This document shows, one piece after another, positions 1 to 64,000 of a DNA stretch of 64,000 bases. The notes under the pieces were generated by a model. It was not told where the DNA came from and did not search any database. It worked only from the letters and a program-made list of their open reading frames with translations. The stretch spans positions 3,496,167-3,560,166 of the forward strand of contig OZ244249.1 of NCBI GenBank assembly GCA_965217135.1, written 5' to 3'. The DNA comes from Paracoccaceae bacterium (GTDB taxonomy: Bacteria > Pseudomonadota > Alphaproteobacteria > Rhodobacterales > Rhodobacteraceae). A program made the position numbers and the translations under genes. How positions within the stretch are numbered: position 1 is the stretch's first letter; each line of letters opens with the position of its first letter.

Positions 1-737
1 TCAAACTTGTTGAGCTGGAAGACTTCAACAAGCGCAAACCACAGCAACTTTCTGGTGGGCAGCGTCAGCGGGTCGCTTTGGCCCGGGCGTTGGTTAAACG
101 TCCAAAACTGCTGCTCTTGGATGAACCTTTGGCCGCGCTCGACAAAAAGCTGCGAAAACAAACGCAGTTTGAGCTTGCCAACATTCAAGACAAGGTCGGT
201 GTGACGTTCATCGTCGTGACGCACGATCAGGAAGAGGCGATGACCTTGTCATCACGAATGGCCGTCATGGACGCCGGCCGCTTCCAGCAGATCGGCACGC
301 CAACCGAGATCTATGAATTCCCTGAATCTCGATTTGTTGCGGATTTCATCGGGACAGCAAACATCGTTGAGGGCCGGGTTACAGAAGATGGGGCAGACCA
401 CGTCCGAGTCGAAACTGCCTTCTGCGACGTTTTCATAGATCACGGTCATTCAGTTCAGGTAGGTAGCAAGATTTGGGTTGCACTGAGGCCCGAAAAAATT
501 CGTCTGGAAAAATCGGATGAGGCCGCAAACGGCGCCAACCAAAGCGCGGCTGTAATCGACGACGTCGGCTATCTGGGAGAGACGTCGATTTACAAAGTGA
601 AACTGCCCAATGGGGATATTTTCGACGTTACCCGACCCAACCAGTCGCGTCCGACGCACGCCGCTGAGCAGTTAACTTGGGACGATCGAGTGAACATCAG
701 CTGGGATCCTTCCAGCGCGATGTTGCTCCACTCATGA
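1..737 (+). CDS. ABC transporter ATP-binding protein, PotA (polyamine/opine) type; 5' end outside window
   Basis: Frame is open from nt 3. Translation reads ...KPQQLSGGQRQRVALARALVKRPKLLLLDEPLAALD...IVVTHDQEEA (ABC signature, Walker B, H-loop), followed by a TOBE-like C-terminal domain. Stop 735-737 overlaps the next ATG (ATGA). Confidence 0.9.
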   Translation, partial: KLVELEDFNKRKPQQLSGGQRQRVALARALVKRPKLLLLDEPLAALDKKLRKQTQFELANIQDKVGVTFIVVTHDQEEAMTLSSRMAVMDAGRFQQIGTPTEIYEFPESRFVADFIGTANIVEGRVTEDGADHVRVETAFCDVFIDHGHSVQVGSKIWVALRPEKIRLEKSDEAANGANQSAAVIDDVGYLGETSIYKVKLPNGDIFDVTRPNQSRPTHAAEQLTWDDRVNISWDPSSAMLLHS

Positions 738-1696
738 CGGGTTTCGCGAAAGATATGACTGAACGGACCCCGGGTGGACGCCCGCCTGTATTCCGCGATG
801 TTATGCGGCTGATACAAAATAGTTGGCGCCAAATCATAACCGTCATCCCTTTCGCGTGGCTGCTGGTTTTCTTTCTGGCCCCCTTTTTCATTGTTGCCAA
901 AATCAGCCTGGCCGAACTCGCGATTGCAAGCCCGCCGTTTACAAGTCTGATCGAGTGGACGGACAGCGGGATCATGACCATCCGTCTCGTATTCGATAAT
1001 TTTATCTACATTTGGGAAGATAATTTATACTTCAACACCTACGTAAACTCGCTGAAGATCTCTGTAACATCGACGGTCTTGTGCCTTCTGTTTGGGTATC
1101 CCATTGCCTATGCCATCGTGCGATCAGGTCCAGTCGCAAAACCATTGTTGTTGTTTGCAATCATCCTCCCCTTCTGGACGTCTTTCTTACTGCGGGTCTA
1201 TTCCTGGATGGGACTGCTCGCCGATCAGGGCACGATCAATAACATCTTGATCGCTATCGGTGTAATCGATGAGCCGATCCGCATGCTGTACACCGAATTC
1301 GCGGTCTATATCGGCATCGTTTATACCTATATGCCTTTCATGATCCTGCCGCTCTATGCGAATATGGAAAAGTTGGACACGAGCTTGAACGAAGCTGCTG
1401 CAGATCTTGGATCGCGTCCAACGAACACGTTCTTCAAAATCACTCTGCCTCTGACTATGCCCGGCATCGTTGCGGGCTCTCTTCTGGTCTTCATCCCGGC
1501 GACAGGCGAATACGTCATCCCCGACCTCTTGGGCGGAGGAAATGTGCAAATGATCGGACGCGTTCTGTACAACGAGTTTTCCAGAAACAGTGATTGGCCG
1601 GTAGCTGCGTCTGTGGCGATCGTACTGCTGATCATCCTCGTGCTGCCCATAATGGTTTTCCAGTACTACCAGGGCAAAGCATCGGAGGGACGATAA
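734..1696 (+). CDS. ABC transporter permease (PotB-like)
   Basis: Multi-TM protein with the EAA-type loop 'LNEAAADLGSRPTNTFFKITLPL'. I chose the ATG at 734 because it overlaps the upstream stop; the longer ORF from 677 would overlap the ATPase gene. Confidence 0.85.
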   Translation: MTGFAKDMTERTPGGRPPVFRDVMRLIQNSWRQIITVIPFAWLLVFFLAPFFIVAKISLAELAIASPPFTSLIEWTDSGIMTIRLVFDNFIYIWEDNLYFNTYVNSLKISVTSTVLCLLFGYPIAYAIVRSGPVAKPLLLFAIILPFWTSFLLRVYSWMGLLADQGTINNILIAIGVIDEPIRMLYTEFAVYIGIVYTYMPFMILPLYANMEKLDTSLNEAAADLGSRPTNTFFKITLPLTMPGIVAGSLLVFIPATGEYVIPDLLGGGNVQMIGRVLYNEFSRNSDWPVAASVAIVLLIILVLPIMVFQYYQGKASEGR

Positions 1697-2539
1697 ATGT
1701 ATAACAAACGCTCCCGCTTTTTGACGATCATGCTGACATTGGGCTTGGCATTCTTTTACATCCCAATGATTTTGCTGGTGATCTACTCTTTCAACTACTC
1801 CAAGCTCGTGCCCGTTTGGGGGGGATGGTCCTTGCGCTGGTACAAGGAGCTTTTCCAATCGGCAGAAGTTTGGAGCGCAGTATCGCTCAGTCTCCAGATC
1901 GCCGTCGTCAACGCAACATTTGCAACAGCGCTGGGTACTTTAGCGGGCCTTGCAATGGTGCGATTTGGTAGGTTTCGAGGGCGGACCCTGTTTGGCGGCA
2001 TGCTGGTCGCGCCCCTGGTGATGCCCGAGGTGATAACGGGCCTGTCTCTGCTGGTCTTCTTCATTTCCTTGAACCAGCTGATCGGATGGCCCGCAGAGCG
2101 CGGGTTCGCGACAATCACGATCGCACATATCACGTTCTCAATGGCCTATGTGGCAGTGACAATTCAGGCGCGATTGACTGGTGTTGGCCAAACGCTGGAG
2201 GAGGCAGCAGCGGATCTTGGTGCAAAGCCGTTCAAAGTTTTGACCGCCATCACCATCCCACAGCTGACACCGGCTTTGATTTCTGGCTGGTTGCTGGCCT
2301 TTACGTTGTCTCTTGATGATCTGGTCATCGCCAGTTTTGTAACGGGTCCCGGCGCGAATACCCTACCAATTTTGATCTTCTCGCGCATCAGGCTGGGCCT
2401 CCGACCCGATATCAATGCACTGGCGACCATTATGATCCTTGTGATCGCCGTCTGTGTCGCGATTGCTGCCATAGTCATGATCCGACAACAGCGTGCAGAT
2501 ATGCTGGACCGGCAAATGGCAGAAGAGGGGGAGAGCTGA
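1697..2539 (+). CDS. ABC transporter permease (PotC-like)
   Basis: 280-aa multi-TM protein with the EAA loop 'LEEAAADLGAKPFKVLTAITIPQ'. The ATG follows the upstream TAA directly. Confidence 0.85.
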   Translation: MYNKRSRFLTIMLTLGLAFFYIPMILLVIYSFNYSKLVPVWGGWSLRWYKELFQSAEVWSAVSLSLQIAVVNATFATALGTLAGLAMVRFGRFRGRTLFGGMLVAPLVMPEVITGLSLLVFFISLNQLIGWPAERGFATITIAHITFSMAYVAVTIQARLTGVGQTLEEAAADLGAKPFKVLTAITIPQLTPALISGWLLAFTLSLDDLVIASFVTGPGANTLPILIFSRIRLGLRPDINALATIMILVIAVCVAIAAIVMIRQQRADMLDRQMAEEGES

Positions 2540-2540
2540 A

Positions 2541-3173
2541 TTGCCAGCGAATGAACTGCAAAAGAAGCGGCGCAACGAACCATCCGCAGTTCGTCGTTTG
2601 CAGTTGATCATGGCGGCCTTGGACTCGATCTCGAAGCGTGGTTTCTCCGACACGACGTTGAAACATGTAACCGAAACAGCAAACCTATCGCACGGAGTGG
2701 TCAACTATCACTTCGACAGCAAAGAAGCGCTGTACGATGCGACCTTGGGGTTTCTCGCACGTGAGCACTACGAAAATTGGCTGCATTACTACGAGGCTGC
2801 AGAACCCACTGCAGCACATCGCCTTTCAGCTATAATCAGAGCAGACTTCGACAAAAGCATCTGCACCCATAAGCGTTTATCCGTCTGGTTCGCATTCTGG
2901 GGGCAAGCAAAGTATCGGCCGAATTATCTTAAAATTCACAATAAGTACGACAATGAAAGATATGATCGTATTCTTGAATTGTGCCGTGAGTTGATCACGG
3001 ATGGCGGCTACGACGATCTGGAGGTTGAACGCACAGCGCGGGCGATCGAGGCGATATCTGATGGCGCATGGCTCAGCCTCATACTGTACCCCAAAGATGC
3101 TGATCGGAGAGAGTTCAGAGACGTCTGCCTGCTGTCCCTGTCGCGTTTTTTTCCGAAACACTTCCCAATTTGA
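2541..3173 (+). CDS. TetR/AcrR family transcriptional regulator
   Basis: N-terminal HTH 'RRLQLIMAALDSISKRGFSDTTLKHVTETANLSHGVVNYHFDSKEALY'. The start is uncertain. TTG 2541 has a GGGGGAG RBS about 8 nt upstream. The ORF track begins at ATG 2493, inside the previous gene. Confidence 0.8.
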   Translation: MPANELQKKRRNEPSAVRRLQLIMAALDSISKRGFSDTTLKHVTETANLSHGVVNYHFDSKEALYDATLGFLAREHYENWLHYYEAAEPTAAHRLSAIIRADFDKSICTHKRLSVWFAFWGQAKYRPNYLKIHNKYDNERYDRILELCRELITDGGYDDLEVERTARAIEAISDGAWLSLILYPKDADRREFRDVCLLSLSRFFPKHFPI

Positions 3174-3454
3174 AACGCTTCTCGCGGCCAGGTCGGAAAA
3201 ATCTTGCCTGTTCACCGCAAGTGCTCTTCGCAGTTATGTCCGGCTAAAAAATTCGTGCTGTGGAGACCTGCAGGTTGAGTGTCCCGTGAACTCAACCCAA
3301 CGGCGTCTTGTTGTGTAGTTTGAGCGGCCACTGCCGTTGGCGTTCTCAAAAACGCAGTCCGTTGGAAGGCGAAAGAAGCAGTTCGGGGCTGATGAGTCAG
3401 AATGGGCAGTTTGCGCGCATGTCTTTTGAAACAAAGCCCAGCGTGGCCAGTACG

Positions 3455-4366
3455 CTACTTTTCGAATGGCTCACCCAGAGATGCTATTCCATTCAGTTTC
3501 AGCAGGCGTCGGTTCGACGAAATAATGCCCAAGACCACAATCGTCACGATGTAGGGCATGCTTGCCAAGAGCTGTGACGGAATTGCAAGGCCAACAGTTT
3601 GGGCGGCGATACCGCCGAGCGAAACTGCTCCAAACAGACAGGCCCCAAGAAAGACACGCCCCACCATCCACGTTCCAAAGACCACGAGCGCCACTGCAAT
3701 CCATCCGCGTCCTGCGATCATTCCATCGGCCCAAAGCGGTGTATAAATCGTCGAGGCATAGGCCCCAGCTATCCCGGCCATCAGGCCACCAAATGCCACC
3801 GCGCAAAGGCGGATCAGGATCACCGGGTATCCAACGGCGCTGGCCGCATGCGGGTTCTCACCAACGGCCCGCAGCAAAAGCCCCAGTCTTGTGTTTTTTA
3901 GAATGTACCAAAGTGTGGGCGTAAATATCAGCGACAGCCATACGACGATGTCCTGCCGGAACAAGCCACCAACCACTGGCAGATCGGTAAGTCCGGGTAT
4001 CGCGATTTTGCCAACCCCGGTGACGGTAAAGCTTTCAAATGGTTTGCCAAAATAAGCCGAGAGCCCAAGGCCCAGTATACCGATGGCCAGACCTGTGGCG
4101 ACCTGATTGGCTTGCAAGCCCAGCGCAACAAAGGCAAAGACGAGTGCCAGAGCAACACCGCTGAGCCCCCCGAACACAAAACCCGCCACGTGGCCGCCCC
4201 CCGAATAGACGGTGATAAACCCCACCGCAGCTCCCAGCGCCATCATGCCCTCGACGCCCAAGTTCAGTACACCCGAACGTTCGGCGACCAATTCCCCCAA
4301 AGCGGCGAGAAGGAACGGTGTCGCCGCGGCAAGCATCCCCGCTAAAATGAATTCGATAGCGGTCAT
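3455..4366 (-). CDS. ABC transporter permease (BMP/simple-sugar-nucleoside family, second permease)
   Basis: Highly hydrophobic multi-TM ORF. The ATG at 4366 forms an ATGA overlap with the upstream permease stop. Confidence 0.85.
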   Translation of the reverse strand: MTAIEFILAGMLAAATPFLLAALGELVAERSGVLNLGVEGMMALGAAVGFITVYSGGGHVAGFVFGGLSGVALALVFAFVALGLQANQVATGLAIGILGLGLSAYFGKPFESFTVTGVGKIAIPGLTDLPVVGGLFRQDIVVWLSLIFTPTLWYILKNTRLGLLLRAVGENPHAASAVGYPVILIRLCAVAFGGLMAGIAGAYASTIYTPLWADGMIAGRGWIAVALVVFGTWMVGRVFLGACLFGAVSLGGIAAQTVGLAIPSQLLASMPYIVTIVVLGIISSNRRLLKLNGIASLGEPFEK

Positions 4367-5436
4367 GCGCGCGCTCCTTGCGGCCAAACCAGTTTTCGCC
4401 GCACGAAGGTGGCCGCGATCAGATAGGCCAGTAGCAAGCTGCCTTGGAACACATTAACTGCAGCAATCGGAAGCTTAGCCGAAACCATTGCGTTGTCGCC
4501 GCCAATATAAAGAGCGGCCATCAAGAACGACGAAAAGAGGATACCGATGGGGTGTAAGCCGCCCAGATAAGCCACAATAATTGCTGCAAAGCCGTAACCT
4601 GTCGAGATCGAGCGTTGAAGTTGTCCGACAGGCCCCGCCACCTCCGCCGCGCCTGCAAGCCCGGCCGCAGCCCCGCCGATCAAAAGCGATAACCATATCG
4701 CACCGCTCTGTGAAAACCCTGCATAGCGCGCAGCATTGGGCGCAAGTCCACCGACTTCGAGCCGATAACCCGCAAAGCTCCGTTGTACGAAGAACCAGGC
4801 CGCAAGCGTCACCAGCAGCGCCAGGATCAGCGAAATGTTGACCCGCGTGCCTGGCAGCAGGATGGGTAACAGAGCGTCGTACTGGAACATAACGGATTGG
4901 GGGAAGTTAAATCCCATTGGGTCTTTCCAAGGCCCCAACAACAAGTAGTTCAGCAACTGAAGTGCCAAGAAGGACAGCATCAGCGAAACGAGGATTTCGT
5001 TGGCGTTAAGCCGCACACGCCAGAACGCAGTGATGGAGGCCCATGCCAATCCGCCGAGCATTCCAAACACCAGCATCGTTGGCCAAATCCAGGCACCGGT
5101 TGCTTGCGGCATATAAACCGGGATCGCAGAGGCGCAGATCGCACCCAAAACGAATTGCCCCTCCGCACCGATATTGAAGACCTTGGCACGGAAGCCGATC
5201 GCCAAGCCCTGTGCAATCAGCAAAAGAGGGCCCGCTTTCAGCAGGATTTCCGAGAAGGAAAAGTAGCTGGTAAACGGATCAATCAGCATCGCCTTGAACA
5301 CCGCCAAGGGATTAACGCCAATCGCTGCATAGAGGACCAGATTGCTGAGCGCCGCGATGGCCAAAGCCACGAACGGAGCCGCAATCATTACGGAAAGTGA
5401 GGCGCGTTCACGTCGAACAAGCTTTGGAAATGTCAC
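4363..5436 (-). CDS. ABC transporter permease (BMP/simple-sugar-nucleoside family, first permease)
   Basis: 357-aa multi-TM ORF. The GTG start overlaps the ATPase stop by 1 nt. Confidence 0.85.
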   Translation of the reverse strand: MTFPKLVRRERASLSVMIAAPFVALAIAALSNLVLYAAIGVNPLAVFKAMLIDPFTSYFSFSEILLKAGPLLLIAQGLAIGFRAKVFNIGAEGQFVLGAICASAIPVYMPQATGAWIWPTMLVFGMLGGLAWASITAFWRVRLNANEILVSLMLSFLALQLLNYLLLGPWKDPMGFNFPQSVMFQYDALLPILLPGTRVNISLILALLVTLAAWFFVQRSFAGYRLEVGGLAPNAARYAGFSQSGAIWLSLLIGGAAAGLAGAAEVAGPVGQLQRSISTGYGFAAIIVAYLGGLHPIGILFSSFLMAALYIGGDNAMVSAKLPIAAVNVFQGSLLLAYLIAATFVRRKLVWPQGARA

Positions 5437-6947
5437 TACGCTGCGCCCTCGCTCGCATCAATCATCGCGCGCCCAATGTCTTCAGGTGCTGTCTCACTGG
5501 TCTTGAAACGCGCGCTGAGACGGCCCTCGCTGAGCACCTGCATATAGTCGCTCAGCTCGAACAACTCTTCCAGCTCTTCAGAGATCACCAAGATGGCGCA
5601 GCCTGCACTACGCAACTCAATCAACCGCTTTCGGATTGCCGTCGCTGCACCAATGTCGACACCCCATGTCGGTTGGTTGAGGAACAGCAGCTTTGGTTCA
5701 AGCATTAGCTCCCGACCAATGATGAATTTCTGTAGATTTCCACCTGAGAGTGAGCCCGCCTCGGCCGTAGGCCCCGGCGTACGCACGTCGTTTTCGGCGA
5801 TGCAGTCTTCCGCGAATGTTTCTGCCCGGCCTCGCCGGATCATACCACTCTGCACCATCCCGCGGCGATGTGCGGTCAGGATTGAGTTCTTCACCAATGA
5901 CAGCTCCGGCACCGTCCCTTGGCCCAAACGGTCCTCCGGCACAAAGGCAAAGCCCAGTTCACGTCGCCTGGCAGGGTTCAGCGCGCCAGCCTTCTGCCCT
6001 AGCATGGAGATGCCATCGCGCATCGCCTTGGGTAAAGGCGTTTCGCCGGAAATGACGGCGGCGAGCTCTGTTTGACCATTTCCTGAGACACCGGCAATCC
6101 CAAGGATCTCGCCTTCCCGGACATGCAGCGAGATGTCCTTGAGCGACACGCCGAACGGGTCATCAGATGCAAGCGACAGCCCCAAGATTTCGAGTTGTTT
6201 CTCGCCGCGCTTAACCGGCTCAGCGGCCGAGAGATGCGGCATGTCCCGCCCAATCATCATCGTCGCCAGCGTATGCGCGTCGAAGTCTCGTGGAACCACA
6301 TTGCCTGTCACTTTACCTCCGCGCAGGATCGTCGCATGCGTACAGATCGAGCGGATCTCCTCCAGCTTATGAGAGATGAACAGGATGGAGACACCCCGCG
6401 CTGAAAGCCTGCGCAGCGTATCAAAAAGCAGGTCAACCGACTGCGGCGGCAATACCGATGTCGGTTCGTCCAAGATCAACAGCTTTGGGTCAACCATCAG
6501 GCAACGAATGATCTCGACCCGCTGCCGTTCTCCAACCGAAAGCGCGTGTACATGGGCCAGCGGGTCGACCTCCAGCCCGAACTCTTTACCAAGCTGCACG
6601 ATGCGTTCGGTCAGTTCTTTCTTTTTGCCCGGCACCAACAGCGAGACATTCTCGGCGACCGTCAAAGTCTCAAAAAGAGAAAAATGTTGGAACACCATAC
6701 CGATGCCCAGTCGCCGCGCAATTGCAGGGGAGCCGATCTGGGTCGGCTCTCCCCGCCACTCGATTGTGCCTTCGTCTGGCGTTTCGACCCCGTAGATCAG
6801 CTTCATCAGGGTCGACTTGCCTGCGCCGTTCTCTCCGAGAATCGCATGAATTGCGCCTGGCATTACGTCGAGGTCCACGCCAGAATTGGCGTGGACCGGA
6901 CCGTAGCGCTTGGTAACGCCACGCAAAGAGAGAAGCGGTTGAGCCAT
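5436..6947 (-). CDS. ABC transporter ATP-binding protein with duplicated cassettes
   Basis: Two ABC cassettes in 503 aa: Walker A 'GENGAGKST' with 'LSVGERQRVEI' and 'LLILDEPT', then a second cassette with 'GVSGNGQTE', 'LSGGNLQKF' and 'LLFLNQPT'. This layout is typical of sugar/nucleoside importers. Confidence 0.9.
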   Translation of the reverse strand: MAQPLLSLRGVTKRYGPVHANSGVDLDVMPGAIHAILGENGAGKSTLMKLIYGVETPDEGTIEWRGEPTQIGSPAIARRLGIGMVFQHFSLFETLTVAENVSLLVPGKKKELTERIVQLGKEFGLEVDPLAHVHALSVGERQRVEIIRCLMVDPKLLILDEPTSVLPPQSVDLLFDTLRRLSARGVSILFISHKLEEIRSICTHATILRGGKVTGNVVPRDFDAHTLATMMIGRDMPHLSAAEPVKRGEKQLEILGLSLASDDPFGVSLKDISLHVREGEILGIAGVSGNGQTELAAVISGETPLPKAMRDGISMLGQKAGALNPARRRELGFAFVPEDRLGQGTVPELSLVKNSILTAHRRGMVQSGMIRRGRAETFAEDCIAENDVRTPGPTAEAGSLSGGNLQKFIIGRELMLEPKLLFLNQPTWGVDIGAATAIRKRLIELRSAGCAILVISEELEELFELSDYMQVLSEGRLSARFKTSETAPEDIGRAMIDASEGAA

Positions 6948-6950
6948 AGA

Positions 6951-8054
6951 TCAGCCTGGCAGCGGTGTTGTCACGCCCTTGACGTGCCAGTCCATGCTGA
7001 TGACCTCTTCGTTGGTCATGGTCACACCCGCTGCAACGCCCTCAGACCCGTCAGCCTTCATGATCGGGCCTGTGAAGGGTGAGAAGGATCCATCTGCAAT
7101 CGCAGCCTCGACCTCTTTAATCTGCGCGACAACGTCCGCAGGGATATCCGGGCTCCAATCGACAACCTTTACCACATCGTCACCCACGCCAAGGAACGCA
7201 TTGGCACCCTTGAAGTTGCCTGCCAGATGCGCCTCGATCGAGGCCCGGAAAAAGGGCGACCAATCGGTCAGCACGCAGCCCAGATAAGTTTTGGGCGCAT
7301 ATGCTTTCATGGATGAGTTGAGGTTGAAGGAGTAGATGCCTATTTCTTCCGCTTTGGAGACCACGGACGGCGTGTCCTGTGCGTTCGAGAAGATAACATC
7401 GCAATCCTGCGCCGCCAGCGCCTCTGTCGACTCTTGCGCCTTTGCGGGGTCGAACCAAGAGTTCAGCCAAACAACCGAAAGCTCAATATCGGGATTGATC
7501 CGTTGAGCACCCAACACGAACGCGTTCAGCGAGGTGATTAGTTCCGGGATGGCAAATGCCGAAACCGAACCCAGTTTTCCAGTTTTTGACAATGCCGCGG
7601 CGGCCATACCCATCAGATATGTACCTTGGCTGTACTGGGCCGCGAAGGGCGAGAAGTTTGGCGCAACCATGAAACCGGAGGCGTGGAGAACCGTCACATC
7701 CGGGTTGCGGCGTGCGATCTGCATCGCACCGTTTTGATAGCCGAATGAGCCTGCAACAAGGAACTTCGTCCCCTCGGCGACGGCCTTGTTCATGATGCGG
7801 TCGGCGTCAGGGCCCTCGTAGATGTTTTCTACCACTGTGATCTGCATGGCTTCGCCATAGTCGGCCTTAACAGTTTCCAGCGCTTCAAACAGTGCATGGC
7901 CCCAACCCACATCGGCCACTGGCGACGGAATTACCAGCGTTACGAGCAGCGGGTCTTCTGGAGTTGCCGCCTGCGCCCGCGCACCAACTGCGGTGATCAG
8001 TGTTGCGAGCGAGGCGCCAGCAATAAAGTTTCTCCGGTTAAGAGTGTTTGTCAT
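6951..8054 (-). CDS. BMP-family (PnrA/Med-like) ABC substrate-binding protein
   Basis: Tat-like signal 'NRRNFIAGASLATLITAVGARAQA'. The 367-aa periplasmic protein has the BMP-family look and sits immediately upstream of the matching ATPase and permeases. Confidence 0.8.
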   Translation of the reverse strand: MTNTLNRRNFIAGASLATLITAVGARAQAATPEDPLLVTLVIPSPVADVGWGHALFEALETVKADYGEAMQITVVENIYEGPDADRIMNKAVAEGTKFLVAGSFGYQNGAMQIARRNPDVTVLHASGFMVAPNFSPFAAQYSQGTYLMGMAAAALSKTGKLGSVSAFAIPELITSLNAFVLGAQRINPDIELSVVWLNSWFDPAKAQESTEALAAQDCDVIFSNAQDTPSVVSKAEEIGIYSFNLNSSMKAYAPKTYLGCVLTDWSPFFRASIEAHLAGNFKGANAFLGVGDDVVKVVDWSPDIPADVVAQIKEVEAAIADGSFSPFTGPIMKADGSEGVAAGVTMTNEEVISMDWHVKGVTTPLPG

Positions 8055-8080
8055 GGTGTTTGTTTCCTTTCGTCCAAGTT

Positions 8081-9448
8081 TTAAGTTTCAAGTATTGAGA
8101 GGGCTTGTTCCGCGTCTCGGAACAGGGAGTCTTCGTCTACATTTGTGAATGCGCCGCTTTCCCACACGATTTGACCGTTGATCATCGTCATATCGGTTGG
8201 GCGTCCAATACCAACTTTAGGGATCAGGCTCAGCGGGTCGTGGCGCGTGCCCACATATTCCATCCGGCGGGTATCAATCGCGAACAAATCCGCTGCCATG
8301 CCGGGTGCCAGCCTGCCGATGTCGTCACGACCCAGAGCAGAGGCACCGCCCTTGGTGGCATAGTCGAGAAAGGTTGCGGGCGCAGGCACCGGGTCGTTGC
8401 GTTTGCTGGCTGCAAGGCATTGCAACATATAAGCAGAATGGATGCAGTGCATCAGGTTCGAATTGTCATTCGACGCCGCCCCATCCGCGCCCAGGCTGAC
8501 ACGAACACCCAGCGCGTCCATTGCGGGAATATCGGTGATCTCTGCACCCACGAGATAAACGGGTTCGGGGCAGTGGGATACGCCCGTGCCGCTGGCCGCA
8601 AGGCTGGTCAGTTCGTCTTGGGTAAGCTCCCAGCAATGGGCGTAGAACGTATCGTTGCCAGCAAAGTCCATGTTTTCGAGGTAAGCAACGGTGCGTTGGC
8701 CAGTCCGCGCCTCCATCACCAGGCTTTCGCCTTCACCGACATGGGTGTGAAGCACCACGCCCTTGTCACGGGCGAGTGCCACGGACTGAACCATCGTGTC
8801 CTTGTAGCAGTTCACAGGCTGGCATGGTGCGACCACGACTTGGCGCATACTGAAGCGACCAGGCTCGTGATAAGCGTCGATGATCCGTTCGCAATCGGCG
8901 ATGAATTCATCTGTTGTCTCAAGCATTTCATCCGGAATCGTGGATCCTTCGGACTTCGGCAAGGTGTTCCCGCCCCGACCGGCGTGGAACCGGAGACCCA
9001 GCCGCTCTGCTGCCTCAAACTGCCGATCGATCAATCGTTTTCCAGCATGACGGGGAAAGCAATACTGATGATCCATCGCAGTTGTGCAGCCATGTTTGAT
9101 CAGCTCAGACATGGCGGTAAGCGATGAGTGATAGAAGCAGTCCTCTGTCAGGCGCGAGAAGATTGGGTAAATTAGATCAAGCCATTCGATCAGCGACAGT
9201 TTCGTCCAGTCCAAGTCCGCACGGTTGCGCACGAAGGTCTGAAAGAAATGGTGATGGGTATTCACAAGGCCCGGGTAAATGAACCAGCCGGAAGCGTCTT
9301 TTGCCGTGGCACCCGGTGCGCTTAGGTTGGAGCCAATGGCTTGGATGGCGGGGCCTTCTGTCAGTAAGTCAACATCGCGCAGAACCTCAGCCCCATTGCC
9401 ATGATCCACAATCACTGCAGCGCAATTTTTCAGCAGCACCCCCGTCAT
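8081..9448 (-). CDS. Amidohydrolase, guanine-deaminase superfamily (8-oxoguanine deaminase / AtzB-like, cog0402)
   Basis: Metal-ligand HxH motif 'LVNTHHHFFQTF', then 'VLHTHVGE', 'VSHCPE' and 'SLGADGAASND', as in cog0402 deaminases. The start overlaps the GST stop by 4 nt. Confidence 0.8.
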   Translation of the reverse strand: MTGVLLKNCAAVIVDHGNGAEVLRDVDLLTEGPAIQAIGSNLSAPGATAKDASGWFIYPGLVNTHHHFFQTFVRNRADLDWTKLSLIEWLDLIYPIFSRLTEDCFYHSSLTAMSELIKHGCTTAMDHQYCFPRHAGKRLIDRQFEAAERLGLRFHAGRGGNTLPKSEGSTIPDEMLETTDEFIADCERIIDAYHEPGRFSMRQVVVAPCQPVNCYKDTMVQSVALARDKGVVLHTHVGEGESLVMEARTGQRTVAYLENMDFAGNDTFYAHCWELTQDELTSLAASGTGVSHCPEPVYLVGAEITDIPAMDALGVRVSLGADGAASNDNSNLMHCIHSAYMLQCLAASKRNDPVPAPATFLDYATKGGASALGRDDIGRLAPGMAADLFAIDTRRMEYVGTRHDPLSLIPKVGIGRPTDMTMINGQIVWESGAFTNVDEDSLFRDAEQALSILET

Positions 9449-10101
9449 GAATCAGGCTCCGCCAAAGGATCCTGTGCAAGCTCATGCAAACGGTGAATAC
9501 CCGGCATTTCAATGAAGCCGGGCAAAGCCCGCAAGGCCCGCATCCAGAGCCGGATTGAAGGATACGGGTCGAGCGAAACGCTACCATCGGGGGCCAGTGC
9601 AACGTAAGGAAAGCACGCGATGTCTGCGATGGAGGGTGCGTCGCCGACAAGGAAAGTCCCGCCCGAGACCCGGCGCGCAAACAAGGCCGCTTCCAACTCC
9701 CGCAGAGCGACAACGCCGCTGGACTGGAGCGCTTCCAGATCACCTTCGAAATTCAGCATCTCAACCAATCTGGCACCGCCCAATGTGGCTGTCAGCCGGT
9801 TTGAAAACGCAAGCCATTGGTGTTGGAGTGCGATGGCTTGCGGATCGCCGTCGGCTGCCCAGTCGGGGCCATATTTACTTGCCAGATAAGCAAGCATCGC
9901 CGCACTTTCCGTTAGCACGAAATCATCGTCCACAAGGATCGGGATGCTGCCAGCTGGGTTGAGGTTCAAAAGGTCGTCGGCTTTATGCTCACGCCCCGGA
10001 TGGAAATCGACTGCACGCAGTTCAAGCTGAACACCCAACAAAGACGCCAAAAGCCGTACTTTGTAGCAACTGGGGGAAAGGATGTAATCGTAGAGGATCA
10101 T
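9445..10101 (-). CDS. Glutathione S-transferase family protein
   Basis: Thioredoxin-like N-domain 'MILYDYILSPSCYKVRLLASLLGV...GSIPILVDDDFVLTESAAMLAYLASKYG' plus a helical C-domain. Both ends have 4-nt overlaps with neighbours. Confidence 0.85.
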   Translation of the reverse strand: MILYDYILSPSCYKVRLLASLLGVQLELRAVDFHPGREHKADDLLNLNPAGSIPILVDDDFVLTESAAMLAYLASKYGPDWAADGDPQAIALQHQWLAFSNRLTATLGGARLVEMLNFEGDLEALQSSGVVALRELEAALFARRVSGGTFLVGDAPSIADIACFPYVALAPDGSVSLDPYPSIRLWMRALRALPGFIEMPGIHRLHELAQDPLAEPDS

Positions 10102-10940
10102 TCAGCCACCAATTGCGCGCCGTAGGTATAGCTGTGCCGCTTCAACCATCGACGGTAGGCGACCGATGTGAGGTCGGCGCGCGTTGGGGTTTCCATCGCT
10201 GGATCCAAAGGGAGTTTTTTCGGGATTTGATTTTCCAAAATGGACCGATCCTGCAGAAAGATCAGCTGCTGGAAGTGGATCAGGTCGGTCATTGAGCTTT
10301 CATCATCAAACAGCGCCATCCATGGCCAAACATCGCACAGGTCTTCGGCGAGGGGCTGCACGAAAAGCGCAATGACGTCCCATTCACCCGGACGCGGGGG
10401 GCAGGTTTTATAGAGGACAGAGCATGTGGGCGCGGGAACGCGGTACATGTATTCCGTGGTGATCCCACCGCCCGCCGATTTAGCGGCTTGGGGCTGAAAG
10501 AACTCAACCTTGGTGGCCCAGACTTCATCAACCTCATCGCGGATCTCAACCTTGTAGTCGCGAACCTCTGGATGGGTTTCAGCACCCAAAATGTCCGTAT
10601 GCACAAAAGGAAAATGGGCGACATCGAGGAAGTTCTCGACCGCGCGCAGGGGGGAACATTTGACCCGGACGACACCGACATCGACCAAGGTCCTGTCCGG
10701 ATGATCGGCTTCGGGGATTGTGAAAAGGTCTTTGTCGGGCGCGCCCAGGCTGGTCCAAAGGTGACCAAACCGCTGCACTACGGGCAGAATGTGCCCACAG
10801 CTTTCGACCCTTGGTGTGCCATCATCTGATCCGAAGACTGTGATCTTTTCACCCAGCAGCAGGCTGTCCTCTCCATCGACGCTAAGGCCGGACAGAAGTC
10901 CGACAGGGTACCATGCGTTGCGCACTGCATCTGTTGTCAT
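10098..10940 (-). CDS. Rieske-type oxygenase catalytic (alpha) subunit with a degenerate Rieske domain
   Basis: Intact mononuclear-iron motif E-x3-D-x2-H-x4-H ('ENFLDVAHFPFVH'). The N-terminal about 100 aa keeps only 'CGH'. The second C-x-x-H is replaced by 'QRFGHLW', so a full set of 2Fe-2S ligands is absent. Confidence 0.75.
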   Translation of the reverse strand: MTTDAVRNAWYPVGLLSGLSVDGEDSLLLGEKITVFGSDDGTPRVESCGHILPVVQRFGHLWTSLGAPDKDLFTIPEADHPDRTLVDVGVVRVKCSPLRAVENFLDVAHFPFVHTDILGAETHPEVRDYKVEIRDEVDEVWATKVEFFQPQAAKSAGGGITTEYMYRVPAPTCSVLYKTCPPRPGEWDVIALFVQPLAEDLCDVWPWMALFDDESSMTDLIHFQQLIFLQDRSILENQIPKKLPLDPAMETPTRADLTSVAYRRWLKRHSYTYGAQLVAE

Positions 10941-11635
10941 GCGGCGTCCCCAATTCCCTCAGCGGTGCGGCGCAAAGCTTCTAGAGCGGTGGAGACTTTC
11001 ACCCGATCCTGCGCACTGGTCGCGGTTGGCAGCAAAGCAATTACAAGCGCTTCATCCGGCCCATGAACATTCGTGAGCAAAATGGTACCCTGACCGCCAA
11101 GCTGTGCTGTGATCACGCCCTCAACTGTCTCGCTCTGACAGGCGGATGAAATCGCTTCGACGGATGCGCCAATCAAAAGGCTACGCAAAGCGTTGTATCC
11201 TGCGAACTGGACGGGCGGATCAACCGGTGACGCCGCAGCACCCCAGACAACACCATTTACTTCTGTCACTGACACTGGGCCGCAATTGATGGTTTTGGGT
11301 GGCTCGACTGCCGGGTGAGCAGGGATCTTTTGGCAGACACCATCGGTTCCGAAACGCCAGCCATGATAGATACAAGATAGCGTCTCACCGCGCACAAATC
11401 CATGCGACAGGCGCATTCCGCGATGCGGGCAGCGATCCCCGTTCGCGTAAAGATGACCTGAAGCGGCCCGCCAAACAGCGATCGGGCCTTTTGGCAGCTG
11501 CGATGGCACGACGGTCCCGTTTAAAATGTCGGCTGACACAGCGATTGGTACCCATCGCGCATCGGTATCGGCAGCCATAACCTTGTATTTCCCATCCCCT
11601 GCCAGATTGCCCGGCGTCGCGTACGGACTATGCAC
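10937..11635 (-). CDS. Stand-alone Rieske [2Fe-2S] domain protein with a C-terminal extension of unknown function
   Basis: Canonical ligands 'CPHRGMRLSHGFVRGETLSCIYHGWRF'. The roughly 110-aa C-terminal part has no motif I recognise. The start is GTG 11635 or ATG 11578. The stop overlaps the oxygenase start. Confidence 0.75.
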   Translation of the reverse strand: MHSPYATPGNLAGDGKYKVMAADTDARWVPIAVSADILNGTVVPSQLPKGPIAVWRAASGHLYANGDRCPHRGMRLSHGFVRGETLSCIYHGWRFGTDGVCQKIPAHPAVEPPKTINCGPVSVTEVNGVVWGAAASPVDPPVQFAGYNALRSLLIGASVEAISSACQSETVEGVITAQLGGQGTILLTNVHGPDEALVIALLPTATSAQDRVKVSTALEALRRTAEGIGDAA

Positions 11636-11794
11636 GCCTTCGTCTTACGTCTTAGGTTCGAGCCCGAGCAAAGCAGACCCGCCTATATTTTGGCTGTACA
11701 GTCCTGCAGGGCCTGAACGGCCCATTTCCCCCACGGATTCGCAAAACCAAGGCCAAGCTATGCTGAGCTTTTCATCATCGCGCCAAAAAAACAA

Positions 11795-12022
11795 TCAGTC
11801 ATCAGATGTGGCAGGCCCGCGGGTGATCGATTCAACCCATACATCGTACGGCCCAAGGAGGCAGCCAACCTCAAACGCGTCGATCAGATCGGCTTGTCCA
11901 TCAACCTTGAAAACAGCCTTGCTTGCGTCTGCGTGAAGTGTTTCGCATCTCAGTCCAAGCTTGCGACTATGGCGTTCAACCCAGGGCAGGAAGTTCGGGC
12001 TTTGCAACTCTCCTCGGAGCAT
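11795..12022 (-). CDS. Hypothetical small protein, possibly acylphosphatase-like fold
   Basis: Only the distal 76 codons of the 164-aa ORF look protein-like: 'MLRGELQSPNFLPWVERHSRKLGLRCETLHADASKAVFKVDGQADLIDAFEVGCLLGPYDVWVESI'. It lies in a lower-GC, gene-poor gap. Confidence 0.3.
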   Translation of the reverse strand: MLRGELQSPNFLPWVERHSRKLGLRCETLHADASKAVFKVDGQADLIDAFEVGCLLGPYDVWVESITRGPATSDD

Positions 12023-12539
12023 GAACTTTTGCGGCTGGTTTGAAGAGGGGATGTTGGACACGAGATCACTTTGCGGCCGAATTGCTACCGGAAACAGTAA
12101 AAGCATTGCGCGCGAATGAAAGATGAAAACCGCCCTCTGGTCCGACCGTAAAGCGCGAAAAGTAAACTCTAGGCGCATAGTCTGGACGGCGGGTTTGTAC
12201 GCATACCTTCTGGTTTGTTTTGGACTGTTCAGCAAGTTACACGAATAGCCGGTCCGGTAAATTGATGCCCAAATGAGAATGCTGATCACAAAGTTTCTTT
12301 AACCCGGCAACCCGGCCGCGGTCAGCCACGAATGTATCGTCCAATCCATGCCCATATATGAGACGCGAACGGCTTGGGCGGGATATGGAGCACCACCATT
12401 GCGGCCGTTGCCAGGGCGACCACTGAACCAATCTTCCTGAAACCCTTGATCAGCCTTACCTTAGTGGTCCAGTTTGAATGTTAGTGCGTGATCAGCCTAG
12501 GGTCTTTCTGAACGCTGGTTTCCGGCGCCGGTGGGCGGT

Positions 12540-12720
12540 GCGCTCCGCCTCGGGCTCAAACCAATGGCGCTGCTATGTCAGGATCCTCCAGCGTTAAAAT
12601 GTCTGCTTGGTCGAACCAATCTGCCGGATGGCATCCATGCGTGGCATAGCTGGCCCCGCTAGAATATAAGCCTGTCGCGCAAGCACATCATCTTTGCTCG
12701 TCTGAAATGGTACGAGGCAT
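12540..12720 (-). pseudogene. Possible relic of an HTH (IS630/Tc1-like transposase N-terminus) gene
   Basis: Minus-strand translation gives 'MPRTISDEQR*'. One frame over it gives 'DDVLARQAYILAGPAMPRMDAIRQIGSTKQTF*RWRIL'. This is an HTH-like pattern broken by a frameshift and stops, and no intact ORF remains. Confidence 0.2.
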
Positions 12721-12725
12721 CGCTC

Positions 12726-13415
12726 TCAGCTTGGGAACACGTCGTGCAGAGACGTCGGAGCCGTAGGACGGTCGGACAGGTCCAGTTGCGTCAGCAGGTC
12801 CAGCAAATGATCTTTCATCAGGTCCTCCGCTCGGTCGGCATCCTGCGCTCGCAGCGCCTCGATCAGTTCGTGATGCGCGTTGCTTTCACACAGTGCGGTG
12901 CGACGACGCCAATAAAGTGCGATTACCAGCGATGAACGGGAAATCAGCTGGTGCAGGAAATCTTCAATGATCTTCTGATCGGCGATGCGGGCGATTTCCA
13001 AGTGGAATTCCCCAGACAGCTTCAAAGCAAGCCCCGCCTCGCCCCGGTCCAGTGCTTCGTGTTCCAGCGCAATGTGCCGTTCCAGCACCTTCATGTCTCG
13101 CGCCGTTGCCGCTTCGGCCGCCGCGCGTGCTGTTTGCGGTTCCAGCAGTACCCGGGTCTGAAACACCTCGCGAGCTTCGCGTAGCGTGGGCCGCGCCACA
13201 AAAGCTCCACGGTTGCGTTCGATTGTAACCAATCCGTCATGCGCCATGCTGCGCAACGCCTGCCGGACAAGCGTCCGGCTAACACCAAAGATGTCGCCGA
13301 CCTCATCTTCGCGCAGCCGCGTTCCAGGCTGGATACGGTGTTCGTGGACCGCTTCGGTCAACTGGTTAACAATATCTTCAACAGTATTTACGGGCGTGGA
13401 CACAATATTTGGCAT
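12726..13415 (-). CDS. GntR family transcriptional regulator (FadR/FCD subfamily)
   Basis: wHTH 'RLREDEVGDIFGVSRTLVRQALRSMAHDGLVTIERNRGAFV' plus an FCD-type helical C-domain. ATG 13415 is preceded by AGGAG at good spacing. The longer ORF to 13592 is not supported. Confidence 0.85.
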   Translation of the reverse strand: MPNIVSTPVNTVEDIVNQLTEAVHEHRIQPGTRLREDEVGDIFGVSRTLVRQALRSMAHDGLVTIERNRGAFVARPTLREAREVFQTRVLLEPQTARAAAEAATARDMKVLERHIALEHEALDRGEAGLALKLSGEFHLEIARIADQKIIEDFLHQLISRSSLVIALYWRRRTALCESNAHHELIEALRAQDADRAEDLMKDHLLDLLTQLDLSDRPTAPTSLHDVFPS

Positions 13416-13486
13416 CACTAATCTCCTGATTCCGACCGTGCCGTTGCGCGGCATATGGCTCAAGGTTGGATGCGAAGCAATTTCAT

Positions 13487-13498
13487 ATCGTATACAAT
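13487..13498. promoter_or_regulatory. Candidate GntR-type operator (ATCGTATACAAT)
   Basis: Near-palindrome centred on GTATAC, which fits the generic GntR GT-Nx-AC half-site logic. It lies in the AT-rich divergent region between the GntR gene and the ABC operon. A TTGACG -35-like hexamer is at 13558-13563. Confidence 0.25.
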
Positions 13499-13634
13499 AT
13501 TTGCTTATTTTTCGAACAAAATTTGCTAACATTGCATATTTTTCACGCCCCAACCCCTTGACGCAGAGCAATGATGCGAAAAATCTTGGCACATGATCCC
13601 GTCTGTCTCAGGCTGGTGTCGCCGGAGAAAAGAC

Positions 13635-14618
13635 ATGAAAAATAAGCTAGACCTCGAACTCGTCAGCCTGACAAAACGCTATGGCCAGACCTTGGCCGTA
13701 GACGAAATCAGTTATCATTTTGGCGTGGGAACCTATGCCTGCCTACTCGGGCCGTCGGGCTGCGGCAAGTCTTCCACCCTGCGGATGATCGCAGGGCACG
13801 AATCGGTGTCGTCTGGCGCGGTCACACTGGGCGGGCGAGACATCTCCAACCTACCCCCGGCCAAACGCGGCACAGCCATGATGTTCCAGAACTACGCGCT
13901 GTTCCCACACCTGACCGTGATCGACAATGTCGCCTTCAGCCTGAAGATGCGCGGCGTCGCGGCCGAGGAACGGCGCAAGCGTGCCATGTCGATGCTGGAC
14001 CTGGTTGATATGGCTGCTTTGTCCGACCGCCTGCCAGCGCAATTGTCCGGCGGCCAGCAACAGCGCGCTGCGCTGGCGCGCGCCCTGATCACCGAACCGG
14101 ATGTCCTTTTGCTGGACGAACCACTGTCGGCATTGGACCCGTTCCTGCGCATCCGCATGAGGGCGGAATTGAAAAAGCTGCAACGCGAACTGGGCATCAC
14201 GTTCATACACGTCACCCATGGGCAGGAAGAAGCGCTGGCACTTGCAGACGAAATCGTGGTCATGAACAACGCAATCATCGAACAGGCCGGGCGCACACGT
14301 GACGTGTTCGAAGCCCCCAAGACCGCCTTTGTGGCGCTCTTTCTGGGCTCGCACAATGTGGTGTCGATGCCCGAAGGCAAAGTCGCGATTCGGACCGATG
14401 CCATCCGACTGACAAAACCAGAGGCGGCCAAGCTGCCTGGAACGATCACCAATATCGAATACCAGGGCACACATGTGGCGTTGACGGCTGCGATCCCGGG
14501 AAACCAGGACGTGACCGCGCTGCTGCCCGACAAGGATTTCTTCGGGAACCCGAAGGATGTGGGAGAGGCTATCGGCCTCGACTGGAAAGCCGAGGCGGCC
14601 CACGCCCTGGCAAGCTAA
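13635..14618 (+). CDS. ABC transporter ATP-binding protein (PotA/FbpC type)
   Basis: Walker A 'GPSGCGKSS', 'LSGGQQQRAALARAL', 'LLLDEPLSALD' and 'VTHGQEEA', plus a TOBE-like tail. ATG 13635 is preceded by GGAGAAAAG. Confidence 0.9.
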   Translation: MKNKLDLELVSLTKRYGQTLAVDEISYHFGVGTYACLLGPSGCGKSSTLRMIAGHESVSSGAVTLGGRDISNLPPAKRGTAMMFQNYALFPHLTVIDNVAFSLKMRGVAAEERRKRAMSMLDLVDMAALSDRLPAQLSGGQQQRAALARALITEPDVLLLDEPLSALDPFLRIRMRAELKKLQRELGITFIHVTHGQEEALALADEIVVMNNAIIEQAGRTRDVFEAPKTAFVALFLGSHNVVSMPEGKVAIRTDAIRLTKPEAAKLPGTITNIEYQGTHVALTAAIPGNQDVTALLPDKDFFGNPKDVGEAIGLDWKAEAAHALAS

Positions 14619-14644
14619 GAAAAGTTCAAAACGAGGAAACTGCC

Positions 14645-15919
14645 ATGACGACAATTTCAAAAATACGCTATTCGCGTCGGTCCATGCTGAAAGCAGGTGG
14701 CGCGGCGGTGGCGGCCGCCGCGCTTCCGGCTCCAATGGTATGGGGACAAGAGACGAAAAACATCACCTTGCGCCAGTTTGGCACCGGGGTGTCCAACCTC
14801 AACGAGGTTGCGATGAAAGTCAAAGAGGATTTGGGCTTCACCCTGGAAATGACTGCACTGGATTCCGACAGCGTGACCCAGCGCGCGGCGACCCAGCCGG
14901 ACAGCTTTGACATTGCCGATATCGAATACTGGATCTGCAAGAAAGTCTGGCCAACCGGCAACCTGCAGGCGATGGACACCTCCAAGATTGCCAATTACGA
15001 CAAGATCGTTGGCACCTTCCGCTCGGGCAAACTGACACCTGAATCGGTCATTGCACAGGGTACCGCCCCGCACACAGTAGGCTTCACCAGCGGTCAGAAC
15101 GGCAAGGATTTCGTACAGGAAGAGTCCGGCTGGATGACCCTGATCCCCACGATCTACAACGCGGACACGCTGGGCATCCGCCCTGACCTGATCGGCCGTC
15201 CGATCAACAATTGGTCCGAACTGCTCAACCCCGAATTCAAGGGCAAGGCCTCGATCCTCGACATTTCGTCGATCGGCATCATGGACATGGCAATGGTCGT
15301 GGAATCCATGGGCGAATACAAATACCCTGACAAGGGCAACATGACCAAGGAAGAGATCGACCTGACGCTCGGTATCTTCACCGAGGCCAAGAAAGCCGGT
15401 CAGTTCCGCGCCTTCTGGAAGTCCTTCGACGAAAGCGTGAACCTGATGGCCTCGGGCGAGGTTGTGATCCAGTCCATGTGGTCGCCTGCCATCACCGCCG
15501 TTCGCAGCCAGGGCATTCCTTGCGTCTACCAGCCGCTGGAAGAAGGCTATCGGTCCTGGGGTGGCGGCATCGGCCTGTCGGCTTCGCTGTCCGGAATGGA
15601 GCTGGACGCGGCCTATGAATACATCAACTGGTATCTCTCCGGTTGGGTTGGCGGCTTCTTGATGCGCCAGGGCTACTATTCGGCTGTGCCGGAAACCTCC
15701 AAGAACTTCATGAGCGAAGACGAATGGGGCTTCTGGTTCGAAGGCAAACCGGCCCAGGGCGACATCGCCAACCCGTTCGGCAAGGTCATGGAAAAGGCCG
15801 GCGCAGTACGCGACGGCGGCTCCTTCTACGACCGGATGGGCGCCGTCGCCTGCTGGAACGCCGTTATGGACGAAAACCAGTACATGGTTCGCAAGTGGAA
15901 CGAATTTATCGCCGCTTGA
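14645..15919 (+). CDS. ABC transporter periplasmic substrate-binding protein (PotD/PotF-like family)
   Basis: Tat-type signal 'SRRSMLKAGGAAVAAAALPAPMVWG'. It is a 424-aa soluble protein positioned between the ATPase and permease genes. Confidence 0.8.
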   Translation: MTTISKIRYSRRSMLKAGGAAVAAAALPAPMVWGQETKNITLRQFGTGVSNLNEVAMKVKEDLGFTLEMTALDSDSVTQRAATQPDSFDIADIEYWICKKVWPTGNLQAMDTSKIANYDKIVGTFRSGKLTPESVIAQGTAPHTVGFTSGQNGKDFVQEESGWMTLIPTIYNADTLGIRPDLIGRPINNWSELLNPEFKGKASILDISSIGIMDMAMVVESMGEYKYPDKGNMTKEEIDLTLGIFTEAKKAGQFRAFWKSFDESVNLMASGEVVIQSMWSPAITAVRSQGIPCVYQPLEEGYRSWGGGIGLSASLSGMELDAAYEYINWYLSGWVGGFLMRQGYYSAVPETSKNFMSEDEWGFWFEGKPAQGDIANPFGKVMEKAGAVRDGGSFYDRMGAVACWNAVMDENQYMVRKWNEFIAA

Positions 15920-15978
15920 TCACAAACGGTCCGGGGGGCATCGCCCCCCGGATCCCCGATTGAATAAAAGGACCCGCC

Positions 15979-16830
15979 GTGCGCAAGACGTCGATCACCG
16001 GCTGGCTGCTGGCCTCACCGCTGTCTCTTATCCTGTTGGTGTTTTTGGCCGCCCCGATCGCGATGATCGTGGTGGTCAGTTTCTGGGGCGCGACCGAATG
16101 GGCGATCTACCCGGCGTTCGAGTTCGAAAATTACGAATTCCTTCTGACCTCGTCCGTCACATACCGGGTCTTTCTAAACACGTTCAAATATGCCGCGATC
16201 ACCTGGGCCTGTACCCTCGTAATCGGTTTTACTGTGGCCTATTACCTGGCCTTCCATATCCGGACGCTGACCTGGCAGATTGTCCTGTTCCTTCTGTGCA
16301 CTATCCCGTTCCTGACCTCCAACATCATTCGCATGATTTCCTGGATCCCGTTCCTGGGCCGCAATGGGCTGGCCAATTCCGCCCTGATCTCCTGGGGCGT
16401 CATCGATGAACCTGTGGAGTGGCTGTTATTCAGCGATTTCAGCGTAATCCTTGCCTTTGTCCACCTCTACACGCTGTTCATGGTCGTCCCGATCTTCAAC
16501 ACGATGATGCGAATCGACAAATCCCTGATCGAAGCCGCCGCTGATGCCGGGGCCTCGGGCTGGCAGACCCTGTGGCAGGTGATCGTGCCGCTGACGAAAC
16601 CCGGCATTATGATCGGCACGATCTTTGTGCTGGCGCTGGTGATGGGCGATTTCATCACCGTGCGGTTCATGTCAGGCAGTCAGTCGGCCAATGTTGGCCG
16701 GATGATCCAGAACGACATCGCGCTGCTGCAATACCCCTCGGCTTCGGCCACGGCGGTGATCCTGCTGGTCACCGTGCTTTTGCTGATCGGAACCCTGCTG
16801 CGGTTCGTCGACATCCGGAAGGAGTTGTGA
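15979..16830 (+). CDS. ABC transporter permease
   Basis: Multi-TM protein with EAA loop 'LIEAAADAGASGWQTLWQVIVPL'. Confidence 0.85.
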   Translation: MRKTSITGWLLASPLSLILLVFLAAPIAMIVVVSFWGATEWAIYPAFEFENYEFLLTSSVTYRVFLNTFKYAAITWACTLVIGFTVAYYLAFHIRTLTWQIVLFLLCTIPFLTSNIIRMISWIPFLGRNGLANSALISWGVIDEPVEWLLFSDFSVILAFVHLYTLFMVVPIFNTMMRIDKSLIEAAADAGASGWQTLWQVIVPLTKPGIMIGTIFVLALVMGDFITVRFMSGSQSANVGRMIQNDIALLQYPSASATAVILLVTVLLLIGTLLRFVDIRKEL

Positions 16831-17669
16831 TGGAACCGCGCCCCAGATCATTCTACGTCCTCAGCGTCTTTTTCATCCTGTTCCTGATCTTCTTGTACGG
16901 GCCCACGCTAACCATTGCAGTGCTGTCCTTTCAGGGACCGGGCGGCGGGCTGACCTTCCCCATGCGGGGGGTGTCGCTGCATTGGTTCCGGGACCTGTTC
17001 GAACAACAAGCCGTGGGTGATATCTGGGGGTCGTTTTCCCGATCCTTCATTCTGGGCCTGATGGTTATGGTCACCACAGTGGTGGTTTCAGTCATGGGCG
17101 GGCTGGCGTTTCGCCGGCGCTTTGCCGGGTCAACGGCACTGTTTTATCTGATCATCACCTCGCTGGTGATCCCGTCGATTCTCATTTCGCTGGGCGTTGG
17201 TCTCATCTGGTCGCAATCAGGCCTGCCGGTGCACTGGTCCACGTCCGGGTTTGGCGCACAACTGACATGGACGCTGCCCTTCGGCCTGCTGATCATGTTT
17301 GCGGTCTTCAACCGTTTCGATCCTTCCTACGAAGAAGCCGCCCGCGATCTGGGGGCCAGCCCATGGCAAGTAATCCGTCATGTTGTCCTGCCGATCATTG
17401 CGCCTTCATTGATCGGTGTTGCCCTGTTTGGGTTCACCCTCAGCTATGATGAATTCGCCCGCACATTGCTGACATCCGGCAGCTACAACACACTGCCGCT
17501 GGAAATCTTTGGGATGACAACCAACGTCACGACCCCGGTGCTGTTCGCGCTCGGAACGCTGACCACGGCCTTTTCGCTGGTCATCATCGGGGTTTTTCTG
17601 CTGATCGTATGGGTCACCAACCGCCGTCGGGCCAAGCTGGGGTCGGATGCAGGCCAAGGAATGGTCTGA
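16830..17669 (+). CDS. ABC transporter permease
   Basis: Starts at 'MEPRPRSFYVLSVFF' with a TGATG overlap to the upstream stop. EAA loop is 'YEEAARDLGASPWQVIRHVVLP'. The ORF-track extension to 16572 is an out-of-context overlap. Confidence 0.85.
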   Translation: MEPRPRSFYVLSVFFILFLIFLYGPTLTIAVLSFQGPGGGLTFPMRGVSLHWFRDLFEQQAVGDIWGSFSRSFILGLMVMVTTVVVSVMGGLAFRRRFAGSTALFYLIITSLVIPSILISLGVGLIWSQSGLPVHWSTSGFGAQLTWTLPFGLLIMFAVFNRFDPSYEEAARDLGASPWQVIRHVVLPIIAPSLIGVALFGFTLSYDEFARTLLTSGSYNTLPLEIFGMTTNVTTPVLFALGTLTTAFSLVIIGVFLLIVWVTNRRRAKLGSDAGQGMV

Positions 17670-18319
17670 TGACAGCGGTCATCATCAACCCCAACTCCAC
17701 CAGTTCGATGACCGATGCGATGTTGGCTGTTGCCCGCCAAGCGGCCCCCGGAATGCAATTCGAAGGCTGGACCTCCTCCAAGGGCCCACCATCGATCCAG
17801 GGGCCAGCGGACGGGGTGGCAGCAACGCCACCTTTTCTGGACCTTGTGCGCAAGGCGGCAGACCAAGGCGCAGATGGTATTATCGTCGGCTGTTTCGACG
17901 ATACAGCGCTTGCCGAAGCTACCACCATTGCCCCCTGCCCCGTGATCGGACTGGGACAAGCTACGTATCACTACGCAGCCCTGCGCCAATGGCGCTTCAG
18001 TGTCGTCACGACCCTGTCGGTGTCCGTGCCGGTGCTGGAGGGGAATATCAAAAGCCTCGGGCTGGGGGGATACCTGGCGCGGGTTCGGGCATCAGAGGTG
18101 CCGGTTCTGGAATTGGAGGATGATCCCGCAAGTGCTGCGACGCATGTCACGGCAGAGGCCAAGCTGGCCTTGGCCGAGGATGACATATCTGCCGTGATCC
18201 TAGGCTGTGCCGGTATGGTACAGGTGGTGAATGCAGTTCGGTCCGCACTGACCATCCCGGTGATCGACCCGGTGGTCTGCGCCGCGCGAAGCCTGACCTG
18301 GCTGTCACAGGATCTTTAA
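17669..18319 (+). CDS. Asp/Glu/hydantoin racemase family protein
   Basis: 'MTAVIINPNSTSSMTDAM...GADGIIVGCFDDTAL...AVILGCAGM' shows the two Cys-containing motifs typical of this family. The start has a TGATG overlap with the permease gene. Confidence 0.7.
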   Translation: MTAVIINPNSTSSMTDAMLAVARQAAPGMQFEGWTSSKGPPSIQGPADGVAATPPFLDLVRKAADQGADGIIVGCFDDTALAEATTIAPCPVIGLGQATYHYAALRQWRFSVVTTLSVSVPVLEGNIKSLGLGGYLARVRASEVPVLELEDDPASAATHVTAEAKLALAEDDISAVILGCAGMVQVVNAVRSALTIPVIDPVVCAARSLTWLSQDL

Positions 18320-18423
18320 ACCATCCCATAAACAGAAATAGTTTACGCGACCCCCTAGCGTTTAACCTTTTGCTCAGGAATTCCCGCTTGAATGGACCCA
18401 ATATAGTTAATGGGTTCTGAACA

Positions 18424-19617
18424 TTGAAAAAGTCCGCAGTTCTGCTCACCGGGCATTTCCCGATGCAGCATCGCCGCGCCAGCCTGCCCTGGCTGTGGCA
18501 TCACCTGCAGGCGCAGGGGTGGCACGTGACCGTGGTCACGATCGGCTACAGTTGGCTCAGCCGGTTGCTGGGCGACCGGCGCATGGAGGGTGTTCAGCCC
18601 GTGCCGGATGTCGGCCTCACCGTGCACTCGCCACGGCTGTCGTCTGTTTTCGGCTTTGCGCCGATCCATCCGGTCTCGACACGATCGCCGACATTGGACG
18701 CGCTATTGGAACCGATTCATCACCTGCACCAGCGGTATTGGCGACCCCGTCTGGCACCGGTGCTAGCTCGCGCCGATCTGGTCGTGCTGGAAAGCGGGGC
18801 GCCGGTTCTGCTGGCTCCAGATGTACGCCATTACGCGCCAAACGCCACGCTGGTCTACAAGATCGCCGATGACATTCGCGCGCTGGGTCTGCCCCGGTTC
18901 GTAGTCGAGGCGGAAAAACGTCATGCCCACCTGTTTGACCGGATCAGCGTGGCCAGCCCCGTTTTGGCTGCCCGGTTCGCCGGGCTGGGCCCGGTTCGGA
19001 TGGACCCGTTGGGGGTCCCGCAGGACATTCTGGATGCCGCAGGGCCTGCCCCCGCTGGTCTGGGCAGTTCGGGCCGGATCAACGCGGTATGTGCGGGAAC
19101 GACCCTTCTGGACATGTCCAGTCTCGTGCGGATGGCACGTTTGCGGCCTGATTGGCGGTTGCATGTGATCGGGCGGATCCGGTCAAAGCCCCGCAATGCG
19201 CCAGACAATTTGCTGCTGCACGGCGAACGCCCCTATGCCGAAACCGCCGCCTGGGTGCGGTATGCGAATATCGGGCTGGCCCCCTACACCGACAGTCCGG
19301 CCGTTGCGTATCAGGCCACCCATTCCAACCGATTGCTGATGTACCGGTACTTCGGGCTGCCAGTCATCGGGCCGGAGCAGTTGCAAAAAGCCGGACATGC
19401 GGCGCTGATTGGCTACAGCCCCGGCGACGACCACAGCCTTGCCCGCGCAATGAAAACCGCGGAGAAAACACCGCGTCGCCCTGAACATCACACAATCCCT
19501 GATTGGTCCGAATTTGCGCGGCGTATCGCCTCCACCCCCCGTCGCACGCAGACAGACCCGGTTATGGCATCGGATCTGCAAGCCTTTGTCGACCTGTCCG
19601 AACAGATGGCGACATGA
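18424..19617 (+). CDS. GumK-like glycosyltransferase (putative GT70 glucuronosyltransferase)
   Basis: Length (397 aa) and several blocks resemble Xanthomonas GumK as I recall it: 'LVYKIADDI', 'IGLAPYTDSPAVAYQATHSNRLLMYRYFGLPVIGP', and an N-terminal 'LLTGHFP..HRRASL'. A TTG start is needed to include the N-terminal block. Confidence 0.5.
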   Translation: MKKSAVLLTGHFPMQHRRASLPWLWHHLQAQGWHVTVVTIGYSWLSRLLGDRRMEGVQPVPDVGLTVHSPRLSSVFGFAPIHPVSTRSPTLDALLEPIHHLHQRYWRPRLAPVLARADLVVLESGAPVLLAPDVRHYAPNATLVYKIADDIRALGLPRFVVEAEKRHAHLFDRISVASPVLAARFAGLGPVRMDPLGVPQDILDAAGPAPAGLGSSGRINAVCAGTTLLDMSSLVRMARLRPDWRLHVIGRIRSKPRNAPDNLLLHGERPYAETAAWVRYANIGLAPYTDSPAVAYQATHSNRLLMYRYFGLPVIGPEQLQKAGHAALIGYSPGDDHSLARAMKTAEKTPRRPEHHTIPDWSEFARRIASTPRRTQTDPVMASDLQAFVDLSEQMAT

Positions 19618-20768
19618 CGGTGCATATCAACGCCCGGTTCCTGACCCAGACCACGTCTGGCGTTCAGCGTTTCGCGCGCGGCTGGCTGGGCGCGCTAGAC
19701 GCAAGACTGGCCTCCGATCCGGCTCTGGCTGCTCGCCTCGGTCCCATGCGCGCCTGGGTTCCCGCGGGACGGCCCATCCAAGAGGACCCGGGCTGGTCTC
19801 AGATTACCCTGTCACCCTTGCCGGGGGCCAAAGGCCATATCTGGGAACAAACCGTGCTGGCCCGGCAGGTCGGGTCCGATCCGCTGCTCAGCCTTTGCGG
19901 GTCGGGCCCGCTGGCCTGCCGCAACCAGCTGCTGGTGCTGCACGACGCCAACATCTGGACCAACCCACACGCATTTTCCCCCGCCTATCGCTGGTTCCAC
20001 CGCCCCATGCGCGCCCAACTGGCACACAGGGTACGCAGCCTTGCCACCGTCAGTGCCTATTCCGCCCAAACCCTTGCTGCGCACCTGTGCGTGCCGACCG
20101 ACCGGTTTCACCTGTTGTCGAACAGCGCCGATCACATCACCGCTGTCACGCCCGACCCCGATGCACTGCACCGGCATGGCCTTACACATGGGCGCTTCAT
20201 GCTGACCGTCGGGAATATGACACCCAACAAGAACCTCGCGCGTATGGTACAAGCGGTGCATCGCTTGCCGGACGACGCACCGATACTGGCCGTGGCCGGG
20301 ACAGCCGCCACCGGCATGCGCAATGATACCCTTTCCGGATCGGACCGTGTTCGCCCACTGGGCCGTCTGGAAGACACCGATCTGGCCGCCCTATATCGCG
20401 GCGCCGCCGGGTTTGTCTGGCCTGCCTTGTCCGAAGGCTTCGGTATCCCCCCGCTGGAAGCGATGGCGATGGGCGTCCCGGTGCTGTCATCCGACCGAAC
20501 GGCCATACCCGAGGTGCTGGGTGACGCCCCACTCTATTTCGATCCGGAAAATGTGGAGGATATCACCCGCGCCCTGAAACGCCTCATCACGATGCCGGAG
20601 GCAGAGCGCGCTGCAATGGTCCGCAAGGGGCACACGCGCGCCAACTGCTATTCCTGGGCTGCAGGGGTTGACGCGCTGGTGGAAATCATTGCGGATCTTC
20701 AGACCACTGCCGCGATAACCGAACGCGCCAGGCAACAAATCCGACCATATGCCGTGCCCTCCAACTGA
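19614..20768 (+). CDS. Glycosyltransferase family 4 (GT-B, mannosyl/glucosyl-transferase-like)
   Basis: 'MTVHINARFLTQTTSGVQRFARG...' at the N-terminus. The C-terminal motif 'FVWPALSEGFGIPPLEAMAMGVPVLSSDRTAIPEVLGDA' is the E-x7-E type. The start has an ATGA overlap with the upstream gene. Confidence 0.85.
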   Translation: MTVHINARFLTQTTSGVQRFARGWLGALDARLASDPALAARLGPMRAWVPAGRPIQEDPGWSQITLSPLPGAKGHIWEQTVLARQVGSDPLLSLCGSGPLACRNQLLVLHDANIWTNPHAFSPAYRWFHRPMRAQLAHRVRSLATVSAYSAQTLAAHLCVPTDRFHLLSNSADHITAVTPDPDALHRHGLTHGRFMLTVGNMTPNKNLARMVQAVHRLPDDAPILAVAGTAATGMRNDTLSGSDRVRPLGRLEDTDLAALYRGAAGFVWPALSEGFGIPPLEAMAMGVPVLSSDRTAIPEVLGDAPLYFDPENVEDITRALKRLITMPEAERAAMVRKGHTRANCYSWAAGVDALVEIIADLQTTAAITERARQQIRPYAVPSN

Positions 20769-21771
20769 ATTTCGTGGGCCACTTCTGATCGTTGGCTGCC
20801 AGCGCTCTGGCACGACACTGCTCAGCACCATGCTGGCTGCCCATCGGGACATAGCCGTTGGGTACGAATGAGATTTCTTCGAAGCACTGGCCCCGCGATA
20901 CGGGCCTCTGCCGGATCTGCGCCCGATCTGGGGTCAATTCATTGACGACCTGCAGGCCGTAAACCGGTTTGCGTTCTGGGGGCTGGGGGCGTCGGACTTG
21001 CATGCCACCATATATCACCGCGCAACCCCGTTGCTCTACCCGGATGCCGTGCGCCTCATCGCGGAAACCTACCTGCAGAAGACCAAGCCGCAGGCCCGTA
21101 TCTTTGGGTTCAAGAACCCAAATTCGGTGGAGCGGCTGGATCAGTTCTTCGGCCTGTTTCCCAACGCTAGAGTTCTGCACATCACGCGGGACCCGCGCGC
21201 AGTGCTTGCGTCCCAACTGACCAAGGCGCGGTGCAGGGGTCACTCCAACAGCCCACTGGAAACCGTGCGCGTCGGGCGGCGTTTTGGCCGGGCGCAACGC
21301 GCGTTAGATAGGTTCAGCAACGATCCTCGCGTGTTGCATGTGTCGTACAGCGATCTGATCAACGAACCGGCACAACATTTACAGAAAATCTGTGGCTGGC
21401 TGGGTGTGGGGATGGACGTAGGGATGCTGGACTATCACAGAACCTCCGACACGCCCGAGGCATAGATTTGGCAGCATGCCCTGACCCGCAAGGCCCCGCG
21501 CCCGTCGCGCATAATGGCCTATCGGACGGTTTTGACCCCGGTGGAAATGGCCGCCATCGGATGGCTGTGCCGACGCAACTTGGTTCACGCATCGGACGGG
21601 TGGCGCGGACCAAAGGCGGGCAGGTTGGCGACAGCAGTCTATATTGCCACAGGCTGGGCCAGTTGGGCTGCCGCGGGTGCTGTGCGACGCAGCCGGAATT
21701 ATCTGGCACGGCGCGGGGTGCGACCAACAGACACCAGGCCCGGCATCACCAAGGCCAACACAACGGGATAG
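20749..21771 (+). pseudogene. Sulfotransferase-family gene interrupted by two in-frame stop codons (TGA 20869-20871, TAG 21463-21465)
   Basis: A single reading frame gives 'MPCPPTEFRGPLLIVGCQRSGTTLLSTMLAAHRDIAVGYE*DFFEALAPRYG...LHITRDPRAVLASQ...MLDYHRTSDTPEA*IWQHALTRKAPRPSRIMAYRTVLTPVEMAAIGWLCRRNLVHASDGW...'. The 5'-PSB loop (GCQRSGTT), the 3'-PB 'RDPR' motif and a typical C-terminal block all lie in one frame, separated only by the two stops. Confidence 0.75.
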
Positions 21772-23087
21772 GCGAAGAGTGTCAACACACCGGCCCAGTC
21801 TGCCTCCCAAAAAGCGAAAGTGCATATGGCCAGCGCTGCCAGGGTGTAAGGCAGGCAGATCGCCATTACGAACCGACCCGCCGGAAACCCATGGTGTCGG
21901 GCCAGATACACCAGCAGCAAAGCCAAAGCCCCATAGCTGGCCACCACATGGCCCAGCAGCATCGCCTCGGCCAAAACATGCCATGCAAACACGCTAAAAA
22001 CACTGGTGCCGATCAACGCATGGATCACGCGGCGCAGGGGCAAACGCGCCATCCCCGCCGCTGTCAGAACAGGCGTCAGCACCGCCAATGCCGCTGTATG
22101 AACAGCCAGCAGGCACAGGATGCGGGTCAGATCTACGCTCGCGCGGGCGGTGGCATCTCCCGCCATCATGCGCAAGGCCGGGTCAGCCAGCCAGATTGCA
22201 AGTGCAAAAGCGGGGGCGGATAGTACGCTGACCAGTCGGGCAGCGCGGAGTATGGCGTCAGGGTTCAGCGGGTCCCCTAGCCGGGCAAAAACCGGCAAGC
22301 CCAACGCGCGGTCAGGCGCAATGGCCAACGCGTCGATCATGCGAAAGACGCGCTGCGCCACCTGAAACCCACCAGCCGCGCCTAGGCCGAACGCAGCACC
22401 AATGGCAAGTTGCAACGCTGGCAACGCGGCCCCGGCCAACAAAGCCCGGGCGGAAATGGCGACGAATTGCGGGGTATGGCTGCGCAAAGCCTGCCAGCCC
22501 GTCCATGGCGTGGTGCGGTAGCGGGTCAGACCAAGACAAATCATCGCGTTTGTGACCGCAGAAGTGATAGCAAACCCGATCAAAGCCCATCCCCCTGCCC
22601 CCACCCATGCGAGCGTTATGGCAAGGCCTCCCGCCAAAAACTGTGCAACCACCGTGCGCAGGGCCAGAGCGCGGAACCGCAGGCCACGCTGCATCATCGC
22701 CTCGGGCACACAGGCCGCGCCATTGGCAACGGGAACAACACAAAGCGCCAGCAACATCGCCGCCAAAGGGCCATTGCCCAGCGCCCAAAGAACAATGGCT
22801 GCTACCCCCAGACCTGCCACGGTCAGGGCAGACACGATCATCGCCAGCCAGAAATGCCCACCATCCGTTGCAACCGACACCGGACGCGCGGCAACGGTGC
22901 TGTCGACGACTCCCGCCTTGTGCAGCGCTTGCGCCCAGCGCACTGGGGCATAGGCCAGCGCAAACACCCCGATCTGTTCCAGCGGCAAAAGTCGGGCCGC
23001 CATCAGGAAAACAACCGCATTGCCACCAACCCGCGCAACTTGCAGCACAAACGCCCACGCGGCAGGGGATGACAGCGCACCTGTCAT
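21699..23087 (-). CDS. Polysaccharide biosynthesis protein / MOP-superfamily flippase (Wzx/GumJ-like)
   Basis: 462 aa with about 12-14 predicted TM helices and an N-terminus typical of the Polysacc_synt family. The start overlaps the acyltransferase stop by 4 nt. Confidence 0.75.
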   Translation of the reverse strand: MTGALSSPAAWAFVLQVARVGGNAVVFLMAARLLPLEQIGVFALAYAPVRWAQALHKAGVVDSTVAARPVSVATDGGHFWLAMIVSALTVAGLGVAAIVLWALGNGPLAAMLLALCVVPVANGAACVPEAMMQRGLRFRALALRTVVAQFLAGGLAITLAWVGAGGWALIGFAITSAVTNAMICLGLTRYRTTPWTGWQALRSHTPQFVAISARALLAGAALPALQLAIGAAFGLGAAGGFQVAQRVFRMIDALAIAPDRALGLPVFARLGDPLNPDAILRAARLVSVLSAPAFALAIWLADPALRMMAGDATARASVDLTRILCLLAVHTAALAVLTPVLTAAGMARLPLRRVIHALIGTSVFSVFAWHVLAEAMLLGHVVASYGALALLLVYLARHHGFPAGRFVMAICLPYTLAALAICTFAFWEADWAGVLTLFAYPVVLALVMPGLVSVGRTPRRAR

Positions 23088-23854
23088 GCCGGGCGAACCC
23101 TTCGGGGCTGTGCGATCAAGAAAGGGCGTTCGATGGTTGCGAACACCAAAACCCCTACCCCAACTGATGCAAAGCAGGCCACCACAACAAAGCCCAGCGC
23201 GCCCATGCCAGTTGCTGGCAGGAGAGGGAGCAACCCGAGCGTCAGGCTGCGCAACACGAACCTGTGCGACAGGTAGAGCGCGTAGGAACTATCACCCAGC
23301 AGTTCCCCCAGCCGTGACAATGGCCCGGCGGTACTGGGCTGCGGCCAGAATAACGCCGCACCCGCCACCAGCGCCGTTGCTGGCAGACCTGCCCCCAGCC
23401 AGCGTGGGATGCCATCCATGTCGCCGAAGGCGCACAGTGCGCCCATCCCGCAGACACAAAGAACAAGGCTGATGGGCAGGCTTGGCGCGACGGCTTGCCC
23501 GCGCCTCAGGTGGAGCCACCCAAGGCAAACGCCAAAGCCGAATTCCAGAACGATCGGATTGCTCCAGAACCGCAGCGCAGGCGCGGTGATGCCAAATAAC
23601 GCGCCGATCAGCAACCATGCCATCAGCCCGCACAACAGCAGGATCAGCCCCAGTTTGCGCGGGACCAATAGCGACAAGGCGAAGAGGCCGTAAAAGAAGA
23701 CCTCAAAATTCAGGGTCCAGCCCAGCGACAGGATCGGCGCGATGCGACCGTCATACCGCTCGAGCGGGAAGAACAGGTAGGAACCCGCCACCTGCTGCCA
23801 ATCGAGCACCGTGTCATTGGCTGCACCCGGCACCACCAGCAGGATGCACAGCAT
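23084..23854 (-). CDS. Acyltransferase-3 family (O-acetyltransferase, GumF/G-like), apparently 5'-truncated
   Basis: Contains the family block 'ILSLGWTLNFEVFFYGLFAL' and several following TM helices. That block sits only about 45 aa from the first usable ATG (23854). The upstream in-frame sequence overlaps the epimerase 3' end and is non-membrane-like. The usual first about 100 aa, including the conserved His region, are missing. Confidence 0.6.
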   Translation of the reverse strand: MLCILLVVPGAANDTVLDWQQVAGSYLFFPLERYDGRIAPILSLGWTLNFEVFFYGLFALSLLVPRKLGLILLLCGLMAWLLIGALFGITAPALRFWSNPIVLEFGFGVCLGWLHLRRGQAVAPSLPISLVLCVCGMGALCAFGDMDGIPRWLGAGLPATALVAGAALFWPQPSTAGPLSRLGELLGDSSYALYLSHRFVLRSLTLGLLPLLPATGMGALGFVVVACFASVGVGVLVFATIERPFLIAQPRRVRPA

Positions 23855-23904
23855 CAGCGTGGTGGATGAGAGTGTAAGTCTATCCGCGCCCCCTTCCCCG
23901 CCTG

Positions 23905-24936
23905 TCAGGCCACCGCGTCGCCGGTTTGGGCGTTCAGGTAATAGGCGCGGTACCAGTCGATGAACCGTGCGACACCCGTGGCAACATCCGTATCCGGCTG
24001 GAACCCAGTCAGTTGTTTCAGCAGGGTCGCGTCCGCCCATGTGGCCGGGACATCGCCTGGCTGCATGGGCATCATTTTGCGATGCACCGGAACCCCCGCA
24101 GCCGTTTCCATCGCCGCGATGAAATCCAACAGCTCCACTGGATGCGAATTACCAATATTGACCACTCGGAACGGGGCAACTGGCGAAAGACTGTCGCCCT
24201 CGGCCACCTCACCCCTGGGTCGTTCCGGCACGGCATCCATCAGGCGGCTAATGGCTTCGACCAGGTCATCGATATAGGTGAAATCGCGGCGCATGTTGCC
24301 TTGGTTGTAGACGTCGATCGGCTCACCCGCGAAAATCGCGCGGGCGAATTTGATCGGGGCCATATCCGGACGGCCCCAGGGACCGTAGACAGTGAAAAAC
24401 CGGAACATGGTGACCGGCAGATCGAACAGGTGCGCGTAGGAATGCGCCATTGCTTCCGTCGCCTTTTTACTGGCGGCGTAAAACGACATCTGGTGATCGG
24501 CGCGGTCAGTTTCGCGGTAGGGCATATGCGTGTTGGCACCATAGGCAGAACTGGTCGAGGCCAGCAGCAGATGTCGGGGCGGAACTGCACGCGCGGCTTC
24601 AAGTATCTCGAAGGTGCCGTTGATATTGCCTTCGAGGTAAGACCTCGGATTTTCGATGGAATAACGCACACCCGCCTGCGCAGCGAGATGGATGACAGCC
24701 GTGGGTTTATGCGTCTCGAACAGTTCCCGCACCAAGCCAGGTGTTTCGACATGGCCAACTACTTCGACAAAGCCAGATTGCTGCTTTAAGCGGTCGATGC
24801 GGGCCTGTTTCAGCGCGACATCATAATAGTCGGTCATCGCATCCAGCCCAACAACACGCATGCCTTCGGCTAGCAGCCGTTCTGCCACGTGATACCCGAT
24901 GAACCCAGCAGAGCCGGTGACCAATACCGTTGCCAT
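23905..24936 (-). CDS. NAD-dependent epimerase, UDP-glucuronate 4-epimerase-like
   Basis: 'MATVLVTGSAGFIGYHVAERLLAEGMRVVGLDAMTDYYDVALKQARIDRL' (Rossmann GxxGxxG), plus 'YAASKKATE' (YxxxK). ATG 24936 is preceded by AAGGAGAA. The ORF-track start 25035 is not supported. Confidence 0.85.
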   Translation of the reverse strand: MATVLVTGSAGFIGYHVAERLLAEGMRVVGLDAMTDYYDVALKQARIDRLKQQSGFVEVVGHVETPGLVRELFETHKPTAVIHLAAQAGVRYSIENPRSYLEGNINGTFEILEAARAVPPRHLLLASTSSAYGANTHMPYRETDRADHQMSFYAASKKATEAMAHSYAHLFDLPVTMFRFFTVYGPWGRPDMAPIKFARAIFAGEPIDVYNQGNMRRDFTYIDDLVEAISRLMDAVPERPRGEVAEGDSLSPVAPFRVVNIGNSHPVELLDFIAAMETAAGVPVHRKMMPMQPGDVPATWADATLLKQLTGFQPDTDVATGVARFIDWYRAYYLNAQTGDAVA

Positions 24937-25260
24937 GGACGGTTCTCCTTTGCCGATACAGGGCGCTGCCCCAGTCGCGCGCCCGGAAGGGACCAGCCAC
25001 AGCTTTCCCGGTCTGCGCGCGCTTTTTCTCCTCATATCACAGCGTTGTCCCGAATTGGCAAATCGAAGGCCGGCCCGATCTAGGCGAGGCCTGCAAAGAG
25101 TTAATGGGCGGAAGGGTGAAGAAATGATTAACGCGTCAGGCGGCGTTTTAATCTACAGGCCCAAACACCCTGGTGCGCAACACCCCGCGCACGGTTGGGT
25201 GAGCCGATCTCAACCATCTGAACCGAGCTTGCCAGCCAACTGAAATGGAAAGGAAAACCC

Positions 25261-25530
25261 ATGCCCATCACCGATTTCTTCGAAAGCCTGACCTCCGGTC
25301 TGAACAGCCCTGCCATCGGAGGATTCGACATCACCCCGGATAACGGGACGGATCTGGCCACCATGCCGAGCGCCCTGATGGTCGGCGGGGCTGGTGATGT
25401 TGCCGTGATCTGCAAGGATGGCAGCTCCATCACTCTGCCTGCGCTTGCGCCCGGAGCGATCTATCCGGTGCGTGTTGCACGTGTTCTGGCCACGGGAACC
25501 ACGGCAACGGACATCAAGGGCCTGTACTGA
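25261..25530 (+). CDS. Small phage/GTA spike-base-like protein (RcGTA Rcc01079-like)
   Basis: The 89-aa protein is 'MPITDFFESLTSGLNSPAIGGFDITPDNGTDLATMPSALMVGGAGDVAVICKDGSSITLPALAPGAIYPVRVARVLATGTTATDIKGLY'. This pattern (ITPxD..DL....ALyVGgaGDv.v......v....v.aG...P.RV.rVlaTGTTAt.i..L) matches the family that I recall NCBI names 'spike base protein, RCAP_Rcc01079 family'. Confidence 0.6.
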   Translation: MPITDFFESLTSGLNSPAIGGFDITPDNGTDLATMPSALMVGGAGDVAVICKDGSSITLPALAPGAIYPVRVARVLATGTTATDIKGLY

Positions 25531-26885
25531 TGCTGGGGCTTTCGATGGGCATGATACCGCCAGCCCCGACAGAACGGCCCATGCCATTGCCCGCCGGGTT
25601 CAACTGGGACTCGGATCGCTTCCCGCTGGCGATCACCAAATCTGGTGCGGGATACCGATGGGATGTTGACCCACGATCTCTGGTCGATCCACTGATCTGG
25701 AGCGGCCCGGCCTACCACGTGGACGGAGACAATGGAGACGACGCCAATTCGGGACTTGGCGCAACAGACGGCGATTTCAGCGCGGCAAAGCGGACGATCT
25801 GGGCCGCATTTGTAGCGGGCAACGCAACGAGCACCCCCTATCGCGTGCTGGTCAAGGCGGGGCGTTTCACCAATTCCAGCTTCACCCGGAACGGGCAGGA
25901 GGAACCGACCCAGCCTCTGGCAATTCTGGGCTGGGGTGGCGCGATACATTACCGCACTGGCCCGTTCAGCCAGACTTGGGCCGATGCGGGCGGGACGTGG
26001 ACGACCTCGCAAAGCTCCGTCAAGCGCGTGTTGCGAACGGATGTGTTGACGGATCAGGGGCTATACAACGATCTCGCCCAAGTCGCAGACCCGGCCACCT
26101 GCGCGGCAACCTCCGATAGCTGGTGCAATGACAGCGGCACAATCCATGTGAACATCGGCGCCGCACCGGGCAACGAAGACATCGCCCTGATCCGGTCCTT
26201 CCACGGGGCACGCTTCATGTCGCATGTGCATGACCTATTCCTCGAAAACATCCATTGCGAAGGCGGCATTTCCGGCGCGCTGCATCTGGATCCTGCAGCG
26301 GACCGCAACGTCGTGGCGGTGGATTGTTCCTTCCGCTACTCCGCGCCCTCCAACACGGCCAGCCCGCTAGATGCGGTTCAGATGCGTCGCACCAACGGGC
26401 TGGTGGCGTTCTTTCGGTGCGATGCCTCTGGCGGTGCGGAAGATGGCTGGTCTTTCCACGAAGATGCACATGCCGGCATGCATGTGATCCTTCAGGACTG
26501 CAGCGGTTACGGGAATGGCGGTGTCTATGCAGCGGCAACGTCGTGCAATGCGGTCTCGGCCCATGACGCCACGCGACTGATCGACCTGTCCGGCGACTAT
26601 GGATGGTCCACCAACGGCACCGATATACACTGCGTGGAAAACTCCCACAGCTGGTTTGCCGGGACTCAGGCCACGGCCCGCGACAGCGATGGCACCTCGG
26701 TGGCGTTCAAATGTTCCAACGACAGCCAGATGTGGTTGCAGGACACCTGCGCCGACGCGGCGGGGGCGGCCGCGAACTATGCCCTGGAGGTGAACGGGGC
26801 CGGGGCGGTCGCCCATACAAGGAACCATGTGGCCATTGCTGGCGACACTGTCACCTCGGTTGGTGGCAGCGTGGTTTCGTTCTGA
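25530..26885 (+). CDS. Right-handed beta-helix protein, head-spike-fibre/receptor-binding-like (Rcc01080-like position)
   Basis: 451 aa. The start has a TGATG overlap with the spike-base gene. The sequence is rich in short repeats typical of parallel beta-helices ('HVNIGAAPGNEDIALIRS', 'LENIHCEGGISGALHL', 'VAVDCSFRYSA', 'VILQDCSGYGNGG'). Confidence 0.55.
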   Translation: MLGLSMGMIPPAPTERPMPLPAGFNWDSDRFPLAITKSGAGYRWDVDPRSLVDPLIWSGPAYHVDGDNGDDANSGLGATDGDFSAAKRTIWAAFVAGNATSTPYRVLVKAGRFTNSSFTRNGQEEPTQPLAILGWGGAIHYRTGPFSQTWADAGGTWTTSQSSVKRVLRTDVLTDQGLYNDLAQVADPATCAATSDSWCNDSGTIHVNIGAAPGNEDIALIRSFHGARFMSHVHDLFLENIHCEGGISGALHLDPAADRNVVAVDCSFRYSAPSNTASPLDAVQMRRTNGLVAFFRCDASGGAEDGWSFHEDAHAGMHVILQDCSGYGNGGVYAAATSCNAVSAHDATRLIDLSGDYGWSTNGTDIHCVENSHSWFAGTQATARDSDGTSVAFKCSNDSQMWLQDTCADAAGAAANYALEVNGAGAVAHTRNHVAIAGDTVTSVGGSVVSF

Positions 26886-26894
26886 GCGGACCGC

Positions 26895-27677
26895 TCAGGG
26901 CACCCAGTTGGCCTTGCGCTTGTCGAAGAAGGCGGCGATCCCTTCGGCGCCTTCTTCGCTGTCCCACCGCTTGCCCAGTTCGGTTGCGGTGTAATCCATA
27001 ACAGCATCGTCCACCTGCGGGCCAAGGAACTGCACCAGCTTCTTGGAAGCCGCCACAGCGCCCGGCGCACAGTTGAGGTACGGCACCACCTCAGCCTCAA
27101 CCACACTGGCCAGATCATCGGCCGGAACCGCGAGCGCCAGCAGGCCCAGCGCGATGGCTTCCTGCGCGTCGAATATGCGCGACGACATGAACACACGCCG
27201 CGCCCGGGCTTCGCCCATGCGAGCCACCACATAAGGTCCGATATTGGCCGGGATCAAACCCAGCCGGGTTTCGGTGAAGCCAAATTTTGCGGTCTCCACA
27301 CCGACCGCCACATCGCAGACCGACATCAGCCCCAGCCCACCCCCAAAGGCGTTACCCTGCACCGCACCGATCAATGGTTTCGGCAGCTGGTTCAATGCGT
27401 ACAGCATTGTGGCCAGCTTCATCGATTCCGCCACGCGGGCTTCGGGCTCAGCCTCCCGCTGCGCCTGCATCCACGCCAGATCACCCCCCGCGCAGAAACT
27501 TTTGCCCGCCCCCGTCAGGATCACCGCGCGCACGCTGTCATCCGCGCCCAGAGCGCCTGTGACATGCTCCAGATCGGCCAGCATCCGGGCCGACATGGCA
27601 TTGTGCTTTTCCGGGCGGTTCAGGGTCAGCGTGGCAATACCACGGGCGTCTTTTGCGAGCGTCAGTGTCTCGTACAT
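26895..27677 (-). CDS. Enoyl-CoA hydratase/isomerase (crotonase) family protein
   Basis: 'ATLTLNRPEKHNAMS...VILTGAGKSFCAGGDL...GNAFGGGLGL...FTETRLGLIP' are crotonase oxyanion-hole motifs. Confidence 0.9.
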   Translation of the reverse strand: MYETLTLAKDARGIATLTLNRPEKHNAMSARMLADLEHVTGALGADDSVRAVILTGAGKSFCAGGDLAWMQAQREAEPEARVAESMKLATMLYALNQLPKPLIGAVQGNAFGGGLGLMSVCDVAVGVETAKFGFTETRLGLIPANIGPYVVARMGEARARRVFMSSRIFDAQEAIALGLLALAVPADDLASVVEAEVVPYLNCAPGAVAASKKLVQFLGPQVDDAVMDYTATELGKRWDSEEGAEGIAAFFDKRKANWVP

Positions 27678-27850
27678 GGCCGGTCCTCCAAAATGGCTTG
27701 AAGCGGTGTAGCCCCGAACCGAAGGGGAGGAAAACCCCGAACCGGCACGGCACCAGCGCCTGGCCCCCGTTCGCAGCAGGAACCGGTCAATTCAGTTGCA
27801 ACTTGCGCCATGCCCCGGCAGCATTCCCACTGCAGGAGGAAACCAAGACC

Positions 27851-29512
27851 ATGCCAAAGCAAAAGAACATACTGTTCATCATGTTCGATCAGTTGCGGTG
27901 GGATTACCTGAGCTGCACCGGCCATCCACATCTGCACACACCGAACATCGACGCGCTGGCCGCAGATGGCGTACGGTTCAGCAGGACCTATGTGCAGGCC
28001 CCGGTCTGTGGGGCCAGCCGGATGAGCTTTTACACCGGGCGCTATGTGCATTCTCACGGGTCGACCTGGAACCGTGTGCCCCTGAAAGTCGGCGAACACA
28101 CCATGGGCGACCACCTGCGCGCCGCCGGCATGGATTGCTGGCTGATCGGCAAGACGCACATGGTCGCTGACGAAGAGGGCATGGAACGACTGGGCGTACC
28201 CCGTGACAGCATCATCGGGGTGCGGACCGAGCAATGCGGCTTCGACATCTGGGAACGCGACGATGGCCTGCGGCCCGAAGGCGCCGCCGGGCTCTATGAC
28301 GAACACGGCGCGGAAAAGTACAATGATTGGCTGCGCGCCAAGGGGTACGAGGGCGACAATCCCTGGCATGACTTTGCCAATTCGACCCGCGACGCGAACG
28401 GCAACGTGGACTCCGGATGGTTCCTGAAAAATGCCCGCCAACCAGCCCATATCGCCGAAGAAGACAGCGAAACGCCCTATATGACGACCCGCGCGATGGA
28501 TTTCATTTCCCAGGCCGGGGACACGCCATGGTGCTGCCACCTGAGCTATATCAAGCCGCACTGGCCCTATATTGCACCGCCGCCCTACAACGACATGTAT
28601 GGGCCGGATGATGTGATCCCGGTGGTGCGCTCCGATGCGGAATGGGATGACATGCACCCGGTCTATCGCGCCTATGCGGAAAATCCGGTCGGGCGCAGCT
28701 TTGCCCGCGATCACGTGCGTGATGAGGTGGTCCCCTCCTACATGGGGCTGATCAAGCAGTGCGACGATCAGATGGGGCGGCTCTTTGACTGGCTCAAGGA
28801 AAACGGGCATTGGGACAACACGATGATCGTGCTGACCTCAGACCATGGTGATTATCTGGGCGATCACTGGCTGGGCGAAAAAGACCTGTTTCACGACTGT
28901 TCCGTCAAGGTGCCTTTGATCATCCGCGATCCTTCGTCCAAGGCGGACAGCACACGCGGTACGGTCTGTGACGCGCTGGTCGAGGCGATCGACCTGGCCC
29001 CAACATTTCTGGATGTGGCAGGCGGCGCGCCGCGTCCGCATATACTGGAAGGCCGGTCGCTGATGCCATGGCTGCAGGGCGACAACGTCGAGGACTGGCG
29101 GACCTACGCGATTTGCGAAAGCGAATATGGCATACATCCCGGCGTCAAAAGCTTCGCGCTGGATGTGGAGGATCCGCGCCAGTTCATGGTCTGCACGGAC
29201 CGGTGGAAATTTGTCCATGCGGAAGGGTTCCGACCCATGCTGTTCGATCTCGAGGCCGACCCGGATGAATTGAACGATCTTGGCAGTGATCCGGCCCATG
29301 CTGAGATCCGAACCGAGCTGTTCGGCTATCTCAACGACTGGGCCCGCCGCCTGAGCCAGCGCATAACGATGAGCCCAGAACAGGTAGATGTGGAGCGGGA
29401 TCGGTCCAGCCTGAAAGGTGTGCTGATCGGGGCGTGGGATGAAAACGACGCGCCGGAGTTCATGACGAAAGGCTACATGCCCAAACCTGCCCCGAAAGGA
29501 CCAACCGACTAG
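27851..29512 (+). CDS. Sulfatase-family hydrolase (arylsulfatase / phosphonate-monoester-hydrolase-like)
   Basis: 'NILFIMFDQLRWDYL...PVCGASRMSFYTGRY' fits the (C/S)-x-(P/A)-x-R formylglycine motif, with Ala in place of the usual Pro (28007-28021). 'LTSDHGD' occurs later. ATG 27851 is preceded by GGAGGAAACC. No FGE gene is visible in the window. Confidence 0.85.
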   Translation: MPKQKNILFIMFDQLRWDYLSCTGHPHLHTPNIDALAADGVRFSRTYVQAPVCGASRMSFYTGRYVHSHGSTWNRVPLKVGEHTMGDHLRAAGMDCWLIGKTHMVADEEGMERLGVPRDSIIGVRTEQCGFDIWERDDGLRPEGAAGLYDEHGAEKYNDWLRAKGYEGDNPWHDFANSTRDANGNVDSGWFLKNARQPAHIAEEDSETPYMTTRAMDFISQAGDTPWCCHLSYIKPHWPYIAPPPYNDMYGPDDVIPVVRSDAEWDDMHPVYRAYAENPVGRSFARDHVRDEVVPSYMGLIKQCDDQMGRLFDWLKENGHWDNTMIVLTSDHGDYLGDHWLGEKDLFHDCSVKVPLIIRDPSSKADSTRGTVCDALVEAIDLAPTFLDVAGGAPRPHILEGRSLMPWLQGDNVEDWRTYAICESEYGIHPGVKSFALDVEDPRQFMVCTDRWKFVHAEGFRPMLFDLEADPDELNDLGSDPAHAEIRTELFGYLNDWARRLSQRITMSPEQVDVERDRSSLKGVLIGAWDENDAPEFMTKGYMPKPAPKGPTD

Positions 29513-29645
29513 ACCTAAAGAGGTTTCGTGCGCGGAACCTGTTGCGTGTTGCCTGTAGGCAGTAGGGCCAAGCCATTTTGAAATGGCTCTGAAAGCAGCG
29601 TCGACGCGGCGTGAGCCGCAATGCGAAGCGCATTGGCGGACCGGT

Positions 29646-30878
29646 TCAGTCTACTTTGACCGTTCCGTCAGCCACCCAGCCATCCAGGATGGCAAGCACG
29701 GCGTCGGCAAAGCCCTGGTCGTTGATGTGGCAGTCCACTTCAGTCAGCTCCAGGGGCGGCCGGACAGCTTTGCGGAATTCATCCAGCATGTCGGCCAGTG
29801 CGTCAGGGTCATGCGCGGGGCCGCCTGGGCGATCCCATTCCTCGATGCCCTGAGTGCTGAGCACCACATGCACCGGCGCCGTCGCCGGTTCCAACCGGGC
29901 CAGGATATCTTGCACAAGGTCGCGCCGTTCCGAGCCGGTCAGGGCGGACGATTTGATCAGCCGGTTATGCGCATGAAACGGCCGGTCACGGTAGCGTTCA
30001 GGTATCTCCTGCCACCCGGCCAGATCGATCAGGTCGATGCAACCTGGTGCCACCATTTGGGGAACCCCGGCAAGCCCCGCCGCTGTCAGCCGGTCGGGCC
30101 CAGAATTGACCACCGATCCGATCATCAGGTTGCCGACCTCGGGTAACGCAAAATCCATTACAGCGGCGAAATAGCCCTGCGCGGCCAGTTTTTCAAACGC
30201 CATTCCACCCATACCCGTGGCGTGGAACACAGCCACTTCGAATCCGCGCGCCTCCAGAGGCTCCTTCAACAGTTTCATGTAACGCAGGCAGGACGACCCA
30301 AGGCTGGTCATCCCGATTACCGGGCGTTCGCGTTTGGGCGGCTCCACCGCCTGCGCCGCCCCCAGCACCGCCCCCGCCGCCTGGCTGAGCGAGGATTTGC
30401 AGACCGAGTTCAGCCCGTATAGCCCACCTGCCCAGAGGATCATCTGGATGTCAGGCGACAGGCGGTCTGCGGGGATCAGAGGGGAAAAGGATACGGTCGA
30501 GACCACGAATTTCGGCACTCCGATCGGCAGGGCCTGCGCACAATCCAGCGCCAGGTCGGTGCCCATGGTGCCGCCCAGCGCGATCATCCCGTCGATCTTG
30601 CCGTTTGCATGCAACTCTGACGTAAGGGTAGCGGCGCCCTTGGCCATGATCTGCATCGCAGTGTTTTCATCACCCGACTCGATGGCCGCCTGGATGGAAC
30701 TGCCCGCCGCTTCGGCCACGGCGTGTTTGGAAATGTCGGTGGGATCGGCGGGATCACCCAGAACGCTGACATCCATGCTGACCGTTTGCCCACCCAGAGC
30801 TGCGATCTTGCCAGTCAGATAGCTGAGTTCATCATCCTTAGTGTCATAGGTACCGATAACCAGAATGGTTTTTGTCAT
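29646..30878 (-). CDS. UPF0261 / Tm-1-like ATP-binding domain protein
   Basis: 'MTKTILVIGTYDTKDDELSYLTGKIAALGG' and the overall 410-aa layout are typical of UPF0261. Confidence 0.7.
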   Translation of the reverse strand: MTKTILVIGTYDTKDDELSYLTGKIAALGGQTVSMDVSVLGDPADPTDISKHAVAEAAGSSIQAAIESGDENTAMQIMAKGAATLTSELHANGKIDGMIALGGTMGTDLALDCAQALPIGVPKFVVSTVSFSPLIPADRLSPDIQMILWAGGLYGLNSVCKSSLSQAAGAVLGAAQAVEPPKRERPVIGMTSLGSSCLRYMKLLKEPLEARGFEVAVFHATGMGGMAFEKLAAQGYFAAVMDFALPEVGNLMIGSVVNSGPDRLTAAGLAGVPQMVAPGCIDLIDLAGWQEIPERYRDRPFHAHNRLIKSSALTGSERRDLVQDILARLEPATAPVHVVLSTQGIEEWDRPGGPAHDPDALADMLDEFRKAVRPPLELTEVDCHINDQGFADAVLAILDGWVADGTVKVD

Positions 30879-30962
30879 GTCTGTTCCCCGTTCTGTCGCC
30901 TTTCATCGGGGTAGCGCGGGATCACCTACTTTGCACGTGGAAAGAGCCAGGTCACCAAAGAG

Positions 30963-30997
30963 AAAAGGCGCGCCCCGACGGCGCGCGCCCCTTTTTG
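30963..30997. terminator. Intrinsic terminator, bidirectional (A-tract / GC hairpin / T-tract)
   Basis: The sequence is AAAAGGCGCGCCCCGACGGCGCGCGCCCCTTTTT. A GC-rich stem (67-76 pairs with 80-89, one mismatch) is flanked by A4 and T5. It lies 14 nt beyond the stop of the minus-strand tailspike-like gene. Confidence 0.6.
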
Positions 30998-31010
30998 TAG
31001 GAAACCGGGA

Positions 31011-33295
31011 TCAGGCGTCGATGCGCGTGGTCACGATCACCTCGCCTTCGACCGGTTCGGGCCAGATCAGCTGGATCTGGTCCTTGTTGGACCCTTGCTG
31101 GGTCTGGACATAAGGCATGGCATAGACAGCCTGACCTGCCGCGTTCTTGATTTTTCCGTTGGCCACAACCGCGTCCACGTTCCGCGCCCAGGCTTCAAAC
31201 GGCAGTTCACCGCCGGTGCCGATCTGCCAGGTCTGGGTGGGCGAGTTTTCCGAATGTTCCACGCGCAGTGGGTTCATCGGCTGGGAGACAACCGAGTGGT
31301 AGGAATTGCCCGTGAAGTTCACATGTTTGGAGCGGCTGTAATCTAGATCGGCAAAGCTGGTGTCGACCCGTTCGGCCCTGTCGATATTGCCATTGATCGA
31401 CCGGAACTTGTTGCCCGTCACCATGACCCCGTTCAGGAAATGCCCAGCGCCGTGCGGTTTGATCACGATATAGCTGAACCACGGCGCCACATCGCCGGAC
31501 AGGAACACGTTATCGGTGATGGAAAACGCGCTGAAGGAAAAGCCGCTGGAAAACGTCGGTTCGCTGTCTTGTTCATTGGTCCATTCGATAAAGCAGTTGT
31601 CCACGTAATTGCCGGTGAAGTTGGTGCTGGTATAGGTCGCGGCAAAGACAATCCCCGCGGTGCGCACGCCATCGGTGATGCCATCCCCCTGGAAGAAATG
31701 GTGCCGATCACGACTCTGTTCGACCCGGCCAGCAGCGCGAAATGTTTGAACTTGGTCGCCCGGCAATTGCGCAGCTTCACGTCATTGGCATTGGCGTTTA
31801 TCGCGATGCTGACCCGGTCGGGCACATCGACGGAATCTTCGCTGGACAGGAACTGACACCGGTCGATCAGCATGCCCTGACAGCCGCCACCGATAGAGGT
31901 GAGACCGCGATCCTTGGGGCGGGAGATGAAACAGTCGGCCAGGGTGAAAGTCAGGCCACTCGGGGCCAGCAGAATGCCACTGCATTCCCCGTTGCACTGA
32001 AATTCGATGTCGTTGAACGCGAATTTCGAGAGCTTGGAGAACCCGGTGAAGTCCAGCAGATATTGAAACCGCTTGAAGGTGAAATTCTGTGTGCCAGCGG
32101 CATCGTAGAGCGATGCGTTCAGGGTGATTTCCTGCGTCGCATCGTTTTTCTCGCGGACATAAATTTCGCGCCCGACCCCGTTGCCTTCGACCAGAGCACC
32201 GACTGGGATATTGGAGATATTGGTGACGTTGGTGAGCTTACGGTTGTCACTGGGGTCATATGTAGCCTGTGAGGTCACCGTGACAGTGTCCCATGCCGGG
32301 CCATTCTTGGCCTCAAGCTGACCATTGCGGATCACCCGGCGGGTGGCATAGCTGGTCTTGTCGGGGACCGTGGCCTGCATGTCGATGGGTCCGGTCACCT
32401 GAACCTTGCGCCCGCCCAGATCCAGCGATTCATGATCGACATTATTCAGCAGGGCCTGAAATGCCTTTTTGAACGCCAGCTCCTCATTACCGAAAGCGTC
32501 GATATAGCTGGGCAGGTCATAGCTTTTCTGAAGCAGCAGCATCTTTTCGGTGGGCATGGTCACTGTGCCCTGAAACTCTACCCGGTTTTTCAGGATGACG
32601 TCGTCATCCAGAAAATAGGTGCCCTCAGACACCAGCACAGTCCGGCCATCGGCGGCATCATCGGCGTCGGCAAAAGCCGCGCTGTCATCGGTCACACCAT
32701 CGCCGATGGCGCCATAATCGCGCACATCGACGATGTTCATCATCGTGCGAAGGAAGGCGCTGGTGATATCCACGATCTCAATATCATCGATGCGGACCAC
32801 CCCGCCATTCGACCCGTTCAGGTCCAGACCGAAATGACCATAGAGCGCCTCGGTTCCCCAGACCATGTCCACACCGGTGCGTTGCCCGGAGCCGACAATC
32901 GCGGTGACCTCGACCACCTCACCATAGCCGGTCAGCGTAACCGACGGCCCGGTTTCCACGACCCCGCCTATATGGCTGCCGCCCGTCCCACCGGCCCAGG
33001 CGGAAATGCGCACCGACGGCAGGTTGCCGCTGACCGCTTTAACCCGCGCCCGGATCTGCAGGTAGCAGCCGGGCAACAACGACGTTTCCCCCATGTATCG
33101 GAGCTTTTGCGTGCTGTCGGTTTTCTGCAGTTCCAGGCATCCGCCGAAATCCTGGTCTGCGGGCACAAAGGCCGCGTTCACCGCTCCGTCATAAGTATCC
33201 GACCCGGGCGTTCCGTTGCCGCTGGACCAGACATCCAGACCATTCGCAAACGGCGGCGGCGTGAGCAGCACGCCATCAGTGATTGCCTTGTTCAT
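31011..33295 (-). pseudogene. CBM-like plus pectate-lyase-fold (tailspike / polysaccharide-depolymerase-like) gene split by a 1-nt frameshift near 31700-31705
   Basis: The upstream ORF carries 'VDVRDYGAIGDGVTDDSAAFADA', the hallmark of the pectate-lyase-3/tailspike N-cap. It reads sensibly up to '...FALLAGSNRVVIG' and then turns into P/S/A/R-rich nonsense. The overlapping ORF in another frame becomes protein-like from 'HHFFQGDGITDGVRTAGIVF...'. Restoring one base in 'atcggc-a-ccatttc' would give 'VVIGNHFFQGDG'. ATG 33295 is the preferred start. Confidence 0.7.
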
Positions 33296-33413
33296 TCCGT
33301 TCCCTTTCCCGCGGAGGAGCAAATTCGCAACGCCCGGCGATGGCCGGGCGCAGGAAAGGGAGCTATCTATTGGGAGTTAACCGGTGTTTCGGGCACCGTA
33401 ACGTTGCATGCAA

Positions 33414-33815
33414 TCAGGCAGACAGATCTGCTTCGACCCGTTGCACACCATTGATCTTCCAGCCGGTTTCCAGCTGCACCATTTCATAGTCGAAAAAATG
33501 GCTGTTGCCTTTGGCATCAATAATCTCCACCCGCTGCCAAAACCGTCCATCGGTTTCCCGTAGGTTCATATACCGGACTTTGGAAGGCCTCCACACCATG
33601 GGATAGCCACGCCGTACCATCAGGCCGAAGTTTTCCGACGTGCGGAACATGCTTTGAATGCCGGGGCTCGCGTAAGTGAAGGCGCGGTCGAAGTCATCGG
33701 AGCGAAACGCTTCTATTTGCGCTGAAATCGTCGCCTCGATCTCTTCGCTTTGAGCTTCCGCCATGCTGCCGATGAGCCCCAGCGCAAGAACCAGTGAAAT
33801 GAATAAGTGTCGCAT
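33414..33815 (-). CDS. DUF4864 domain protein (secreted, NTF2-like)
   Basis: Signal peptide 'MRHLFISLVLALGLIGSMAEA', then 'ISAQIEAFRSDDFDRAFTYASPGIQSMF...', typical of DUF4864. Confidence 0.7.
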   Translation of the reverse strand: MRHLFISLVLALGLIGSMAEAQSEEIEATISAQIEAFRSDDFDRAFTYASPGIQSMFRTSENFGLMVRRGYPMVWRPSKVRYMNLRETDGRFWQRVEIIDAKGNSHFFDYEMVQLETGWKINGVQRVEADLSA

Positions 33816-33872
33816 CCGGACCTCCCTAATTTGGAAAGTATACGGCTCAGATGCTGCCCCGGATCAGTTGCG

Positions 33873-34181
33873 TTAGTCCAGTTCCGTCCATGGCCAGGGT
33901 TTCACCTCGCTCGCACCGGTCTGGAACCGCGCGGCTTTAGCAATCCAGATGCCAAGGTCAGTGCCGAAATCAGCCAGCCGTTCATTGGGTTGCCGGTTGC
34001 TGACCAGCATGATGATGAACTGGATCACCGTAACCACGACCAGAATGGTCTGGGCAAGATTGATCATGATTGCGATCAGCACCATGAACAGCAGGCGCCA
34101 CCATAGACTGTCCTGCGTCTCTGGCTCAAACTGTTCCCCGTGCAGACGCCCCTGGACCTTATCTTTGTCGGATGCCGACAT
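33873..34181 (-). CDS. DUF4389 domain membrane protein
   Basis: 102 aa with two TM helices ('WWRLLFMVLIAIMINLAQTILVVVTVIQFIIMLV') and the tail '...RLADFGTDLGIWIAKAARFQTG'. Confidence 0.6.
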   Translation of the reverse strand: MSASDKDKVQGRLHGEQFEPETQDSLWWRLLFMVLIAIMINLAQTILVVVTVIQFIIMLVSNRQPNERLADFGTDLGIWIAKAARFQTGASEVKPWPWTELD

Positions 34182-34247
34182 GTCATTCTCCGTAACCGTG
34201 GACCCGCGCAGCTTACCACAAACACAAACATCCGGAACCTGGGGGAT

Positions 34248-35828
34248 TCAGGTGGAAACGAGCTCTCCCGCCAGAGCCTTGTCGATCAGCGCAACGGTTT
34301 CTTCGACACCATACAACGCGATGAAGCCACCAAAGCGCGGGCCATGGGATGCGCCCAGCAGAACCTCATACAGAGCCGTGAACCATTGCCGTAGCGGATC
34401 AAACCGTTCGCGGCCAACCGCGTAGACGATGGATTGCAGCGCTTCGTCATCAACAGGACCGTCATAACCAGTCAGCTCGGCCCGCAGTGCCTCCAGTGCC
34501 TCACGCTCCATATCCGAGGGCACGCGGAACTTTCGGGCCGGTTTGACGAAGTCGTTGTAGTAGCTGACTGCAAAGGCGGCGGCTTGGTCCATATCCGGAT
34601 TGTTTTCCGGCGTGGCATCAGGCGCGTAACGCTGGATGAAGCCCCAGAGCTTGTGCTTGTCCTCAGCCCCCGAAACCGAGGCCAGGTTCAACAACATCGC
34701 AAACGGCACCACCATATGTGACGTGGGCACATTATGGCCATGGATGTGGAAGACCGGGTTGTTCAGCCGCCCCTTGTCATCCTGGTCCGCATAAGCGCGC
34801 AGTTGCTGATGGTATTCGTCCATTGCCTTGGGGATCACGTCGAAGAACAGTCGCTTGGCCGTCTTTGGTTTCTGATACATGAAATAACTAAGGCTTTCGG
34901 TCGATGCATAGCTCAGCCATTCATCAATCGAAATGCCGTTGCCAGACGATTTCGAAATTTTCTGCCCCTGATCGTCGAGGAACAATTCGTAAGAGAAATG
35001 GTTGGGTGGACGGGCGCCCAGCGTCCGGCAGATGGCATCGTAGATTTTTTCGTTGGTGGCGTGTTCCTTGCCATACATCTCAAAATCCACACCCAGCGCG
35101 GCCCAACGCGCGCCGAAATCCGGCTTCCATTGCAGTTTCACATTCCCGCCAGTGACAGGCAGCGTCCATTCGCGGCCCTCGGGATCATCGAAGGTTACCG
35201 TACCGTCGCGCCCATCGACATGCTTCATTGGGACATAAAGAACGCGGCCCGTTTCAGGGTGGATCGGCAGAAAGATTGAATAGGTCTGCTGCCGTTCTTC
35301 GCGCAGGCTTTTCAGCATGATTGCCATAAGATCATCATACCGCTCGGCACAGCGCAGCAGGATTTCGTCAAACTGGCCGGACTGGTAGAACAACTTGGCC
35401 GAGTAGAAATCATATTCGAACCCGAAGGTGTCCAGAAACCGCTGCAACATCGCGTTGTTATGATCGCCAAAACTGTCGTGCGTTCCAAAAGGATCGGGCA
35501 CAGATGTGAGAGGTTTTTGCAGATGCTCGGCCAGTTCTTCCTGGTTCGGCACATTGCCTGGCACCTTGCGCATTCCGTCCAGATCGTCGGAAAAACAGAT
35601 CAGCTTGGTCGGTATGTCCGAGATCACTTCGAACGCCCGGCGGATCATGGTGGTGCGCAGGACCTCGCCAAAGGTGCCGATATGCGGCAGGCCGGAGGGC
35701 CCATAGCCGGTTTCAAACAGAACATACCCCTTTTCTGGCGGGGCCTTTTCATACCGTTTGAGCAGCCGCCGCGCCTCTTCAAAAGGCCAGGCCTTCGATG
35801 TCATAGCGGTATCGCGCAGGTTGCTCAT
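34248..35828 (-). CDS. lysK: Lysine--tRNA ligase, class I
   Basis: HIGH-type '[12 protein letters not shown]' and KMSKS-type 'KISKSSGNG', with the overall class-I LysRS layout common in alphaproteobacteria. The start is ATG 35828 (alternative 35804). Confidence 0.9.
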
Positions 35829-35953
35829 GGTATGTCCGTTACTTTTGCGGGATGCAGCCACGCCCGATGCGCGGCAGTCCGACACTCCCTATTGTGCAGG
35901 CCGCAGCCCGTCAATATTCTGCACCGCAACATGAGAAGCGAAAGGACACTTCC

Positions 35954-36370
35954 GTGACCGATCCCCACGTCCTGAGCGAACAGGACTGCCTCGTCGCCCT
36001 GATGGTGGCCGTCTCGGCATCGGACGAAAACATCCGTACGGCCGAGCTGGTCAAAATCCAATCCAATGTGAACATGCTGCCGGTCTTCGCCGAATATGAC
36101 ATCGACCGCCTGAACACCGTGTCCCAAACCGTGTTCGACTTGTTCGATCAGGAAGACGGACTGGATGCATTGTTCGGCCTGATCCGCGAAAACCTACCCG
36201 AGCGGCTGTATGAAACAGCCTACGCACTCGCCTGCGATGTTGCTGCCGCCGATGGGACGCTTCGGGAACAGGAACTGCGGCTGCTGGAAGAGATGCGGTA
36301 CGAGCTGAACCTAGACCGGCTGTACGCCGCCGCTATTGAACGCGGGGCCCGGGCGCGGCACATCACCTGA
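35954..36370 (+). CDS. TerB-family (tellurite-resistance-like) protein
   Basis: 'LVALMVAVSASDENIRTAELVKIQ...YALACDVAAADGTLREQELRLLEEMRYELNLD' shows the paired TerB helices. GTG 35954 is preceded by AAAGGA. The ORF-track start 35852 overlaps the lysK 5' region. Confidence 0.65.
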   Translation: MTDPHVLSEQDCLVALMVAVSASDENIRTAELVKIQSNVNMLPVFAEYDIDRLNTVSQTVFDLFDQEDGLDALFGLIRENLPERLYETAYALACDVAAADGTLREQELRLLEEMRYELNLDRLYAAAIERGARARHIT

Positions 36371-36421
36371 TCAAGGTCGGGTGTACTGTTAACAACAAGC
36401 CCAAGATCTCGGAGAAAAATC

Positions 36422-37918
36422 TCAGCTCCCGTAGAGCGCACCCCAGCGTTCAATCAAGGCCTGCTGCATCTTCTTCGCCTTTCGGTTCCAGGCCCGTGCA
36501 CCTTGTGGCACCTCCCGGTCGGCTTTCTTGATCCGCGCGCGAATGGTCGTGTCGGCACTGAAAATGGCAAAGGCCAGTTCCGTTCCGTCAGCGGCGGTCA
36601 TGAATCCGCTCAGGCCCGAGACAAAATTCAACGTCCCGGTCTTGGCGTCCACCTTTATCGGGTGACCGGACACCACGCGCCCATTGGTGTCGCGCATCGG
36701 GACCTTCTTCATTAGCGGTCGCAGCACGCCGGTTTTGCGCGCAGCGACCAGCACGGCCAGCAGATCCTGCGGCGTCGTACGGGAGGCATCCCCCAGCCCA
36801 GAATGGTCCACGTATCGGCTGGCCTTGGTCCCATAAGCCTGCTGCGCCCAGCGGTTCATTTCCTGCGCGGACGCTTTCAGGCTTGAAGGCATCTTGCCTC
36901 TGGCCACTGTGGCGCTCAGCCCAACCATTTCAGCGGTCAGATTGTTGGAATACTTCATCATGTCCTTCAGGATGACATGCAGCGGCAGGCTTTCGTGCTG
37001 AGCCAGCACCCGTGCCTGCGCCGGCAGCGTCCGAACGGAAACCGCCTTTTTCAAAACGATGCCATTCACCCGCGCCATTGTCCGGAACACGTCACCTGCA
37101 TAATCTGCCGGACGCCGCACCGGCAACCAGCGCGCCCCGCCATTGCCCAGCGCCTTGCTGGCCACAGTCCAGTTGTCCACGCCATTACGGTCTTCATATG
37201 TGTAAACCGGCAGCTGGCGGTTGATGACCTTCATTTTGGCCATAGACACGTCCGGCCGGTATTCTTTGGTCCGCGCATCCATGGCAACCGCATAACCATT
37301 GCCAGCGCGTTTCCATTCAAAATGCACCCTGTTGAAGTTCAACGCCATGCCGCTGATCGTCGGGTTATAGCCCACGTGATCGGGCTGGTCCGGATCGATG
37401 CTGGCGATGGTCGGCAAAGCCCCGTCATAGACCTTGAATGCACCACGCACTTCACGCACGCCCGCGGCTTTCAGTTGACCCGCCAGTTTGGCCAGCATGG
37501 TGGTGTCCAGCAACGGATCCCCGCCCCCGGCCAGGATCAGGTCGCCCTGCAGGATCCCGTTGTTCAATGCCCCGGTGCCTACAATACGCGTCCGGTACCG
37601 ATGGTTTGGACCCAGCGTGTTCAACGCGTAAAGCGCGGTCATGGTCTTGGTCACACTGGCCGGTGGCAGAGCCGTGCTGCCTTGATATGCTTCCAGAACC
37701 AGCCCCGTTTCTACATCAGCAACAGCAAATGCAGCGTCCCCTGACAAACCGGATTTCTTGAAAACCGCTTCTGGCCCACCAAAGGCCTGTCGACGCATAT
37801 CTTCGCCGCGCTGGCGCGGACGCAGGGATGTCAGAGGCGCGCCGGCATAGGCGGCCCCATAAATGGTCGCTGCGCTCAAACCACCGAGCAGAAAACGTCG
37901 GGTCACCTGATGCGTCAT
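36422..37918 (-). CDS. dacB: D-alanyl-D-alanine carboxypeptidase/endopeptidase (PBP4, peptidase S13)
   Basis: Tat/Sec-like leader 'TRRFLLGGLSAATIYGAAYAG', active-site SxxK 'ASVTKTMTALYAL', then 'YSNN' and 'KTGTL' motifs. Confidence 0.85.
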   Translation of the reverse strand: MTHQVTRRFLLGGLSAATIYGAAYAGAPLTSLRPRQRGEDMRRQAFGGPEAVFKKSGLSGDAAFAVADVETGLVLEAYQGSTALPPASVTKTMTALYALNTLGPNHRYRTRIVGTGALNNGILQGDLILAGGGDPLLDTTMLAKLAGQLKAAGVREVRGAFKVYDGALPTIASIDPDQPDHVGYNPTISGMALNFNRVHFEWKRAGNGYAVAMDARTKEYRPDVSMAKMKVINRQLPVYTYEDRNGVDNWTVASKALGNGGARWLPVRRPADYAGDVFRTMARVNGIVLKKAVSVRTLPAQARVLAQHESLPLHVILKDMMKYSNNLTAEMVGLSATVARGKMPSSLKASAQEMNRWAQQAYGTKASRYVDHSGLGDASRTTPQDLLAVLVAARKTGVLRPLMKKVPMRDTNGRVVSGHPIKVDAKTGTLNFVSGLSGFMTAADGTELAFAIFSADTTIRARIKKADREVPQGARAWNRKAKKMQQALIERWGALYGS

Positions 37919-38085
37919 GACTGGCAAATATCCCATCCGTACGAATCGACACAAGCGTGCAATCCTGCAGGGATCCACAACCGTTGCAGATCATTCCCAA
38001 TTTCCCCTGTAAACGGCTGGTTTTCGTTATTATTGCTCACGTTCAGTGAAAACAGTTCTTCTGTTCCGCGCGCACTGTTTACGGG

Positions 38086-38700
38086 TCAGGACCGACTCGA
38101 TTTCCGCCACCCCCCGGCCTTCCGGATGGCCGAGGAGCTCTGTGCCACCATAGGCACATTCACAAAACACCAGGCCGGGGCGCTCGTATGCGCCAGAAAA
38201 TGGCTGGCCTGCCCGTCAATACGGTACTGACGATAGAGTCGTGCCGCAGGCGACATCCGGGCGGAAATCCGGTCTCCGGGCCGGGCCAGCACACCGATGG
38301 GAACCGCTTCGAATATACTTTGCCAGCTCCGCCAGTGATGAAATGACGCGAGATTGTCCGCCCCCATCAGCCAGACGAACCGAACACCCGGATACCGCAT
38401 GGTCAGCGCCGCAATTGTATCCGCTGTAGCCCGGGTGCCCAGTCGCGCTTCGATATCCGTAACGCTGACACGCGGGTGATCCATCATCGCCCGGGCCACT
38501 GTCAGCCGCTGCACCATCGGTGCGGGTCCTTGCGTTTTCAATGGGTTGCCCGGGCTGACCAGCCACCAGACGCGGTCCAGCCCAAATAGCTTCAACGCCT
38601 CGCGCGTGATGTGGACATGCCCCTCATGCGGCGGATCAAACGACCCGCCAAGCAACCCGACGCTCTGTCCAGGGCGCAGATATGGTAACCCATCCGCCAT
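38086..38700 (-). CDS. nadD: Nicotinate-nucleotide adenylyltransferase
   Basis: '[19 protein letters not shown]' is the (H/T)xGH nucleotidyltransferase motif, and 'SSSAIR' lies near the C-terminus. Confidence 0.85.
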
Positions 38701-38826
38701 GCCCGCCCCCTTGCACATAAACGCGGGCGGAAATCAATCTGCGCTTCGTGTTTCACGCCTGTGTTGCCCCGCCCTGCAGCCTTGGCTATCTAACGTCGAA
38801 ACACGTTACGCCCGAGGACATCCACC

Positions 38827-40482
38827 ATGGCCGCCTATCAGTACGTCTACCACATGCAAGGGGTCTCCAAGACCTATCCCGGTGGCAAGAAATGCTTCGA
38901 AAACATCCACCTCAGCTTCCTGCCGGGCGTGAAGATTGGTGTCGTTGGCGTCAACGGCGCCGGTAAATCGACGCTGATGCGGATCATGGCGGGGCTCGAC
39001 ACCGATTTCACGGGCGAGGCCTGGTCGGCCGAAGGCGCCAAAGTGGGCTACCTGCCGCAGGAACCACAGCTGGATGAAACCCTGAACGTGCGCGAAAACG
39101 TCATGCTGGGCGTGGCCGCAAAAAAGGCCAAGCTGGACCGGTTCAACGAACTGGCCATGAACTATTCCGACGAAACTGCAGACGAAATGGCGCAGCTGCA
39201 GGATCAGATTGACGCCGAAAACCTGTGGGATCTCGACAGCCAGATCGACGTGGCGATGGAGGCCCTGCGCTGCCCGCCGGATGAGGCGGAGGTCAGCACA
39301 CTCTCGGGCGGGGAACGCCGCCGCGTGGCGCTGTGCAAGCTGCTGCTCGAAGCGCCCGACATGCTGCTTTTGGACGAACCGACCAACCACCTGGATGCGG
39401 AAACCATAGCTTGGCTGCAGCAGCACCTGATCGAATACAAGGGCACGATCCTGATTGTCACCCACGACCGCTACTTCCTGGACGACATCACCGGCTGGAT
39501 CCTCGAACTGGATCGCGGCCGGGGCATTCCGTACGAAGGCAACTATTCCAGTTGGCTGGAGCAGAAGGCCAAGCGGCTGGAGCAGGAAGCCCGCGAAGAC
39601 AAGTCGCGCCAAAAGACGCTGGAACGCGAACTGGAATGGATGCGGCAAGGCGCCAAGGCCCGGCAGGCGAAATCCAAGGCCCGGATCGCGGCCTACGAGG
39701 ATCTGGCCAACCAGTCCGAACGCGAAAAGATCACCCGCGCGCAGATCGTCATTCCGCGTGGGCCGCGTCTGGGCTCCAAGGTGATCGAGGTGGACGGCCT
39801 GGCCAAGCATATGGGCGATAAACAGCTCATCGAGGATCTGTCCTTCTCCCTGCCCCCCGGCGGTATTGTTGGTGTCATAGGGCCCAACGGCGCGGGCAAA
39901 TCTACGCTGTTCAAGATGCTGACCGGACAGGAAGCGCCCGATAGCGGCGCCATCGAGCTGGGTGACACAGTGCAGCTGGCATATGTCGACCAATCGCGCG
40001 ACGATCTTTCGGCTGGCGATACCGTGTGGGAGGCCATTTCTGGCGGGGCTGAGGTGATCGAACTGGGCGACGCGCAGATGAACTCGCGCGCCTATTGTTC
40101 GGCCTTCAACTTCAAGGGCGGGGATCAGCAAAAAAAGGTCGAGCTACTTTCCGGTGGGGAACGCAATCGGGTCCATATGGCACGGCTGCTGAAGGAAGGC
40201 GGCAACGTCATTCTGCTCGACGAACCGACCAACGATCTGGACGTGGAAACGCTGCGGGCGCTGGAAGACGCGCTGGTTGATTTCGCGGGCTGCGCCGTGG
40301 TGATCTCGCACGACCGGTTTTTCCTGGACCGCATCTGCACGCATATCCTCGCTTTTGAAGGCGATGCGCATGTGGAGTGGTTCGAGGGCAACTTCGAGGA
40401 TTACGAAGAGGACAAAAAGCGTCGGCTGGGGCCAGATGCTTTGGAGCCGAAGCGGTTGAAACACAAGAAGTTCAGCCGGTAG
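38827..40482 (+). CDS. ettA: Energy-dependent translational throttle protein EttA (ABC-F)
   Basis: 'MAAYQYVYHMQGVSKTYPGGKKCFENIHLSFLPGVKIGVVGVNGAGKSTLMRIMAG'. It has two ABC cassettes with an interdomain linker, is 551 aa long, and has no TM domain. Confidence 0.9.
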   Translation: MAAYQYVYHMQGVSKTYPGGKKCFENIHLSFLPGVKIGVVGVNGAGKSTLMRIMAGLDTDFTGEAWSAEGAKVGYLPQEPQLDETLNVRENVMLGVAAKKAKLDRFNELAMNYSDETADEMAQLQDQIDAENLWDLDSQIDVAMEALRCPPDEAEVSTLSGGERRRVALCKLLLEAPDMLLLDEPTNHLDAETIAWLQQHLIEYKGTILIVTHDRYFLDDITGWILELDRGRGIPYEGNYSSWLEQKAKRLEQEAREDKSRQKTLERELEWMRQGAKARQAKSKARIAAYEDLANQSEREKITRAQIVIPRGPRLGSKVIEVDGLAKHMGDKQLIEDLSFSLPPGGIVGVIGPNGAGKSTLFKMLTGQEAPDSGAIELGDTVQLAYVDQSRDDLSAGDTVWEAISGGAEVIELGDAQMNSRAYCSAFNFKGGDQQKKVELLSGGERNRVHMARLLKEGGNVILLDEPTNDLDVETLRALEDALVDFAGCAVVISHDRFFLDRICTHILAFEGDAHVEWFEGNFEDYEEDKKRRLGPDALEPKRLKHKKFSR

Positions 40483-40922
40483 GACAGGATTAACCCCGGC
40501 ATTCCGAAATCAAAGAACGGTGGGCTTAAGCTCATCCGACGCAGGGCCATGGTGAAGCGCACTGTGCTTGCATCCCGGTGGTTGGGCCAGAGATATAGGC
40601 CCAAAACCTCTTCCCCCCTTTCAGGAACTGTTTGCGCAAGGGGTCCGGATTGGCCTGCAAATGGCCAATGGTGCCTCGGGTATCTTCCAGCAGGTCGGTG
40701 TCGCTAAACCACGGCAGTCTGTCGAACATCACCATGTTCATGATCATCGGACACTCTCCACATTGTCATTAGAGTAGCATCACTGACTGGTACGCCAGCC
40801 CGCACCCGCACGGCCATATAGGGCAACATAGCCGCACGCCTACAACATGCAGTTGACCGGCCCCAGTCGATGCGGTAAGTGCGAACTACAGGTGCATAGA
40901 CGCGGTAAGCATCACTGACGAA

Positions 40923-40960
40923 GGGCCCGGTTGTTCATGGCAACCGGGCCCGTTTCGTTT
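40923..40960 (+). terminator. Rho-independent-terminator-like hairpin
   Basis: Perfect 11-bp stem GGGCCCGGTTG / CAACCGGGCCC with loop ttcatgg, followed by GTTTCGTTT. It lies in the long non-coding stretch about 440 nt downstream of ettA. Confidence 0.45.
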
Positions 40961-41442
40961 CGGCCCACATCCAACGTGATAAGTCAGTGGGGAACGGGAA
41001 AAGGCGTCAGGTGCTCAGACGCGGTCCTTGCATTGCGCCCGAAGACACATCCCTGACGCCTTCCCGACTCGGTCCGGCCTTGCGGCCATTCCGACCCGGT
41101 TTGCAGCAGGTCCGAGGACCCACCACCATTCCGCCCTTCGAATGAAGGTCGAAACTGCCACGATCACCCGAAAGTGTCCGCAGCTGGCCTGTTGCATCCG
41201 AGAATGCCCCACGACCCCGCACCAACCACATTTTCCGATCCGACCGACCCCTAAGGGTCTGCCACCCGTCAAACCACCGAACCTCCACGTTGCGACCCAT
41301 GCCCGAAGGCTTGTTTCACTGCGCTTCGGCCCTGTTCGGCCTGTGCGTCCCGCTCCTGATCTTGCGATCTCTTGCGGTGACTTCAGCTTCACAATTCCGT
41401 GCCTTTCGGGCAAGAAAATAGCACTGCAGCATGAAAATTTCT

Positions 41443-41486
41443 TGGGGATAACTTGTTGATACCGCTGGGGGTTTTGCTGTGGATAA
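41443..41486. promoter_or_regulatory. Pair of DnaA-box-like sites (TGGGGATAA 41443-41451, TGTGGATAA 41478-41486)
   Basis: The second site is the exact reverse complement of the consensus TTATCCACA. The first is 8/9. Both have the same orientation, sit 35 bp apart, and lie in the AT-richest part of the 1.25-kb non-coding region. Weaker 6/9 matches occur at about 41526 and 41583. Confidence 0.35.
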
Positions 41487-41730
41487 GCCGAAATAGATTG
41501 TCCGAACAAGTACCTGCCCTGTGGCAGTGGAAACTTCCCAAAAAACGGCTGTAAGCGCGCTGTTTCTGCGCCCGCGAAGGCTGTTTCCACCCGGCGCGCG
41601 CCCGAATCATGGGCTTTCACTGCCCACCACCCAAGGGCGCGATTCGATTGAAGCCGGAGCATTCCCTGTTTGGCTTGTTTTTCACATTCCTACGGTCGTA
41701 AGCTAGCGCATCAAGCTTTCGGACACGGGT

Positions 41731-42618
41731 ATGGTCACCGCCACTTTTTCCGGCCGCCAGCAGGATAACCTGCGTGGCATCTTCTTTATGCTGTTGGGTT
41801 TCTTTGTTTTTTCGATGGCGGATTCAATCGCCAAATACCTGACGGCCTACTACCACCCCACCCAAATTGTCTGGACCCGGCAGCTAGGCATCACCCTGGG
41901 CGTGGTCGTTTTGATTGGTATGAAGGGCCCGCAGATCCTGCGCAGCGCGGCCCCTGGGCTACAGATTGGCCGCGGCCTGTGCGCCATTGTGTCGGCATTG
42001 TCCTTTGTGGTTGCCTTGCGACATGTGCCGCTGGCCATGGCAGTGGCCGTGTCCTTCGTCGCACCTTTCATGGTTACTATGCTCGGCGCTTTACTGCTGC
42101 GCGAACAGGTCGGTATCCGGCGTTGGACCGCCATCGCTATAGGGTTCCTAGGCACTCTGGTTGTGATCCGACCAGGGTTCGATACGCCACACCCGGCCAT
42201 TCTGTTCGTGATCCTGGCCGCCTTTGCTTTTGCCCTGCGGCAGATCCTGTCGCGCTATCTGGGCAATCGGGACCGGACCGAAACCACAATGGCCTACACC
42301 GCCCTTACCACGATCGCCTTGCTCGCCCTGCCTTTGCCATTCTTTTGGGCGGAACCACAATCTTGGAGCCATGTCGGAGCCATGGCCGCCATGGCGCTTT
42401 TGGCGGGGTTCGGCGAATACATGGTGATCCGCGCATTGGAGATCGCATTGGCCGTTGTTGTCGCGCCAATGCAATACGCGATGATCATCTTCAGTTCTAT
42501 TTGGGGCTTTCTGCTGTTTGGGCACATCCCCGACATCTGGACCTGGGTCGGGTCCGCAATCATCATCGCGTCTGGCCTGTACATGATGAGGCGAGAGGCG
42601 CGCCGATCCAAAGGCTGA
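41731..42618 (+). CDS. DMT-superfamily (EamA-like) transporter
   Basis: 295 aa with 10 predicted TM helices in two EamA-like halves. Confidence 0.8.
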   Translation: MVTATFSGRQQDNLRGIFFMLLGFFVFSMADSIAKYLTAYYHPTQIVWTRQLGITLGVVVLIGMKGPQILRSAAPGLQIGRGLCAIVSALSFVVALRHVPLAMAVAVSFVAPFMVTMLGALLLREQVGIRRWTAIAIGFLGTLVVIRPGFDTPHPAILFVILAAFAFALRQILSRYLGNRDRTETTMAYTALTTIALLALPLPFFWAEPQSWSHVGAMAAMALLAGFGEYMVIRALEIALAVVVAPMQYAMIIFSSIWGFLLFGHIPDIWTWVGSAIIIASGLYMMRREARRSKG

Positions 42619-42620
42619 GC

Positions 42621-43859
42621 TTAGCCCCTGCCCATCAGGTCTCGCGCCACGTCTTCGCGGACGGTTCCCGCCTCGATCATCGCACGGGCGATCCTGTCAA
42701 TCTCATCCCCTGTGGCTCCAATAGCGATGGCCACGTTGCGGGCGTGCAGGCTCATGTGCCCACGCTGAATGCCTTCGGTGGCCAGTGCGCGCAGGGCCGA
42801 GAAGTTCTGCACCAGCCCCACAGCCGCCATGACGCGCCCCAACCGGTCGGCGTTGGTTGCCCCCATGATGGCCAGTGCAGCCTGTGCGGTAGGATGCGCG
42901 CGGGTGGCACCGCCAACGATGCCCACCGGCATGGGCAGTTCAATTTCACCCAGCAGATCGCCTTCGGGCGTTTTGGAATAGCGGGTCAACGGGCCATACC
43001 CATCCTGCGCAGCAAAGGCATGTGCGCCCGCCTCGAGAGCGCGGGTGTCGTTGCCCGTAGCAAGCCCGACGGCGCTGATGCCGTTCATGATGCCTTTGTT
43101 ATGCGTCGCGGCACGATACGGGTCGGCATCGGCGAAAGCCCAGGCCGAAATGATGCCATTCACGGTGTCCGGCCCAATCACCGAAGCCGGCCATATTGCC
43201 CGCGCCCGCACCAGCCGACGATCGGCAAGGTTGGACAAGATTTTCAGGCCGACGGTGCCGCCTGTCAGTTCTTCCAGCCAGGGAGCGATCTTTTCAGCCA
43301 TGGTGTTGACCGCGTTGGCCCCCATCGCATCGCGTACATCGACGATCAGATGCACCACCAGAAACGGGCCTGCGATTCGCACTTCGAGGTCACGGAATCC
43401 GCCGCCCAGGCTGACCAGCATCGGGTCGCAGACATTGCACAGCTCTGCAATTTCTTCGGCACGAGAGGCGACCAGCGCCTGCGCTGCCGGCAAATCCTGC
43501 AAGCCGACCACCTGGACCTGCGCAATCATGCAGGGATCATCGGCTTCGGTGGTAATTCCGCCCGAATCCCGACAGGCTCGGGCGCCATTACACACAGCAG
43601 CCACGACAGAGCTTTCTTCGGTTGCCAGCGGTGCCAACACATCCTGACCGTCTACGGTCAGGTTGGTGGCTACGCCCAAGGGCACTGACATCACGCCGAT
43701 CACGTTTTCAGACAGATTGTCAGCCAGATCACCATCATGGGCCGCCGCCGCGGCCAGATGGGCCGCCTGCTCTGCTGTCAGATCACTGACCTCCGCGATA
43801 CGGGCCAACCTGTCTGCCCGGCTCAGATTGTGGAAACCGGGCAGTCGGGAACTCGTCAT
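42621..43859 (-). CDS. Class II hydroxymethylglutaryl-CoA reductase homologue (degradative type)
   Basis: 'LSENVIGVMSVPLGVATNLTVDGQDVLAPLATEESSVVAAV', 'DVRDAMGANAVNTMAE', 'ATHNKGIMNGI' and 'PVGIVGGATRAHP' correspond to the Glu/Asp/Lys/His catalytic blocks of class II HMGR. A GGAGG RBS lies 6 nt before the ATG. Confidence 0.85.
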   Translation of the reverse strand: MTSSRLPGFHNLSRADRLARIAEVSDLTAEQAAHLAAAAAHDGDLADNLSENVIGVMSVPLGVATNLTVDGQDVLAPLATEESSVVAAVCNGARACRDSGGITTEADDPCMIAQVQVVGLQDLPAAQALVASRAEEIAELCNVCDPMLVSLGGGFRDLEVRIAGPFLVVHLIVDVRDAMGANAVNTMAEKIAPWLEELTGGTVGLKILSNLADRRLVRARAIWPASVIGPDTVNGIISAWAFADADPYRAATHNKGIMNGISAVGLATGNDTRALEAGAHAFAAQDGYGPLTRYSKTPEGDLLGEIELPMPVGIVGGATRAHPTAQAALAIMGATNADRLGRVMAAVGLVQNFSALRALATEGIQRGHMSLHARNVAIAIGATGDEIDRIARAMIEAGTVREDVARDLMGRG

Positions 43860-43886
43860 TGCAACCTCCGTTCAGGGTTGCGAGAT

Positions 43887-45782
43887 TTATGACGCTGGAT
43901 AGCCGAGAGTTGCAAGCGCCTCGCGGATTTCATCCAGGATTGCAGGGTCGTCTATGGTGGCGGGCATCTTGAAGTCCTGCCCATCGGCGATCTTGACCAT
44001 GATGGCGCGCAGGATCTTGCCGGACCGCGTCTTGGGCAGACGATCCACCACAACCGCCAGCTTGAACGCGGCAACCGGGCCGATCTGGTCGCGCATCAAC
44101 GCCACACATTCCTTTACGATGTCCGCATGCGGCCGGTTCACACCCTTGGTTAGACACAAAAAGCCCAAGGGCAATTGCCCTTTCAGATCATCCGCCACGC
44201 CTATCACGGCACATTCCGCAACATCAGGGTGGGAAGCCAGAACCTCCTCCATTGCGCCGGTGGACAGGCGGTGGCCCGCCACGTTGATGACGTCATCGGT
44301 GCGCGCCATGATGTAGAGGTAACCGTCTTCGTCGATCATCCCTGCATCGCCGGTTTCGTAATAGCCGGGAAATGTGGACAGATAGCTTTTCTTGAACCGC
44401 TCTTCCGCGTTCCAAAGGTTGGGCAGCGTCGCCGGCGGCAGCGGCAGTTTGATCGCAATCGCGCCCAGCTCGCCCACAGCAACGGGATTGCCGCCTTCGT
44501 CGAGAATCTGCACGTCATAGCCCGGCATCGCCACGGTGGGCGATCCGATCTTGACCGGCAGCGCTTCGATCCCGGCGGGGTTGCCCGCGATGGTCCAGCC
44601 GGTTTCGGTCTGCCACCAATGGTCATAGACCGGCACGCCAAGCAGGTCCTGCGCCCAGACAATGGTGTCCGGATCCGCCCGTTCGCCCGCAAGGTACAGC
44701 GCCCGCAGGCAACTCAGGTCGTATTTCTTGCGGAACTCACCCTTGGGATCTTCCCGTTTGATCGCGCGGAACGCTGTCGGCGCGGTGAAGAAGCTGCGCA
44801 CGTTATGCTCGGAAATCACACGCCAGAAGGTACCTGCATCCGGCGTGCCAATTGGTTTGCCTTCGAACACAACAGTTGTATTGCCATGGATCAGCGGTCC
44901 ATAGCAGATATAGCTGTGGCCAACGACCCAACCTACATCGGACGCGGCCCAGAATACATCGCCCGGATCGACGTTGTAGATATTCTTCATCGTCCAGTTC
45001 AGCGCCACCAGATGACCTGCAGTTGGCCGCACAACACCCTTTGGCGCACCGGTGGTGCCAGAGGTGTAGAGCACATAGGCCGGGTGATTGCCTTCAACCG
45101 GCACACAGTCAGCCGGGGCCACGCCGTCCTGCGCGGCGTACCATTCCACGTCACGGCCTTCGACCAGCTCGGCCACGGCCTCTTCCCGTTGGAAGATGAT
45201 GCAGAACTCAGGCTTGTGCTTCGATAGTTCGATTGCCCCATCATAGAGCGGCTTGTAGTCCACCACGCGCCCCGGCTCGATCCCACAGGACGCGGCAATG
45301 ATGGCCTTGGGTTTGCAATCATCGATACGGACGGCCAGTTCGTGGGCGGCAAACCCGCCAAAGACCACGGAATGCACGGCGCCCAGACGCGCACAGGCCA
45401 GCATCGCCTCCAGCGCCTGCGGCACCATCGGCATGTAAATGATCACCCGGTCACCTTTTTCGATGCCCTTGGCGGCCAGCGCCCCGGCCAGCGACGCAAC
45501 GCGGGTCTGCAGATCAGCGAAGGTGATCTTTTCCTGCGTGCCGGTAATTGGGCTATCATAGATGATGGCCAGACGGTCACCATTGCCTGCTTCGACATGC
45601 CGGTCTACGGCGTTGTAGCAGCCATTCACCTTGGCATCGGTAAACCATTCATAAAGTGGGGCGTTATCGTCGTTCAGCGCGCGGCTGGGTTTTTCGACCC
45701 AGTCGATGGCTTCGGCCGTTTCCATCCAAAACGCTTCGGGATCGGCCTTCCAGCCTTCATAGACCTTGCTGTACGACATCAT
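43887..45782 (-). CDS. prpE: Propionate--CoA ligase-like acyl-CoA synthetase (AMP-forming)
   Basis: 'MMSYSKVYEGWKADPEAFWMETAEAIDW...' and the AMP-binding motif 'LYTSGTTGAPKGVV'. About 630 aa, typical of PrpE/Acs. A GGAGGAGAAT RBS lies before ATG 45782. Confidence 0.8.
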   Translation of the reverse strand: MMSYSKVYEGWKADPEAFWMETAEAIDWVEKPSRALNDDNAPLYEWFTDAKVNGCYNAVDRHVEAGNGDRLAIIYDSPITGTQEKITFADLQTRVASLAGALAAKGIEKGDRVIIYMPMVPQALEAMLACARLGAVHSVVFGGFAAHELAVRIDDCKPKAIIAASCGIEPGRVVDYKPLYDGAIELSKHKPEFCIIFQREEAVAELVEGRDVEWYAAQDGVAPADCVPVEGNHPAYVLYTSGTTGAPKGVVRPTAGHLVALNWTMKNIYNVDPGDVFWAASDVGWVVGHSYICYGPLIHGNTTVVFEGKPIGTPDAGTFWRVISEHNVRSFFTAPTAFRAIKREDPKGEFRKKYDLSCLRALYLAGERADPDTIVWAQDLLGVPVYDHWWQTETGWTIAGNPAGIEALPVKIGSPTVAMPGYDVQILDEGGNPVAVGELGAIAIKLPLPPATLPNLWNAEERFKKSYLSTFPGYYETGDAGMIDEDGYLYIMARTDDVINVAGHRLSTGAMEEVLASHPDVAECAVIGVADDLKGQLPLGFLCLTKGVNRPHADIVKECVALMRDQIGPVAAFKLAVVVDRLPKTRSGKILRAIMVKIADGQDFKMPATIDDPAILDEIREALATLGYPAS

Positions 45783-45875
45783 ATTCTCCTCCGACGGCAA
45801 TGCCCGAGTGTTACGGATCAGGAGCCGAACAATGCAAGCGCCGCTAATAACGTAGCGTCAGATTATCGCAACAAA

Positions 45876-45987
45876 TTTGCAGATGTCGGCCAGCATATCC
45901 TGCAAACTTTTGCAAACACTGGCGTTATCGTCATTCGATCAGTCGATTTTGCCATTTTTGCAAAACTACAAATTGACTTGTGCAAAT
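45876..45987. promoter_or_regulatory. Cluster of TTTGCA(A/G)A boxes upstream of prpE
   Basis: The boxes are TTTGCAG (45876), TGCAAAC (45901), TTTGCAAA (45909-45916), the perfect 10-bp palindrome TTTTGCAAAA (45956-45965) and TTGTGCAAAT (45978-45987). All lie within the 207-bp prpE-maeB intergenic region. Confidence 0.4.
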
Positions 45988-45989
45988 CC

Positions 45990-48263
45990 CTAGCCGTACT
46001 GGGTGACCGGTGTCCCGGCCAATGCAGCCATGTTCAGCAACCCGCGCGCGGTGATCGACGGGGATACAATATGCACCCGGTTGCCCATTCCCATCAGAAC
46101 CGGCCCGACTTCCAAACCATCAGCCTTAGCCTTGAGAATATTGCGCACACCGCTGGCCGCATCCGCATGGGCAAAGATCAGCACGTTGGCCGGGCCCTGC
46201 ATGCGCGAGTTTGGGAAAATCCGTTCGCGCAAACCCGGGTCCAGCGCGGTATCGACGTTCATTTCACCCTCATAGACGAAATCGCGCGGCGCGGCGTCGA
46301 GGATGCGGATTGCTTCGCGCAGACGATGGCCCGATCCCTGCTGCTGGTTGCCAAACTGGGACTGGGAACACATCGCAATCGCAGGCTCCAACCCGAAGCG
46401 CCGTACGTGGCGCGCGGCCCCTATCGCGATCTCCGCCAGATCTTCAGGCTGGGGCAGCTGGTGCACATGCGTATCGGCAATGAACAGTGGACCGTCTTCC
46501 AGGATCATCATCGACAACGCACCTTGCGGGTGCAGATCGTCCGTGGCCAGAACTTGCTGCACATAATTCAGGTGCCAGCGAAATTCCCCGAAGGTGCCGC
46601 AGATCAGGCTATCAGCCTCGCCCCGGTGGACCATCACCGCGCCAATGGCAGTGGAATTCGTGCGCATAATCGCCTTGGCCAGATCGGGCGTGACGCCTCG
46701 ACGCTGCATGATCTGATGATAGCTGTTCCAGTAATCGAAATAGCGCGGGTCGTTTTCTGGGTTCACGATCTGGAAGTCGCGATCTGGCCGGATTTCCAAC
46801 CCATAACGGTCGCAGCGCGCGTTGATCACATCGGGACGGCCGATCAGGATGGGCGTTTCGGTGGTTTCTTCCAGAATGGCTTGCGCGGCCCGCAGGACAC
46901 GCTCATCTTCACCTTCGGCAAAAACGATCCGACGCGCCGCCGAGCGAGCAGCCTCAAAAACCGGACGCATCAGCAGGGCTGATTTGAATACATTTTGCTT
47001 CAGTTTTTCTTCATACGCTGCCAAATCGTCCAGCGGCCGTGTGGCCACGCCGCTCTCCATCGCCGCACGTGCTACGGCGGCTGACACCACGCCGACCAGC
47101 CGAGGATCAAACGGCTTGGGGATAAGGTAATCTGCCCCAAAATTCAGCTGTTCGCCTCGATACGCCGCCGCCGCTTCGGCACTTGTTGTCGCACGGGCCA
47201 GTTCGGCGATGCCGTCGATACAGGCCAACTGCATCTTGTCATTGATCTCGGTCGCGCCGACATCCAGTGCCCCGCGAAAGATAAACGGGAAACACAGCAC
47301 ATTATTGACCTGATTCGGGAAGTCGCTGCGCCCGGTAGCGATAATCGCATCCGGCGCCACGCTGCGCACCAGGTCCGGCATGATCTCAGGCGTCGGATTG
47401 GCCAGCGCAAAGATGATTGGTCTGCCTGCCATTCTGGCGACGTGCTCAGACTTCAGCACTTCGGGCCCAGATAGACCCAGAAACAGGTCAGCGCCTTCGA
47501 TGACATCGTCCAGCGTGCGCAGATCGGATGCCTGCGCATAAGCAGCCTTGGTCGGGTTCATGTCGACCTCGCGCCCTTCGTGGACCAGGCCATGCAGGTC
47601 ACAAAGCCATACGTTTTCGCGTTTCACGCCCAGCTTCAGCAGCATGTTCAGGCATGCGATGCCGGCGGCACCACCACCGGTTGATACGATCTTGATATCT
47701 TCGAAATTCTTGCCCGCCACATGCAGCGCGTTCTTGGCCGCAGCGCCCACAACGATGGCTGTACCATGTTGATCGTCATGAAACACCGGGATGTTCATGC
47801 GCTCGCGGCACAACCGTTCAACGGTAAAACAATCCGGGGCCTTAATGTCTTCGAGATTGATCGCACCAAAGGTCGGGCCCAAGGCGCAGACGATATCAGC
47901 CAGCTTCTCAGGGTCGCTTTCATCCACTTCGATATCGAAACAGTCGATATTGGCAAACTTCTTGAACAGAACCGCCTTGCCCTCCATAACCGGTTTGGCG
48001 GCCAGCGCGCCAATGTTTCCAAGGCCCAAAACAGCAGTCCCGTTGGAGACCACCGCCACCAGATTGCTGCGCGCAGTGTATAGTGCGGCATTGGCCGGGT
48101 CGTCCTTGATCTCGATACACGCTTCGGCCACGCCCGGGGAATAGGCGCGGGACAGGTCGCGCCCATTGGCCATAGGCTTGGTTGCACGGATCTCCAGCTT
48201 GCCCGGTTTCGGATAGGCGTGATAGCTCAACGCCGCCTGGCGCAAGGATTGATTTTCAGACAT
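45990..48263 (-). CDS. maeB: NADP-dependent malic enzyme (malic enzyme plus PTA-like domain)
   Basis: 757 aa. The N-terminal half carries the malic enzyme/NAD(P)-binding domain ('[22 protein letters not shown]', '[11 protein letters not shown]'). The C-terminal half is phosphate-acetyltransferase-like. Confidence 0.9.
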
Positions 48264-48283
48264 CTCACTCCACCTCCGAAAAT

Positions 48284-48298
48284 TTAATTTAGCATTAA
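48284..48298. promoter_or_regulatory. CtrA-box-like site TTAA-N7-TTAA
   Basis: TTAATTTAGCATTAA(AC) lies 21 nt upstream of the maeB start codon and about 110 nt upstream of the divergent cupin-cdd operon. It is the only full TTAA-N7-TTAA I found in intergenic DNA in this window. Confidence 0.3.
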
Positions 48299-48406
48299 AC
48301 TACTTTTGATCAGACGTACATTCCGGTTTTGCACAACAGTGCCGCAGGCCCGGCTTGCAAATCCATCGGGGCAGGTTCAATCTCCGATCCGACAATGAGG
48401 TGAAAC

Positions 48407-49498
48407 ATGTCCGACACAATCGCAGAAATGCGTTTACCAACCAATGAACTTCTCGACGATCTGCCCTTCTTCACCAATACGCTGGGTATGCGTCTGGACA
48501 TGATCTACCCGGCGGACAACCCATCAATCGCTGTGTTTTCGGGACACGGTCTGCGCGTCCGCCTGGAGAAGGACGCGCCAGAGCCACCAGGCACGATCCG
48601 GATCCTCACCAACAATCCAGACACATTTGCAGATGGTAAAAGGTCCCTGACCGCACCCAACGGCACACGGATCGAGATCGAAGACAGCAATCCGCCGCTG
48701 GTTCTGCCCGAAACACGCCATTCCTTTGTGGTACGCCGGTTAGCCGATCAGGCGCCGTGGGTCATCGGGCGCGCGGGCATGAATTATCGCGATCTTGTGC
48801 CTGATCGACTGGGCGGCGCGATGATTGCCAGCCATATCCGCATCCCCGACGGCGGGCCGGTGCCGGACATGGTGCATTACCACAAAGTGGGGTTTCAGTT
48901 GATCTTCTGCATCCATGGCTGGGTGGATGTACTGTACGAAGACCAGGGCGACCGCCTAAGGCTTACACCGGGTGACTGTTTCATCCAACCTCCGGAAATC
49001 CGCCACCGCGTGATGGAGGCCAGCGATGATTTGCAGGTGATCGAAATTGGCGTTCCGGCCGACCATGTCACCGAGATTGACCATGACATGACCCTGCCCA
49101 CACCGTATGTGAGGCCTGATCGTGTGTGGCAGGGCCAGCGGTTTGTACACAACATCGCCGCCAAGGCCAACTGGCAGCCCTTCCGGCTACCCGGCTACAT
49201 CTGCCGCGATACAACCATCGCCGAAAACACTCAGAACGTGGCAGGTGTGCAGGTCGTCCGGCGCGGTGAAGGCACGCCGGTTTGGAGCACGCATGATTGC
49301 GACATCCTGTTCGGCTTTGTAATGGGCGGCCATGTCACCCTGGAAGGCGAAGGCCGAGATCCATTCGCGTTGGAACCCGGCGATGCTTATGTCATCCCGC
49401 CGGGGATGCGAACCCGATTGAGCGAACCAACCGACGACATAGAGATCCTCGAAGTGGCGCTTCCCGGTGCCTTTGAAACCACGGTGGAACCAGAATGA
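48407..49498 (+). CDS. Cupin-domain protein (VOC-like N-terminus plus two cupin barrels), function unknown
   Basis: Two cupin-like segments ('HYHKVGFQLIFCIHGWVDVLYEDQGDRLRLTPGDCFIQPPEIRHRV' and 'CDILFGFVMGGHVTLEGEG...PGDAYVIPPGMRTRL'). The stop overlaps the cdd start (ATGA). Confidence 0.7.
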   Translation: MSDTIAEMRLPTNELLDDLPFFTNTLGMRLDMIYPADNPSIAVFSGHGLRVRLEKDAPEPPGTIRILTNNPDTFADGKRSLTAPNGTRIEIEDSNPPLVLPETRHSFVVRRLADQAPWVIGRAGMNYRDLVPDRLGGAMIASHIRIPDGGPVPDMVHYHKVGFQLIFCIHGWVDVLYEDQGDRLRLTPGDCFIQPPEIRHRVMEASDDLQVIEIGVPADHVTEIDHDMTLPTPYVRPDRVWQGQRFVHNIAAKANWQPFRLPGYICRDTTIAENTQNVAGVQVVRRGEGTPVWSTHDCDILFGFVMGGHVTLEGEGRDPFALEPGDAYVIPPGMRTRLSEPTDDIEILEVALPGAFETTVEPE

Positions 49499-49887
49499 CC
49501 CTTCGACAGGCGGCAATAGACGTATGGGAGAGAGCCTATGCGCCCTATTCGAACTTCAAGGTCGGTGCGGCGATCCGTGGGGCATCAGGCGTGGTTTACG
49601 TTGGCTGCAACGTCGAAAATGTCGCTTATCCTGAAGGGACCTGTGCGGAAGCAGGCGCCATTGCAGCCATGGTCGCCGCCGGGGAAACCAAGCTGACAGA
49701 GGTCTATGTCATCGCCGGATCACCTTCCCCCGTGCCGCCCTGTGGCGGGTGCCGCCAGAAGCTGGCCGAATTCGGGGCGGGCGACGTACCGGTTACAATG
49801 GCCACCATGAGTGGCGCAGAGCAAGCCACGACCATCGCCGCCCTGCTGCCCGGCGCATTCGATGCCGGACATATGGAAGGAACCTGA
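49495..49887 (+). CDS. cdd: Cytidine deaminase
   Basis: Zinc ligand motifs 'CAEAGAI' and 'PCGGCRQKL'. 130 aa, homotetrameric type. Confidence 0.9.
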   Translation: MTLRQAAIDVWERAYAPYSNFKVGAAIRGASGVVYVGCNVENVAYPEGTCAEAGAIAAMVAAGETKLTEVYVIAGSPSPVPPCGGCRQKLAEFGAGDVPVTMATMSGAEQATTIAALLPGAFDAGHMEGT

Positions 49888-49890
49888 CCT

Positions 49891-51195
49891 GTGGATGCCC
49901 GGTCCATTATAGCCGATCTGCGCCTGGGCAAGAAGCTGTCACCCGACCAGCTGCGCTGGTTTGCCGAAGGACTGGCCGACATGCGCGTCAGCGATGCGCA
50001 GGCTGGGGCGTTTGCAATGGCCGTGTGCCTGCGCGGTCTGGGCCCCGAAGGCCGCGCCGCGCTGACGCTGGCGATGCGGGACACAGGATCGGTGCTGGAA
50101 TGGAACCTGGACGGGCCAGTGGTGGACAAACACTCCACCGGCGGCGTGGGCGATTGCCTGTCTTTGGTTTTGGGCCCTGCGCTGGCTGCTTGTGGCGTCT
50201 TCGTGCCCATGATTTCCGGGCGGGGTCTGGGTCATACTGGCGGCACGTTGGACAAGCTGGAGGCGATACCTGGCGTTTCCACCTCTGCCGGTGAGGGTCG
50301 GTTGCACCACATCACCCAGACCGCCGGCTGCGCCATTGTGGGTGCCAGCGCCGATATCGCGCCAGCAGACCGCAGGCTCTATGCCATTCGCGATGTAACG
50401 GCCACGGTGGAAAGCCTCGACCTTATCACGGCATCGATCCTGTCGAAGAAACTGGCCGCTGCACCGAGCGCGCTTGTGCTGGACGTCAAGGTAGGCTCGG
50501 GCGCGTTCATGAAAACGCCGGACGATGCCCGTGCGCTGGCCACGGCTCTGACCGAAACGGCCAATGCCTCCGGGTGCAAGACCACAGCTATCATCACAGA
50601 TATGAACCAGCCACTGGCCCCATCGCTGGGTAACGCGCTGGAAGTGGCCGAAACCATGCGCGTGCTGACCGCGACCGCCAGCGGCCCACTGATGGAGCTT
50701 GCGGCGGCCTTGGGCGGCGTGGTTTTGGCTGATGCCGGTGCAGCAAGCGACGTTCAGGACGGTGCCAACCGGGTTTTTGCCGCCATCCGCGACGGCCACG
50801 CCGCCGAGCGTTTTGGCAAGATGATCGCCGCGCAGGGTGGCCCGCTAGGCTTTGTCGATGATTGGCAGCGGTTTTTGCCCGAAGCAAATGTCATACGCGA
50901 AGTGCGCGCGCCGCAGGACGGTTACATCACCGAAATGGATGGCGAGGCGTTGGGGCTGACGGTCGTCAGGCTGGGCGGCGGACGGCAGGTGGAGTCAGAT
51001 ATTGTTGATCCATCAGTTGGGCTGTCCGGCATGGTCCGACTGGGCGAACAGGTTACCGAAGGGCAGCCACTTGCGGTGGTGCATGCCGTGCGCGAGGATG
51101 CAGCGCGCGCGACAGAAAAGGCAGTGCAGGCTGCGATTACAATCGCACCAGATCCCGCGGACGTCCCCACGCTGTTGCATGAACGGATCGGGTAA
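49891..51195 (+). CDS. deoA: Thymidine (pyrimidine-nucleoside) phosphorylase
   Basis: 'VDKHSTGGVGD' and 'SGRGLGHTGGTLDKLE' motifs. 434 aa, GTG start. Confidence 0.9.
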   Translation: MDARSIIADLRLGKKLSPDQLRWFAEGLADMRVSDAQAGAFAMAVCLRGLGPEGRAALTLAMRDTGSVLEWNLDGPVVDKHSTGGVGDCLSLVLGPALAACGVFVPMISGRGLGHTGGTLDKLEAIPGVSTSAGEGRLHHITQTAGCAIVGASADIAPADRRLYAIRDVTATVESLDLITASILSKKLAAAPSALVLDVKVGSGAFMKTPDDARALATALTETANASGCKTTAIITDMNQPLAPSLGNALEVAETMRVLTATASGPLMELAAALGGVVLADAGAASDVQDGANRVFAAIRDGHAAERFGKMIAAQGGPLGFVDDWQRFLPEANVIREVRAPQDGYITEMDGEALGLTVVRLGGGRQVESDIVDPSVGLSGMVRLGEQVTEGQPLAVVHAVREDAARATEKAVQAAITIAPDPADVPTLLHERIG

Positions 51196-52397
51196 TGCCC
51201 CGCGCGTTTCTCGTAGTCATGGACTCTGTGGGCATTGGCGGTGCGCCGGATGCCAACCGGTTTTTCAATGGCAACCTACCGGATACCGGGTCAAACACGA
51301 TCTTGCACATCGCGCGCTGGTGCGCCGACCACCGCGCTTCGGGGCCACTGAGCCTGCCTAACCTGAACCGGCTGGGACTGGGCGCGGCGGTGCAAGCCGC
51401 TTGCAGTGAGGATGCACCAGGCCTGCCTCCGCAATCGGGCACTATGTGGGCTGCAGCCAGCGAAATCTCCCCCGGCAAGGATACCCCCAGCGGGCATTGG
51501 GAACTGGCCGGACTGCCCGTACCGTGGGACTGGACCTATTTCCCCAAAACCACCTCAGCCTTCCCTCCCGATCTGACTCGGACCGTGATGGAAACCGCGG
51601 GCACCACCGGCATTCTTGGCAATTGTCACGCTTCGGGCACCTCGATTATCGCGGAGCTGGGGGAGGAGCATATCCGCACCGGATGGCCCATCTGCTACAC
51701 CTCTGCTGACAGCGTGTTCCAGATCGCCGCACATGAGCAGTATTTCGGCCTGAATAAACTGCTGCAACTGTGCCAGAACATCGCCCCGCACCTGCATGCC
51801 ATCAAGGTTGGCCGGGTGATCGCCCGGCCTTTTGTCGGGTCTGCCAAGGACGGGTTCCGACGCACCACGAACCGTCGCGACTATGCCATTCGGCCACCGG
51901 AGCCAGTGCTGACCAACTGGGTGCAGGATGCAGGCCACCCGGTGCATGCGGTGGGCAAGATCGGCGATATCTTTTCGATGGAAGGGATTGATGACGTCTG
52001 CAAAGGCGACGATCGCACGCTCATGACCCATCTGGCCAGACTGGTCCGTGAGGCCGAAAACCATAGCCTGACCTTTGCCAATTTCGTGGAGTTTGACAGC
52101 TTATATGGCCACCGCCGCGACCCGGCAGGCTATGCCGCCCATCTCGAATGGTTTGACAACGCGCTGGGACAACACATCCTGCCGCATTTGCGGGATGGGG
52201 ATTGCCTGATCCTTACGGCAGACCATGGCAATGACCCGACATGGGTCGGGACGGATCACACGCGGGAACGGGTGCCAGTATTGATTGCCGGAAAAGCCCC
52301 GCGGGACATCGGATTCATTGCGTTTGCCGATGTGGCAGCCAGTGTCGCCCATCATCTGGGCGTGGCCTCACAGGGGCCGGGACGCTCTTTTTTCTAG
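51195..52397 (+). CDS. deoB: Phosphopentomutase
   Basis: 'MPRAFLVVMDSVGIGGAPDA' and 'LTADHGNDPT' are the alkaline-phosphatase-superfamily metal sites. The start overlaps the deoA stop. Confidence 0.9.
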   Translation: MPRAFLVVMDSVGIGGAPDANRFFNGNLPDTGSNTILHIARWCADHRASGPLSLPNLNRLGLGAAVQAACSEDAPGLPPQSGTMWAAASEISPGKDTPSGHWELAGLPVPWDWTYFPKTTSAFPPDLTRTVMETAGTTGILGNCHASGTSIIAELGEEHIRTGWPICYTSADSVFQIAAHEQYFGLNKLLQLCQNIAPHLHAIKVGRVIARPFVGSAKDGFRRTTNRRDYAIRPPEPVLTNWVQDAGHPVHAVGKIGDIFSMEGIDDVCKGDDRTLMTHLARLVREAENHSLTFANFVEFDSLYGHRRDPAGYAAHLEWFDNALGQHILPHLRDGDCLILTADHGNDPTWVGTDHTRERVPVLIAGKAPRDIGFIAFADVAASVAHHLGVASQGPGRSFF

Positions 52398-52632
52398 AGG
52401 CGCGTGCAGCGTAGCTGGGTCAATGAGGCTGCGGCGGACCCAATTTCTTTGAAAGAAATCGGGTCAGATGCCCGTGAGCAAGCGGTAGTTTCAATTGGGT
52501 CTCGTTGTGTCGGAACTGGCGCCTTAGCGGAAGAATTTCCTCGGCGAATGACATAGGCCAGAACAGCAAAATCCCCGAGCCGCGACGCGCGCGGTCCGGG
52601 AGTATCTTTAACGATTTGACCCAAGATGACGA

Positions 52633-55600
52633 TTAGGCGAGCTCGGCCAGACGCGCGACGGCCTCTTTGATACGAGCCTCTTCCTCTTCACGGGCGGCGA
52701 GGTTGGCACGGGTTTCTTCCACCACCTCTTCAGGCGCGCTCTCGACGAATTTCGGGTTCTTCAGACGTCCGCGCAGACCACCCAGTTCCTTGGCCAGTTT
52801 TTGCAGGGTCTTTTCCAGCCGCGCCTTTTCTTCAGAGATGTCGATGATGTCGGCCAGCGGCAAACCAAAGCTCGCCCCTTCTGCGGCGATGTTGATGGTA
52901 CCTTTGGGCATCTCGTTCACCGAGCTGAGCCCCTCGATCCGCGCAAGTCGTTTGATCAGGGTTTCGTTGCGGTCCCAGGCGCCCTGCCCAGCCGCGTCGA
53001 TCCCAGTTGTGACCATTGGCACATAAGCCCCTGCTGGCACATGCATCTGGGCCCGGGCGGACCGCACGCTTTCGATCAGGGTAATGACCCAGTTCATTTC
53101 GTGGTCTGCAGCCGGATCGATCAGGTCCGCGCCATATCCCGGCCACATGCCATGGACCAGCATACTGTCCCGCTCGCCGGACAGGCCCCACAGCTCTTCG
53201 GTGATAAACGGCATGATCGGGTGCAGCAGGATAAGGCATTGGTCCAGCACCCATTTCATGGTTTCGCGGGTTTCCTGCGCCACGGCGGCATCTTCGCCCT
53301 GCAACAGCGGCTTGGAAAACTCCACATACCAGTCACAGACCTTGCCCCAGACAAAGGCGTAAAGCCCGTTGGCTGCATCGTTGAAGCGGTAATCGGTCAG
53401 CGCTGCGTCGACGGTTTCGCGGACCCGGGCGGTTTCGCCAATGATCCATTTGTTCAGTGTCTGCTGGGGCTGCGGGATGCCTTGCGGTGTAACCTCGAAC
53501 ACCCCGTTCATTTCGGCAAAGCGCATCGCGTTCCACAGCTTGGTTGTGAAGTTGCGATAGCCGGTGATCCGGTCTTTCGACAATTTCAGCACCCCGCCAA
53601 TCGCCGCCATAGACGCGTTGGTAAAGCGCAGCGCGTCGGCGCCGAATTCGTCCACAATCTCCAGTGGGTCGATGACATTGCCGGTGGTTTTGGACATCTT
53701 CTTGCCCTTCTCGTCGCGGACGAGCTGGTGCAGGTAGACGGTGTGGAACGGGATTTCTCCAACCACGGCCAACTGCTGCATCATCATCCGGGCGACCCAG
53801 AAGAACAGGATGTCGAACCCGGTGATCAGGACATCGGTGGGGAAGTAGCGTTCCAGCTCTTCGGTCTGATCCGGCCAGCCCAGCGTGCCGATGGGCCAGA
53901 GACCTGAGGAGAACCAGGTGTCGAGCACGTCGGGGTCGCGCCAAACCGGGAAGACCAGCTTGGTCGGGTCTCGCGAGGCTTCGTACTCCGCCAGGCTGCG
54001 CGCCAATTCGTGGATCGCGGCGTGCTTGTCGGCAACCTCGATCACCCGCATGTGGTTCAGGGGCGTGGGCACATCCGCCAGCGTGTTGAGAAAGGCCGGG
54101 ATCACCTCCTCAAACGATGCAGCACAACGGGACACATCGCCCGCATGCAGCAGTTCGCCAGAGGTCAGCAGGCGGCCCATTTCGACCAGATCCAGCGTCC
54201 CATCGCCTTCGTCGTCATGGAAATTCGGCGCTGACAGGTCCAGCCCGTACCACACCGGGATCTGGTGACCCCACCACAGCTGGCGGGAGATGCACCAGGG
54301 TTCGATGTTTTCCAGCCAGTGGTAATAGGTCTTTTCCCCGCTTTCAGGGATGATCTTGGTCTCGCCATTGCGGACGGCGTCCAGTGCGGGGCCAACAACT
54401 TTTTCAGCATCCACAAACCACTGGTCAGTCAGCATTGGTTCCACGACCACTTTGGACCGGTCACCAAAGGGCTGCATGATCGGTTTGCTTTCGACCAGCG
54501 GCACAATTTCATCGGCGCCCTCAGCGCCCGGTTTCAAAGCTGTAGAGCCGAGACGCGGATCATCCGCGCGGGTCATTACGGCGAGCCCTTCGGCAGTGAT
54601 TTCCTCAACCACCTTGGCACGCGCGTCGAACCGGTCGAGACCGCGCAGGTGATCGGGCACCAAGTTCAGCGCATCAACTTCGCCTTCGGTAAAAGGTGCG
54701 CCACCTGCGATCTGCTGGGCTTTCAGCGCTTCCTGAACGTAAGCCAGCCCATCGGCCCGCATCGCCCCGCGCGTATCCATCAGGCGGTACATCGGAATGC
54801 CACCTCGCTTGGCGACCTGGTAGTCGTTGAAATCATGCGCGCCGGTGATCTTTACCGCGCCAGAGCCGAAATCGGGATCCGGGTATTCATCCACAGTGAT
54901 GGGGATGAGTCGCCGCGAGGCCTGTGGACCAACCGGAATTTCGCAGAGTTTCCCAACAATCGGCGCATAACGTTCATCCTGTGGATGAACTGCAACTGCG
55001 CCATCGCCCAACATCGTCTCAGGCCGGGTGGTCGCAATCGAAATATAGTCGCGTTCTTCTTCAAGTATGATGTTACCGTCTTCGTCTTTCTCGCGGTAAA
55101 CATAAGTTTCTCCACCGGCCAGTGGATATTTGAAGTGCCACATGTGACCAGCGACCTCGGTGTTTTCCACTTCGAGATCGGAGATCGCGGTTTCGAAATG
55201 CGGGTCCCAGTTGACCAGTCGCTTGCCGCGGTAGATCAGGCTCTTGTTGTACATGTCCACGAAGACCTTGATCACGGCATCGTGGAAGTTGGCCGAGTTT
55301 TCGTGGCCCACACGCTGGTCGCCCGGTGCACCAGCCATTGTAAAGGCGTTGCGGTCCCAATCCAGCGAACAGCCCAGGCGTTTCAGCTGGTCGATGATGG
55401 TAAAGGCGTATTCGGTTTTCCAGTCCCACACCCGGTCCAGAAATTCGTCGCGCGACAGATCAGTGCGGCGCAGGTTGCTTTCCGCCTTCAGTTTCTTTTC
55501 CACCTGCAGCTGGGTTGCGATGCCCGCGTGGTCCTGCCCCGGTTGCCACAGCGTGTGGAACCCGCGCATCCGGTGCCAGCGCACAAGGATGTCCTGCAGC

Positions 55601-55785
55601 GTGTTGTTGAATGCATGGCCTACGTGCAACGCGCCTGTCACGTTGGGCGGCGGGATCATAATGCAGAAGCTGCCATCCTCGGCATTTTCCACGTGCTTAC
55701 CCGCCTTGAACGCGCTAGCGTTCTCCCAGGCTTTGTAAATCCTGCCTTCGGCCTCGGCTGCGTTGAACGTCTTTTCCATCGCCAT
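52633..55785 (-). CDS. valS: Valine--tRNA ligase
   Basis: HIGH '[10 protein letters not shown]', KMSKS 'KKMSKTTGN' and a C-terminal coiled coil. Start at '[20 protein letters not shown]' (ATG 55785). Confidence 0.95.
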
Positions 55786-55906
55786 GTCGATGTTCTCCAA
55801 TCTGGATGCGGCACCCTTTACAGAACCATGCAGGCAAGGGAAAGGCCAAGGCGACCCCGCATGTGCCACCTCTTGCCATAGGCCCGGAACCAACGGAAAA
55901 GGGCGG

Positions 55907-56641
55907 ATGGCGATCGATTCAAGAATTCAACCCACGGGCGTTTTTGGGCTGTTCCTTCGCATGGGCGGATGGGGGCTGATCATAACGGCCATTGTGCTTC
56001 TGGTGCTGTATTTTGGAGCGCAGTCAAAATTGACTGTGGCGCAGCGGTTTGAGGCCAATGGCGTTCCAGTGATCGCGACCGTGATTCGCAAATACACGAA
56101 GACCGACCAAAGCGGAGACAATAACAAAACCACCTATTGGGTGTCGTTTCGCTATTCCGTGCAGGGCGGGCAGGCACTGACCACGGACCGGAAGGTAGCA
56201 CGGCAGATTTATTTCAAGACCGAACCCGGTGCGAGTTTTGCGTTGGAGTACCTGCCAGACGACCCCAAGAAATTGCAGGTTACACCGGACGAGCACAGGC
56301 ACACGTCGGAAGCCTTGCAATTGGTGTTCATCTCTGTCGGGACCGTATGGCTGTATCTGCTCTGGTGGATTGGGCGCAAGGCGGCCGCCGGGGAACTGGC
56401 CCGGCGGCATGGCGCCCGGTACGAGACCCAAAGCCTTGGGCTGGCAAAAAGCAAAGTCAGCGTGAACCGGGAAACGCTCTACCAGCTGGTCTGGCGCACG
56501 CCGGAAGATGAAGAGGCCAGAAGCGTGCCACGCAAACGCACCAAGTTTAGCGGTGTGGAGGTTGCTGGAACCCCCATAACTATCTATCGCGGCCGGGGCC
56601 GGGATTGGTGGGCAGGCGATGTGGGCAACCGGTTTGACTGA
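55907..56641 (+). CDS. DUF3592-domain membrane protein
   Basis: An N-terminal TM helix, then a beta-rich segment '[29 protein letters not shown]...[14 protein letters not shown]', then a second TM helix. This is the DUF3592 layout. Confidence 0.6.
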
Positions 56642-56760
56642 ACCAGCAGTCGGTCACGCAGATGCCAGTTCGAACCGTTCTGTGAAATACGCCTCCATCC
56701 GGTCATCGGCGGCCTGGTAGACATCTGCTCCGTGAACTCAAAGATTAGACCGGCGTGTGA

Positions 56761-57387
56761 TCAGCCATTACGCTCTGCCGCCATGGCGGCGTTGGTCAAC
56801 GGTTCCCGTTCCCCCGGCCGGATCACGGCGGGGTCATAGGCCGGGCGGGCAAACACCTCCCGCACCATGGGCGCGAAAAACTCCAGCGGCAGATCATCGT
56901 AATCCGGATCGAAAGACGCCTGATCCCAACGTTCGCAGAACACCACGTTGTCGTCGAAATATGGATGCCCCTGATGGCGGTCTCGCTTGTTCTGATCAAA
57001 GCCTTCCAGATGTTGGCCGTAATAGATCATCTGGAAATCGCCATGCGTCTGCACGACCCAAGCGCATTGTTCGCGCACAAAGGGTTTGAGGATCGTGGCC
57101 GCGTATTCGTCGTGATTGTAGGGCGCGTATATGTCGCCGATATCGTGCAGCAGGGCCGACACAACCCAGTCGGTATCCGCCCCGTCCCGCCAGGCGCGGG
57201 TGGCCGACTGAACTGAATGACCCAGCCGTGTCACCTTGTAGCCTGACAGGCTTTCATCCAGCTCCACCAGCGCGGTCAGCAACCGGCCCGCGGTGCCCTT
57301 GGTATACTCGATCTCATGGGCCGTCAGGAATTCGTATTCTTCCTTCGTGCCATCCTTCATCTGGGTGAATGCCACTCGGTCCATCAT
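56761..57387 (-). CDS. HD-domain protein, PhnZ/TmpB-like (MIOX-type diiron oxygenase candidate)
   Basis: The ligand pattern H...HD...H...H...D is seen as 'RLGHSVQ', 'ALLHDIGD', 'YNHDEY', 'VQTHGDF' and 'ERWDQASFDPDY'. About 205 aa. The start overlaps the stop of the upstream dioxygenase. Confidence 0.6.
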   Translation of the reverse strand: MMDRVAFTQMKDGTKEEYEFLTAHEIEYTKGTAGRLLTALVELDESLSGYKVTRLGHSVQSATRAWRDGADTDWVVSALLHDIGDIYAPYNHDEYAATILKPFVREQCAWVVQTHGDFQMIYYGQHLEGFDQNKRDRHQGHPYFDDNVVFCERWDQASFDPDYDDLPLEFFAPMVREVFARPAYDPAVIRPGEREPLTNAAMAAERNG

Positions 57388-58274
57388 TTAACCTCGTATA
57401 TTCCTGCTGCAGAGCCGCCATCGGCCCCTTTCATCATGATCTGGGCCCGAGATTGCCGGATTTCATCATAAACAGCCAGCGAAGATGGCTCAAAATACCC
57501 CTGCGGCACGGCGACCTGAATAAAATTGCCCAACCGGTCCGCACCACGGGCGATCATTGCATAGTCGCGGTCCCCCACCTGCTGCAGCACGTCGGGACGG
57601 CAGAACCGTATCACGCAGCCGATGCGGCGGTCATCGCTGACATTCGGGCCAGAGCCATGCACCGTCAGCCCGTGATGCAGAGACATCTGGCCCGGCTGCA
57701 ATTCTATGGCGACCTTGTCTTCCTCTGCCACGTCCACCTGCACTTCCTGCCCGCGGCTCAACAGGTTGTCTTTTGCATAGGTATCCACATGCGGCAGGAT
57801 TTCATTCTTGTGCGTGCCGGCCACGAAATCCATACAACCGCTGGCGCGTGTTGCAGGGGACAGGGCGATCCACGCGGTCACCAATCCTTCGGTCGCGCCC
57901 AGCCCCCAATAGGTCAGGTCCTGATGCATGGACACGATATGCTCGGTCGCCGCCTCCTTTGTGAAAAATTCGCCTGCATAGATCAGGATGTCCGGCCCCA
58001 GCACGCCTTCGACCACGTCCAGCACGCGCGGGTTGGTGGCTATCCGGTAGACCAGCGGCATGACCGTGTGCGCGTTGATACGTTTGTAGGTGTTCAGGGG
58101 CAGTGGCAGACCGGCATCCAGCCAGTCTTCTTCCACCTGCTCGAACTCGGCCCGGGCGTCGGCGGCCTCCTCCAATGTCATCACGTCGATGGGGAAGATG
58201 AACCCGTCTTCCCAATATTGTCCGATCTGCGCGGCCGATAGGCGCCCTTCAGTAAGACTTTGCGCGTCCAGCAT
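57384..58274 (-). CDS. Phytanoyl-CoA-dioxygenase (PhyH) family Fe(II)/2-oxoglutarate oxygenase, PhnY*-like
   Basis: HxD facial-triad 'SMHQDLTYW', distal His 'LHHGLTVHGSGPN' and Arg 'DRRIGCVIRF'. 296 aa. Confidence 0.7.
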   Translation of the reverse strand: MLDAQSLTEGRLSAAQIGQYWEDGFIFPIDVMTLEEAADARAEFEQVEEDWLDAGLPLPLNTYKRINAHTVMPLVYRIATNPRVLDVVEGVLGPDILIYAGEFFTKEAATEHIVSMHQDLTYWGLGATEGLVTAWIALSPATRASGCMDFVAGTHKNEILPHVDTYAKDNLLSRGQEVQVDVAEEDKVAIELQPGQMSLHHGLTVHGSGPNVSDDRRIGCVIRFCRPDVLQQVGDRDYAMIARGADRLGNFIQVAVPQGYFEPSSLAVYDEIRQSRAQIMMKGADGGSAAGIYEVK

Positions 58275-58602
58275 GGCTCCTCCTCCATTGGCTGTGGCGA
58301 CGATACTCCATTCCGGACCAAAGCCAATACGGCGTCCCGTGTGGCCAAGGGTGAGTTTTGATCAGCCTGCATTACGTCCACGCGCACCCCATCGTTGATC
58401 CGGCTCCGTATGTTCGAACCCCCGGCGCGCACCGAAAGCTTTGCGCGGGCGGCAACACCCCCGCTCTGGCGATGCGCGGTGCTGGGCGGCGCCGATGTCT
58501 CGATGGGTTTTCGATACCCGGTCAGCTACATTACCGCCTTGTCTACAGGTCGCTGTCCAGCCTCCGCCCGACGGCCCACACGTTTCGTGGTTGGTTACTG
58601 GA

Positions 58603-59052
58603 TCAACTTGGCTGACTCAGACGGTCGATCTTGGTGCTCAGGTGGATCAGGCTTTCGGAGGACCGCACGCCTTTGATCTCTCCGATCCGGTCCAGGGTGC
58701 CGTCCAGTTCCTCGGTCGTGTCGGCAAACAGTTGCACCAGAAGGTCAAACCGCCCCGACGTGGTGTGCACCACCTCCACAGCTGACAATGCCCGCAGCCG
58801 GTCCAATACCTGTGGCCCGGTGCGCGGTTCAAACGTAAGCAAGGCTGTAGCGCGCAACGGCGGACGCAGCGCCGCGCCAGGTTTGAGCGTGTAGCCTGCA
58901 ATCACTCCGCCACGCTCCAACCTTTCAATTCGCGCCTGAACGGTGGTCCGTGCGAGGTTCAACTGCCGTGCCAGATCAGCTACGGAAAACCGCGCGTTTT
59001 CACGCAGCAAGGTCAGCATCTGACGGTCGATTTCGTCAATCTGTAGCTTCAT
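58603..59052 (-). CDS. Lrp/AsnC family transcriptional regulator
   Basis: 'IDRQMLTLLRENARFSVADLARQLNLARTTVQARIERLERGGVIAGYT' plus an RAM-like C-domain. Confidence 0.9.
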   Translation of the reverse strand: MKLQIDEIDRQMLTLLRENARFSVADLARQLNLARTTVQARIERLERGGVIAGYTLKPGAALRPPLRATALLTFEPRTGPQVLDRLRALSAVEVVHTTSGRFDLLVQLFADTTEELDGTLDRIGEIKGVRSSESLIHLSTKIDRLSQPS

Positions 59053-59152
59053 ATTGGCATTTTGCCGAAAATTTCCGGCAAATCAAAAGAAATTACACAT
59101 GATTGTGCAACGCCTACCGCCGATCTTACTTTCAACCAAGTACAGGTGTGCC

Positions 59153-60292
59153 ATGCAATCTCAATCCGTTATCTGGGCTTCGCCCGTCTCCCATCTTGTC
59201 AAATCACAGCCTGACCAGCCCGTGCTATTCCTATCGCCCAGCACGTTGCAGGCCACAGCACAAGCCTTCCAAATCAGGTTTCCCGGTCTGGTCACTTACG
59301 CGGTCAAGGCAAACCCGCACCCCACCGTTCTGGACAATCTGGTCGCCGCCGGTCTTACCGCTTTCGATGTCGCCTCACCCCCTGAAATGCAGGCTGTGCG
59401 CGCCGCCTGCCCAACCGCCGCGCTGCATTACAACAACCCCGTTCGGTCGGAGGCAGAGATTGCCGCAGGTCAAGCCTTCGACGTCACCAGTTGGTCCGTC
59501 GAAGGGGCAGACGAATTGAACAAACTCCGCCACATCGCACGAAACAGCGAAATCGCCGTGCGGTTCAAACTGCCAGTACCCGGCGCAGCCTATGACTTTG
59601 GCGAAAAGTTTGGGGCCACCCCGGAAATCGCCGCAGGATTGCTGCGGGAAGTCGCGGCACGCGGTCACACCCCGGCGCTGACTTTCCACCCTGGCACCCA
59701 ATGTGAAGACGCCCGCGCCTGGGCCATCTATATCGAAGAAGCCGCCCGGATTGCGGACACCGCCGGTGTTCGAATCGCACGGTTGAACGTTGGAGGTGGG
59801 TTTCCAGCGGATCGTGGGCTGGCACCCGTGGATCTGCAGGAGATGTTCGATACCATAGGCGCGGCAAGCCGCCGCGCCTTTGCACGCAACATGCCGGAAC
59901 TGGTCTGCGAACCCGGCCGCGCGATGGTCAGCGATGCATTCACGCTCGCCACGCGGGTCAAGGCGGTGCGGTCGGGTGGTACTGTGTTCCTGAACGACGG
60001 CATCTATGGCGGCCTGTCCGACCTGCGCGACACTGGGTTGAACCTGCGGGTCCGGTTTATATCCGCAGACGGCACTCCCCGCACTGGATTACCGCAGGCA
60101 CGGCCCGTCTTTGGTCCGACCTGCGACAGCCTGGACCGTTTACCGGATGGGCTCGCCCTGCCCGATGATCTGGCCGAAGGTGATTACGTTCTTTTTGATG
60201 GCATGGGTGCTTATTCGCTGAGCCTCAGTACCGGCTTTAACGGTTACGGCATTCACGACATTGAAACGGTCCTGCGGCTCTCTGGACATTGA
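59153..60292 (+). CDS. Type III PLP-dependent decarboxylase (ornithine/lysine decarboxylase-like)
   Basis: PLP-lysine motif 'TYAVKANPHP', 'LNVGGGF' and 'GPTCDSLD'. Start chosen at 'MQSQSVIW' (59153). It is divergent from the Lrp regulator. Confidence 0.8.
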   Translation: MQSQSVIWASPVSHLVKSQPDQPVLFLSPSTLQATAQAFQIRFPGLVTYAVKANPHPTVLDNLVAAGLTAFDVASPPEMQAVRAACPTAALHYNNPVRSEAEIAAGQAFDVTSWSVEGADELNKLRHIARNSEIAVRFKLPVPGAAYDFGEKFGATPEIAAGLLREVAARGHTPALTFHPGTQCEDARAWAIYIEEAARIADTAGVRIARLNVGGGFPADRGLAPVDLQEMFDTIGAASRRAFARNMPELVCEPGRAMVSDAFTLATRVKAVRSGGTVFLNDGIYGGLSDLRDTGLNLRVRFISADGTPRTGLPQARPVFGPTCDSLDRLPDGLALPDDLAEGDYVLFDGMGAYSLSLSTGFNGYGIHDIETVLRLSGH

Positions 60293-60340
60293 CGCGTCAG
60301 AAGCTAACTTCCGCCCAAAGGGTTCTTTGAAGAGGCGATC

Positions 60341-62638
60341 ATGGACAAGTTCGGGAAAAGCCAACCGGTTACGCGGTTTGAAGACATTCGCCTGCTGACA
60401 GGCCACGGCAATTATATTGACGACAGCACGCCGGAAGGTGCGCTCTACGCTTACGTATTCCGTAGCCAGGTTGCCCACGGCAAGATCGTGGAATTGGATG
60501 TAGAAGACGCACGTGCCGCCGAGGGTGTGCATCTGGTGGTGACCTGCGCGGATCTGCAAGCCAGCGGCATGACCTGTATCATGGATGGTACGGTTGTCGA
60601 CAATCGCGACGGGTCCAAAGGCGCCGCGCCGGAACGTCCGATTCTGGCGCGTGGCAAAGTCCGATTTGTGGGAGAACCCGTGGCAGTGGTCGTTGCAGAG
60701 ACGCTGGAACAGGCCAAGGATGCCGCCGAACTCATCGTGCTGGAAACCGAGGACCTGCCCGCCAAGCTGGATCTGACCACCGGTGGCGAAACGCTGCACG
60801 AAGAAGCGCCCGACAATCAGGCCTTTGACTGGGCCCTGGGCGACGAAGCTGCCTCTGACGCGGCTTTTGCTGCCGCAAACCGCACCGTGAGCGTTAATAT
60901 CGTAGACAACCGCGTGATCGTGAACTCCATGGAGCCGCGCGGCTGTTTTGCAGAATGGGATGGTACCCGTCTGCACCTGTCCTATTCCGGGCAGGGCGTC
61001 TGGGGCCTGAAAGCACAATTGGTCGACAAGTTCGGACTGGCGGCCGAAAACGTGCGGGTCACAACACCCGATGTCGGCGGCGGTTTCGGAATGAAGGCAT
61101 TTCCCTACCCGGAATACTTTGTTGTCTGCCATGCGGCGCGCGCGTTGGGACAACCTGTGCGCTGGACGTCCGACCGTGGCGAAGCAATGATGAGCGACCA
61201 CCACGGGCGTGATCTGGTCACGCTGGCGGAAATGGCTTTTGACGAGACCAACAAGATCACCGCCTACCGCGTCCACAACCGCATGAACATGGGCGCCTAC
61301 AACAGCCATTTCGGCCAGGCGATCCAGACCATGCTGTTTTCCCGGGTCGTGATGGGCGTCTACGATGTCCAGAACGTCTATATGCGGACCGAGGGGTTCT
61401 ATACCAACACGACGCAGGTAGACGCCTATCGCGGGGCAGGACGGCCCGAGGCGATTTTTGTGCTGGAATGCGCCATCGACCGCGCCGCGCGAGAACTGGG
61501 CGTGGACGGCTGGGATCTGCGCCGCCGCAACTTCATTGCACCGGAGAGCTTTCCTTACACCTCTGCCACCGGCGAAACCTATGACGTGGGAGAGTTCGAC
61601 CGCGTGCTGACCCGCGCCGGAGAAGAGGCGGACATCGCGGGCTATGCCGCGCGCAAGGCGTCGGACGCAGCCAAGGGCCTGCTGCGAGGTCAGGGGCTGT
61701 GTTACTACATCGAATCAATCCTGGGCGACCCGTCCGAAGGCGCCAAGGTGGAGTTCAACGAAGACGGCACCGCATCGATCTACGTTGGCACGCAATCCAA
61801 CGGCCAGGGCCACGAAACGGTCTATGTACAGTTCCTGTCGGATCAGACCGGTATCCCGGTCGAAATGATCAGCGTTGTTCAGGGCGATAGCGACCGGATC
61901 GAACAGGGCGGCGGTACGGGAGGGTCCCGGTCGGTGACCAACCAGACCAACGCGACGCTGGCCACCGTGGATAAGATGATCCAGGCCTTCACACCGTATC
62001 TAGCCGAAAAGATGGGGGTCGACGAAAGCGATCTGACCTTCGATGACGAAACCTTCCGCGCTCCGGGCTCGAACCTGACGCCGTCCTTCCTGCAGGCTGC
62101 CGCCATGGCGCGGGCAGATGGCCGGACCGACTTGCTGGTGCATGAAGCCCGCGCGACGCTGCCGGGCCGCAGCTATCCCAATGGCGCGCATGTTGCCGAA
62201 GTGGTGGTGGACCCGGAAACCGGCCAGGCAGTGCTGGACCGCTATACCGTGGTGGATGACTTCGGAAACCTCATCAACCCGATGCTGGCCGAAGGCCAGG
62301 TCCATGGCGGCGTTGTGCAAGGGGTCGGTCAGGCCCTGACCGAACATGTTGGCTACGACGATGAAGGCCAACTGCTCACGGCATCTTTCATGGATTACGC
62401 CTTGCCGCGCGCCGCTGACATCCCAAATATCGGTTTCACGCCTGAACCGGTGCCGTCCACCGCCAACCCGATGGGGATGAAAGGCTGCGGCGAGGCTGGT
62501 ACAGTCGGCGCAATGGCGGCCATGGCAAACGCCGTCACCGATGCATTATGGGATCGCGGCGTGCGTCAGGCTGATATGCCTTACACGCCGCTCCGGATCT
62601 GGGAATTTCTGAAGGATGCCCCTGTCGCGGCTGAGTAA
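60341..62638 (+). CDS. Xanthine-dehydrogenase-family molybdopterin-binding subunit (form-II CoxL-like)
   Basis: 765 aa. 'VDAYRGAGRPEA' matches the AYRGAGR signature of form-II CoxL homologues. An N-terminal a/b-hammerhead-like segment is present. Confidence 0.85.
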   Translation: MDKFGKSQPVTRFEDIRLLTGHGNYIDDSTPEGALYAYVFRSQVAHGKIVELDVEDARAAEGVHLVVTCADLQASGMTCIMDGTVVDNRDGSKGAAPERPILARGKVRFVGEPVAVVVAETLEQAKDAAELIVLETEDLPAKLDLTTGGETLHEEAPDNQAFDWALGDEAASDAAFAAANRTVSVNIVDNRVIVNSMEPRGCFAEWDGTRLHLSYSGQGVWGLKAQLVDKFGLAAENVRVTTPDVGGGFGMKAFPYPEYFVVCHAARALGQPVRWTSDRGEAMMSDHHGRDLVTLAEMAFDETNKITAYRVHNRMNMGAYNSHFGQAIQTMLFSRVVMGVYDVQNVYMRTEGFYTNTTQVDAYRGAGRPEAIFVLECAIDRAARELGVDGWDLRRRNFIAPESFPYTSATGETYDVGEFDRVLTRAGEEADIAGYAARKASDAAKGLLRGQGLCYYIESILGDPSEGAKVEFNEDGTASIYVGTQSNGQGHETVYVQFLSDQTGIPVEMISVVQGDSDRIEQGGGTGGSRSVTNQTNATLATVDKMIQAFTPYLAEKMGVDESDLTFDDETFRAPGSNLTPSFLQAAAMARADGRTDLLVHEARATLPGRSYPNGAHVAEVVVDPETGQAVLDRYTVVDDFGNLINPMLAEGQVHGGVVQGVGQALTEHVGYDDEGQLLTASFMDYALPRAADIPNIGFTPEPVPSTANPMGMKGCGEAGTVGAMAAMANAVTDALWDRGVRQADMPYTPLRIWEFLKDAPVAAE

Positions 62639-63689
62639 CCGGCTTTTTCGATGGCTCGGAGCGCCGTTTAGCTCCGAGCATTCCGCAGAAGCCAAACCAC
62701 GCGGGCCGCAGACCCATGTCATCATCCTGGACGGCACCATGTCGTCCTTGGAACGTGGGCGTGAAACCCATGCCGGGGTGCTGTACAGGCTCTGCACCGA
62801 AATGCGCCCGCAGGTGTCGGTTTTCTACGAAGCAGGCGTTCAGTGGAAAAACTGGCGGGCGACACCTGATGTGCTGATGGGCCGGGGCATCAACCGGCAG
62901 ATCCGCCGGGCCTATGGCTATCTCGCCTCGCGTTACCGTCCAGGGGACCGCATATTCCTGATCGGCTATTCCCGTGGTGCCTATGCGGTGCGGTCGCTGG
63001 CCGGGGTGATCGACCTGGTAGGGCTGCTGCGGGCAGACCACGCAAGCACCCGCAACATTCGCACCGCCTATCGCCACTATCAGCTGTCACCACATACGCC
63101 TGCAGCGCGGGTGTTTCGCGACACCTATTGTCACCCGGACACACCGATTGAGATGGTTGGCGTTTGGGATACGGTCAAGGCGCTGGGGCTGCGTCTGCCC
63201 TTGCTTTGGACCATCGCCGAGGCGCGCCATGCATTCCACAATCACCGACTGGGCCGAACCATCCGGAACGGGTATCACGCGCTGGCCCTGCATGAAACGC
63301 GCGCAGTATATTCCCCGGTGATGTGGGAAGACCGGGATGATTTCCCCGGCCATGTCGAACAAGTCTGGTTTCGTGGCACCCATGGCGATGTGGGCGGGCA
63401 ACTCAGCGGGTTCGAGGCGGCAAAGCCGTTGGCAAACTTTTCGCTGGTCTGGATGCTGGAGAAAGCCGCACACCATAACATGCCCTTGCCCGACAACTGG
63501 CGCGCGCGGTTTTTCACCGACATCAAAGCTCCATCAACCGGAACGTGGCGCGGCTGGGCAAAGATCTTCGTCATCCGGCATCACCGGTCGGTGGGCCGCT
63601 ATATGTCTGAAAGTCTGCATCCCTCCGCGCAGAACGAACACGCAGGTCTTTCCGGCACCCTGCCGGTGGCAAACTTGAACAGCAGTTAG
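62616..63689 (+). CDS. DUF2235 (Tle1-like alpha/beta hydrolase) domain protein
   Basis: 'THVIILDGTMSS...GDRIFLIGYSRGAYAVRSLAGVI...WDTVKALG...FRGTHGDVGG' are the DUF2235 blocks, including the GxSxG nucleophile elbow. The start overlaps the CoxL-like gene by 23 nt. Confidence 0.75.
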   Translation: MPLSRLSNRLFRWLGAPFSSEHSAEAKPRGPQTHVIILDGTMSSLERGRETHAGVLYRLCTEMRPQVSVFYEAGVQWKNWRATPDVLMGRGINRQIRRAYGYLASRYRPGDRIFLIGYSRGAYAVRSLAGVIDLVGLLRADHASTRNIRTAYRHYQLSPHTPAARVFRDTYCHPDTPIEMVGVWDTVKALGLRLPLLWTIAEARHAFHNHRLGRTIRNGYHALALHETRAVYSPVMWEDRDDFPGHVEQVWFRGTHGDVGGQLSGFEAAKPLANFSLVWMLEKAAHHNMPLPDNWRARFFTDIKAPSTGTWRGWAKIFVIRHHRSVGRYMSESLHPSAQNEHAGLSGTLPVANLNSS

Positions 63690-64000
63690 CCCTTAGGCGT
63701 CATGACCAAACATGTGGTCGACCCGCTGGCATAGAGCTTCCCGTCTTCCACACCCCGGATTTCCCCTGTTGCAACTGCGGTGGAACGACCGCTGTGCACC
63801 GTGTCGCCCACACACTCAATTTCTGTCCCGATCGGAATGCCCCGGACCAAATTTACCTTGTATTCCAAGGTAGTATAGGCTTGACCCGGCGCTAAAGTTG
63901 TCTGGATAGAACAGGCCATAGCGCTGTCCAGCAAAGTGCCGTACCAACCACCATGCACCGACCCGATGGGGTTCATCGCCTTGAATTCCGGCGTCCCGCG
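63686..64000 (-). CDS. PaaI/hotdog-fold thioesterase (N-terminus outside window)
   Basis: 'NPIGSVHGGWYGTLLDSAMACS...TVHSGRSTAVATGEI' is the PaaI-family pattern. The frame is open to the window edge. Confidence 0.7.
   Translation of the reverse strand, partial: RGTPEFKAMNPIGSVHGGWYGTLLDSAMACSIQTTLAPGQAYTTLEYKVNLVRGIPIGTEIECVGDTVHSGRSTAVATGEIRGVEDGKLYASGSTTCLVMTPKG

Follow-up and report, generated by a model that had tools for sequence, protein, structure and literature searches.

Layout of the gene cluster

The window analyzed here is a 64-kb stretch of DNA from a marine Rhodobacteraceae bacterium. Eight minus-strand open reading frames at positions 3455-11635 run in the same direction, and their order is that described in an earlier, sequence-only reading: a Rieske protein, an oxygenase catalytic subunit, a glutathione S-transferase (GST), an amidohydrolase, a BMP-family binding protein, an ATPase and two permeases. 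Pfam supports every one of these assignments, with matches to Rieske (E 4.6e-21) in the free-standing Rieske [2Fe-2S] subunit (10937..11578, 213 aa), VanA_C (1.6e-18) in the non-haem-iron oxygenase catalytic subunit (10098..10940, 280 aa), GST_N and GST_C in the GST-fold protein (9445..10101, 218 aa), Amidohydro_1 (1.8e-52) in the amidohydrolase (8081..9448, 455 aa), Bmp (2.7e-38) in the periplasmic substrate-binding protein (6951..8054, 367 aa), ABC_tran on two stretches of the ATPase, which consists of two fused cassettes (5436..6947, 503 aa), and BPD_transp_2 in both permease 1 (4363..5436, 357 aa) and permease 2 (3455..4366, 303 aa).

The same reading had the genes packed with overlaps of 1-4 nt or gaps of at most 26 nt, and the coordinates agree. 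They give 4-nt overlaps at the Rieske/oxygenase, oxygenase/GST and GST/amidohydrolase junctions, a 26-nt gap from the amidohydrolase to the BMP gene, a 3-nt gap from there to the ATPase gene and a 1-nt overlap between the ATPase and permease 1. The two permease genes share a 4-nt overlap (ATGA) when the start of permease 2 is placed at the ATG at 4366, as chosen by other gene callers in six public assemblies; its longest open reading frame begins at 4387. For the Rieske gene, the longest frame extends to a GTG at 11635, but the start is most likely the ATG at 11578, since homologues are 213-217 aa long and align from that Met.

A ninth conserved gene, encoding a small protein of ∼75 aa, lies on the same strand at 11795-12022, 216 bp upstream of the Rieske gene. 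The intergenic region between them (11579..11794, a gap read from the sequence) had no Rfam match and is likely to hold the promoter/operator of the main operon; in rhizobial orthologues, a conserved motif is found at a fixed position, -109 to -113 from the Rieske ATG. At the other end, a consensus scan placed a terminator-like hairpin with a T-rich tail right behind the final stop codon (3429..3457, minus strand); such sites are no more numerous overall than expected by chance, so that the hairpin is suggestive by position only.

A split oxygenase related to NdmCDE

NdmCDE has been reported to demethylate 7-methylxanthine, and its GST-like component NdmE was reported to be necessary for solubility and activity, with a structural role postulated. 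Compared with authentic NdmC (M1EY73) of Pseudomonas putida CBB5, the 280-aa protein shows 45% identity along its entire length (E 1e-80); its identity to a Klebsiella ndmC homologue is 47%, but only ∼22-23% to NdmA and NdmB and ∼30% to HpxD. It thus groups with NdmC at 45-47% and not with a non-purine oxygenase, a check that the sequence-only reading had proposed. The His-His-Asp iron site (H109, H114 and D231) is invariant, and neither Cys nor His is conserved anywhere in residues 1-95; the N terminus is a Rieske fold that has lost its cluster ligands. The AF2 model (pLDDT 87.5) matched the whole alpha subunit of GxtA/SxtT in Foldseek (TMq 0.86, rmsd ∼3 Å).

That the Rieske cluster resides on a separate polypeptide, as anticipated, was borne out. 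In the 213-aa protein, the ligands C50-P-H52 and C69-x-x-H72 are invariant among 70 homologues, and the protein aligned end to end with residues 1-241 of NdmD (hhalign probability 100%, E 3.2e-41); it is therefore the equivalent of NdmD without the reductase. Its AF2 model (pLDDT 94) matched whole GxtA/SxtT alpha subunits in Foldseek (TMq 0.77), so its C-terminal part is a reduced remnant of a catalytic domain, in which no His is conserved. We propose that both large subunits derive, as degenerate paralogues, from a single alpha subunit of a Rieske oxygenase. Since one paralogue lacks the cluster and the other the catalytic site, the two together would restore the usual cluster-to-iron path.

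The suggested kinship of the GST with NdmE also held: the protein is 45% identical to a Klebsiella NdmE-like GST and 42% identical to NdmE of Paraburkholderia caffeinilytica, carries the shared, invariant signature LYDYxLSxxCxKxRL, and is probably a structural partner of the oxygenase. It keeps the usual glutathione-site residues S9, C12, P54 and E65-S66, of which the cis-Pro P54 is invariant.

The small protein shares 41-48% identity with the products of small ORFs that precede the Rieske gene in Agrobacterium, Tabrizicola and Aureimonas, and 82 of the 84 orthologous loci examined have its gene near the cluster. Its family profile matched acylphosphatase 1v3z (E 1.8e-6) and 47 of 60 members matched PF00708, which points to a divergent acylphosphatase-like fold; read from the alignment, the catalytic Arg and Asn of acylphosphatase are not kept. 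In one paralogous cluster (L096) the small gene overlaps the Rieske start by 4 nt, and it is absent from clusters with a fused NdmD. The product may serve the oxygenase as a fourth subunit or as an accessory factor.

The window system and NdmCDE of P. putida CBB5 thus share a catalytic subunit without a Rieske cluster, a Rieske module on another polypeptide (homologous over 210 residues) and an adjacent NdmE-type GST (42-45% identity). They differ in that the window module is a free 213-aa protein, whereas NdmD is a 585-588-aa reductase with the Rieske domain at its N terminus, and in that the window system has the additional acylphosphatase-fold protein and no linked reductase. The observation that the operon contains no reductase gene was confirmed with an HMM built on the reductase portion of NdmD, which found no NdmD-type reductase in the whole 64-kb window or within ±10 kb in ∼84 orthologous loci; electrons would come from a reductase encoded elsewhere. 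The neighbors differ as well: NdmCDE lies beside NdmA, NdmB and formaldehyde-detoxification genes, the window oxygenase beside a hydrolase and an ABC importer. NdmCDE-homologous clusters were also found in Paraburkholderia caffeinilytica, Klebsiella and P. fulva plasmids. As relayed in PMC4408171, Summers et al. 2013 noted an ndmCDE-homologue cluster of unknown function on the Sinorhizobium meliloti megaplasmid. There, as in the window, NdmC-like proteins (43-45% identical) and a GST have a GntR regulator and a BMP-type ABC importer next to them, but the Rieske-reductase is of the fused NdmD type, the transporter is divergently transcribed, and an NdmH-type hydrolase and the small protein are missing.

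The hydrolase and the importer

Drexler et al. (ACS Catal 2026, PMC13054789) first characterized the N2,N2-dimethylguanine hydrolase NdmH in 2026, in the three enzymes poNdmH, rbNdmH and hsNdmH. NdmH converts N2,N2-dimethylguanine to xanthine and dimethylamine with a kcat/KM of 5.4e5 to 9.4e5 per M per s, the turnover of hydroxyatrazine is ∼1e4-fold lower, and enzymes of the NdmH cluster are promiscuous, with an average of six of the tested substrates converted per enzyme (PMC13054789). The window amidohydrolase is 77% identical to poNdmH and rbNdmH, 55% to AtzB and 35% to the 8-oxoguanine deaminase of P. aeruginosa. It keeps all 13 named NdmH active-site residues (Q70, W81, W89, Y94, Y129, N161, C209, Q210, N213, E239, H271, P296 and D322), among them all catalytic, substrate-flanking and CQNN residues. 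The earlier description as a guanine-deaminase-type amidohydrolase is refined rather than refuted: by identity and active site, the enzyme is an orthologue of NdmH and not a generic guanine deaminase.

The hydrolase of a Pleomorphomonas cluster (L072) is 91% identical to poNdmH, and those of two further clusters (L061 and L063) are 92% identical to rbNdmH. By these identities, the characterized enzymes stem from the same cluster type as that in the window. The NdmH paper does not describe genomic context, which it names as a planned follow-up, and we found no paper in the literature connecting NdmH with an NdmC-like oxygenase. The terms "methylguanine" and "7-methylguanine" are absent from its text, and acceptance of N7-methylated guanine is not reported there (PMC13054789).

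The best solved relatives of the binding protein are guanine-bound AtzT (6pi5, E 1.4e-71) and adenine-bound 3s99 from Brucella (E 8e-70), which share its family and fold class. Overall identity to AtzT is 34%, but the guanine site retains its aromatic sandwich and most of its hydrogen-bonding residues, with S97, F98, E165, W194 and N218 identical. Y45 of AtzT is replaced by W51, and N220 by D227, where the loop that contacts the alkylamino groups of hydroxyatrazine is longer by one inserted residue. Because it resembles the guanine- and adenine-binding proteins, it likely binds purine bases rather than nucleosides. The nucleoside/purine-type importer claimed earlier is refined in the same way, with a binding protein of the AtzT/3s99 purine-base subgroup instead of a PnrA nucleoside binder. 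The N terminus carries a twin-arginine signal (NRRNFIA).

Conservation of the cluster

The sequence-only reading had also called for a check of whether the cluster is conserved as a unit. Of 80 species-representative alphaproteobacterial loci, across Rhizobiales and Rhodobacterales, 66 have all nine genes in colinear order and a further 6 are cut by contig ends, so that 66 of the 74 uncut loci have an identical gene order; because of this colinearity, the arrangement is far beyond chance. The flanks of orthologous loci are unrelated. The cluster is kept in soil, freshwater and marine Alphaproteobacteria and is frequent on Rhizobium plasmids, and median identity across loci reaches 69% for the ATPase and 74% for permease 1. 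Among the 80 loci, NdmH is missing from five that have the oxygenase and transporter, and in two the four oxygenase genes are all that is left, which indicates that the oxygenase and NdmH are separable. In a paralogous, rearranged cluster type, the component set recurs with another kind of cog0402 hydrolase, and the oxygenase was found with other hydrolase subfamilies also.

Proposed function

The cluster unites a hydrolase characterized only in 2026 with an unfused relative of the caffeine N7-demethylase NdmCDE. The earlier suggestion of an uptake-and-catabolism module for a modified purine is supported by the NdmC-like oxygenase (45%), the NdmE-like GST and the conservation of the cluster as a unit, and all of the proposed checks that were run favored it. 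We think it reasonably probable that the cluster forms a self-contained module by which methylated guanine bases are taken up and catabolized. The Tat-exported BMP-type protein would catch the free base in the periplasm, and the double-cassette ATPase with its two permeases would import it. NdmH would then cleave the C2-N bond of N2,N2-dimethylguanine-type substrates, freeing dimethylamine and leaving the xanthine ring, a reaction demonstrated in vitro for NdmH orthologues of the same cluster type. By homology to NdmC, NdmD and NdmE, the Rieske monooxygenase would hydroxylate a ring N-methyl, most likely at N7 as in 7-methylxanthine, and the methyl group would leave as formaldehyde, giving xanthine for ordinary purine catabolism. 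In this enzyme, the NdmC-like subunit would contribute the His109-His114-Asp231 iron site, the free 213-aa subunit the [2Fe-2S] cluster and the GST-fold protein a scaffold, with the small acylphosphatase-fold protein as a probable fourth component. N2,N2-dimethylguanine itself needs no oxygenase, since NdmH alone yields xanthine from it. N2,N2,7-trimethylguanine, the base found in trimethylguanosine caps, would call for both enzymes, or else the module may handle a mixture, e.g., m2,2G and m7G. The oxygenase would remove a ring N-methyl group, probably at N7, by analogy with NdmC, but at 45% identity its regiospecificity, and even its reaction type, may differ.

One such difference would be ring hydroxylation, in which xanthine, the demonstrated NdmH product, or hypoxanthine is oxidized at C8 to urate, as by HpxDE, the molybdenum-independent xanthine hydroxylase of Klebsiella and relatives. 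HpxDE is likewise of the Rieske type and acts on a purine base, HpxD is a detectable relative (∼29-31% identity over ∼78% of the protein), and SxtT and GxtA, the closest solved structures, are hydroxylases. We nevertheless consider this unlikely: the catalytic subunit is far closer to NdmC, over its full length; HpxD retains its own Rieske domain, and its matches span only residues 52-272, the catalytic part; the split architecture with an NdmE-like GST is common to NdmCDE, and no GST partner was seen for HpxD; and a molybdenum hydroxylase of the xanthine dehydrogenase family is already encoded in the window, at 60341-62638. Rieske N-demethylases of small amines are known, and dimethylamine is an NdmH product, so that the oxygenase might instead act on exocyclic methyls, demethylating N2,N2-dimethyl- or N2-methylguanine beside NdmH or oxidizing the freed dimethylamine, while the GST, with its retained glutathione site, traps formaldehyde with glutathione. 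This, too, seems improbable, as oxidative removal would be redundant where NdmH cleaves off the entire dimethylamino group at 1e5 to 1e6 per M per s, the nearest characterized relative of the catalytic subunit acts on a purine ring N-methyl, NdmE is regarded as noncatalytic, and the oxygenase occurs without NdmH and with other hydrolases.

The target might also be another purine-like compound (plant or algal methylxanthines, marine purine alkaloids or s-triazines), with activity on N2,N2-dimethylguanine merely a proxy. The promiscuity of NdmH-cluster enzymes, the activity of AtzB and AtzT, the closest solved relatives, on hydroxyatrazine, and the plant- and alga-associated hosts would fit, but the ∼1e4-fold lower hydroxyatrazine turnover of NdmH does not, methylxanthines have no need of a C2 hydrolase, and the strong conservation among Alphaproteobacteria of soil, freshwater and marine habitats points to a substrate that is ubiquitous; we hold the odds of such a target to be low. 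That a transporter operon and an unrelated oxygenase are mere neighbors, packed without a common pathway, as the few loci with four oxygenase genes only could suggest, is very unlikely given the overlapping stop and start codons, an order kept in most uncut loci despite unrelated flanks, and the recurrence of the component set in the rearranged paralogous cluster and in S. meliloti. We retain the methylated-guanine module as the preferred reading.

A nearby regulator

A GntR/FCD-family regulator gene (Pfam GntR and FCD) lies at 12726..13415 on the minus strand and may regulate the cluster, although the link is uncertain. A GntR gene is missing beside most orthologous clusters, and the one in the window is oriented divergently to a further ABC operon, located from 13593 onward. 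Its product is 37% identical to the GntR adjoining the S. meliloti ndmC-like cluster, and in P. caffeinilytica a GntR gene also lies beside ndmC.

Gene content and layout of the cluster

We confirmed by ORF listing the eight minus-strand genes at 3455-11635, in the order described by the sequence-only reading, and Pfam and NCBIfam assignments agreed with the proposed gene classes for all eight: a Rieske protein, a VanA_C-type oxygenase catalytic domain protein, a GST, a cog0402-type amidohydrolase, a Bmp-family binding protein, a double-cassette ABC ATPase, and two BPD_transp_2 permeases. The genes are as tightly packed as had been claimed, with junctions that are either 1- to 4-nt overlaps (4 nt between the GST and oxygenase genes) or gaps of 3 and 26 nt, given that permease 2 starts at the ATG at 4366, the choice of public gene calls on identical contigs. 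By comparison with its homologues, the most probable start of the Rieske gene is the ATG at 11578 (213 aa). Identical proteins are present on many marine metagenome contigs, in one MAG named Marinibacterium sp., and on one 4.71-Mb NCBI contig. The earlier observation is confirmed and extended, and its interpretation as a module for uptake and catabolism of a modified purine or nucleoside is supported and sharpened.

A ninth gene, a small ORF of ∼75 aa on the minus strand (11795-12022), lies upstream of the Rieske gene at a distance of 216 bp. Its product is 41 to 48% identical to small ORFs in the corresponding position in Agrobacterium, Tabrizicola, and Aureimonas, and the ORF is present in 82 loci. 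The family profile matches acylphosphatase 1v3z (E 1.8e-6), and 47 of 60 family members match PF00708. The acylphosphatase catalytic residues are not kept in the family (Leu stands in the column of the phosphate-binding-loop Arg, and the Asn position varies, being His30 in the window), and the alignments suggest kinship at the fold level only. Relatives form just 98 clusters at 50% identity among 1.84 billion representatives; when we looked among them for informative domain fusions, nearly all were stand-alone proteins of 60 to 170 aa. The possibility that the small protein is a detached piece of NdmD, the fused Rieske-reductase of NdmCDE, was rejected: a pairwise comparison gave E 0.058, but profile comparison (hhalign) gave a probability of 1.5%. 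An 84-aa ORF between ndmA and ndmB of Paraburkholderia caffeinilytica is unrelated to it, and a 164-aa ORF at 11795-12289 simply extends the small gene upstream, an extension that has no support.

A divided NdmCDE-like oxygenase

The likeness to NdmCDE, the GST-dependent N7-methylxanthine demethylase of Pseudomonas putida CBB5, was borne out at the level of the individual proteins. The 280-aa oxygenase is 45% identical to P. putida CBB5 NdmC (UniProt M1EY73) at full length (281 columns, E 1e-80) and 47% identical to a Klebsiella NdmC homologue, but only 22 to 23% identical to NdmA- and NdmB-type proteins. The closest solved structures by sequence are SxtT and GxtA (E 2e-21), followed by NdmA. 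Plasmid and protein searches recovered true ndmCDE clusters from Klebsiella and P. fulva plasmids, S. meliloti, and P. caffeinilytica, together with P. putida CBB5 NdmC; the clusters on the Klebsiella and P. fulva plasmids are of the type described in a 2015 review for Klebsiella pneumoniae WGLW2 and Pseudomonas sp. TJI-51 (PMC4408171). The GST is likewise NdmE-like, being 45% identical to the GST of Klebsiella and 42% identical to the NdmE-type GST of P. caffeinilytica, and has an invariant N-terminal signature in common with NdmE-type GSTs.

In the catalytic subunit, the 2-His-1-carboxylate iron site (H109, H114, D231) is invariant. Residues 1 to 95 contain no conserved Cys or His, and the Rieske cluster ligands are absent. 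The AF2 model (pLDDT 87.5) was matched best in Foldseek by the whole GxtA/SxtT alpha subunit (TMq 0.86, rmsd ∼3 Å), and the fold covers an entire alpha subunit with a trimmed Rieske domain. As had been proposed, the Rieske cluster resides on a separate polypeptide, in which the ligands C50, H52, C69, and H72 are invariant and residues 1 to 210 align with NdmD 1 to 241 (hhalign probability 100%, E 3.2e-41). Because the match covers NdmD 1 to 241 only, this protein corresponds to the N-terminal module of NdmD without the flavin/NAD and plant-type ferredoxin parts. The best Foldseek match of its AF2 model (213 aa, pLDDT 94) was again the whole GxtA/SxtT alpha subunit, spanning both domains (TMq 0.77). 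From the two models, we infer that the Rieske and NdmC-like proteins are complementary degenerate paralogues of one alpha subunit. Such an arrangement would place the Rieske His ∼12 Å from the His of the catalytic iron, with D106 as the bridge across a heteromeric interface.

In NdmCDE, the Rieske cluster is supplied by NdmD, which carries Rieske, flavin/NAD, and plant-type ferredoxin parts in one chain, whereas the cluster studied here has a free Rieske subunit. In line with the sequence-only reading, the operon encodes no reductase: an NdmD-reductase HMM that found all five fused NdmDs (E below 1e-170) matched nothing in the window or within 10 kb on either side of ∼84 orthologous loci. The free Rieske subunit shows that the NdmD fusion is only one solution. 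The structure of the NdmCDE complex is itself unsolved (2026 micropublication), and two large subunits resembling complementary degenerate alpha copies would offer a tractable system for it.

The hydrolase and the importer

The amidohydrolase belongs to the cog0402 class, as had been claimed, but it is not of the guanine-deaminase type and groups instead with characterised N2,N2-dimethylguanine hydrolases (NdmHs). Its best solved relatives are the AtzB/8-oxoguanine-deaminase-type entries 7ww2 and 3hpa. AtzB homologues of Pleomorphomonas oryzae, a Rhodobacteraceae bacterium, and Haliea convert N2,N2-dimethylguanine to xanthine and dimethylamine with a kcat/KM of 1.7e5 to 9.4e5 per M per s and a 150- to 3600-fold preference over guanine; the 2026 paper names the genomic context of NdmH as planned follow-up (PMC13054789). 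With reference sequences from its supplement and its residue list, we found the window hydrolase to be 77% identical to both poNdmH and rbNdmH (78% identity between these two), 55% to AtzB, 54% to hsNdmH, and 35% to Pa 8-oxoguanine deaminase. The NCBIfam 8-oxoguanine deaminase model scored 376 bits, below its cut-off of 532. All 13 named NdmH positions are identical in the window protein, comprising the catalytic Gln/Glu/His/Asp, the substrate-flanking Trp/Trp/Tyr/Tyr/Pro, and the CQNN residues. Judged by its sequence, the amidohydrolase is an NdmH.

Furthermore, poNdmH is 91% identical to the hydrolase of a Pleomorphomonas cluster (L072), and rbNdmH is 92% identical to the hydrolases of two other loci (L061 and L063); the characterised NdmHs therefore come from this cluster type. 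This gives NdmH, which was described on its own in 2026, a genomic context and predicted pathway partners. Our literature search returned no paper linking dimethylguanine with a Rieske protein and none combining 7-methylguanine, Rieske, and demethylase.

For the importer, the best solved relatives of the binding protein, which has a twin-arginine motif at its N-terminus, are AtzT (crystallised with guanine) and Brucella 3s99 (adenine in the site); the nucleoside binder TmpC/PnrA is a far weaker match (E 3.8e-5). Overall identity to AtzT is 34%, and five of the seven AtzT ligand residues are identical (S97, F98, E165, W194, N218); Y45 is conservatively changed to Trp, and N220 to D227, with a one-residue insertion. 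These relatives and the kept ligand residues make a free base a likelier ligand than a nucleoside.

Conservation and sister clusters

Relatives of the 280-aa oxygenase number in the thousands, and scanning one genome per species gave at least 583 loci that encode one. The best 80 of these loci are all alphaproteobacterial (Rhizobiaceae, Mesorhizobium, Martelella, Pleomorphomonas, and many Rhodobacterales), and the neighbourhood is conserved among them: all nine genes are colinear in 66, six loci are interrupted by a contig end, and eight are variants, with the small ORF undetectable in one, the four oxygenase genes alone in two, and the hydrolase missing in five. Median identity to the window across loci was 77% for the hydrolase, 75% for the oxygenase, 43% for the Rieske protein, and 46% for the small protein. 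Two loci without hydrolase and transporter (L050 and L064) gave no substrate clue, their neighbours being unrelated (inositol catabolism, response regulators, amidase). Nor is the Rieske gene disrupted in some populations; the 83-aa "Rieske" calls in L003 and L005 (9753-10004) are gene-caller artefacts and not pseudogenes because the full 213-aa frame is intact.

The module thus occurs in at least 66 sampled alphaproteobacterial species, and it is common on Rhizobium plasmids. Flanking genes vary between genera: when ∼3200 flanking ORFs were clustered, no family besides the nine genes recurred across genera, and no recurrent regulator, reductase, or formaldehyde or dimethylamine enzyme emerged. 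The G+C content of the cluster (3001-11500) is 0.56 to 0.58, versus 0.51 to 0.54 in the DNA to its left (1-3000). Taken together with the changing flanks and the frequency on plasmids, this difference is consistent with horizontal transfer of the module.

A paralogous cluster type was found in Rhizobium sp. (L096, 2283-11385) and Prosthecomicrobium (L097, 1-11657), with an NdmC-like protein 54 to 56% identical to that of the window. One strand carries the small ORF, which in L096 overlaps the Rieske start by 4 nt, the free Rieske gene, and the GST gene. The genes for a BMP importer, the NdmC-like protein, and a cog0402 hydrolase run divergently from these; the hydrolase is distinct from NdmH and in L097 shares 46% identity with Pa 8-oxoguanine deaminase. 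In L097, an adenine-deaminase-type gene adjoins the GST gene. Since the same parts are rearranged here, the constant core is the four-protein oxygenase plus a purine-type importer, and the hydrolase is variable. We take this as an argument for counting the small protein as part of the oxygenase and for a different modified purine as the target of each cluster type, which suggests a family of such modules.

On the S. meliloti megaplasmid (L013 and L014), a single NdmC-like gene or a tandem pair, together with genes for a fused NdmD and a GST, is transcribed away from the genes for a GntR regulator and a BMP-type ABC importer; both NdmH and the small ORF are absent. Xanthine-dehydrogenase-family genes lie a few kb off in L013. 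According to PMC4408171, rhizobial ndmCDE-homologous clusters were noted in 2013 as of unknown function.

Proposed pathway and alternatives

The best-supported reading is that methylated guanines are imported, acted on by NdmH, and then ring-demethylated by the NdmC-like oxygenase to xanthine. Methylated guanine bases would enter through the ABC importer, NdmH would take off the N2 dimethylamino group, as shown for its orthologues, and the oxygenase would oxidatively remove a ring N-methyl group, likely at N7 by analogy with NdmC, to leave xanthine as the end product. N2,N2-dimethylguanine on its own needs no oxygenase. The pairing of NdmH with the oxygenase would make sense for N2,N2,7-trimethylguanine or a similar compound, or for several methylguanines together, although this is speculation. 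The cluster would thus tie one clade of ndmCDE homologues to methylated guanine, not caffeine.

Other activities can be imagined for the oxygenase. One is ring hydroxylation of the kind carried out by the xanthine hydroxylase HpxDE, whose oxygenase HpxD has its own Rieske domain; we consider it improbable, as the window oxygenase is 28 to 31% identical to HpxD over residues 52 to 272 only and has no Rieske ligands. About equally improbable, in our estimate, is action on exocyclic methyl groups or on dimethylamine. The latter is a product of the NdmH reaction, and removal of the dimethylamino group is what NdmH itself accomplishes. A target among other purine-like natural products seems slightly less probable again.

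More ambitiously, demethylation of imported methylguanines could be part of a dedicated bacterial pathway for mineralising methylguanines from eukaryotic RNA, a proposal that we advance tentatively and think rather unlikely. It would combine an unfused, four-protein form of NdmCDE not described before (a catalytic half-alpha, a Rieske half-alpha, a GST scaffold, and an acylphosphatase-fold subunit), supplied with electrons by an unlinked reductase, with NdmH and a base-specific ABC importer. Candidate substrates would be m2,2G, m7G, and the N2,N2,7-trimethylguanine of trimethylguanosine caps, and the hydrolase-swapped sister clusters would handle other modified purines.

The components themselves are of known kinds, namely relatives of NdmC, NdmD, and NdmE, an NdmH, and a purine-type BMP importer. 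What appears undescribed is their joint presence in one cluster, the unfused Rieske subunit, and the extra small subunit with the consistent absence of a reductase. Two orphan observations merge into one directly testable pathway, each step of which is accessible with commercial compounds and tractable hosts (Agrobacterium, Rhizobium). Such a module would recycle nitrogen-rich modified nucleobases in soil, the rhizosphere, and the sea.

Candidate control elements and neighbouring DNA

In at least 23 rhizobial orthologous clusters (including L019, L020, L026, L030, L032, L035, L038, L039, L041, L053, L054, and L093), the motif TTGCCA(A/T)TGC(G/A)(A/G)A-N5-7-T(T/A)TGCAA stands at a fixed position, -109 to -113 from the Rieske ATG. 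Two Pleomorphomonas-type loci (L071 and L072) have an ATGCA-N9-TGCAT palindrome in its place. Both are candidate operator or promoter elements; the window intergenic region (11579-11794) contains neither. No riboswitch or other RNA element turned up in Rfam searches, which were empty for the whole window at gathering thresholds and for 11400-12900 at E up to 1. Promoter and terminator scans gave site counts at chance level.

The ∼700 bp between the small ORF and a GntR gene (12023-12725) hold no conserved ORF and no Rfam match. Divergent from the GntR gene is an ABC importer on the plus strand (13593-18319), comprising a TOBE_2 ATPase, a Tat-signal SBP_bac_8 binding protein, two BPD_transp_1 permeases, and an Asp/Glu-racemase-family gene, and it may be this operon, not the methylguanine cluster, that GntR controls. 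Purine/nucleoside catabolic genes lie 40 to 50 kb away, unlinked to the cluster: a pyrimidine-nucleoside phosphorylase followed by a phosphopentomutase-like metalloenzyme (49891-52397, plus strand) and a xanthine-dehydrogenase/aldehyde-oxidase-family molybdopterin subunit (60341-62638, plus strand). The end of the latter gene is overlapped by a plus-strand gene (62616-63689) with a T6SS Tle1-like phospholipase effector catalytic domain (E 1.7e-58).

Follow-up and report, generated by a model that had tools for sequence, protein, structure and literature searches.

The two overlapping genes found at positions 25261 to 26885 (+) of the 64-kb stretch of a marine Rhodobacteraceae chromosome analyzed in this study (referred to as the window) encode a spike base of 89 amino acids (aa) and a predicted beta-helix protein of 451 aa, which probably constitute the head-spike module of a gene transfer agent (GTA). 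In this module, a swapped and probably depolymerizing fiber would be mounted on a conserved base and matched to the polysaccharide of the neighboring gene locus.

In Rhodobacter capsulatus, the head spike of the GTA (i.e., RcGTA) is composed of the base GhsA/Rcc01079 and the fiber GhsB/Rcc01080 (Westbye 2016; Hynes 2016; Bardy 2020; PDB 6tb9). The earlier note on this DNA had described this background accurately. The gene pair described here shares with the RcGTA head spike a homologous base, the order of co-directional and overlapping genes with the base gene first, an alternating pattern at the N-terminus of the fiber, and a location outside of any phage-like gene cluster and directly beside capsule/EPS genes. 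It differs from the RcGTA head spike in the fiber itself, as Rcc01080 is a 325-aa, two-domain, lectin-like protein to which the 451-aa beta-helix has no sequence similarity. The two fibers also differ in distribution. Rcc01080 is reported to have been found only in R. capsulatus, with no homologue outside of it, while the fiber described here is widespread across the roseobacter genera, where the pair is sometimes plasmid-borne.

The spike base and the organization of the gene pair

The base gene (25261..25530, +) encodes a protein that ends in VRVARVLATGTTATDIKGLY and is preceded by a purine-rich ribosome-binding site, GGAAAGGAAAA (25247..25257, +), recognized by direct reading of the sequence. 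The block GAAAGGAAAACCCATG, which holds this site, is identical in the closest genome, L001. In the comparison with the Rcc01079-family HMM proposed in the earlier note, the NCBIfam equivalog NF048002 (i.e., spike base protein, RCAP_Rcc01079 family) scored 103.8 bits, with the cutoff at 28, and residues 5–85 matched the head spike base Rcc01079 of the RcGTA structure (PDB 6tb9_E3) with an E-value of 2.5e-13. Matches were also found to PHROG 12296 (E 8.9e-23) and to PDB 8cjz, which is named Spike Base Protein (E 9.7e-4); no publication was traced for PDB 8cjz, which is not named in the Jorvik paper. Judged by these matches, the 89-aa protein is clearly a spike base of the Rcc01079 family. Its identity is ~47% to the R. 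capsulatus SP108 orthologue of Rcc01079 and 44% to the base of phage RcapNL. As its similarity to these two proteins is about the same, homology alone cannot separate use by a GTA from use by a phage.

The TGA stop codon of the base gene (25528–25530) and the ATG start codon of the fiber gene (25530–25532) share one base, which confirms the coupling of the 89-aa and 451-aa open reading frames by TGATG (25528–25532) that had been noted earlier; the corresponding overlap in R. capsulatus SP108 is ATGA. A programmed frameshift, which was formerly proposed for rcc01079/80, is not needed to join the two genes, given their simple 1-base overlap and the presence of separate proteins in the RcGTA structure. 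Metagenomes contain near-identical copies of the pair (99 and 98% identity), and dN/dS values relative to L001 are 0.17 for the base gene and 0.12 for the fiber gene, which demonstrates purifying selection on both. Together with more than 120 homologues of the fiber, all of nearly constant length (~447 aa), the metagenome copies and low dN/dS values indicate that these genes are real and selected.

Upstream of the base gene, a conserved and putatively functional intergenic block, GGTGAAGAAATGATTAACGC (25115..25134, +), contains a TTAAC sequence that resembles a CtrA half-site (25128–25132). The block differs from that of L001 by one base, and the intergenic DNA around it has diverged. CtrA half-sites have been published for the late loci of RcGTA, and in 15 regions upstream of such pairs GTTAAC was observed 5 times, compared to about 0.4–0.66 expected. 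TTAAC is absent upstream of the pair in R. capsulatus SP108. Counts of 8-mers (one mismatch allowed) in the same 15 regions did not exceed those of shuffled controls, so that no shared promoter motif emerged beyond the short TTAAC site. No sigma-70 consensus was found upstream of the pair, and no Rfam family matched positions 24850–25350. At the other end of the pair, the palindrome TGAGCGGACCGCTCA (26883..26897), which has 7-bp arms and a 1-nt loop, holds the stop codons of both the fiber gene (+) and a convergent enoyl-CoA hydratase gene (-). It lacks a T-run and was therefore rejected as a canonical terminator; apart from this short palindrome, no notable inverted repeats were found.

The anchoring peptide and the beta-helix body of the fiber

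The fiber gene (25530..26885, +) begins with codons for an N-terminal plug and a short linker (residues 1–19, 25530..25586, +). In RcGTA, residues 2–10 of Rcc01080 (IALGLGLGL) form a star that fills five pockets of the base pentamer, with one fiber per pentamer (Bardy 2020; PDB 6tb9). The corresponding residues of the fiber described here are LGLSMGMIP (25533–25559), which differ from the five leucine-based alternations of the RcGTA plug in having four clean alternations followed by I9 and P10. Among 117 fiber homologues, 115 have hydrophobic residues at three or more of positions 2, 4, 6, and 8; likewise, small residues occupy two or more of positions 3, 5, and 7 in 115 of the 117, and proline is found at position 10 in 70. 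At the level of sequence, the anchoring-peptide pattern of Rcc01080 is thus kept by this fiber.

The same pattern also heads unrelated proteins of 144–884 aa whose genes follow base genes, both in phage RcapNL and in many alphaproteobacteria. The locus described here suggests that the interface of base and plug is a general adaptor that takes different receptor-binding bodies. Base genes were likewise expected beside P0254 and P0222, two distant homologues of the beta-helix whose N-termini resemble the plug, but an HMM of the base alignment detected no base gene near either of them. In addition, the 85-aa product gp24 of Gordonia phage Rofo, which is encoded just upstream of a homologous hydrolase, was found not to be a homologue of the base.

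Residues 20–451 and the stop codon (25587..26885, +) correspond to the body of the fiber, a right-handed parallel beta-helix that is a probable polysaccharide-binding or depolymerizing module. The boundary at residue ~20, marked by the motif PxGFxWD, is common to phage homologues with other N-termini. The AlphaFold2 model of the 451-aa protein has a mean pLDDT of 93.7 and a pTM of 0.92, with residues ~100–451 almost all in short strands, which bears out the earlier description of this protein as a beta-helix. PHROG 16653, annotated as hydrolase, matched residues 15–435 on profile positions 25–468 of 482 (E 3.6e-37). No Pfam or NCBIfam family matched the fiber. A phmmer search of the PDB, whose library includes the full-length 325-aa Rcc01080, returned no hit at E ≤ 1, and a BLASTP comparison with a fragment of the R. 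capsulatus SP108 orthologue of Rcc01080 gave an E-value of 2.1. By these comparisons, the body is not homologous to Rcc01080, and only the N-terminal anchoring pattern is common to the two fibers. The earlier proposal that the pair is the equivalent of the RcGTA attachment module is supported by the base (i.e., NF048002) and by the plug pattern, with a correction for the fiber body. Literature searches on roseobacter head-spike fibers found no description of the 451-aa protein.

Right-handed parallel beta-helices are also characteristic of phage tailspikes and depolymerases (e.g., those of P22 and of Klebsiella phages; PHROG 16653, hydrolase; PHROG 32409, tail fiber). With phage homologues, the fiber shares both the membership of PHROG 16653 and a conserved set of Asp, His, and Asn residues. 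Viral contigs also encode this body, at 52–54% identity, as part of a 636-aa tail protein. There, it follows an N-terminal domain of ~210 aa, and the gene has the tape-measure gene on one side and RcGTA-like baseplate genes on the other. Phage tailspikes are attached to the baseplate by their N-terminal domains. The fiber described here belongs to a cellular locus, and its N-terminal part consists of only 19 residues with the head-spike plug and without an attachment domain of the tailspike type; it would be attached to the capsid vertex by a 10-residue peptide. Given one chain per five-fold base in the RcGTA structure, the fiber is expected to be a monomer, in contrast to the trimeric tailspikes.

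Foldseek matched the model to glycoside hydrolase BT_1002, a K1 capsule lyase, and depolymerase S2-4 with probabilities of 0.97–1.0, and depolymerases of Klebsiella phages were also matched. The model and these matches support the earlier suggestion of a possible depolymerase. Other beta-helix enzymes among the matches were AlgG-type epimerases and lyases. The fiber could instead serve the same GTA head-spike role as a non-catalytic, lectin-like binder of polysaccharide, as proposed for Rcc01080. The description of RcGTA head spikes as reversible capsule binders is consistent with that alternative, as are the lack of a match to any curated enzyme family in Pfam or NCBIfam and the low TM-scores of the model to solved enzymes (0.2–0.44); against viral models, TM-scores reached 0.85. 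However, D305, H310, N329, and H345 are invariant in all 12 distant homologues compared, and D387 is conserved in 11 of them. The four invariant residues span proteins from roseobacters to phages of Gordonia, Arthrobacter, Bacillus, and Pseudoalteromonas. The surface glycans of these groups are bound to differ, so that shared chemistry fits the invariance of the residues better than shared binding. These residues suggest that the body is an enzyme, and phage annotators have named its homologues hydrolases. Moreover, TspA (Rcc02623), a detachable, biofilm-degrading tailspike of RcGTA, is a beta-helix that functions as an Asp/His-dependent depolymerase with Asp505, His533, and Asp566 (Bardy et al., bioRxiv 2026). 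We therefore regard the binding-only role as somewhat unlikely, albeit credible.

TspA is a 763-aa beta-helix trimer that is held loosely on the baseplate and has a beta-sandwich N-terminal domain of ~180 aa, followed by a pectate-lyase-like cap (Bardy et al., bioRxiv 2026). Like TspA, the fiber described here is a predicted beta-helix of a carbohydrate-active type, is encoded away from the structural cluster, and may use Asp/His chemistry. It differs from the baseplate-bound TspA in its length of 451 aa, its head-spike plug, and its position after a base gene, and the sequences of the two proteins showed no relationship.

The polysaccharide locus, its linkage to the pair, and the genomic context

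As the earlier note had stated, the pair lies beside a polysaccharide locus, which spans 18424..25035. A gene for an NAD-dependent sugar-nucleotide epimerase (23905..25035, -; Pfam Epimerase, E 3.8e-52; likely true start near 24936) diverges from the base gene and starts about 225–324 nt upstream of it; the L001 counterpart is 81% identical and occupies the same position. The capsule locus that adjoins rcc01080 in R. capsulatus also has an epimerase-type gene, lspL1. Next to the epimerase gene is a gene for an acyltransferase-3-type membrane protein (23084..24040, -), identified by tblastn as a homologue of an L001 gene that carries PF01757 (Acyl_transf_3), as the window protein has no Pfam hit of its own. 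The locus also includes genes for a Wzx-like polysaccharide flippase (Polysacc_synt_3; 21699..23087, -; PF13440, E 2.3e-27), a GT4 glycosyltransferase (19503..20768, +; Pfam Glycos_transf_1, E 2e-24), and a GumK-like glucuronosyltransferase (18424..19617, +; Pfam GumK_N, E 3.7e-46). A sulfotransferase pseudogene (20746..21771, +) is interrupted by an in-frame TGA at 20869 and a TAG at 21463; in a tblastn search with the L001 sulfotransferase, 48% identity was found over 376 columns in one frame through the two stops. NCBIfam gave only sub-threshold matches for the polysaccharide genes.

The linkage extends well beyond the window. In all 14 other roseobacter genomes found with the same fiber, homologues of the GumK, flippase, acyltransferase, or GT4 genes are located within 10 kb of it, in two gene arrangements with unrelated outer flanks. 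The pair has a constant length and 57–79% identity in these genomes, which represent many genera. The flippase gene is linked to it in 13 of them, the acyltransferase-3-type gene adjoins it in 13 (42–52% identity), other genomes likewise show linkage of the GT4 gene, and in most other genera the fiber gene is directly adjoined by the GumK-like gene. It thus appears that the spike is inherited jointly with the sugar that is its likely target. The earlier note had placed the ligand and receptor genes side by side; such an adjacency, with co-regulation, was already published for rcc01079-80 and the capsule genes of R. capsulatus. What is added here is its extension, with a different fiber, across the roseobacter genera.

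On its other side, the pair is followed at a distance of 4 kb by a frameshifted homologue of tspA (about 31014..33295, -). A 1-nt deletion interrupts it at codon 532 (about 31703–31712), and the two resulting reading frames are 86 and 82% identical to the L001 counterpart, which is intact and encodes 761 aa. A Pfam Pect-lyase cap covers residues 189–250, the intact L001 orthologue has D505, H533, and D566 at the residue numbers published for the cleft and catalytic residues of TspA, and a class I lysS gene is located nearby (34248..35885), as published for TspA. Judged by its cap, residue numbering, length, and lysS neighbor, this gene is a member of the TspA family. The earlier statement that no other phage genes are adjacent is thus correct in that no prophage is present, and requires qualification for this GTA-associated gene. 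A GTA structural cluster in this genome is indirectly supported by this TspA homologue with its lysS neighbor and by the published presence of such a cluster in 21 of 21 Rhodobacterales genomes. The enrichment of TTAAC-type half-sites upstream also favors a link of the pair to a GTA.

A second alternative is that the pair is a phage-derived head-decoration cassette, which serves a temperate or infecting phage or persists as an inert prophage remnant, and is only passively linked to the polysaccharide locus. Base homologues do occur in true phages (RcapNL, Paracoccus phage Pben1, DSS3P8, and others), R. capsulatus has prophage paralogues of both spike genes, the base is about equally similar to Rcc01079 and to the RcapNL base, and the beta-helix body is present in phage tail proteins. 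In RcapNL, the base homologue gp29 is followed by an overlapping gene for the 144-aa gp30, which starts with MGLGLGIGLGL and has the plug pattern found here. The RcapNL pair, however, lies within a complete temperate phage genome, by tail and integrase genes, and its short fiber has an unrelated body. In the window, no phage gene, integrase, or tRNA gene was found within 25 kb on either side of the pair, whose metabolic or housekeeping flanks encode ABC transporters, an enoyl-CoA hydratase, a sulfatase, LysS, and ValS, and no GC anomaly was detected. On these grounds of gene content, composition, and lack of tRNA genes, a prophage was rejected for the window. Also opposing a phage cassette are the purifying selection on the pair and its constancy in 14 other genomes, where it keeps both its length and its place at the polysaccharide locus, unlike strain-variable prophages. 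Furthermore, a base needs a matching capsid, and that of the GTA is the only phage-like capsid conserved across Rhodobacterales, as 21 of 21 Rhodobacterales genomes carry an RcGTA-like structural cluster. The GTA structural cluster, gafA, and ctrA are not visible within the window, so that the assignment of the pair to a GTA is indirect. On balance, a phage-derived cassette is improbable.

Least credible, at long odds, is a capsid-free pair domesticated for the cell's own polysaccharide metabolism, in which the beta-helix would be a lyase, hydrolase, or epimerase that controls chain length with a small partner: strict linkage to a biosynthesis locus, the AlgG-type epimerases and lyases among the fold matches, distant family members with signal peptides that look like secreted cellular enzymes, and the higher conservation of the fiber (57–66% identity) than of its biosynthesis neighbors (31–51%) are compatible with it, but the fiber described here has no signal peptide and bears the conserved plug pattern of a capsid spike, its partner matches, at the equivalog level, a capsid spike base whose structure has been determined, and a capsid-free role would explain the conservation of neither plug nor base.

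Proposed role and wider implications

In the GTA head-spike module that we propose, each capsid penton in the GTA particle of the cell would carry five copies of the 89-aa jellyroll base, which would hold one 451-aa fiber by its first ten residues. Each of the five base subunits would offer hydrophobic pockets to the side chains of L2, L4, M6, and M8, followed by I9/P10, and, after the short linker, residues 20–451 would project as a monomeric right-handed beta-helix. This body would recognize, and probably cleave or modify, the acidic surface polysaccharide of the adjacent locus, which likely contains uronic acid, is acylated, and may be sulfated in relatives. The beta-helix would thereby provide the particle with its first, reversible hold on recipients and possibly with a path through capsule or biofilm. 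Compared to R. capsulatus, the base and plug would have been kept, while the receptor-binding body would have been exchanged for a cassette that is also found in roseophage tail proteins. With the spike and polysaccharide genes tightly linked, a ligand would stay matched to its receptor as the block passes from chromosome to plasmid or back.

Frequent gene transfer among marine Rhodobacterales is attributed to GTAs. Rcc01080 is the only characterized head-spike fiber, and the locus described here provides a candidate fiber for much of the Roseobacter group. As this fiber is genetically tied to a specific polysaccharide locus, recipient specificity becomes directly testable. Should the body prove catalytic, TspA would be joined by a second GTA-borne depolymerase, one that is mounted on the capsid.

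A broader reading can be offered only tentatively, namely that the pair and its locus form a portable cassette of matched ligand and receptor, carried by chromosomes and RepB/RepABC-type plasmids, that defines gene-exchange groups, places a depolymerase on the head, and trades its body with phages. If so, the cassette would set which cells a roseobacter GTA can reach, like a kin-recognition (i.e., greenbeard-type) module, and the capsid vertices would bear an active depolymerase, with eleven copies of the enzyme on the head rather than on the tail. The enzyme body would also be traded with roseophage baseplate proteins, so that GTAs and phages would compete and co-evolve on one glycan. The pair and the locus are found together on roseobacter plasmids as well, such as pMaD9.

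A coupled gene pair for a spike base and a fibre

The pair consists of an 89-aa base ORF (25261..25530, + strand), whose product ends in ...VRVARVLATGTTATDIKGLY, and a 451-aa fibre ORF (25530..26885, + strand); the TGA stop of the former and the ATG start of the latter have one base in common (TGATG), as the earlier note had read them. A purine-rich ribosome-binding site, read from the sequence, lies upstream of the base gene (25247-25257). Metagenome copies of both proteins are 98-99% identical, the more than 120 fibre homologues are nearly all of 444-452 aa and, relative to the closest relative's locus (L001; 79-80% amino-acid identity), dN/dS is 0.17 for the base and 0.12 for the fibre. Both are real genes under selection, and both are intact in the window, in contrast to its damaged sulfotransferase and TspA homologue. 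A perfect palindrome at 26883..26897 (TGAGCGGACCGCTCA), which is not followed by a T-run, holds two stop codons, one ending the fibre gene and the other, on the opposite strand, ending the convergent enoyl-CoA hydratase gene.

The 89-aa protein scored 103.8 bits (cutoff 28) with the NCBIfam equivalog model NF048002 (spike base protein, RCAP_Rcc01079 family), as the earlier note had anticipated, and residues 5-85 matched PDB chain 6tb9_E3 (Head spike base Rcc01079) at E 2.5e-13; PHROG 12296 was matched at E 8.9e-23. Judged by these matches, it is a spike base, of a family already named by NCBI. In the gene transfer agent of Rhodobacter capsulatus (RcGTA), the eleven non-portal capsid pentons each carry a pentamer of the Rcc01079 jellyroll (PMC7296036). 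The base is equally similar to those of phage RcapNL (44% identity) and R. capsulatus (47%). In Roseobacter sp. GAI101 (L014, 9950..10270), an orphan base gene (57% identical) is not followed by a fibre gene and has Bac_transf-type sugar transferases on both sides, then a metallophosphoesterase and a large lipoprotein-like gene; the context is still one of polysaccharide genes, and the fibre has apparently been lost.

Each RcGTA head spike has a single fibre chain, and the N-terminal peptide of this fibre, Rcc01080, takes the shape of a five-point star, with its (iso)leucines filling hydrophobic pockets on all five subunits of the base (PMC7296036). The fibre of the window begins with M-L-G-L-S-M-G-M-I-P. 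Among 117 full-length homologues, 115 have L/I/V/M/F at three or more of positions 2, 4, 6 and 8, 115 have small residues at two or more of positions 3, 5 and 7, and 70 have Pro at position 10; some start with MIALGVGL..., which is nearly the sequence of Rcc01080. By this pattern, the fibre retains an Rcc01080-type anchoring peptide, or plug. Further analyses revealed the same pattern at the head of proteins that are otherwise unrelated, range from 144 to 884 aa and are encoded after base genes; they come from many alphaproteobacteria, one Chthonomonadales MAG and phage RcapNL (gp30, MGLGLGIGLGL). By contrast, of the 41 beta-helix family members with a short N-terminus that fall outside the roseobacter cluster, only 1 has the strict form. 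Because the plug is conserved and heads unrelated bodies, the base-plus-plug interface looks like a general adaptor with an exchangeable body.

Outside the Rhodobacterales, two Kaistia genomes (L082/L083, 10249..11613) pair a base homologue (42% identity) with a fibre that belongs to the same beta-helix family (28-30%) and has a plug-like start, MPGLGLAVG; the roseobacter polysaccharide genes have no homologues near this pair. Two distant beta-helix homologues (32-35% identity), P0254 (L099, 4001..5359) and P0222 (L100, 1308..2681), also have plug-like starts, MALGLGLGLALGL and MRLGLGLDL, with no base homologue detectable in their available flanks. The former locus is phage-like in look, with an AAA_25 gene and a Phage_gp49_66 gene.

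The fibre body and its relatives

The fibre is annotated as hypothetical only, literature searches found no publication describing it, and it had no match in Pfam, NCBIfam or PDB sequence searches. The PDB search was a genuine test for kinship to Rcc01080, since the library contains Rcc01080 at its full 325 aa, and a search with the R. capsulatus SP108 fibre fragment (L048) retrieved it at E 5.8e-91; with this fragment, the fibre of the window gave a BLASTP E of 2.1. The pair, which the earlier note had equated with rcc01079/rcc01080, is homologous to it in the base, but not in the fibre, which is a beta-helix and not an Rcc01080 relative. The parallel beta-helix that had been proposed was recovered by AlphaFold2 (54 homologues; mean pLDDT 93.7, <50 only at residues 1-4; pTM 0.92), with a predicted right-handed fold. 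Among solved structures, the best matches were glycoside hydrolase BT_1002, the K1 capsule lyase of Klebsiella and depolymerases of Klebsiella phages; their probabilities were high but their TM-scores low. Predicted viral proteins matched the model with TM up to 0.85. The fibre also matched PHROG 16653 ("hydrolase", E 3.6e-37) and PHROG 32409 ("tail fiber", E 2.5e-17).

At about residue 20, the motif P-x-G-[FL]-x-W-D marks the start of the conserved body; it is common to homologues in Gordonia, Arthrobacter, Bacillus and Pseudoalteromonas phages (22-29% identity). A search of 1.84 billion representative proteins returned 464 body relatives, in which the N-terminal pieces ahead of the body range from 15 to about 700 residues, some with signal peptides. 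In seven IMG/VR viral contigs, a body with 52-54% identity to residues 20-451 makes up the C-terminal two-thirds of a 636-aa protein, whose unrelated N-terminal part of about 210 aa matched no Pfam, NCBIfam or PHROG family. In one of them, a 45-kb contig (L094, IMGVR_UViG_3300048586_000914, 5371..7281; the other six are L088-L093), the gene lies downstream of the major head gene, between a tape-measure gene and genes for tail assembly, a minor tail protein and a large tail protein, and neither a base gene nor polysaccharide genes are found nearby. This position among tail genes indicates that the tails of phages, probably roseophages, carry this body too. D305, H310, N329 and H345 are invariant in 12 of 12 sequences, from roseobacters to distant phages, and D387 is present in 11. 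As the surface glycans of the hosts differ, this invariance would fit catalysis better than binding alone, and the fibre body is probably enzymatic.

Linkage to a polysaccharide locus

The polysaccharide locus that had been noted beside the pair lies upstream at 18424..25035. Nearest to the pair is a sugar-nucleotide epimerase divergent from the base gene, followed by an acyltransferase-3, a Polysacc_synt_3 flippase, a sulfotransferase pseudogene, a GT4 and a GumK-like glucuronosyltransferase, beyond which are a racemase and ABC transporters. The GumK-type glucuronosyltransferase, epimerase, acyltransferase and sulfotransferase genes suggest that the polysaccharide has uronic acid and carries acyl and sulfate groups. 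The sulfotransferase gene (20746..21771, +; 48% identity to L001 over 376 columns) is otherwise well conserved and has in-frame stops, TGA at 20869 and TAG at 21463, where L001 has Cys and Glu, so this strain's form may be unsulfated. Two genes past the fibre, in an identical position in L001, is a sulfatase gene (27653..29512, +; Pfam Sulfatase and SGSH_C, PehA/arylsulfatase-like, below NCBIfam cutoffs) with a possible role in sulfated-polysaccharide turnover.

Downstream of the fibre are the convergent enoyl-CoA hydratase, sulfatase, UPF0261, TspA-like and class I lysS genes, and later valS and central-metabolism genes. With these cellular flanks, no tRNA gene and no compositional break in the window, the pair is not in a prophage within the window; a prophage setting had been named by the earlier note as fatal to its reading. 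Its remark that no other phage genes are adjacent is correct as to a prophage, but a homologue of the GTA-associated tailspike TspA (Rcc02623) lies about 4 kb downstream. At window positions 1..3000, G+C is 0.50-0.53, compared to 0.57-0.65 elsewhere.

A scan with the base alignment, one genome per species, returned 80 loci. Every locus with this fibre had GumK, flippase, acyltransferase or GT4 homologues within 10 kb (14 distinct genomes, including Ruegeria, Sulfitobacter, Tateyamaria, Marinovum, Roseovarius, Ascidiaceihabitans and Rubellimicrobium; the sequence of one locus is cut off just after GumK). Base homologues below about 57% identity had different downstream genes and lacked this polysaccharide locus. 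Fibre gene and GumK face each other tail-to-tail in most genera, with an outer flank that varies (dynamin/NfeD, ureidoglycolate lyase, type VI secretion cluster); in the lineage of the window, the pair is at the opposite end of the locus. Thus, the linkage has been kept through rearrangement. The fibre (57-66% identity) is better conserved than the biosynthesis genes (31-51%). Pair and locus are also found together on Sulfitobacter, Roseivivax and Marinovum plasmids of 82-306 kb (hits H53-H59, L098); in pMaD9 of Marinovum algicola DG898 (L098), the pair (4484..6096) directly follows repB-I/parAB, ahead of the polysaccharide genes. Such side-by-side placement was already known in R. capsulatus, where rcc01079-80 are immediately upstream of, and co-regulated with, the capsule genes rcc01081-86, which make the head-spike receptor.

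A proposed relation to a gene transfer agent

Given the base homology, plug pattern and polysaccharide linkage, the attachment-module reading of the earlier note is supported with corrections, and we consider it fairly probable that the pair is a GTA head-spike module. Like the RcGTA head spikes, it has the same adaptor of base plus plug and the same genomic logic; unlike Rcc01080, its fibre has a different body, probably an enzyme, with wide conservation across the Roseobacter group and with relatives on phage tails. Five base copies would occupy each capsid penton, and one fibre would be inserted in the base pentamer by residues 2-10, with residues 11-19 as a flexible linker. The body, as a monomeric beta-helix, would bind, and probably cut or modify, the acidic polysaccharide from the neighbouring locus. 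By analogy with RcGTA head spikes, which were shown to make the first, reversible contact with recipient cells (PMC7296036), this contact would be a first, reversible hold; by analogy with TspA, for which passage through biofilm/capsule was shown, passage through capsule or biofilm might follow.

Membership in a GTA is the weakest step of this explanation, and no GTA structural gene is present in the 64-kb window. It is suggested by the need of the base for a capsid, the position of the pair outside a prophage and the conservation of the RcGTA-like cluster, the phage-like element that Rhodobacterales have kept (21 of 21 genomes). The nearby TspA homologue (31014..33295, -) lends support to this link, TspA being a detachable biofilm-degrading tailspike reported to be conserved in Rhodobacterales GTA producers, neighbouring lysS. 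The intact 761-aa orthologue of L001 has D505, H533 and D566 exactly at the published cleft/catalytic positions. In the window, a 1-nt deletion at codon 532 (about 31703-31712; GGCACCATTTC versus GGCAACCACTTC in L001), directly preceding the residue equivalent to catalytic His533, splits the gene into two reading frames; either this is a true pseudogene, or the assembly is in error here.

The late promoters of RcGTA were reported to have CtrA half-sites. As a further point for the GTA link, a TTAAC motif is present in an intergenic block conserved between the window and L001, and GTTAAC occurred 5 times in 15 upstream regions, compared to 0.4-0.66 expected, mostly 48-70 nt ahead of the start codon. 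Several points speak against the link: no wider shared motif was found in these 15 regions, the upstream region of R. capsulatus SP108 has no TTAAC, and the base resembles that of phage RcapNL as much as that of R. capsulatus. Two blocks, 25031..25068 (TCATATCACAGCGTTGTCCCGAATTGGCAAATCGAA, two mismatches) and 25173..25185 (GTGCGCAACACCC, identical), are kept relative to L001 amid diverged intergenic DNA and may serve the epimerase and base genes, which are divergent, as operator or promoter elements.

What the first reader, a model, noticed from the sequence alone, without database searches (positions are those of the whole stretch)
56761..58274. Translationally coupled PhyH-family 2OG dioxygenase and HD-domain protein: candidate PhnY*/PhnZ- or TmpA/TmpB-type oxidative C-P bond cleavage pair
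Seen in the sequence:
- A 296-aa Fe(II)/2OG oxygenase (HxD 'HQD', distal His, Arg) overlaps by 4 nt a 208-aa HD-domain protein.
- The HD-domain protein has the H...HD...H...H...D ligand series characteristic of MIOX-type mixed-valent diiron oxygenases.

Established knowledge:
- PhnY* hydroxylates 2-aminoethylphosphonate and PhnZ (HD-domain) then cleaves the C-P bond (McSorley et al. 2012).
- An analogous TmpA/TmpB pair acting on trimethyl-AEP was described from the roseobacter Leisingera caerulea (Rajakovich et al. 2019).
- Both HD partners were long misannotated as phosphohydrolases.

No phosphonate transporter or aminotransferase is adjacent here, so the substrate may differ from the known ones.
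Basis: partly seen in the sequence, partly recalled or inferred. Interest (0 to 1): 0.62.

Follow-up and report, generated by a model that had tools for sequence, protein, structure and literature searches.

The report
Hydroxylase plus PhnZ-like diiron oxygenase pair
Two overlapping genes encode an iron/2-oxoglutarate hydroxylase and an iron oxygenase that resemble the known phosphonate-splitting pairs, but the oxygenase belongs to a separate, very widespread and uncharacterised family that has lost the phosphonate-binding residues and probably splits a different, betaine- or carnitine-like compound.

Summary
A 296-aa PhyH-family Fe(II)/2OG oxygenase (57384..58274, minus strand) overlaps by ATGA a 208-aa HD protein (56761..57387, minus strand) that carries all six diiron ligands.

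The HD protein has a PhnZ/TmpB-like fold (TM 0.6-0.7, about 21% identity). It scores 28-32 bits against curated cut-offs of 214-300, and a long, fully supported branch separates it from that family. Every PhnZ/TmpB-invariant residue outside the metal ligands is replaced or deleted. These are the YxxE loop, the His of HDIGH, K108, R109, R158, K165 and the S126-Q133GG loop.

The same genome has a true TmpA/TmpB pair elsewhere. I found no Pho box, phosphonate transporter or aminotransferase nearby.

The HD family is large: 1,039 clusters at E<=1e-10, and 73 of 301 sampled genomes of the class. Its close relatives sit next to different partners:
- PhyH, BBOX/TmpA-like or GbcA-like Rieske hydroxylases;
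- BADH-like dehydrogenases;
- carnitine dehydrogenase plus BKACE.

In marine algae it is fused to BBOX-like or fatty-acid-hydroxylase domains.

The most likely function is a hydroxylate-then-oxidatively-cleave cascade on a non-phosphonate substrate, possibly a quaternary-ammonium compound. The substrate is unknown. This scan has flagged the same HD family before on other DNA.

The parts
57384..58274 (-). PhyH-family Fe(II)/2-oxoglutarate hydroxylase, 296 aa. Facial triad H117, D119, H206; 2OG-binding R217.
   Evidence: ORF. Pfam PF05721 at 93.8 bits. Best solved relative is ThoJ (6zyk/6zyl): E 7.5e-35 by sequence, TM 0.79-0.91 and 27-29% identity by fold. AF2 model pLDDT 83.9. Orthologs 41-80% identical are paired with the HD gene in other genomes.
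56761..57387 (-). HD-domain protein, 208 aa, a putative diiron oxygenase of an uncharacterised PhnZ-like family. Ligands H57, H81, D82, H92, H115, D155.
   Evidence: ORF. Pfam HD at 22.3 bits and MIOX at 22.6 bits. NCBIfam Phn-HD 32.4, TmpB 28.3 and PhnZ1 24.4 bits, all far below their cut-offs. AF2 model pLDDT 96.9. Foldseek finds only PhnZ and TmpB as significant matches. Ligand columns are conserved.
57384..57387 (-). ATGA overlap: the HD start codon overlaps the PhyH stop codon (translational coupling).
   Evidence: Sequence read. The same -4 overlap occurs in 25 related loci and a -1 overlap in 14.
58275..58292 (-). Shine-Dalgarno-like run GGAGGAGGAG directly upstream of the PhyH start.
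   Evidence: Read from the sequence (reverse complement of 58275-58292).
58293..58602 (-). Upstream intergenic region where the operon promoter should lie. No promoter or Pho box was recognised.
   Evidence: No sigma-70-like site in this region. No Pho-box-like match: 5 hits in the whole window against 4.2 expected by chance, none of them here. Only short, chance-level repeats.

Best explanation
The two genes form one translationally coupled operon that encodes a two-step oxygenase cascade.

Step 1 (inferred from family and residues): the PhyH-type enzyme uses Fe(II), 2-oxoglutarate and O2 to hydroxylate a C-H bond of a small polar metabolite.

Step 2 (inferred from fold, ligands and analogy): the HD protein binds a diiron cofactor through H57, H81/D82, H92, H115 and D155. 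It coordinates the new hydroxyl group. Like PhnZ, TmpB and MIOX, it uses O2 for a four-electron oxidation that breaks the bond next to the hydroxylated carbon and leaves a carboxylate.

The substrate is most likely not a phosphonate. The contexts of close relatives suggest a quaternary-ammonium, betaine- or carnitine-like compound, so the bond cleaved would be C-C. One example is a beta-hydroxy-trimethylammonium acid giving glycine betaine. The identity of the substrate is not shown.
For: Catalytic equipment is complete in both proteins.

The HD model matches only the oxygenases PhnZ and TmpB. HD hydrolases score E>1 and MIOX scores E 0.18.

Several results support coupling of the two genes:
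- the ATGA overlap;
- a conserved orthologous pair in at least 5 alphaproteobacterial families;
- adjacency in about 64 of 81 Rhodobacteraceae loci, with a divergent GcvA-like LysR regulator in 35 of them.

The HD family generically partners with hydroxylases:
- fusions with BBOX/TmpA-like TauD domains in diatoms, a pelagophyte and an amoebozoan, and with a fatty-acid-hydroxylase domain in Mantoniella;
- adjacent TauD-type genes scoring 334-348 bits on the TmpA model, below its cut-off of 400;
- a GbcA-like Rieske oxygenase next to a 75%-identical ortholog.

Evidence against a phosphonate substrate:
- PhnZ-family invariants Y25, E28, H63, K108, R109, R158 and K165 become L47, Y50, D85, Q119, M120, C151 and F159, and the S126..Q133-G-G loop is deleted;
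- true TmpAB is present in the same genome;
- 32 of the 73 genomes with this HD family also carry a PhnZ/TmpB-family gene (my hand comparison of the genome lists), which argues against redundancy;
- no Pho box and no transporter.

Evidence for a quaternary-amine link: a 67% ortholog lies between BKACE and carnitine 3-dehydrogenase, and the same arrangement occurs in a 29%-GC genome. BADH-like dehydrogenases are adjacent in 3 loci.
Against: No biochemical data exist for any member of this HD family in the literature I could search.

The six-ligand motif also occurs in dinuclear HD hydrolases (PMC8177086), so oxygenase chemistry is an inference.

The gene contexts that suggest quaternary amines come from relatives whose partner is not PhyH. 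This window itself offers no pathway context: its neighbours are valS, an Lrp regulator, a decarboxylase and a CoxL-like gene.

18 of 30 diverse family members have no recognisable partner, and some genomes carry the PhyH ortholog without an adjacent HD gene. The coupling is therefore not obligatory.

The family has its own conserved arginine (R64, 70-85% conserved). I could not locate it relative to the pocket because no model coordinates were available, so an anionic group bound in a different way is not excluded.

Confidence: 0.55

Rival explanations
1. The pair is a true oxidative C-P cleavage system for a phosphonate other than 2-AEP, TMAEP or methylphosphonate, and the HD protein binds the phosphonate in a different way from PhnZ.
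For: The architecture is identical to PhnY* (a PhyH-family protein, PMC3909097) plus PhnZ. The closest folds are PhnZ and TmpB. TauD partners of relatives score highest on the TmpA model, at 334-348 bits. The family has its own conserved arginine, R64. The marine host lives where phosphonates are abundant.
Against: All seven substitutable PhnZ/TmpB-invariant residues outside the ligands are replaced, and the S126-Q133GG loop is deleted. There is no Pho box, phosphonate transporter or other phn gene in the window or in 80 related loci. TmpAB is already present in this genome, and both HD families co-occur in 32 genomes (my hand comparison of the lists; TmpAB). Contexts of relatives are carnitine and betaine genes, not phn genes.
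Confidence: 0.15
2. The two enzymes do not act in sequence. The HD oxygenase works alone on a metabolite that is already hydroxylated, such as carnitine or choline taken up from seawater, and the PhyH enzyme serves another step or another substrate of the same regulon.
For: 18 of 30 family members have no adjacent hydroxylase. Orthologs sit with carnitine dehydrogenase and BKACE without any hydroxylase. Partners switch between close HD relatives. Some genomes keep the PhyH ortholog without an adjacent HD gene, and one has no HD gene at all.
Against: The ATGA overlap, and conservation of the orthologous PhyH-HD pair across five families, argue for functional coupling. Repeated fusion of the HD domain to hydroxylase domains in eukaryotes points the same way.
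Confidence: 0.15
3. The HD protein is a dinuclear metal-dependent hydrolase (a phosphohydrolase or similar), as its database names say, and its adjacency to PhyH has no oxygenase logic.
For: Source names include 'predicted HD phosphohydrolase' and 'peptidase'. The H..HD..H..H..D motif also occurs in dinuclear HD phosphatases such as YqeK (PMC8177086).
Against: No HD hydrolase structure matches the model significantly: RelH, PgpH and GppA all score E>1, whereas PhnZ scores 4e-6. Profile-profile probability to PhnZ/TmpB is 99.8%. Pfam's weak second hit is MIOX, another oxygenase. The family is repeatedly fused or coupled to O2-dependent hydroxylases. PhnZ and TmpB carried the same misleading names before they were characterised.
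Confidence: 0.08

Closest known systems
PhnY*/PhnZ (2-aminoethylphosphonate to glycine plus phosphate; PDB 4MLM, 4MLN, 4N6W)
   Same: It is a PhyH-family 2OG hydroxylase gene next to an HD-domain gene. The six diiron ligands are aligned. PhnZ is the best structural match of the HD model (TM 0.58-0.70). The presumed two-step logic is the same: hydroxylate, then carry out a four-electron oxidative cleavage.
   Different: Identity is about 21%, and the Phn-HD model gives 32 bits against a cut-off of 214.6. The YxxE loop is absent (Tyr ligand to L47, amine-binding Glu to Y50). The His of HDIGH is D85. K108, R109, R158 and K165 are replaced, and a 12-residue loop carrying S126 and Q133 is deleted. 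There is no phosphorus-related context.
TmpA/TmpB of Leisingera caerulea (TMAEP to glycine betaine plus phosphate; PDB 6NPA)
   Same: It occurs in roseobacter-type hosts as a translationally coupled hydroxylase-HD pair. TmpB is the second-best structural match (TM 0.56-0.63). Relatives of this HD family pair with TmpA/BBOX-like dioxygenases.
   Different: The hydroxylase here is PhyH-type, not TauD/BBOX-type. The TmpB model gives 28 bits against a cut-off of 300. This genome has a genuine TmpA (554 bits, cut-off 400) and TmpB (319 bits, cut-off 300) at another locus.
SmaO/SmaX (peptidyl Asp to beta-hydroxy-Asp to aminomalonate; PMC12186529)
   Same: It is a 2OG hydroxylase followed by an HD-domain oxygenase that cleaves a C-C bond rather than a C-P bond. 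This sets a precedent for non-phosphonate substrates.
   Different: SmaX binds a single Fe through two His and one Asn, and it acts on a RiPP peptide. The protein here keeps all six diiron ligands, and there is no peptide or RiPP context.
myo-Inositol oxygenase MIOX (PF05153)
   Same: It is an HD-domain mixed-valent diiron oxygenase that cleaves C-C without a partner hydroxylase. There is a weak Pfam match to residues 16-98 (22.6 bits). Like this family, it lacks the YxxE loop.
   Different: The score is below Pfam's cut-off of 25. The structural match is not significant (E 0.18, TM 0.43). MIOX is larger, with a 249-position model.
ThoJ (thioholgamide non-heme hydroxylase; PDB 6ZYK, 6ZYL)
   Same: It is the closest solved relative of the PhyH protein (E 7.5e-35; TM 0.79-0.91). 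The HxD...H triad is the same.
   Different: Identity is only 27-29%. ThoJ modifies a RiPP peptide in an actinomycete gene cluster, and nothing comparable is present here.

Membership tests
PhnZ / Phn-HD (TIGR03276) and TmpB (NF049941) | Score at or above the curated HMM cut-off | tested here: not met
   32.4 bits against 214.6 for Phn-HD, 28.3 against 300 for TmpB, and 24.4 against 300 for PhnZ1. Only residues about 44-96 match. The genome's other HD gene scores 319 on the TmpB model.
PhnZ / Phn-HD (TIGR03276) and TmpB (NF049941) | Six diiron ligands H..HD..H..H..D | tested here: met
   H57, H81, D82, H92, H115 and D155 align with H35, H59, D60, H81, H104 and D161 of the family. They are at least 90% conserved.
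PhnZ / Phn-HD (TIGR03276) and TmpB (NF049941) | YxxE loop (Tyr as Fe2 ligand, Glu binding the substrate amine; PMC8177086) | tested here: not met
   Y25 maps to L47 and E28 maps to Y50. Both residues are 96-100% conserved in 30 PhnZ/TmpB-family sequences.
PhnZ / Phn-HD (TIGR03276) and TmpB (NF049941) | His after the HD dyad (HDIGH; H62 contacts the substrate hydroxyl, PMC7916636) | tested here: not met
   The motif here is HDIGD, with D85.
PhnZ / Phn-HD (TIGR03276) and TmpB (NF049941) | Family-invariant cationic and polar residues K108, R109, S126, Q133-G-G, R158 and K165. That they bind the phosphonate is my recollection of the crystal-structure papers; their invariance was computed here. | tested here: not met
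   They map to Q119, M120, a deleted loop, C151 and F159.
PhnZ / Phn-HD (TIGR03276) and TmpB (NF049941) | Phylogenetic placement inside the family | tested here: not met
   A 100/100 branch of length greater than 3 separates the two families. Long-branch caveats apply to the rooting, but not to the separation itself.
PhnZ / Phn-HD (TIGR03276) and TmpB (NF049941) | Oxidative C-P cleavage activity with phosphate release | not testable with these tools
   This needs enzyme assays.
PhnY* (2-AEP dioxygenase) | PhyH-superfamily (pfam05721) 2OG oxygenase encoded next to the HD gene | tested here: met
   PF05721 at 93.8 bits. PhnY* is stated to be a pfam05721 protein in PMC3909097.
PhnY* (2-AEP dioxygenase) | Orthology to characterised PhnY* | not tested
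   No PhnY* sequence, model or structure was available in the tools. NCBIfam lists only the chlorinating enzyme, PtlH and EctD models, all far below their cut-offs.
TmpA (NF049936) / BBOX | TauD-fold enzyme with a GBBH-like N-terminal domain | tested here: not met
   There is no TauD or GBBH match; the protein is PhyH-fold.
Ectoine hydroxylase EctD (TIGR02408) | Score at or above the curated HMM cut-off | tested here: not met
   25.7 bits against a cut-off of 336.5.
MIOX (PF05153) | Pfam gathering score and fold match | tested here: not met
   22.6 bits against 25. Foldseek E 0.18.
[quoted passage not shown] | Stable Fe(II)/Fe(III) cofactor and O2-dependent four-electron cleavage | not testable with these tools
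   Only the ligand set and the fold are consistent with this. EPR or Mossbauer spectroscopy and assays are needed.
PhyH family (PF05721) | HxD...H facial triad, 2OG-binding Arg, and gathering score | tested here: met
   H117, D119, H206 and R217 align with human PHYH and ThoJ. The score is 93.8 bits against 22.

The most novel reading that the evidence does not exclude
This HD family is a new, very widespread class of diiron oxygenases that cleave a C-C bond, or oxidise an alcohol to an acid, in hydroxylated quaternary-ammonium osmolytes. An example would be a carnitine-like beta-hydroxy-trimethylammonium acid converted to glycine betaine. The first-step hydroxylases would be interchangeable and non-homologous (PhyH, BBOX-like, Rieske, membrane fatty-acid-hydroxylase type). 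The family is present in roseobacters, SAR11-like small genomes and, as fusions, in diatoms and green algae. It is currently counted as phnZ in ocean phosphonate surveys.
Probability: 0.3. Interest if true: 0.8.

Novelty: new variant of a known kind. Interest (0 to 1): 0.62.

Why it matters
Only MIOX, PhnZ (with PhnZ1 and PhoF), TmpB and the atypical SmaX are characterised HD-domain oxygenases. This gene belongs to a much larger sister family with 1,039 clusters at E<=1e-10. The family occurs in 73 of 301 sampled alphaproteobacterial genomes, against 53 for PhnZ/TmpB-like genes. Its chemistry is unknown.

If it cleaves C-C bonds in betaine- or carnitine-type osmolytes, it would add a new route in marine carbon and nitrogen cycling. 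It would also be a clear case of non-orthologous replacement of the first enzyme of a cascade.

There is a practical consequence too. At least one global survey built its phnZ reference set from COG4341 and TIGR00277 (PMC9381506 supplement). COG4341 ('predicted HD phosphohydrolase') is the label JGI gives to members of this family. Estimates of marine phnZ abundance, including the reported dominance of Pelagibacterales, may therefore include this non-PhnZ family.

Tried and rejected
1. A recurrent PuuD-like membrane neighbour seemed present in 10 loci. It was an artefact of stop-to-stop ORFs overlapping the HD gene in another frame, and is real in one locus only.

2. I searched for a Pho box in the upstream region with the consensus CTGTCAT-N4-CTGTCAT and up to 3 mismatches. 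There was nothing in 58275-58602, and window-wide hits were at chance level.

3. The promoter and terminator scan was uninformative.

4. I tested whether the fungal PhoF enzyme carries this HD type. Fused relatives retrieved with a BBOX-HD fusion were algal or protist, with none fungal.

5. I tried to read the PhnZ and TmpB structure papers for their phosphonate-binding residues. They were not held. I replaced this with a data-driven list of invariants from 30 family sequences.

6. I looked for PhnY*-type partners next to true Phn-HD genes in the phylum sample. Their neighbours were aldehyde dehydrogenase, DAO-type FAD oxidoreductases and LysR regulators, not 2OG oxygenases.

8. Transferring function from ThoJ to the PhyH protein was rejected. 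Identity is 27-29% and the context is a RiPP cluster.

9. The conserved synteny with valS, DUF2235, CoxL and Lrp/decarboxylase genes was judged to be lineage synteny, not pathway context.
Full report
OBSERVATION

One is a 296-aa protein at 57384..58274 and the other a 208-aa protein at 56761..57387. The start ATG of the second overlaps the TGA stop of the first, giving ATGA. Both starts are preceded by Shine-Dalgarno-like runs.

The first protein is a PhyH-family Fe(II)/2OG oxygenase, matching PF05721 at 93.8 bits against a cut-off of 22. H117-Q-D119, H206 and R217 align with the iron and 2OG residues of human phytanoyl-CoA hydroxylase and of ThoJ.

The second protein is an HD-domain protein. 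It gives marginal Pfam matches to HD (22.3 bits) and MIOX (22.6 bits). The series H57, H81-D82, H92, H115, D155 is conserved in at least 90% of 40 diverse homologs.

IS IT PhnZ OR TmpB?

It is not. The curated NCBIfam models give 32.4 bits for Phn-HD (cut-off 214.6), 28.3 for TmpB (cut-off 300) and 24.4 for PhnZ1 (cut-off 300). They match only the stretch around the HD dyad. A sequence search of the PDB finds PhnZ and TmpB at E 1e-4 to 6e-3 over about 50 residues.

The same genome is a single 4.71-Mb contig. About 78 kb away in genome coordinates (the TmpB gene lies about 72 kb beyond the window's end) it holds a 382-aa TauD/BBOX-type gene overlapping a 193-aa HD gene. These pass the equivalog cut-offs for TmpA (554 bits against 400) and TmpB (319 bits against 300). 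The genome therefore already has the known pathway, and the gene in the finding is something else.

An AlphaFold model built on 40 homologs is very confident, with pLDDT 96.9. Foldseek against the PDB returns only PhnZ and TmpB as significant matches: E 4e-6 to 7e-5, TM 0.56-0.70, 20-22% identity. MIOX scores E 0.18, and HD hydrolases such as RelH, PgpH and GppA score E>1. The fold is PhnZ-like, but the relationship is distant.

I then extracted 30 PhnZ/TmpB-family sequences from a phylum-wide genome sample, listed their invariant residues, and aligned the two families profile to profile (probability 99.8%, 21% identity). All six metal ligands align. Every other family-invariant polar or charged residue does not:

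| PhnZ/TmpB family | This family |
|---|---|
| Y25 (YxxE loop) | L47 |
| E28 (YxxE loop) | Y50 |
| H63 (HDIGH) | D85 |
| K108 | Q119 |
| R109 | M120 |
| loop S123..G135, including S126 and Q133-G-G | deleted |
| R158 | C151 |
| K165 | F159 |

Published work assigns the Tyr and Glu to Fe2 capping and amine binding, and the His to the substrate hydroxyl (PMC8177086; PMC7916636). That the Lys, Arg, Ser and Gln residues bind the phosphonate is my recollection of the structure papers, which I could not open. Their invariance was computed here.

A maximum-likelihood tree puts the two families on either side of a 100/100 branch. There is no Pho-box-like site in 58275-58602. No transporter, aminotransferase or phn gene is conserved near the pair in 80 related loci.

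WHAT IS THE FAMILY?

It is large. A search of the 1.84-billion-protein representative library gave 2,020 clusters at E<=1e-3 and 1,039 at E<=1e-10. A word-indexed search returned more than 7,800 proteins, and roseobacter orthologs are 79-100% identical. Source names are 'HD domain-containing protein', 'inositol oxygenase family protein', 'predicted HD phosphohydrolase' and 'peptidase'.

In an even sample of 301 genomes of the class, 73 have the family, including genomes of 1.4-2 Mb. 53 have a PhnZ/TmpB-like gene at E<=1e-30, and 21 of those score above the cut-off. 32 genomes have both families (my hand comparison of the genome lists). This argues that the two families are not redundant. I found no characterised member in the searchable literature.

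PARTNERS

The PhyH gene is adjacent in 6 of the 30 best class-level loci. These loci come from five families. Their PhyH proteins are 41-65% identical to this one, whereas this genome's six other PhyH paralogs are only 21-28% identical. This is therefore a conserved orthologous pair.

Among 81 Rhodobacteraceae loci found with the PhyH profile, about 64 have the HD gene directly downstream. The overlap is -4 in 25 loci and -1 in 14. In 35 loci a divergent LysR regulator lies upstream. Its best models are GcvA and the choline-sulfate regulator.

Other members of the HD family have other neighbours:
- TauD-type dioxygenases that score 334-348 bits on the TmpA model, below its cut-off of 400 (2 loci).
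- BADH-like aldehyde dehydrogenases (3 loci).
- BKACE plus carnitine dehydrogenase (1 locus, in a 29%-GC genome).
- No recognisable partner (18 loci).

I also searched five genomes where the PhyH ortholog lacks an adjacent HD gene.
- In Roseovarius conchicola, a 75%-identical HD ortholog lies elsewhere, overlapping a GbcA-like Rieske oxygenase. There the PhyH ortholog is followed by a membrane fatty-acid-hydroxylase-family gene.
- In a second genome, a 67% ortholog lies between BKACE and carnitine 3-dehydrogenase.
- A third genome has a 61% ortholog with no recognisable partner.
- A fourth has only a 43% paralog.
- The fifth has no HD gene of this family.

On the tree these differently partnered HD genes fall inside one tight clade (100/99) together with the PhyH-paired ones. 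Elsewhere a PhyH-paired HD is sister to a TauD-paired one (100/99).

The HD domain is also fused to the C-terminus of other proteins. It follows BBOX/TmpA-like dioxygenases in Nitzschia, other Bacillariaceae, Chrysophaeum and Dracoamoeba, and in several MMETSP transcriptomes. It follows a fatty-acid-hydroxylase domain in Mantoniella.

The recurring theme is a hydroxylase followed by this HD domain. The recurring chemistry around it is trimethylammonium compounds.

THE PhyH PROTEIN

Its closest solved relative is ThoJ, the hydroxylase of the thioholgamide RiPP pathway (PDB 6zyk, 6zyl). By sequence the match is E 7.5e-35, and by fold TM 0.79-0.91 with 27-29% identity. Next come SyrB2, CytC3, SnoN/SnoK, proline hydroxylase H11 and GriE. 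None is close enough to transfer a substrate. It is not an ectoine hydroxylase (25.7 bits against a cut-off of 336.5). PhnY* is itself a pfam05721 protein (PMC3909097), so the architecture does mirror PhnY*/PhnZ. Orthology to PhnY* could not be tested.

MOST LIKELY MECHANISM

The operon encodes a hydroxylate-then-cleave cascade. The 2OG enzyme installs a hydroxyl group. The diiron HD enzyme binds that hydroxyl and uses O2 for a four-electron oxidative cleavage of the neighbouring bond, leaving a carboxylate. PhnZ, TmpB and MIOX work this way, and SmaX does the same for a C-C bond.

Shown here: gene structure, catalytic residues, fold, family separation, loss of PhnZ-specific residues, partner patterns. 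Inferred: oxygenase rather than hydrolase chemistry, sequential action of the two enzymes, and the non-phosphonate nature of the substrate. Speculative: that the substrate is a quaternary-ammonium acid. Carnitine, for example, is the exact carboxymethyl analogue of hydroxy-TMAEP and would give glycine betaine.

I put 0.55 on the cascade with a non-phosphonate substrate. Within that, I put roughly 0.3 overall on a quaternary-ammonium substrate.

CAVEATS

- The six-ligand motif also occurs in dinuclear HD hydrolases.
- The window itself gives no pathway context.
- The family has its own conserved arginine (R64, 70-85% conserved), whose position relative to the pocket I could not examine.
- Many family members lack a partner.
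- No expression data could be obtained.

RELATION TO EARLIER NOTES OF THIS SCAN

The same HD family was flagged before on other DNA: with a BBOX-like partner in SAR11, with a BBOX-like partner under a LysR regulator, with a Rieske partner, and with PhyH in another genome. I re-derived three of their points independently. These are the loss of phosphonate-family residues, the carnitine and betaine contexts, and the COG4341 basis of a published phnZ survey.

VERDICT

The feature is real and conserved. It is a new variant of the known cascades that pair a hydroxylase with an HD oxygenase. It is not a member of PhnZ/TmpB, and the substrate is unknown.

Noticed in passing
outside the window: G000:C1:3630975-3632701 (L001:332-2058, + strand): A genuine TmpA/TmpB pair lies here: a 382-aa TauD/BBOX-type gene overlapping a 193-aa HD gene by 4 nt. 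Both pass the NCBIfam equivalog cut-offs (554 bits against 400, and 319 against 300). A mandelate-racemase/enolase-like ORF lies downstream.
   Followed up: partly
window 58603-60292: An Lrp/AsnC-type regulator (58603..59052, minus strand) is divergent from a PLP-dependent Orn/DAP/Arg-decarboxylase-family gene (59054..60292, plus strand). The decarboxylase scores 115 bits on the LysA model, far below its cut-off. This pair is syntenic with the PhyH-HD pair in about 20 related loci. Its substrate is unknown.
   Followed up: partly
window 60341-63689: A CoxL/xanthine-dehydrogenase-family ORF (765 aa; a syntenic 933-aa ORF in L033 carries the molybdopterin-binding Pfam domains) has no adjacent small or medium subunit ORFs in the listing. 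It is followed, with an overlap, by a 357-aa ORF at 62616..63689 whose family I did not check by HMM (it resembles DUF2235 hydrolases by eye). Both are conserved upstream of the pair in many Rhodobacteraceae.
   Followed up: no
L057:9938-11894 and L162:1432-3254 (Roseovarius conchicola): In this genome the PhyH ortholog (69% identity) overlaps a membrane fatty-acid-hydroxylase-family gene instead of the HD gene. The HD ortholog (75% identity) overlaps a GbcA-like Rieske oxygenase at another locus. The partners have been swapped.
   Followed up: partly
L134, L135, L140, L141 (beta- and gammaproteobacterial genomes): HD genes that score above the Phn-HD cut-off are flanked by aldehyde dehydrogenase and DAO-type FAD oxidoreductase genes rather than by a 2OG dioxygenase. 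This suggests further variants of the first step in true PhnZ pathways.
   Followed up: no
P0281/P0393 (Mantoniella antarctica); P0405 (Chrysophaeum taylorii); P0415 (Nitzschia inconspicua): Eukaryotic algae encode this HD domain fused to a fatty-acid-hydroxylase domain or to a BBOX-like dioxygenase. One of these fusions is named 'metal dependent phosphohydrolase' in its source.
   Followed up: partly
window 55763-56641: A membrane protein with a DUF3592 match (23.6 bits, just under the cut-off) lies between valS and the HD gene. Its long N-terminal extension overlaps the valS start region, so the true start is probably further downstream.
   Followed up: no
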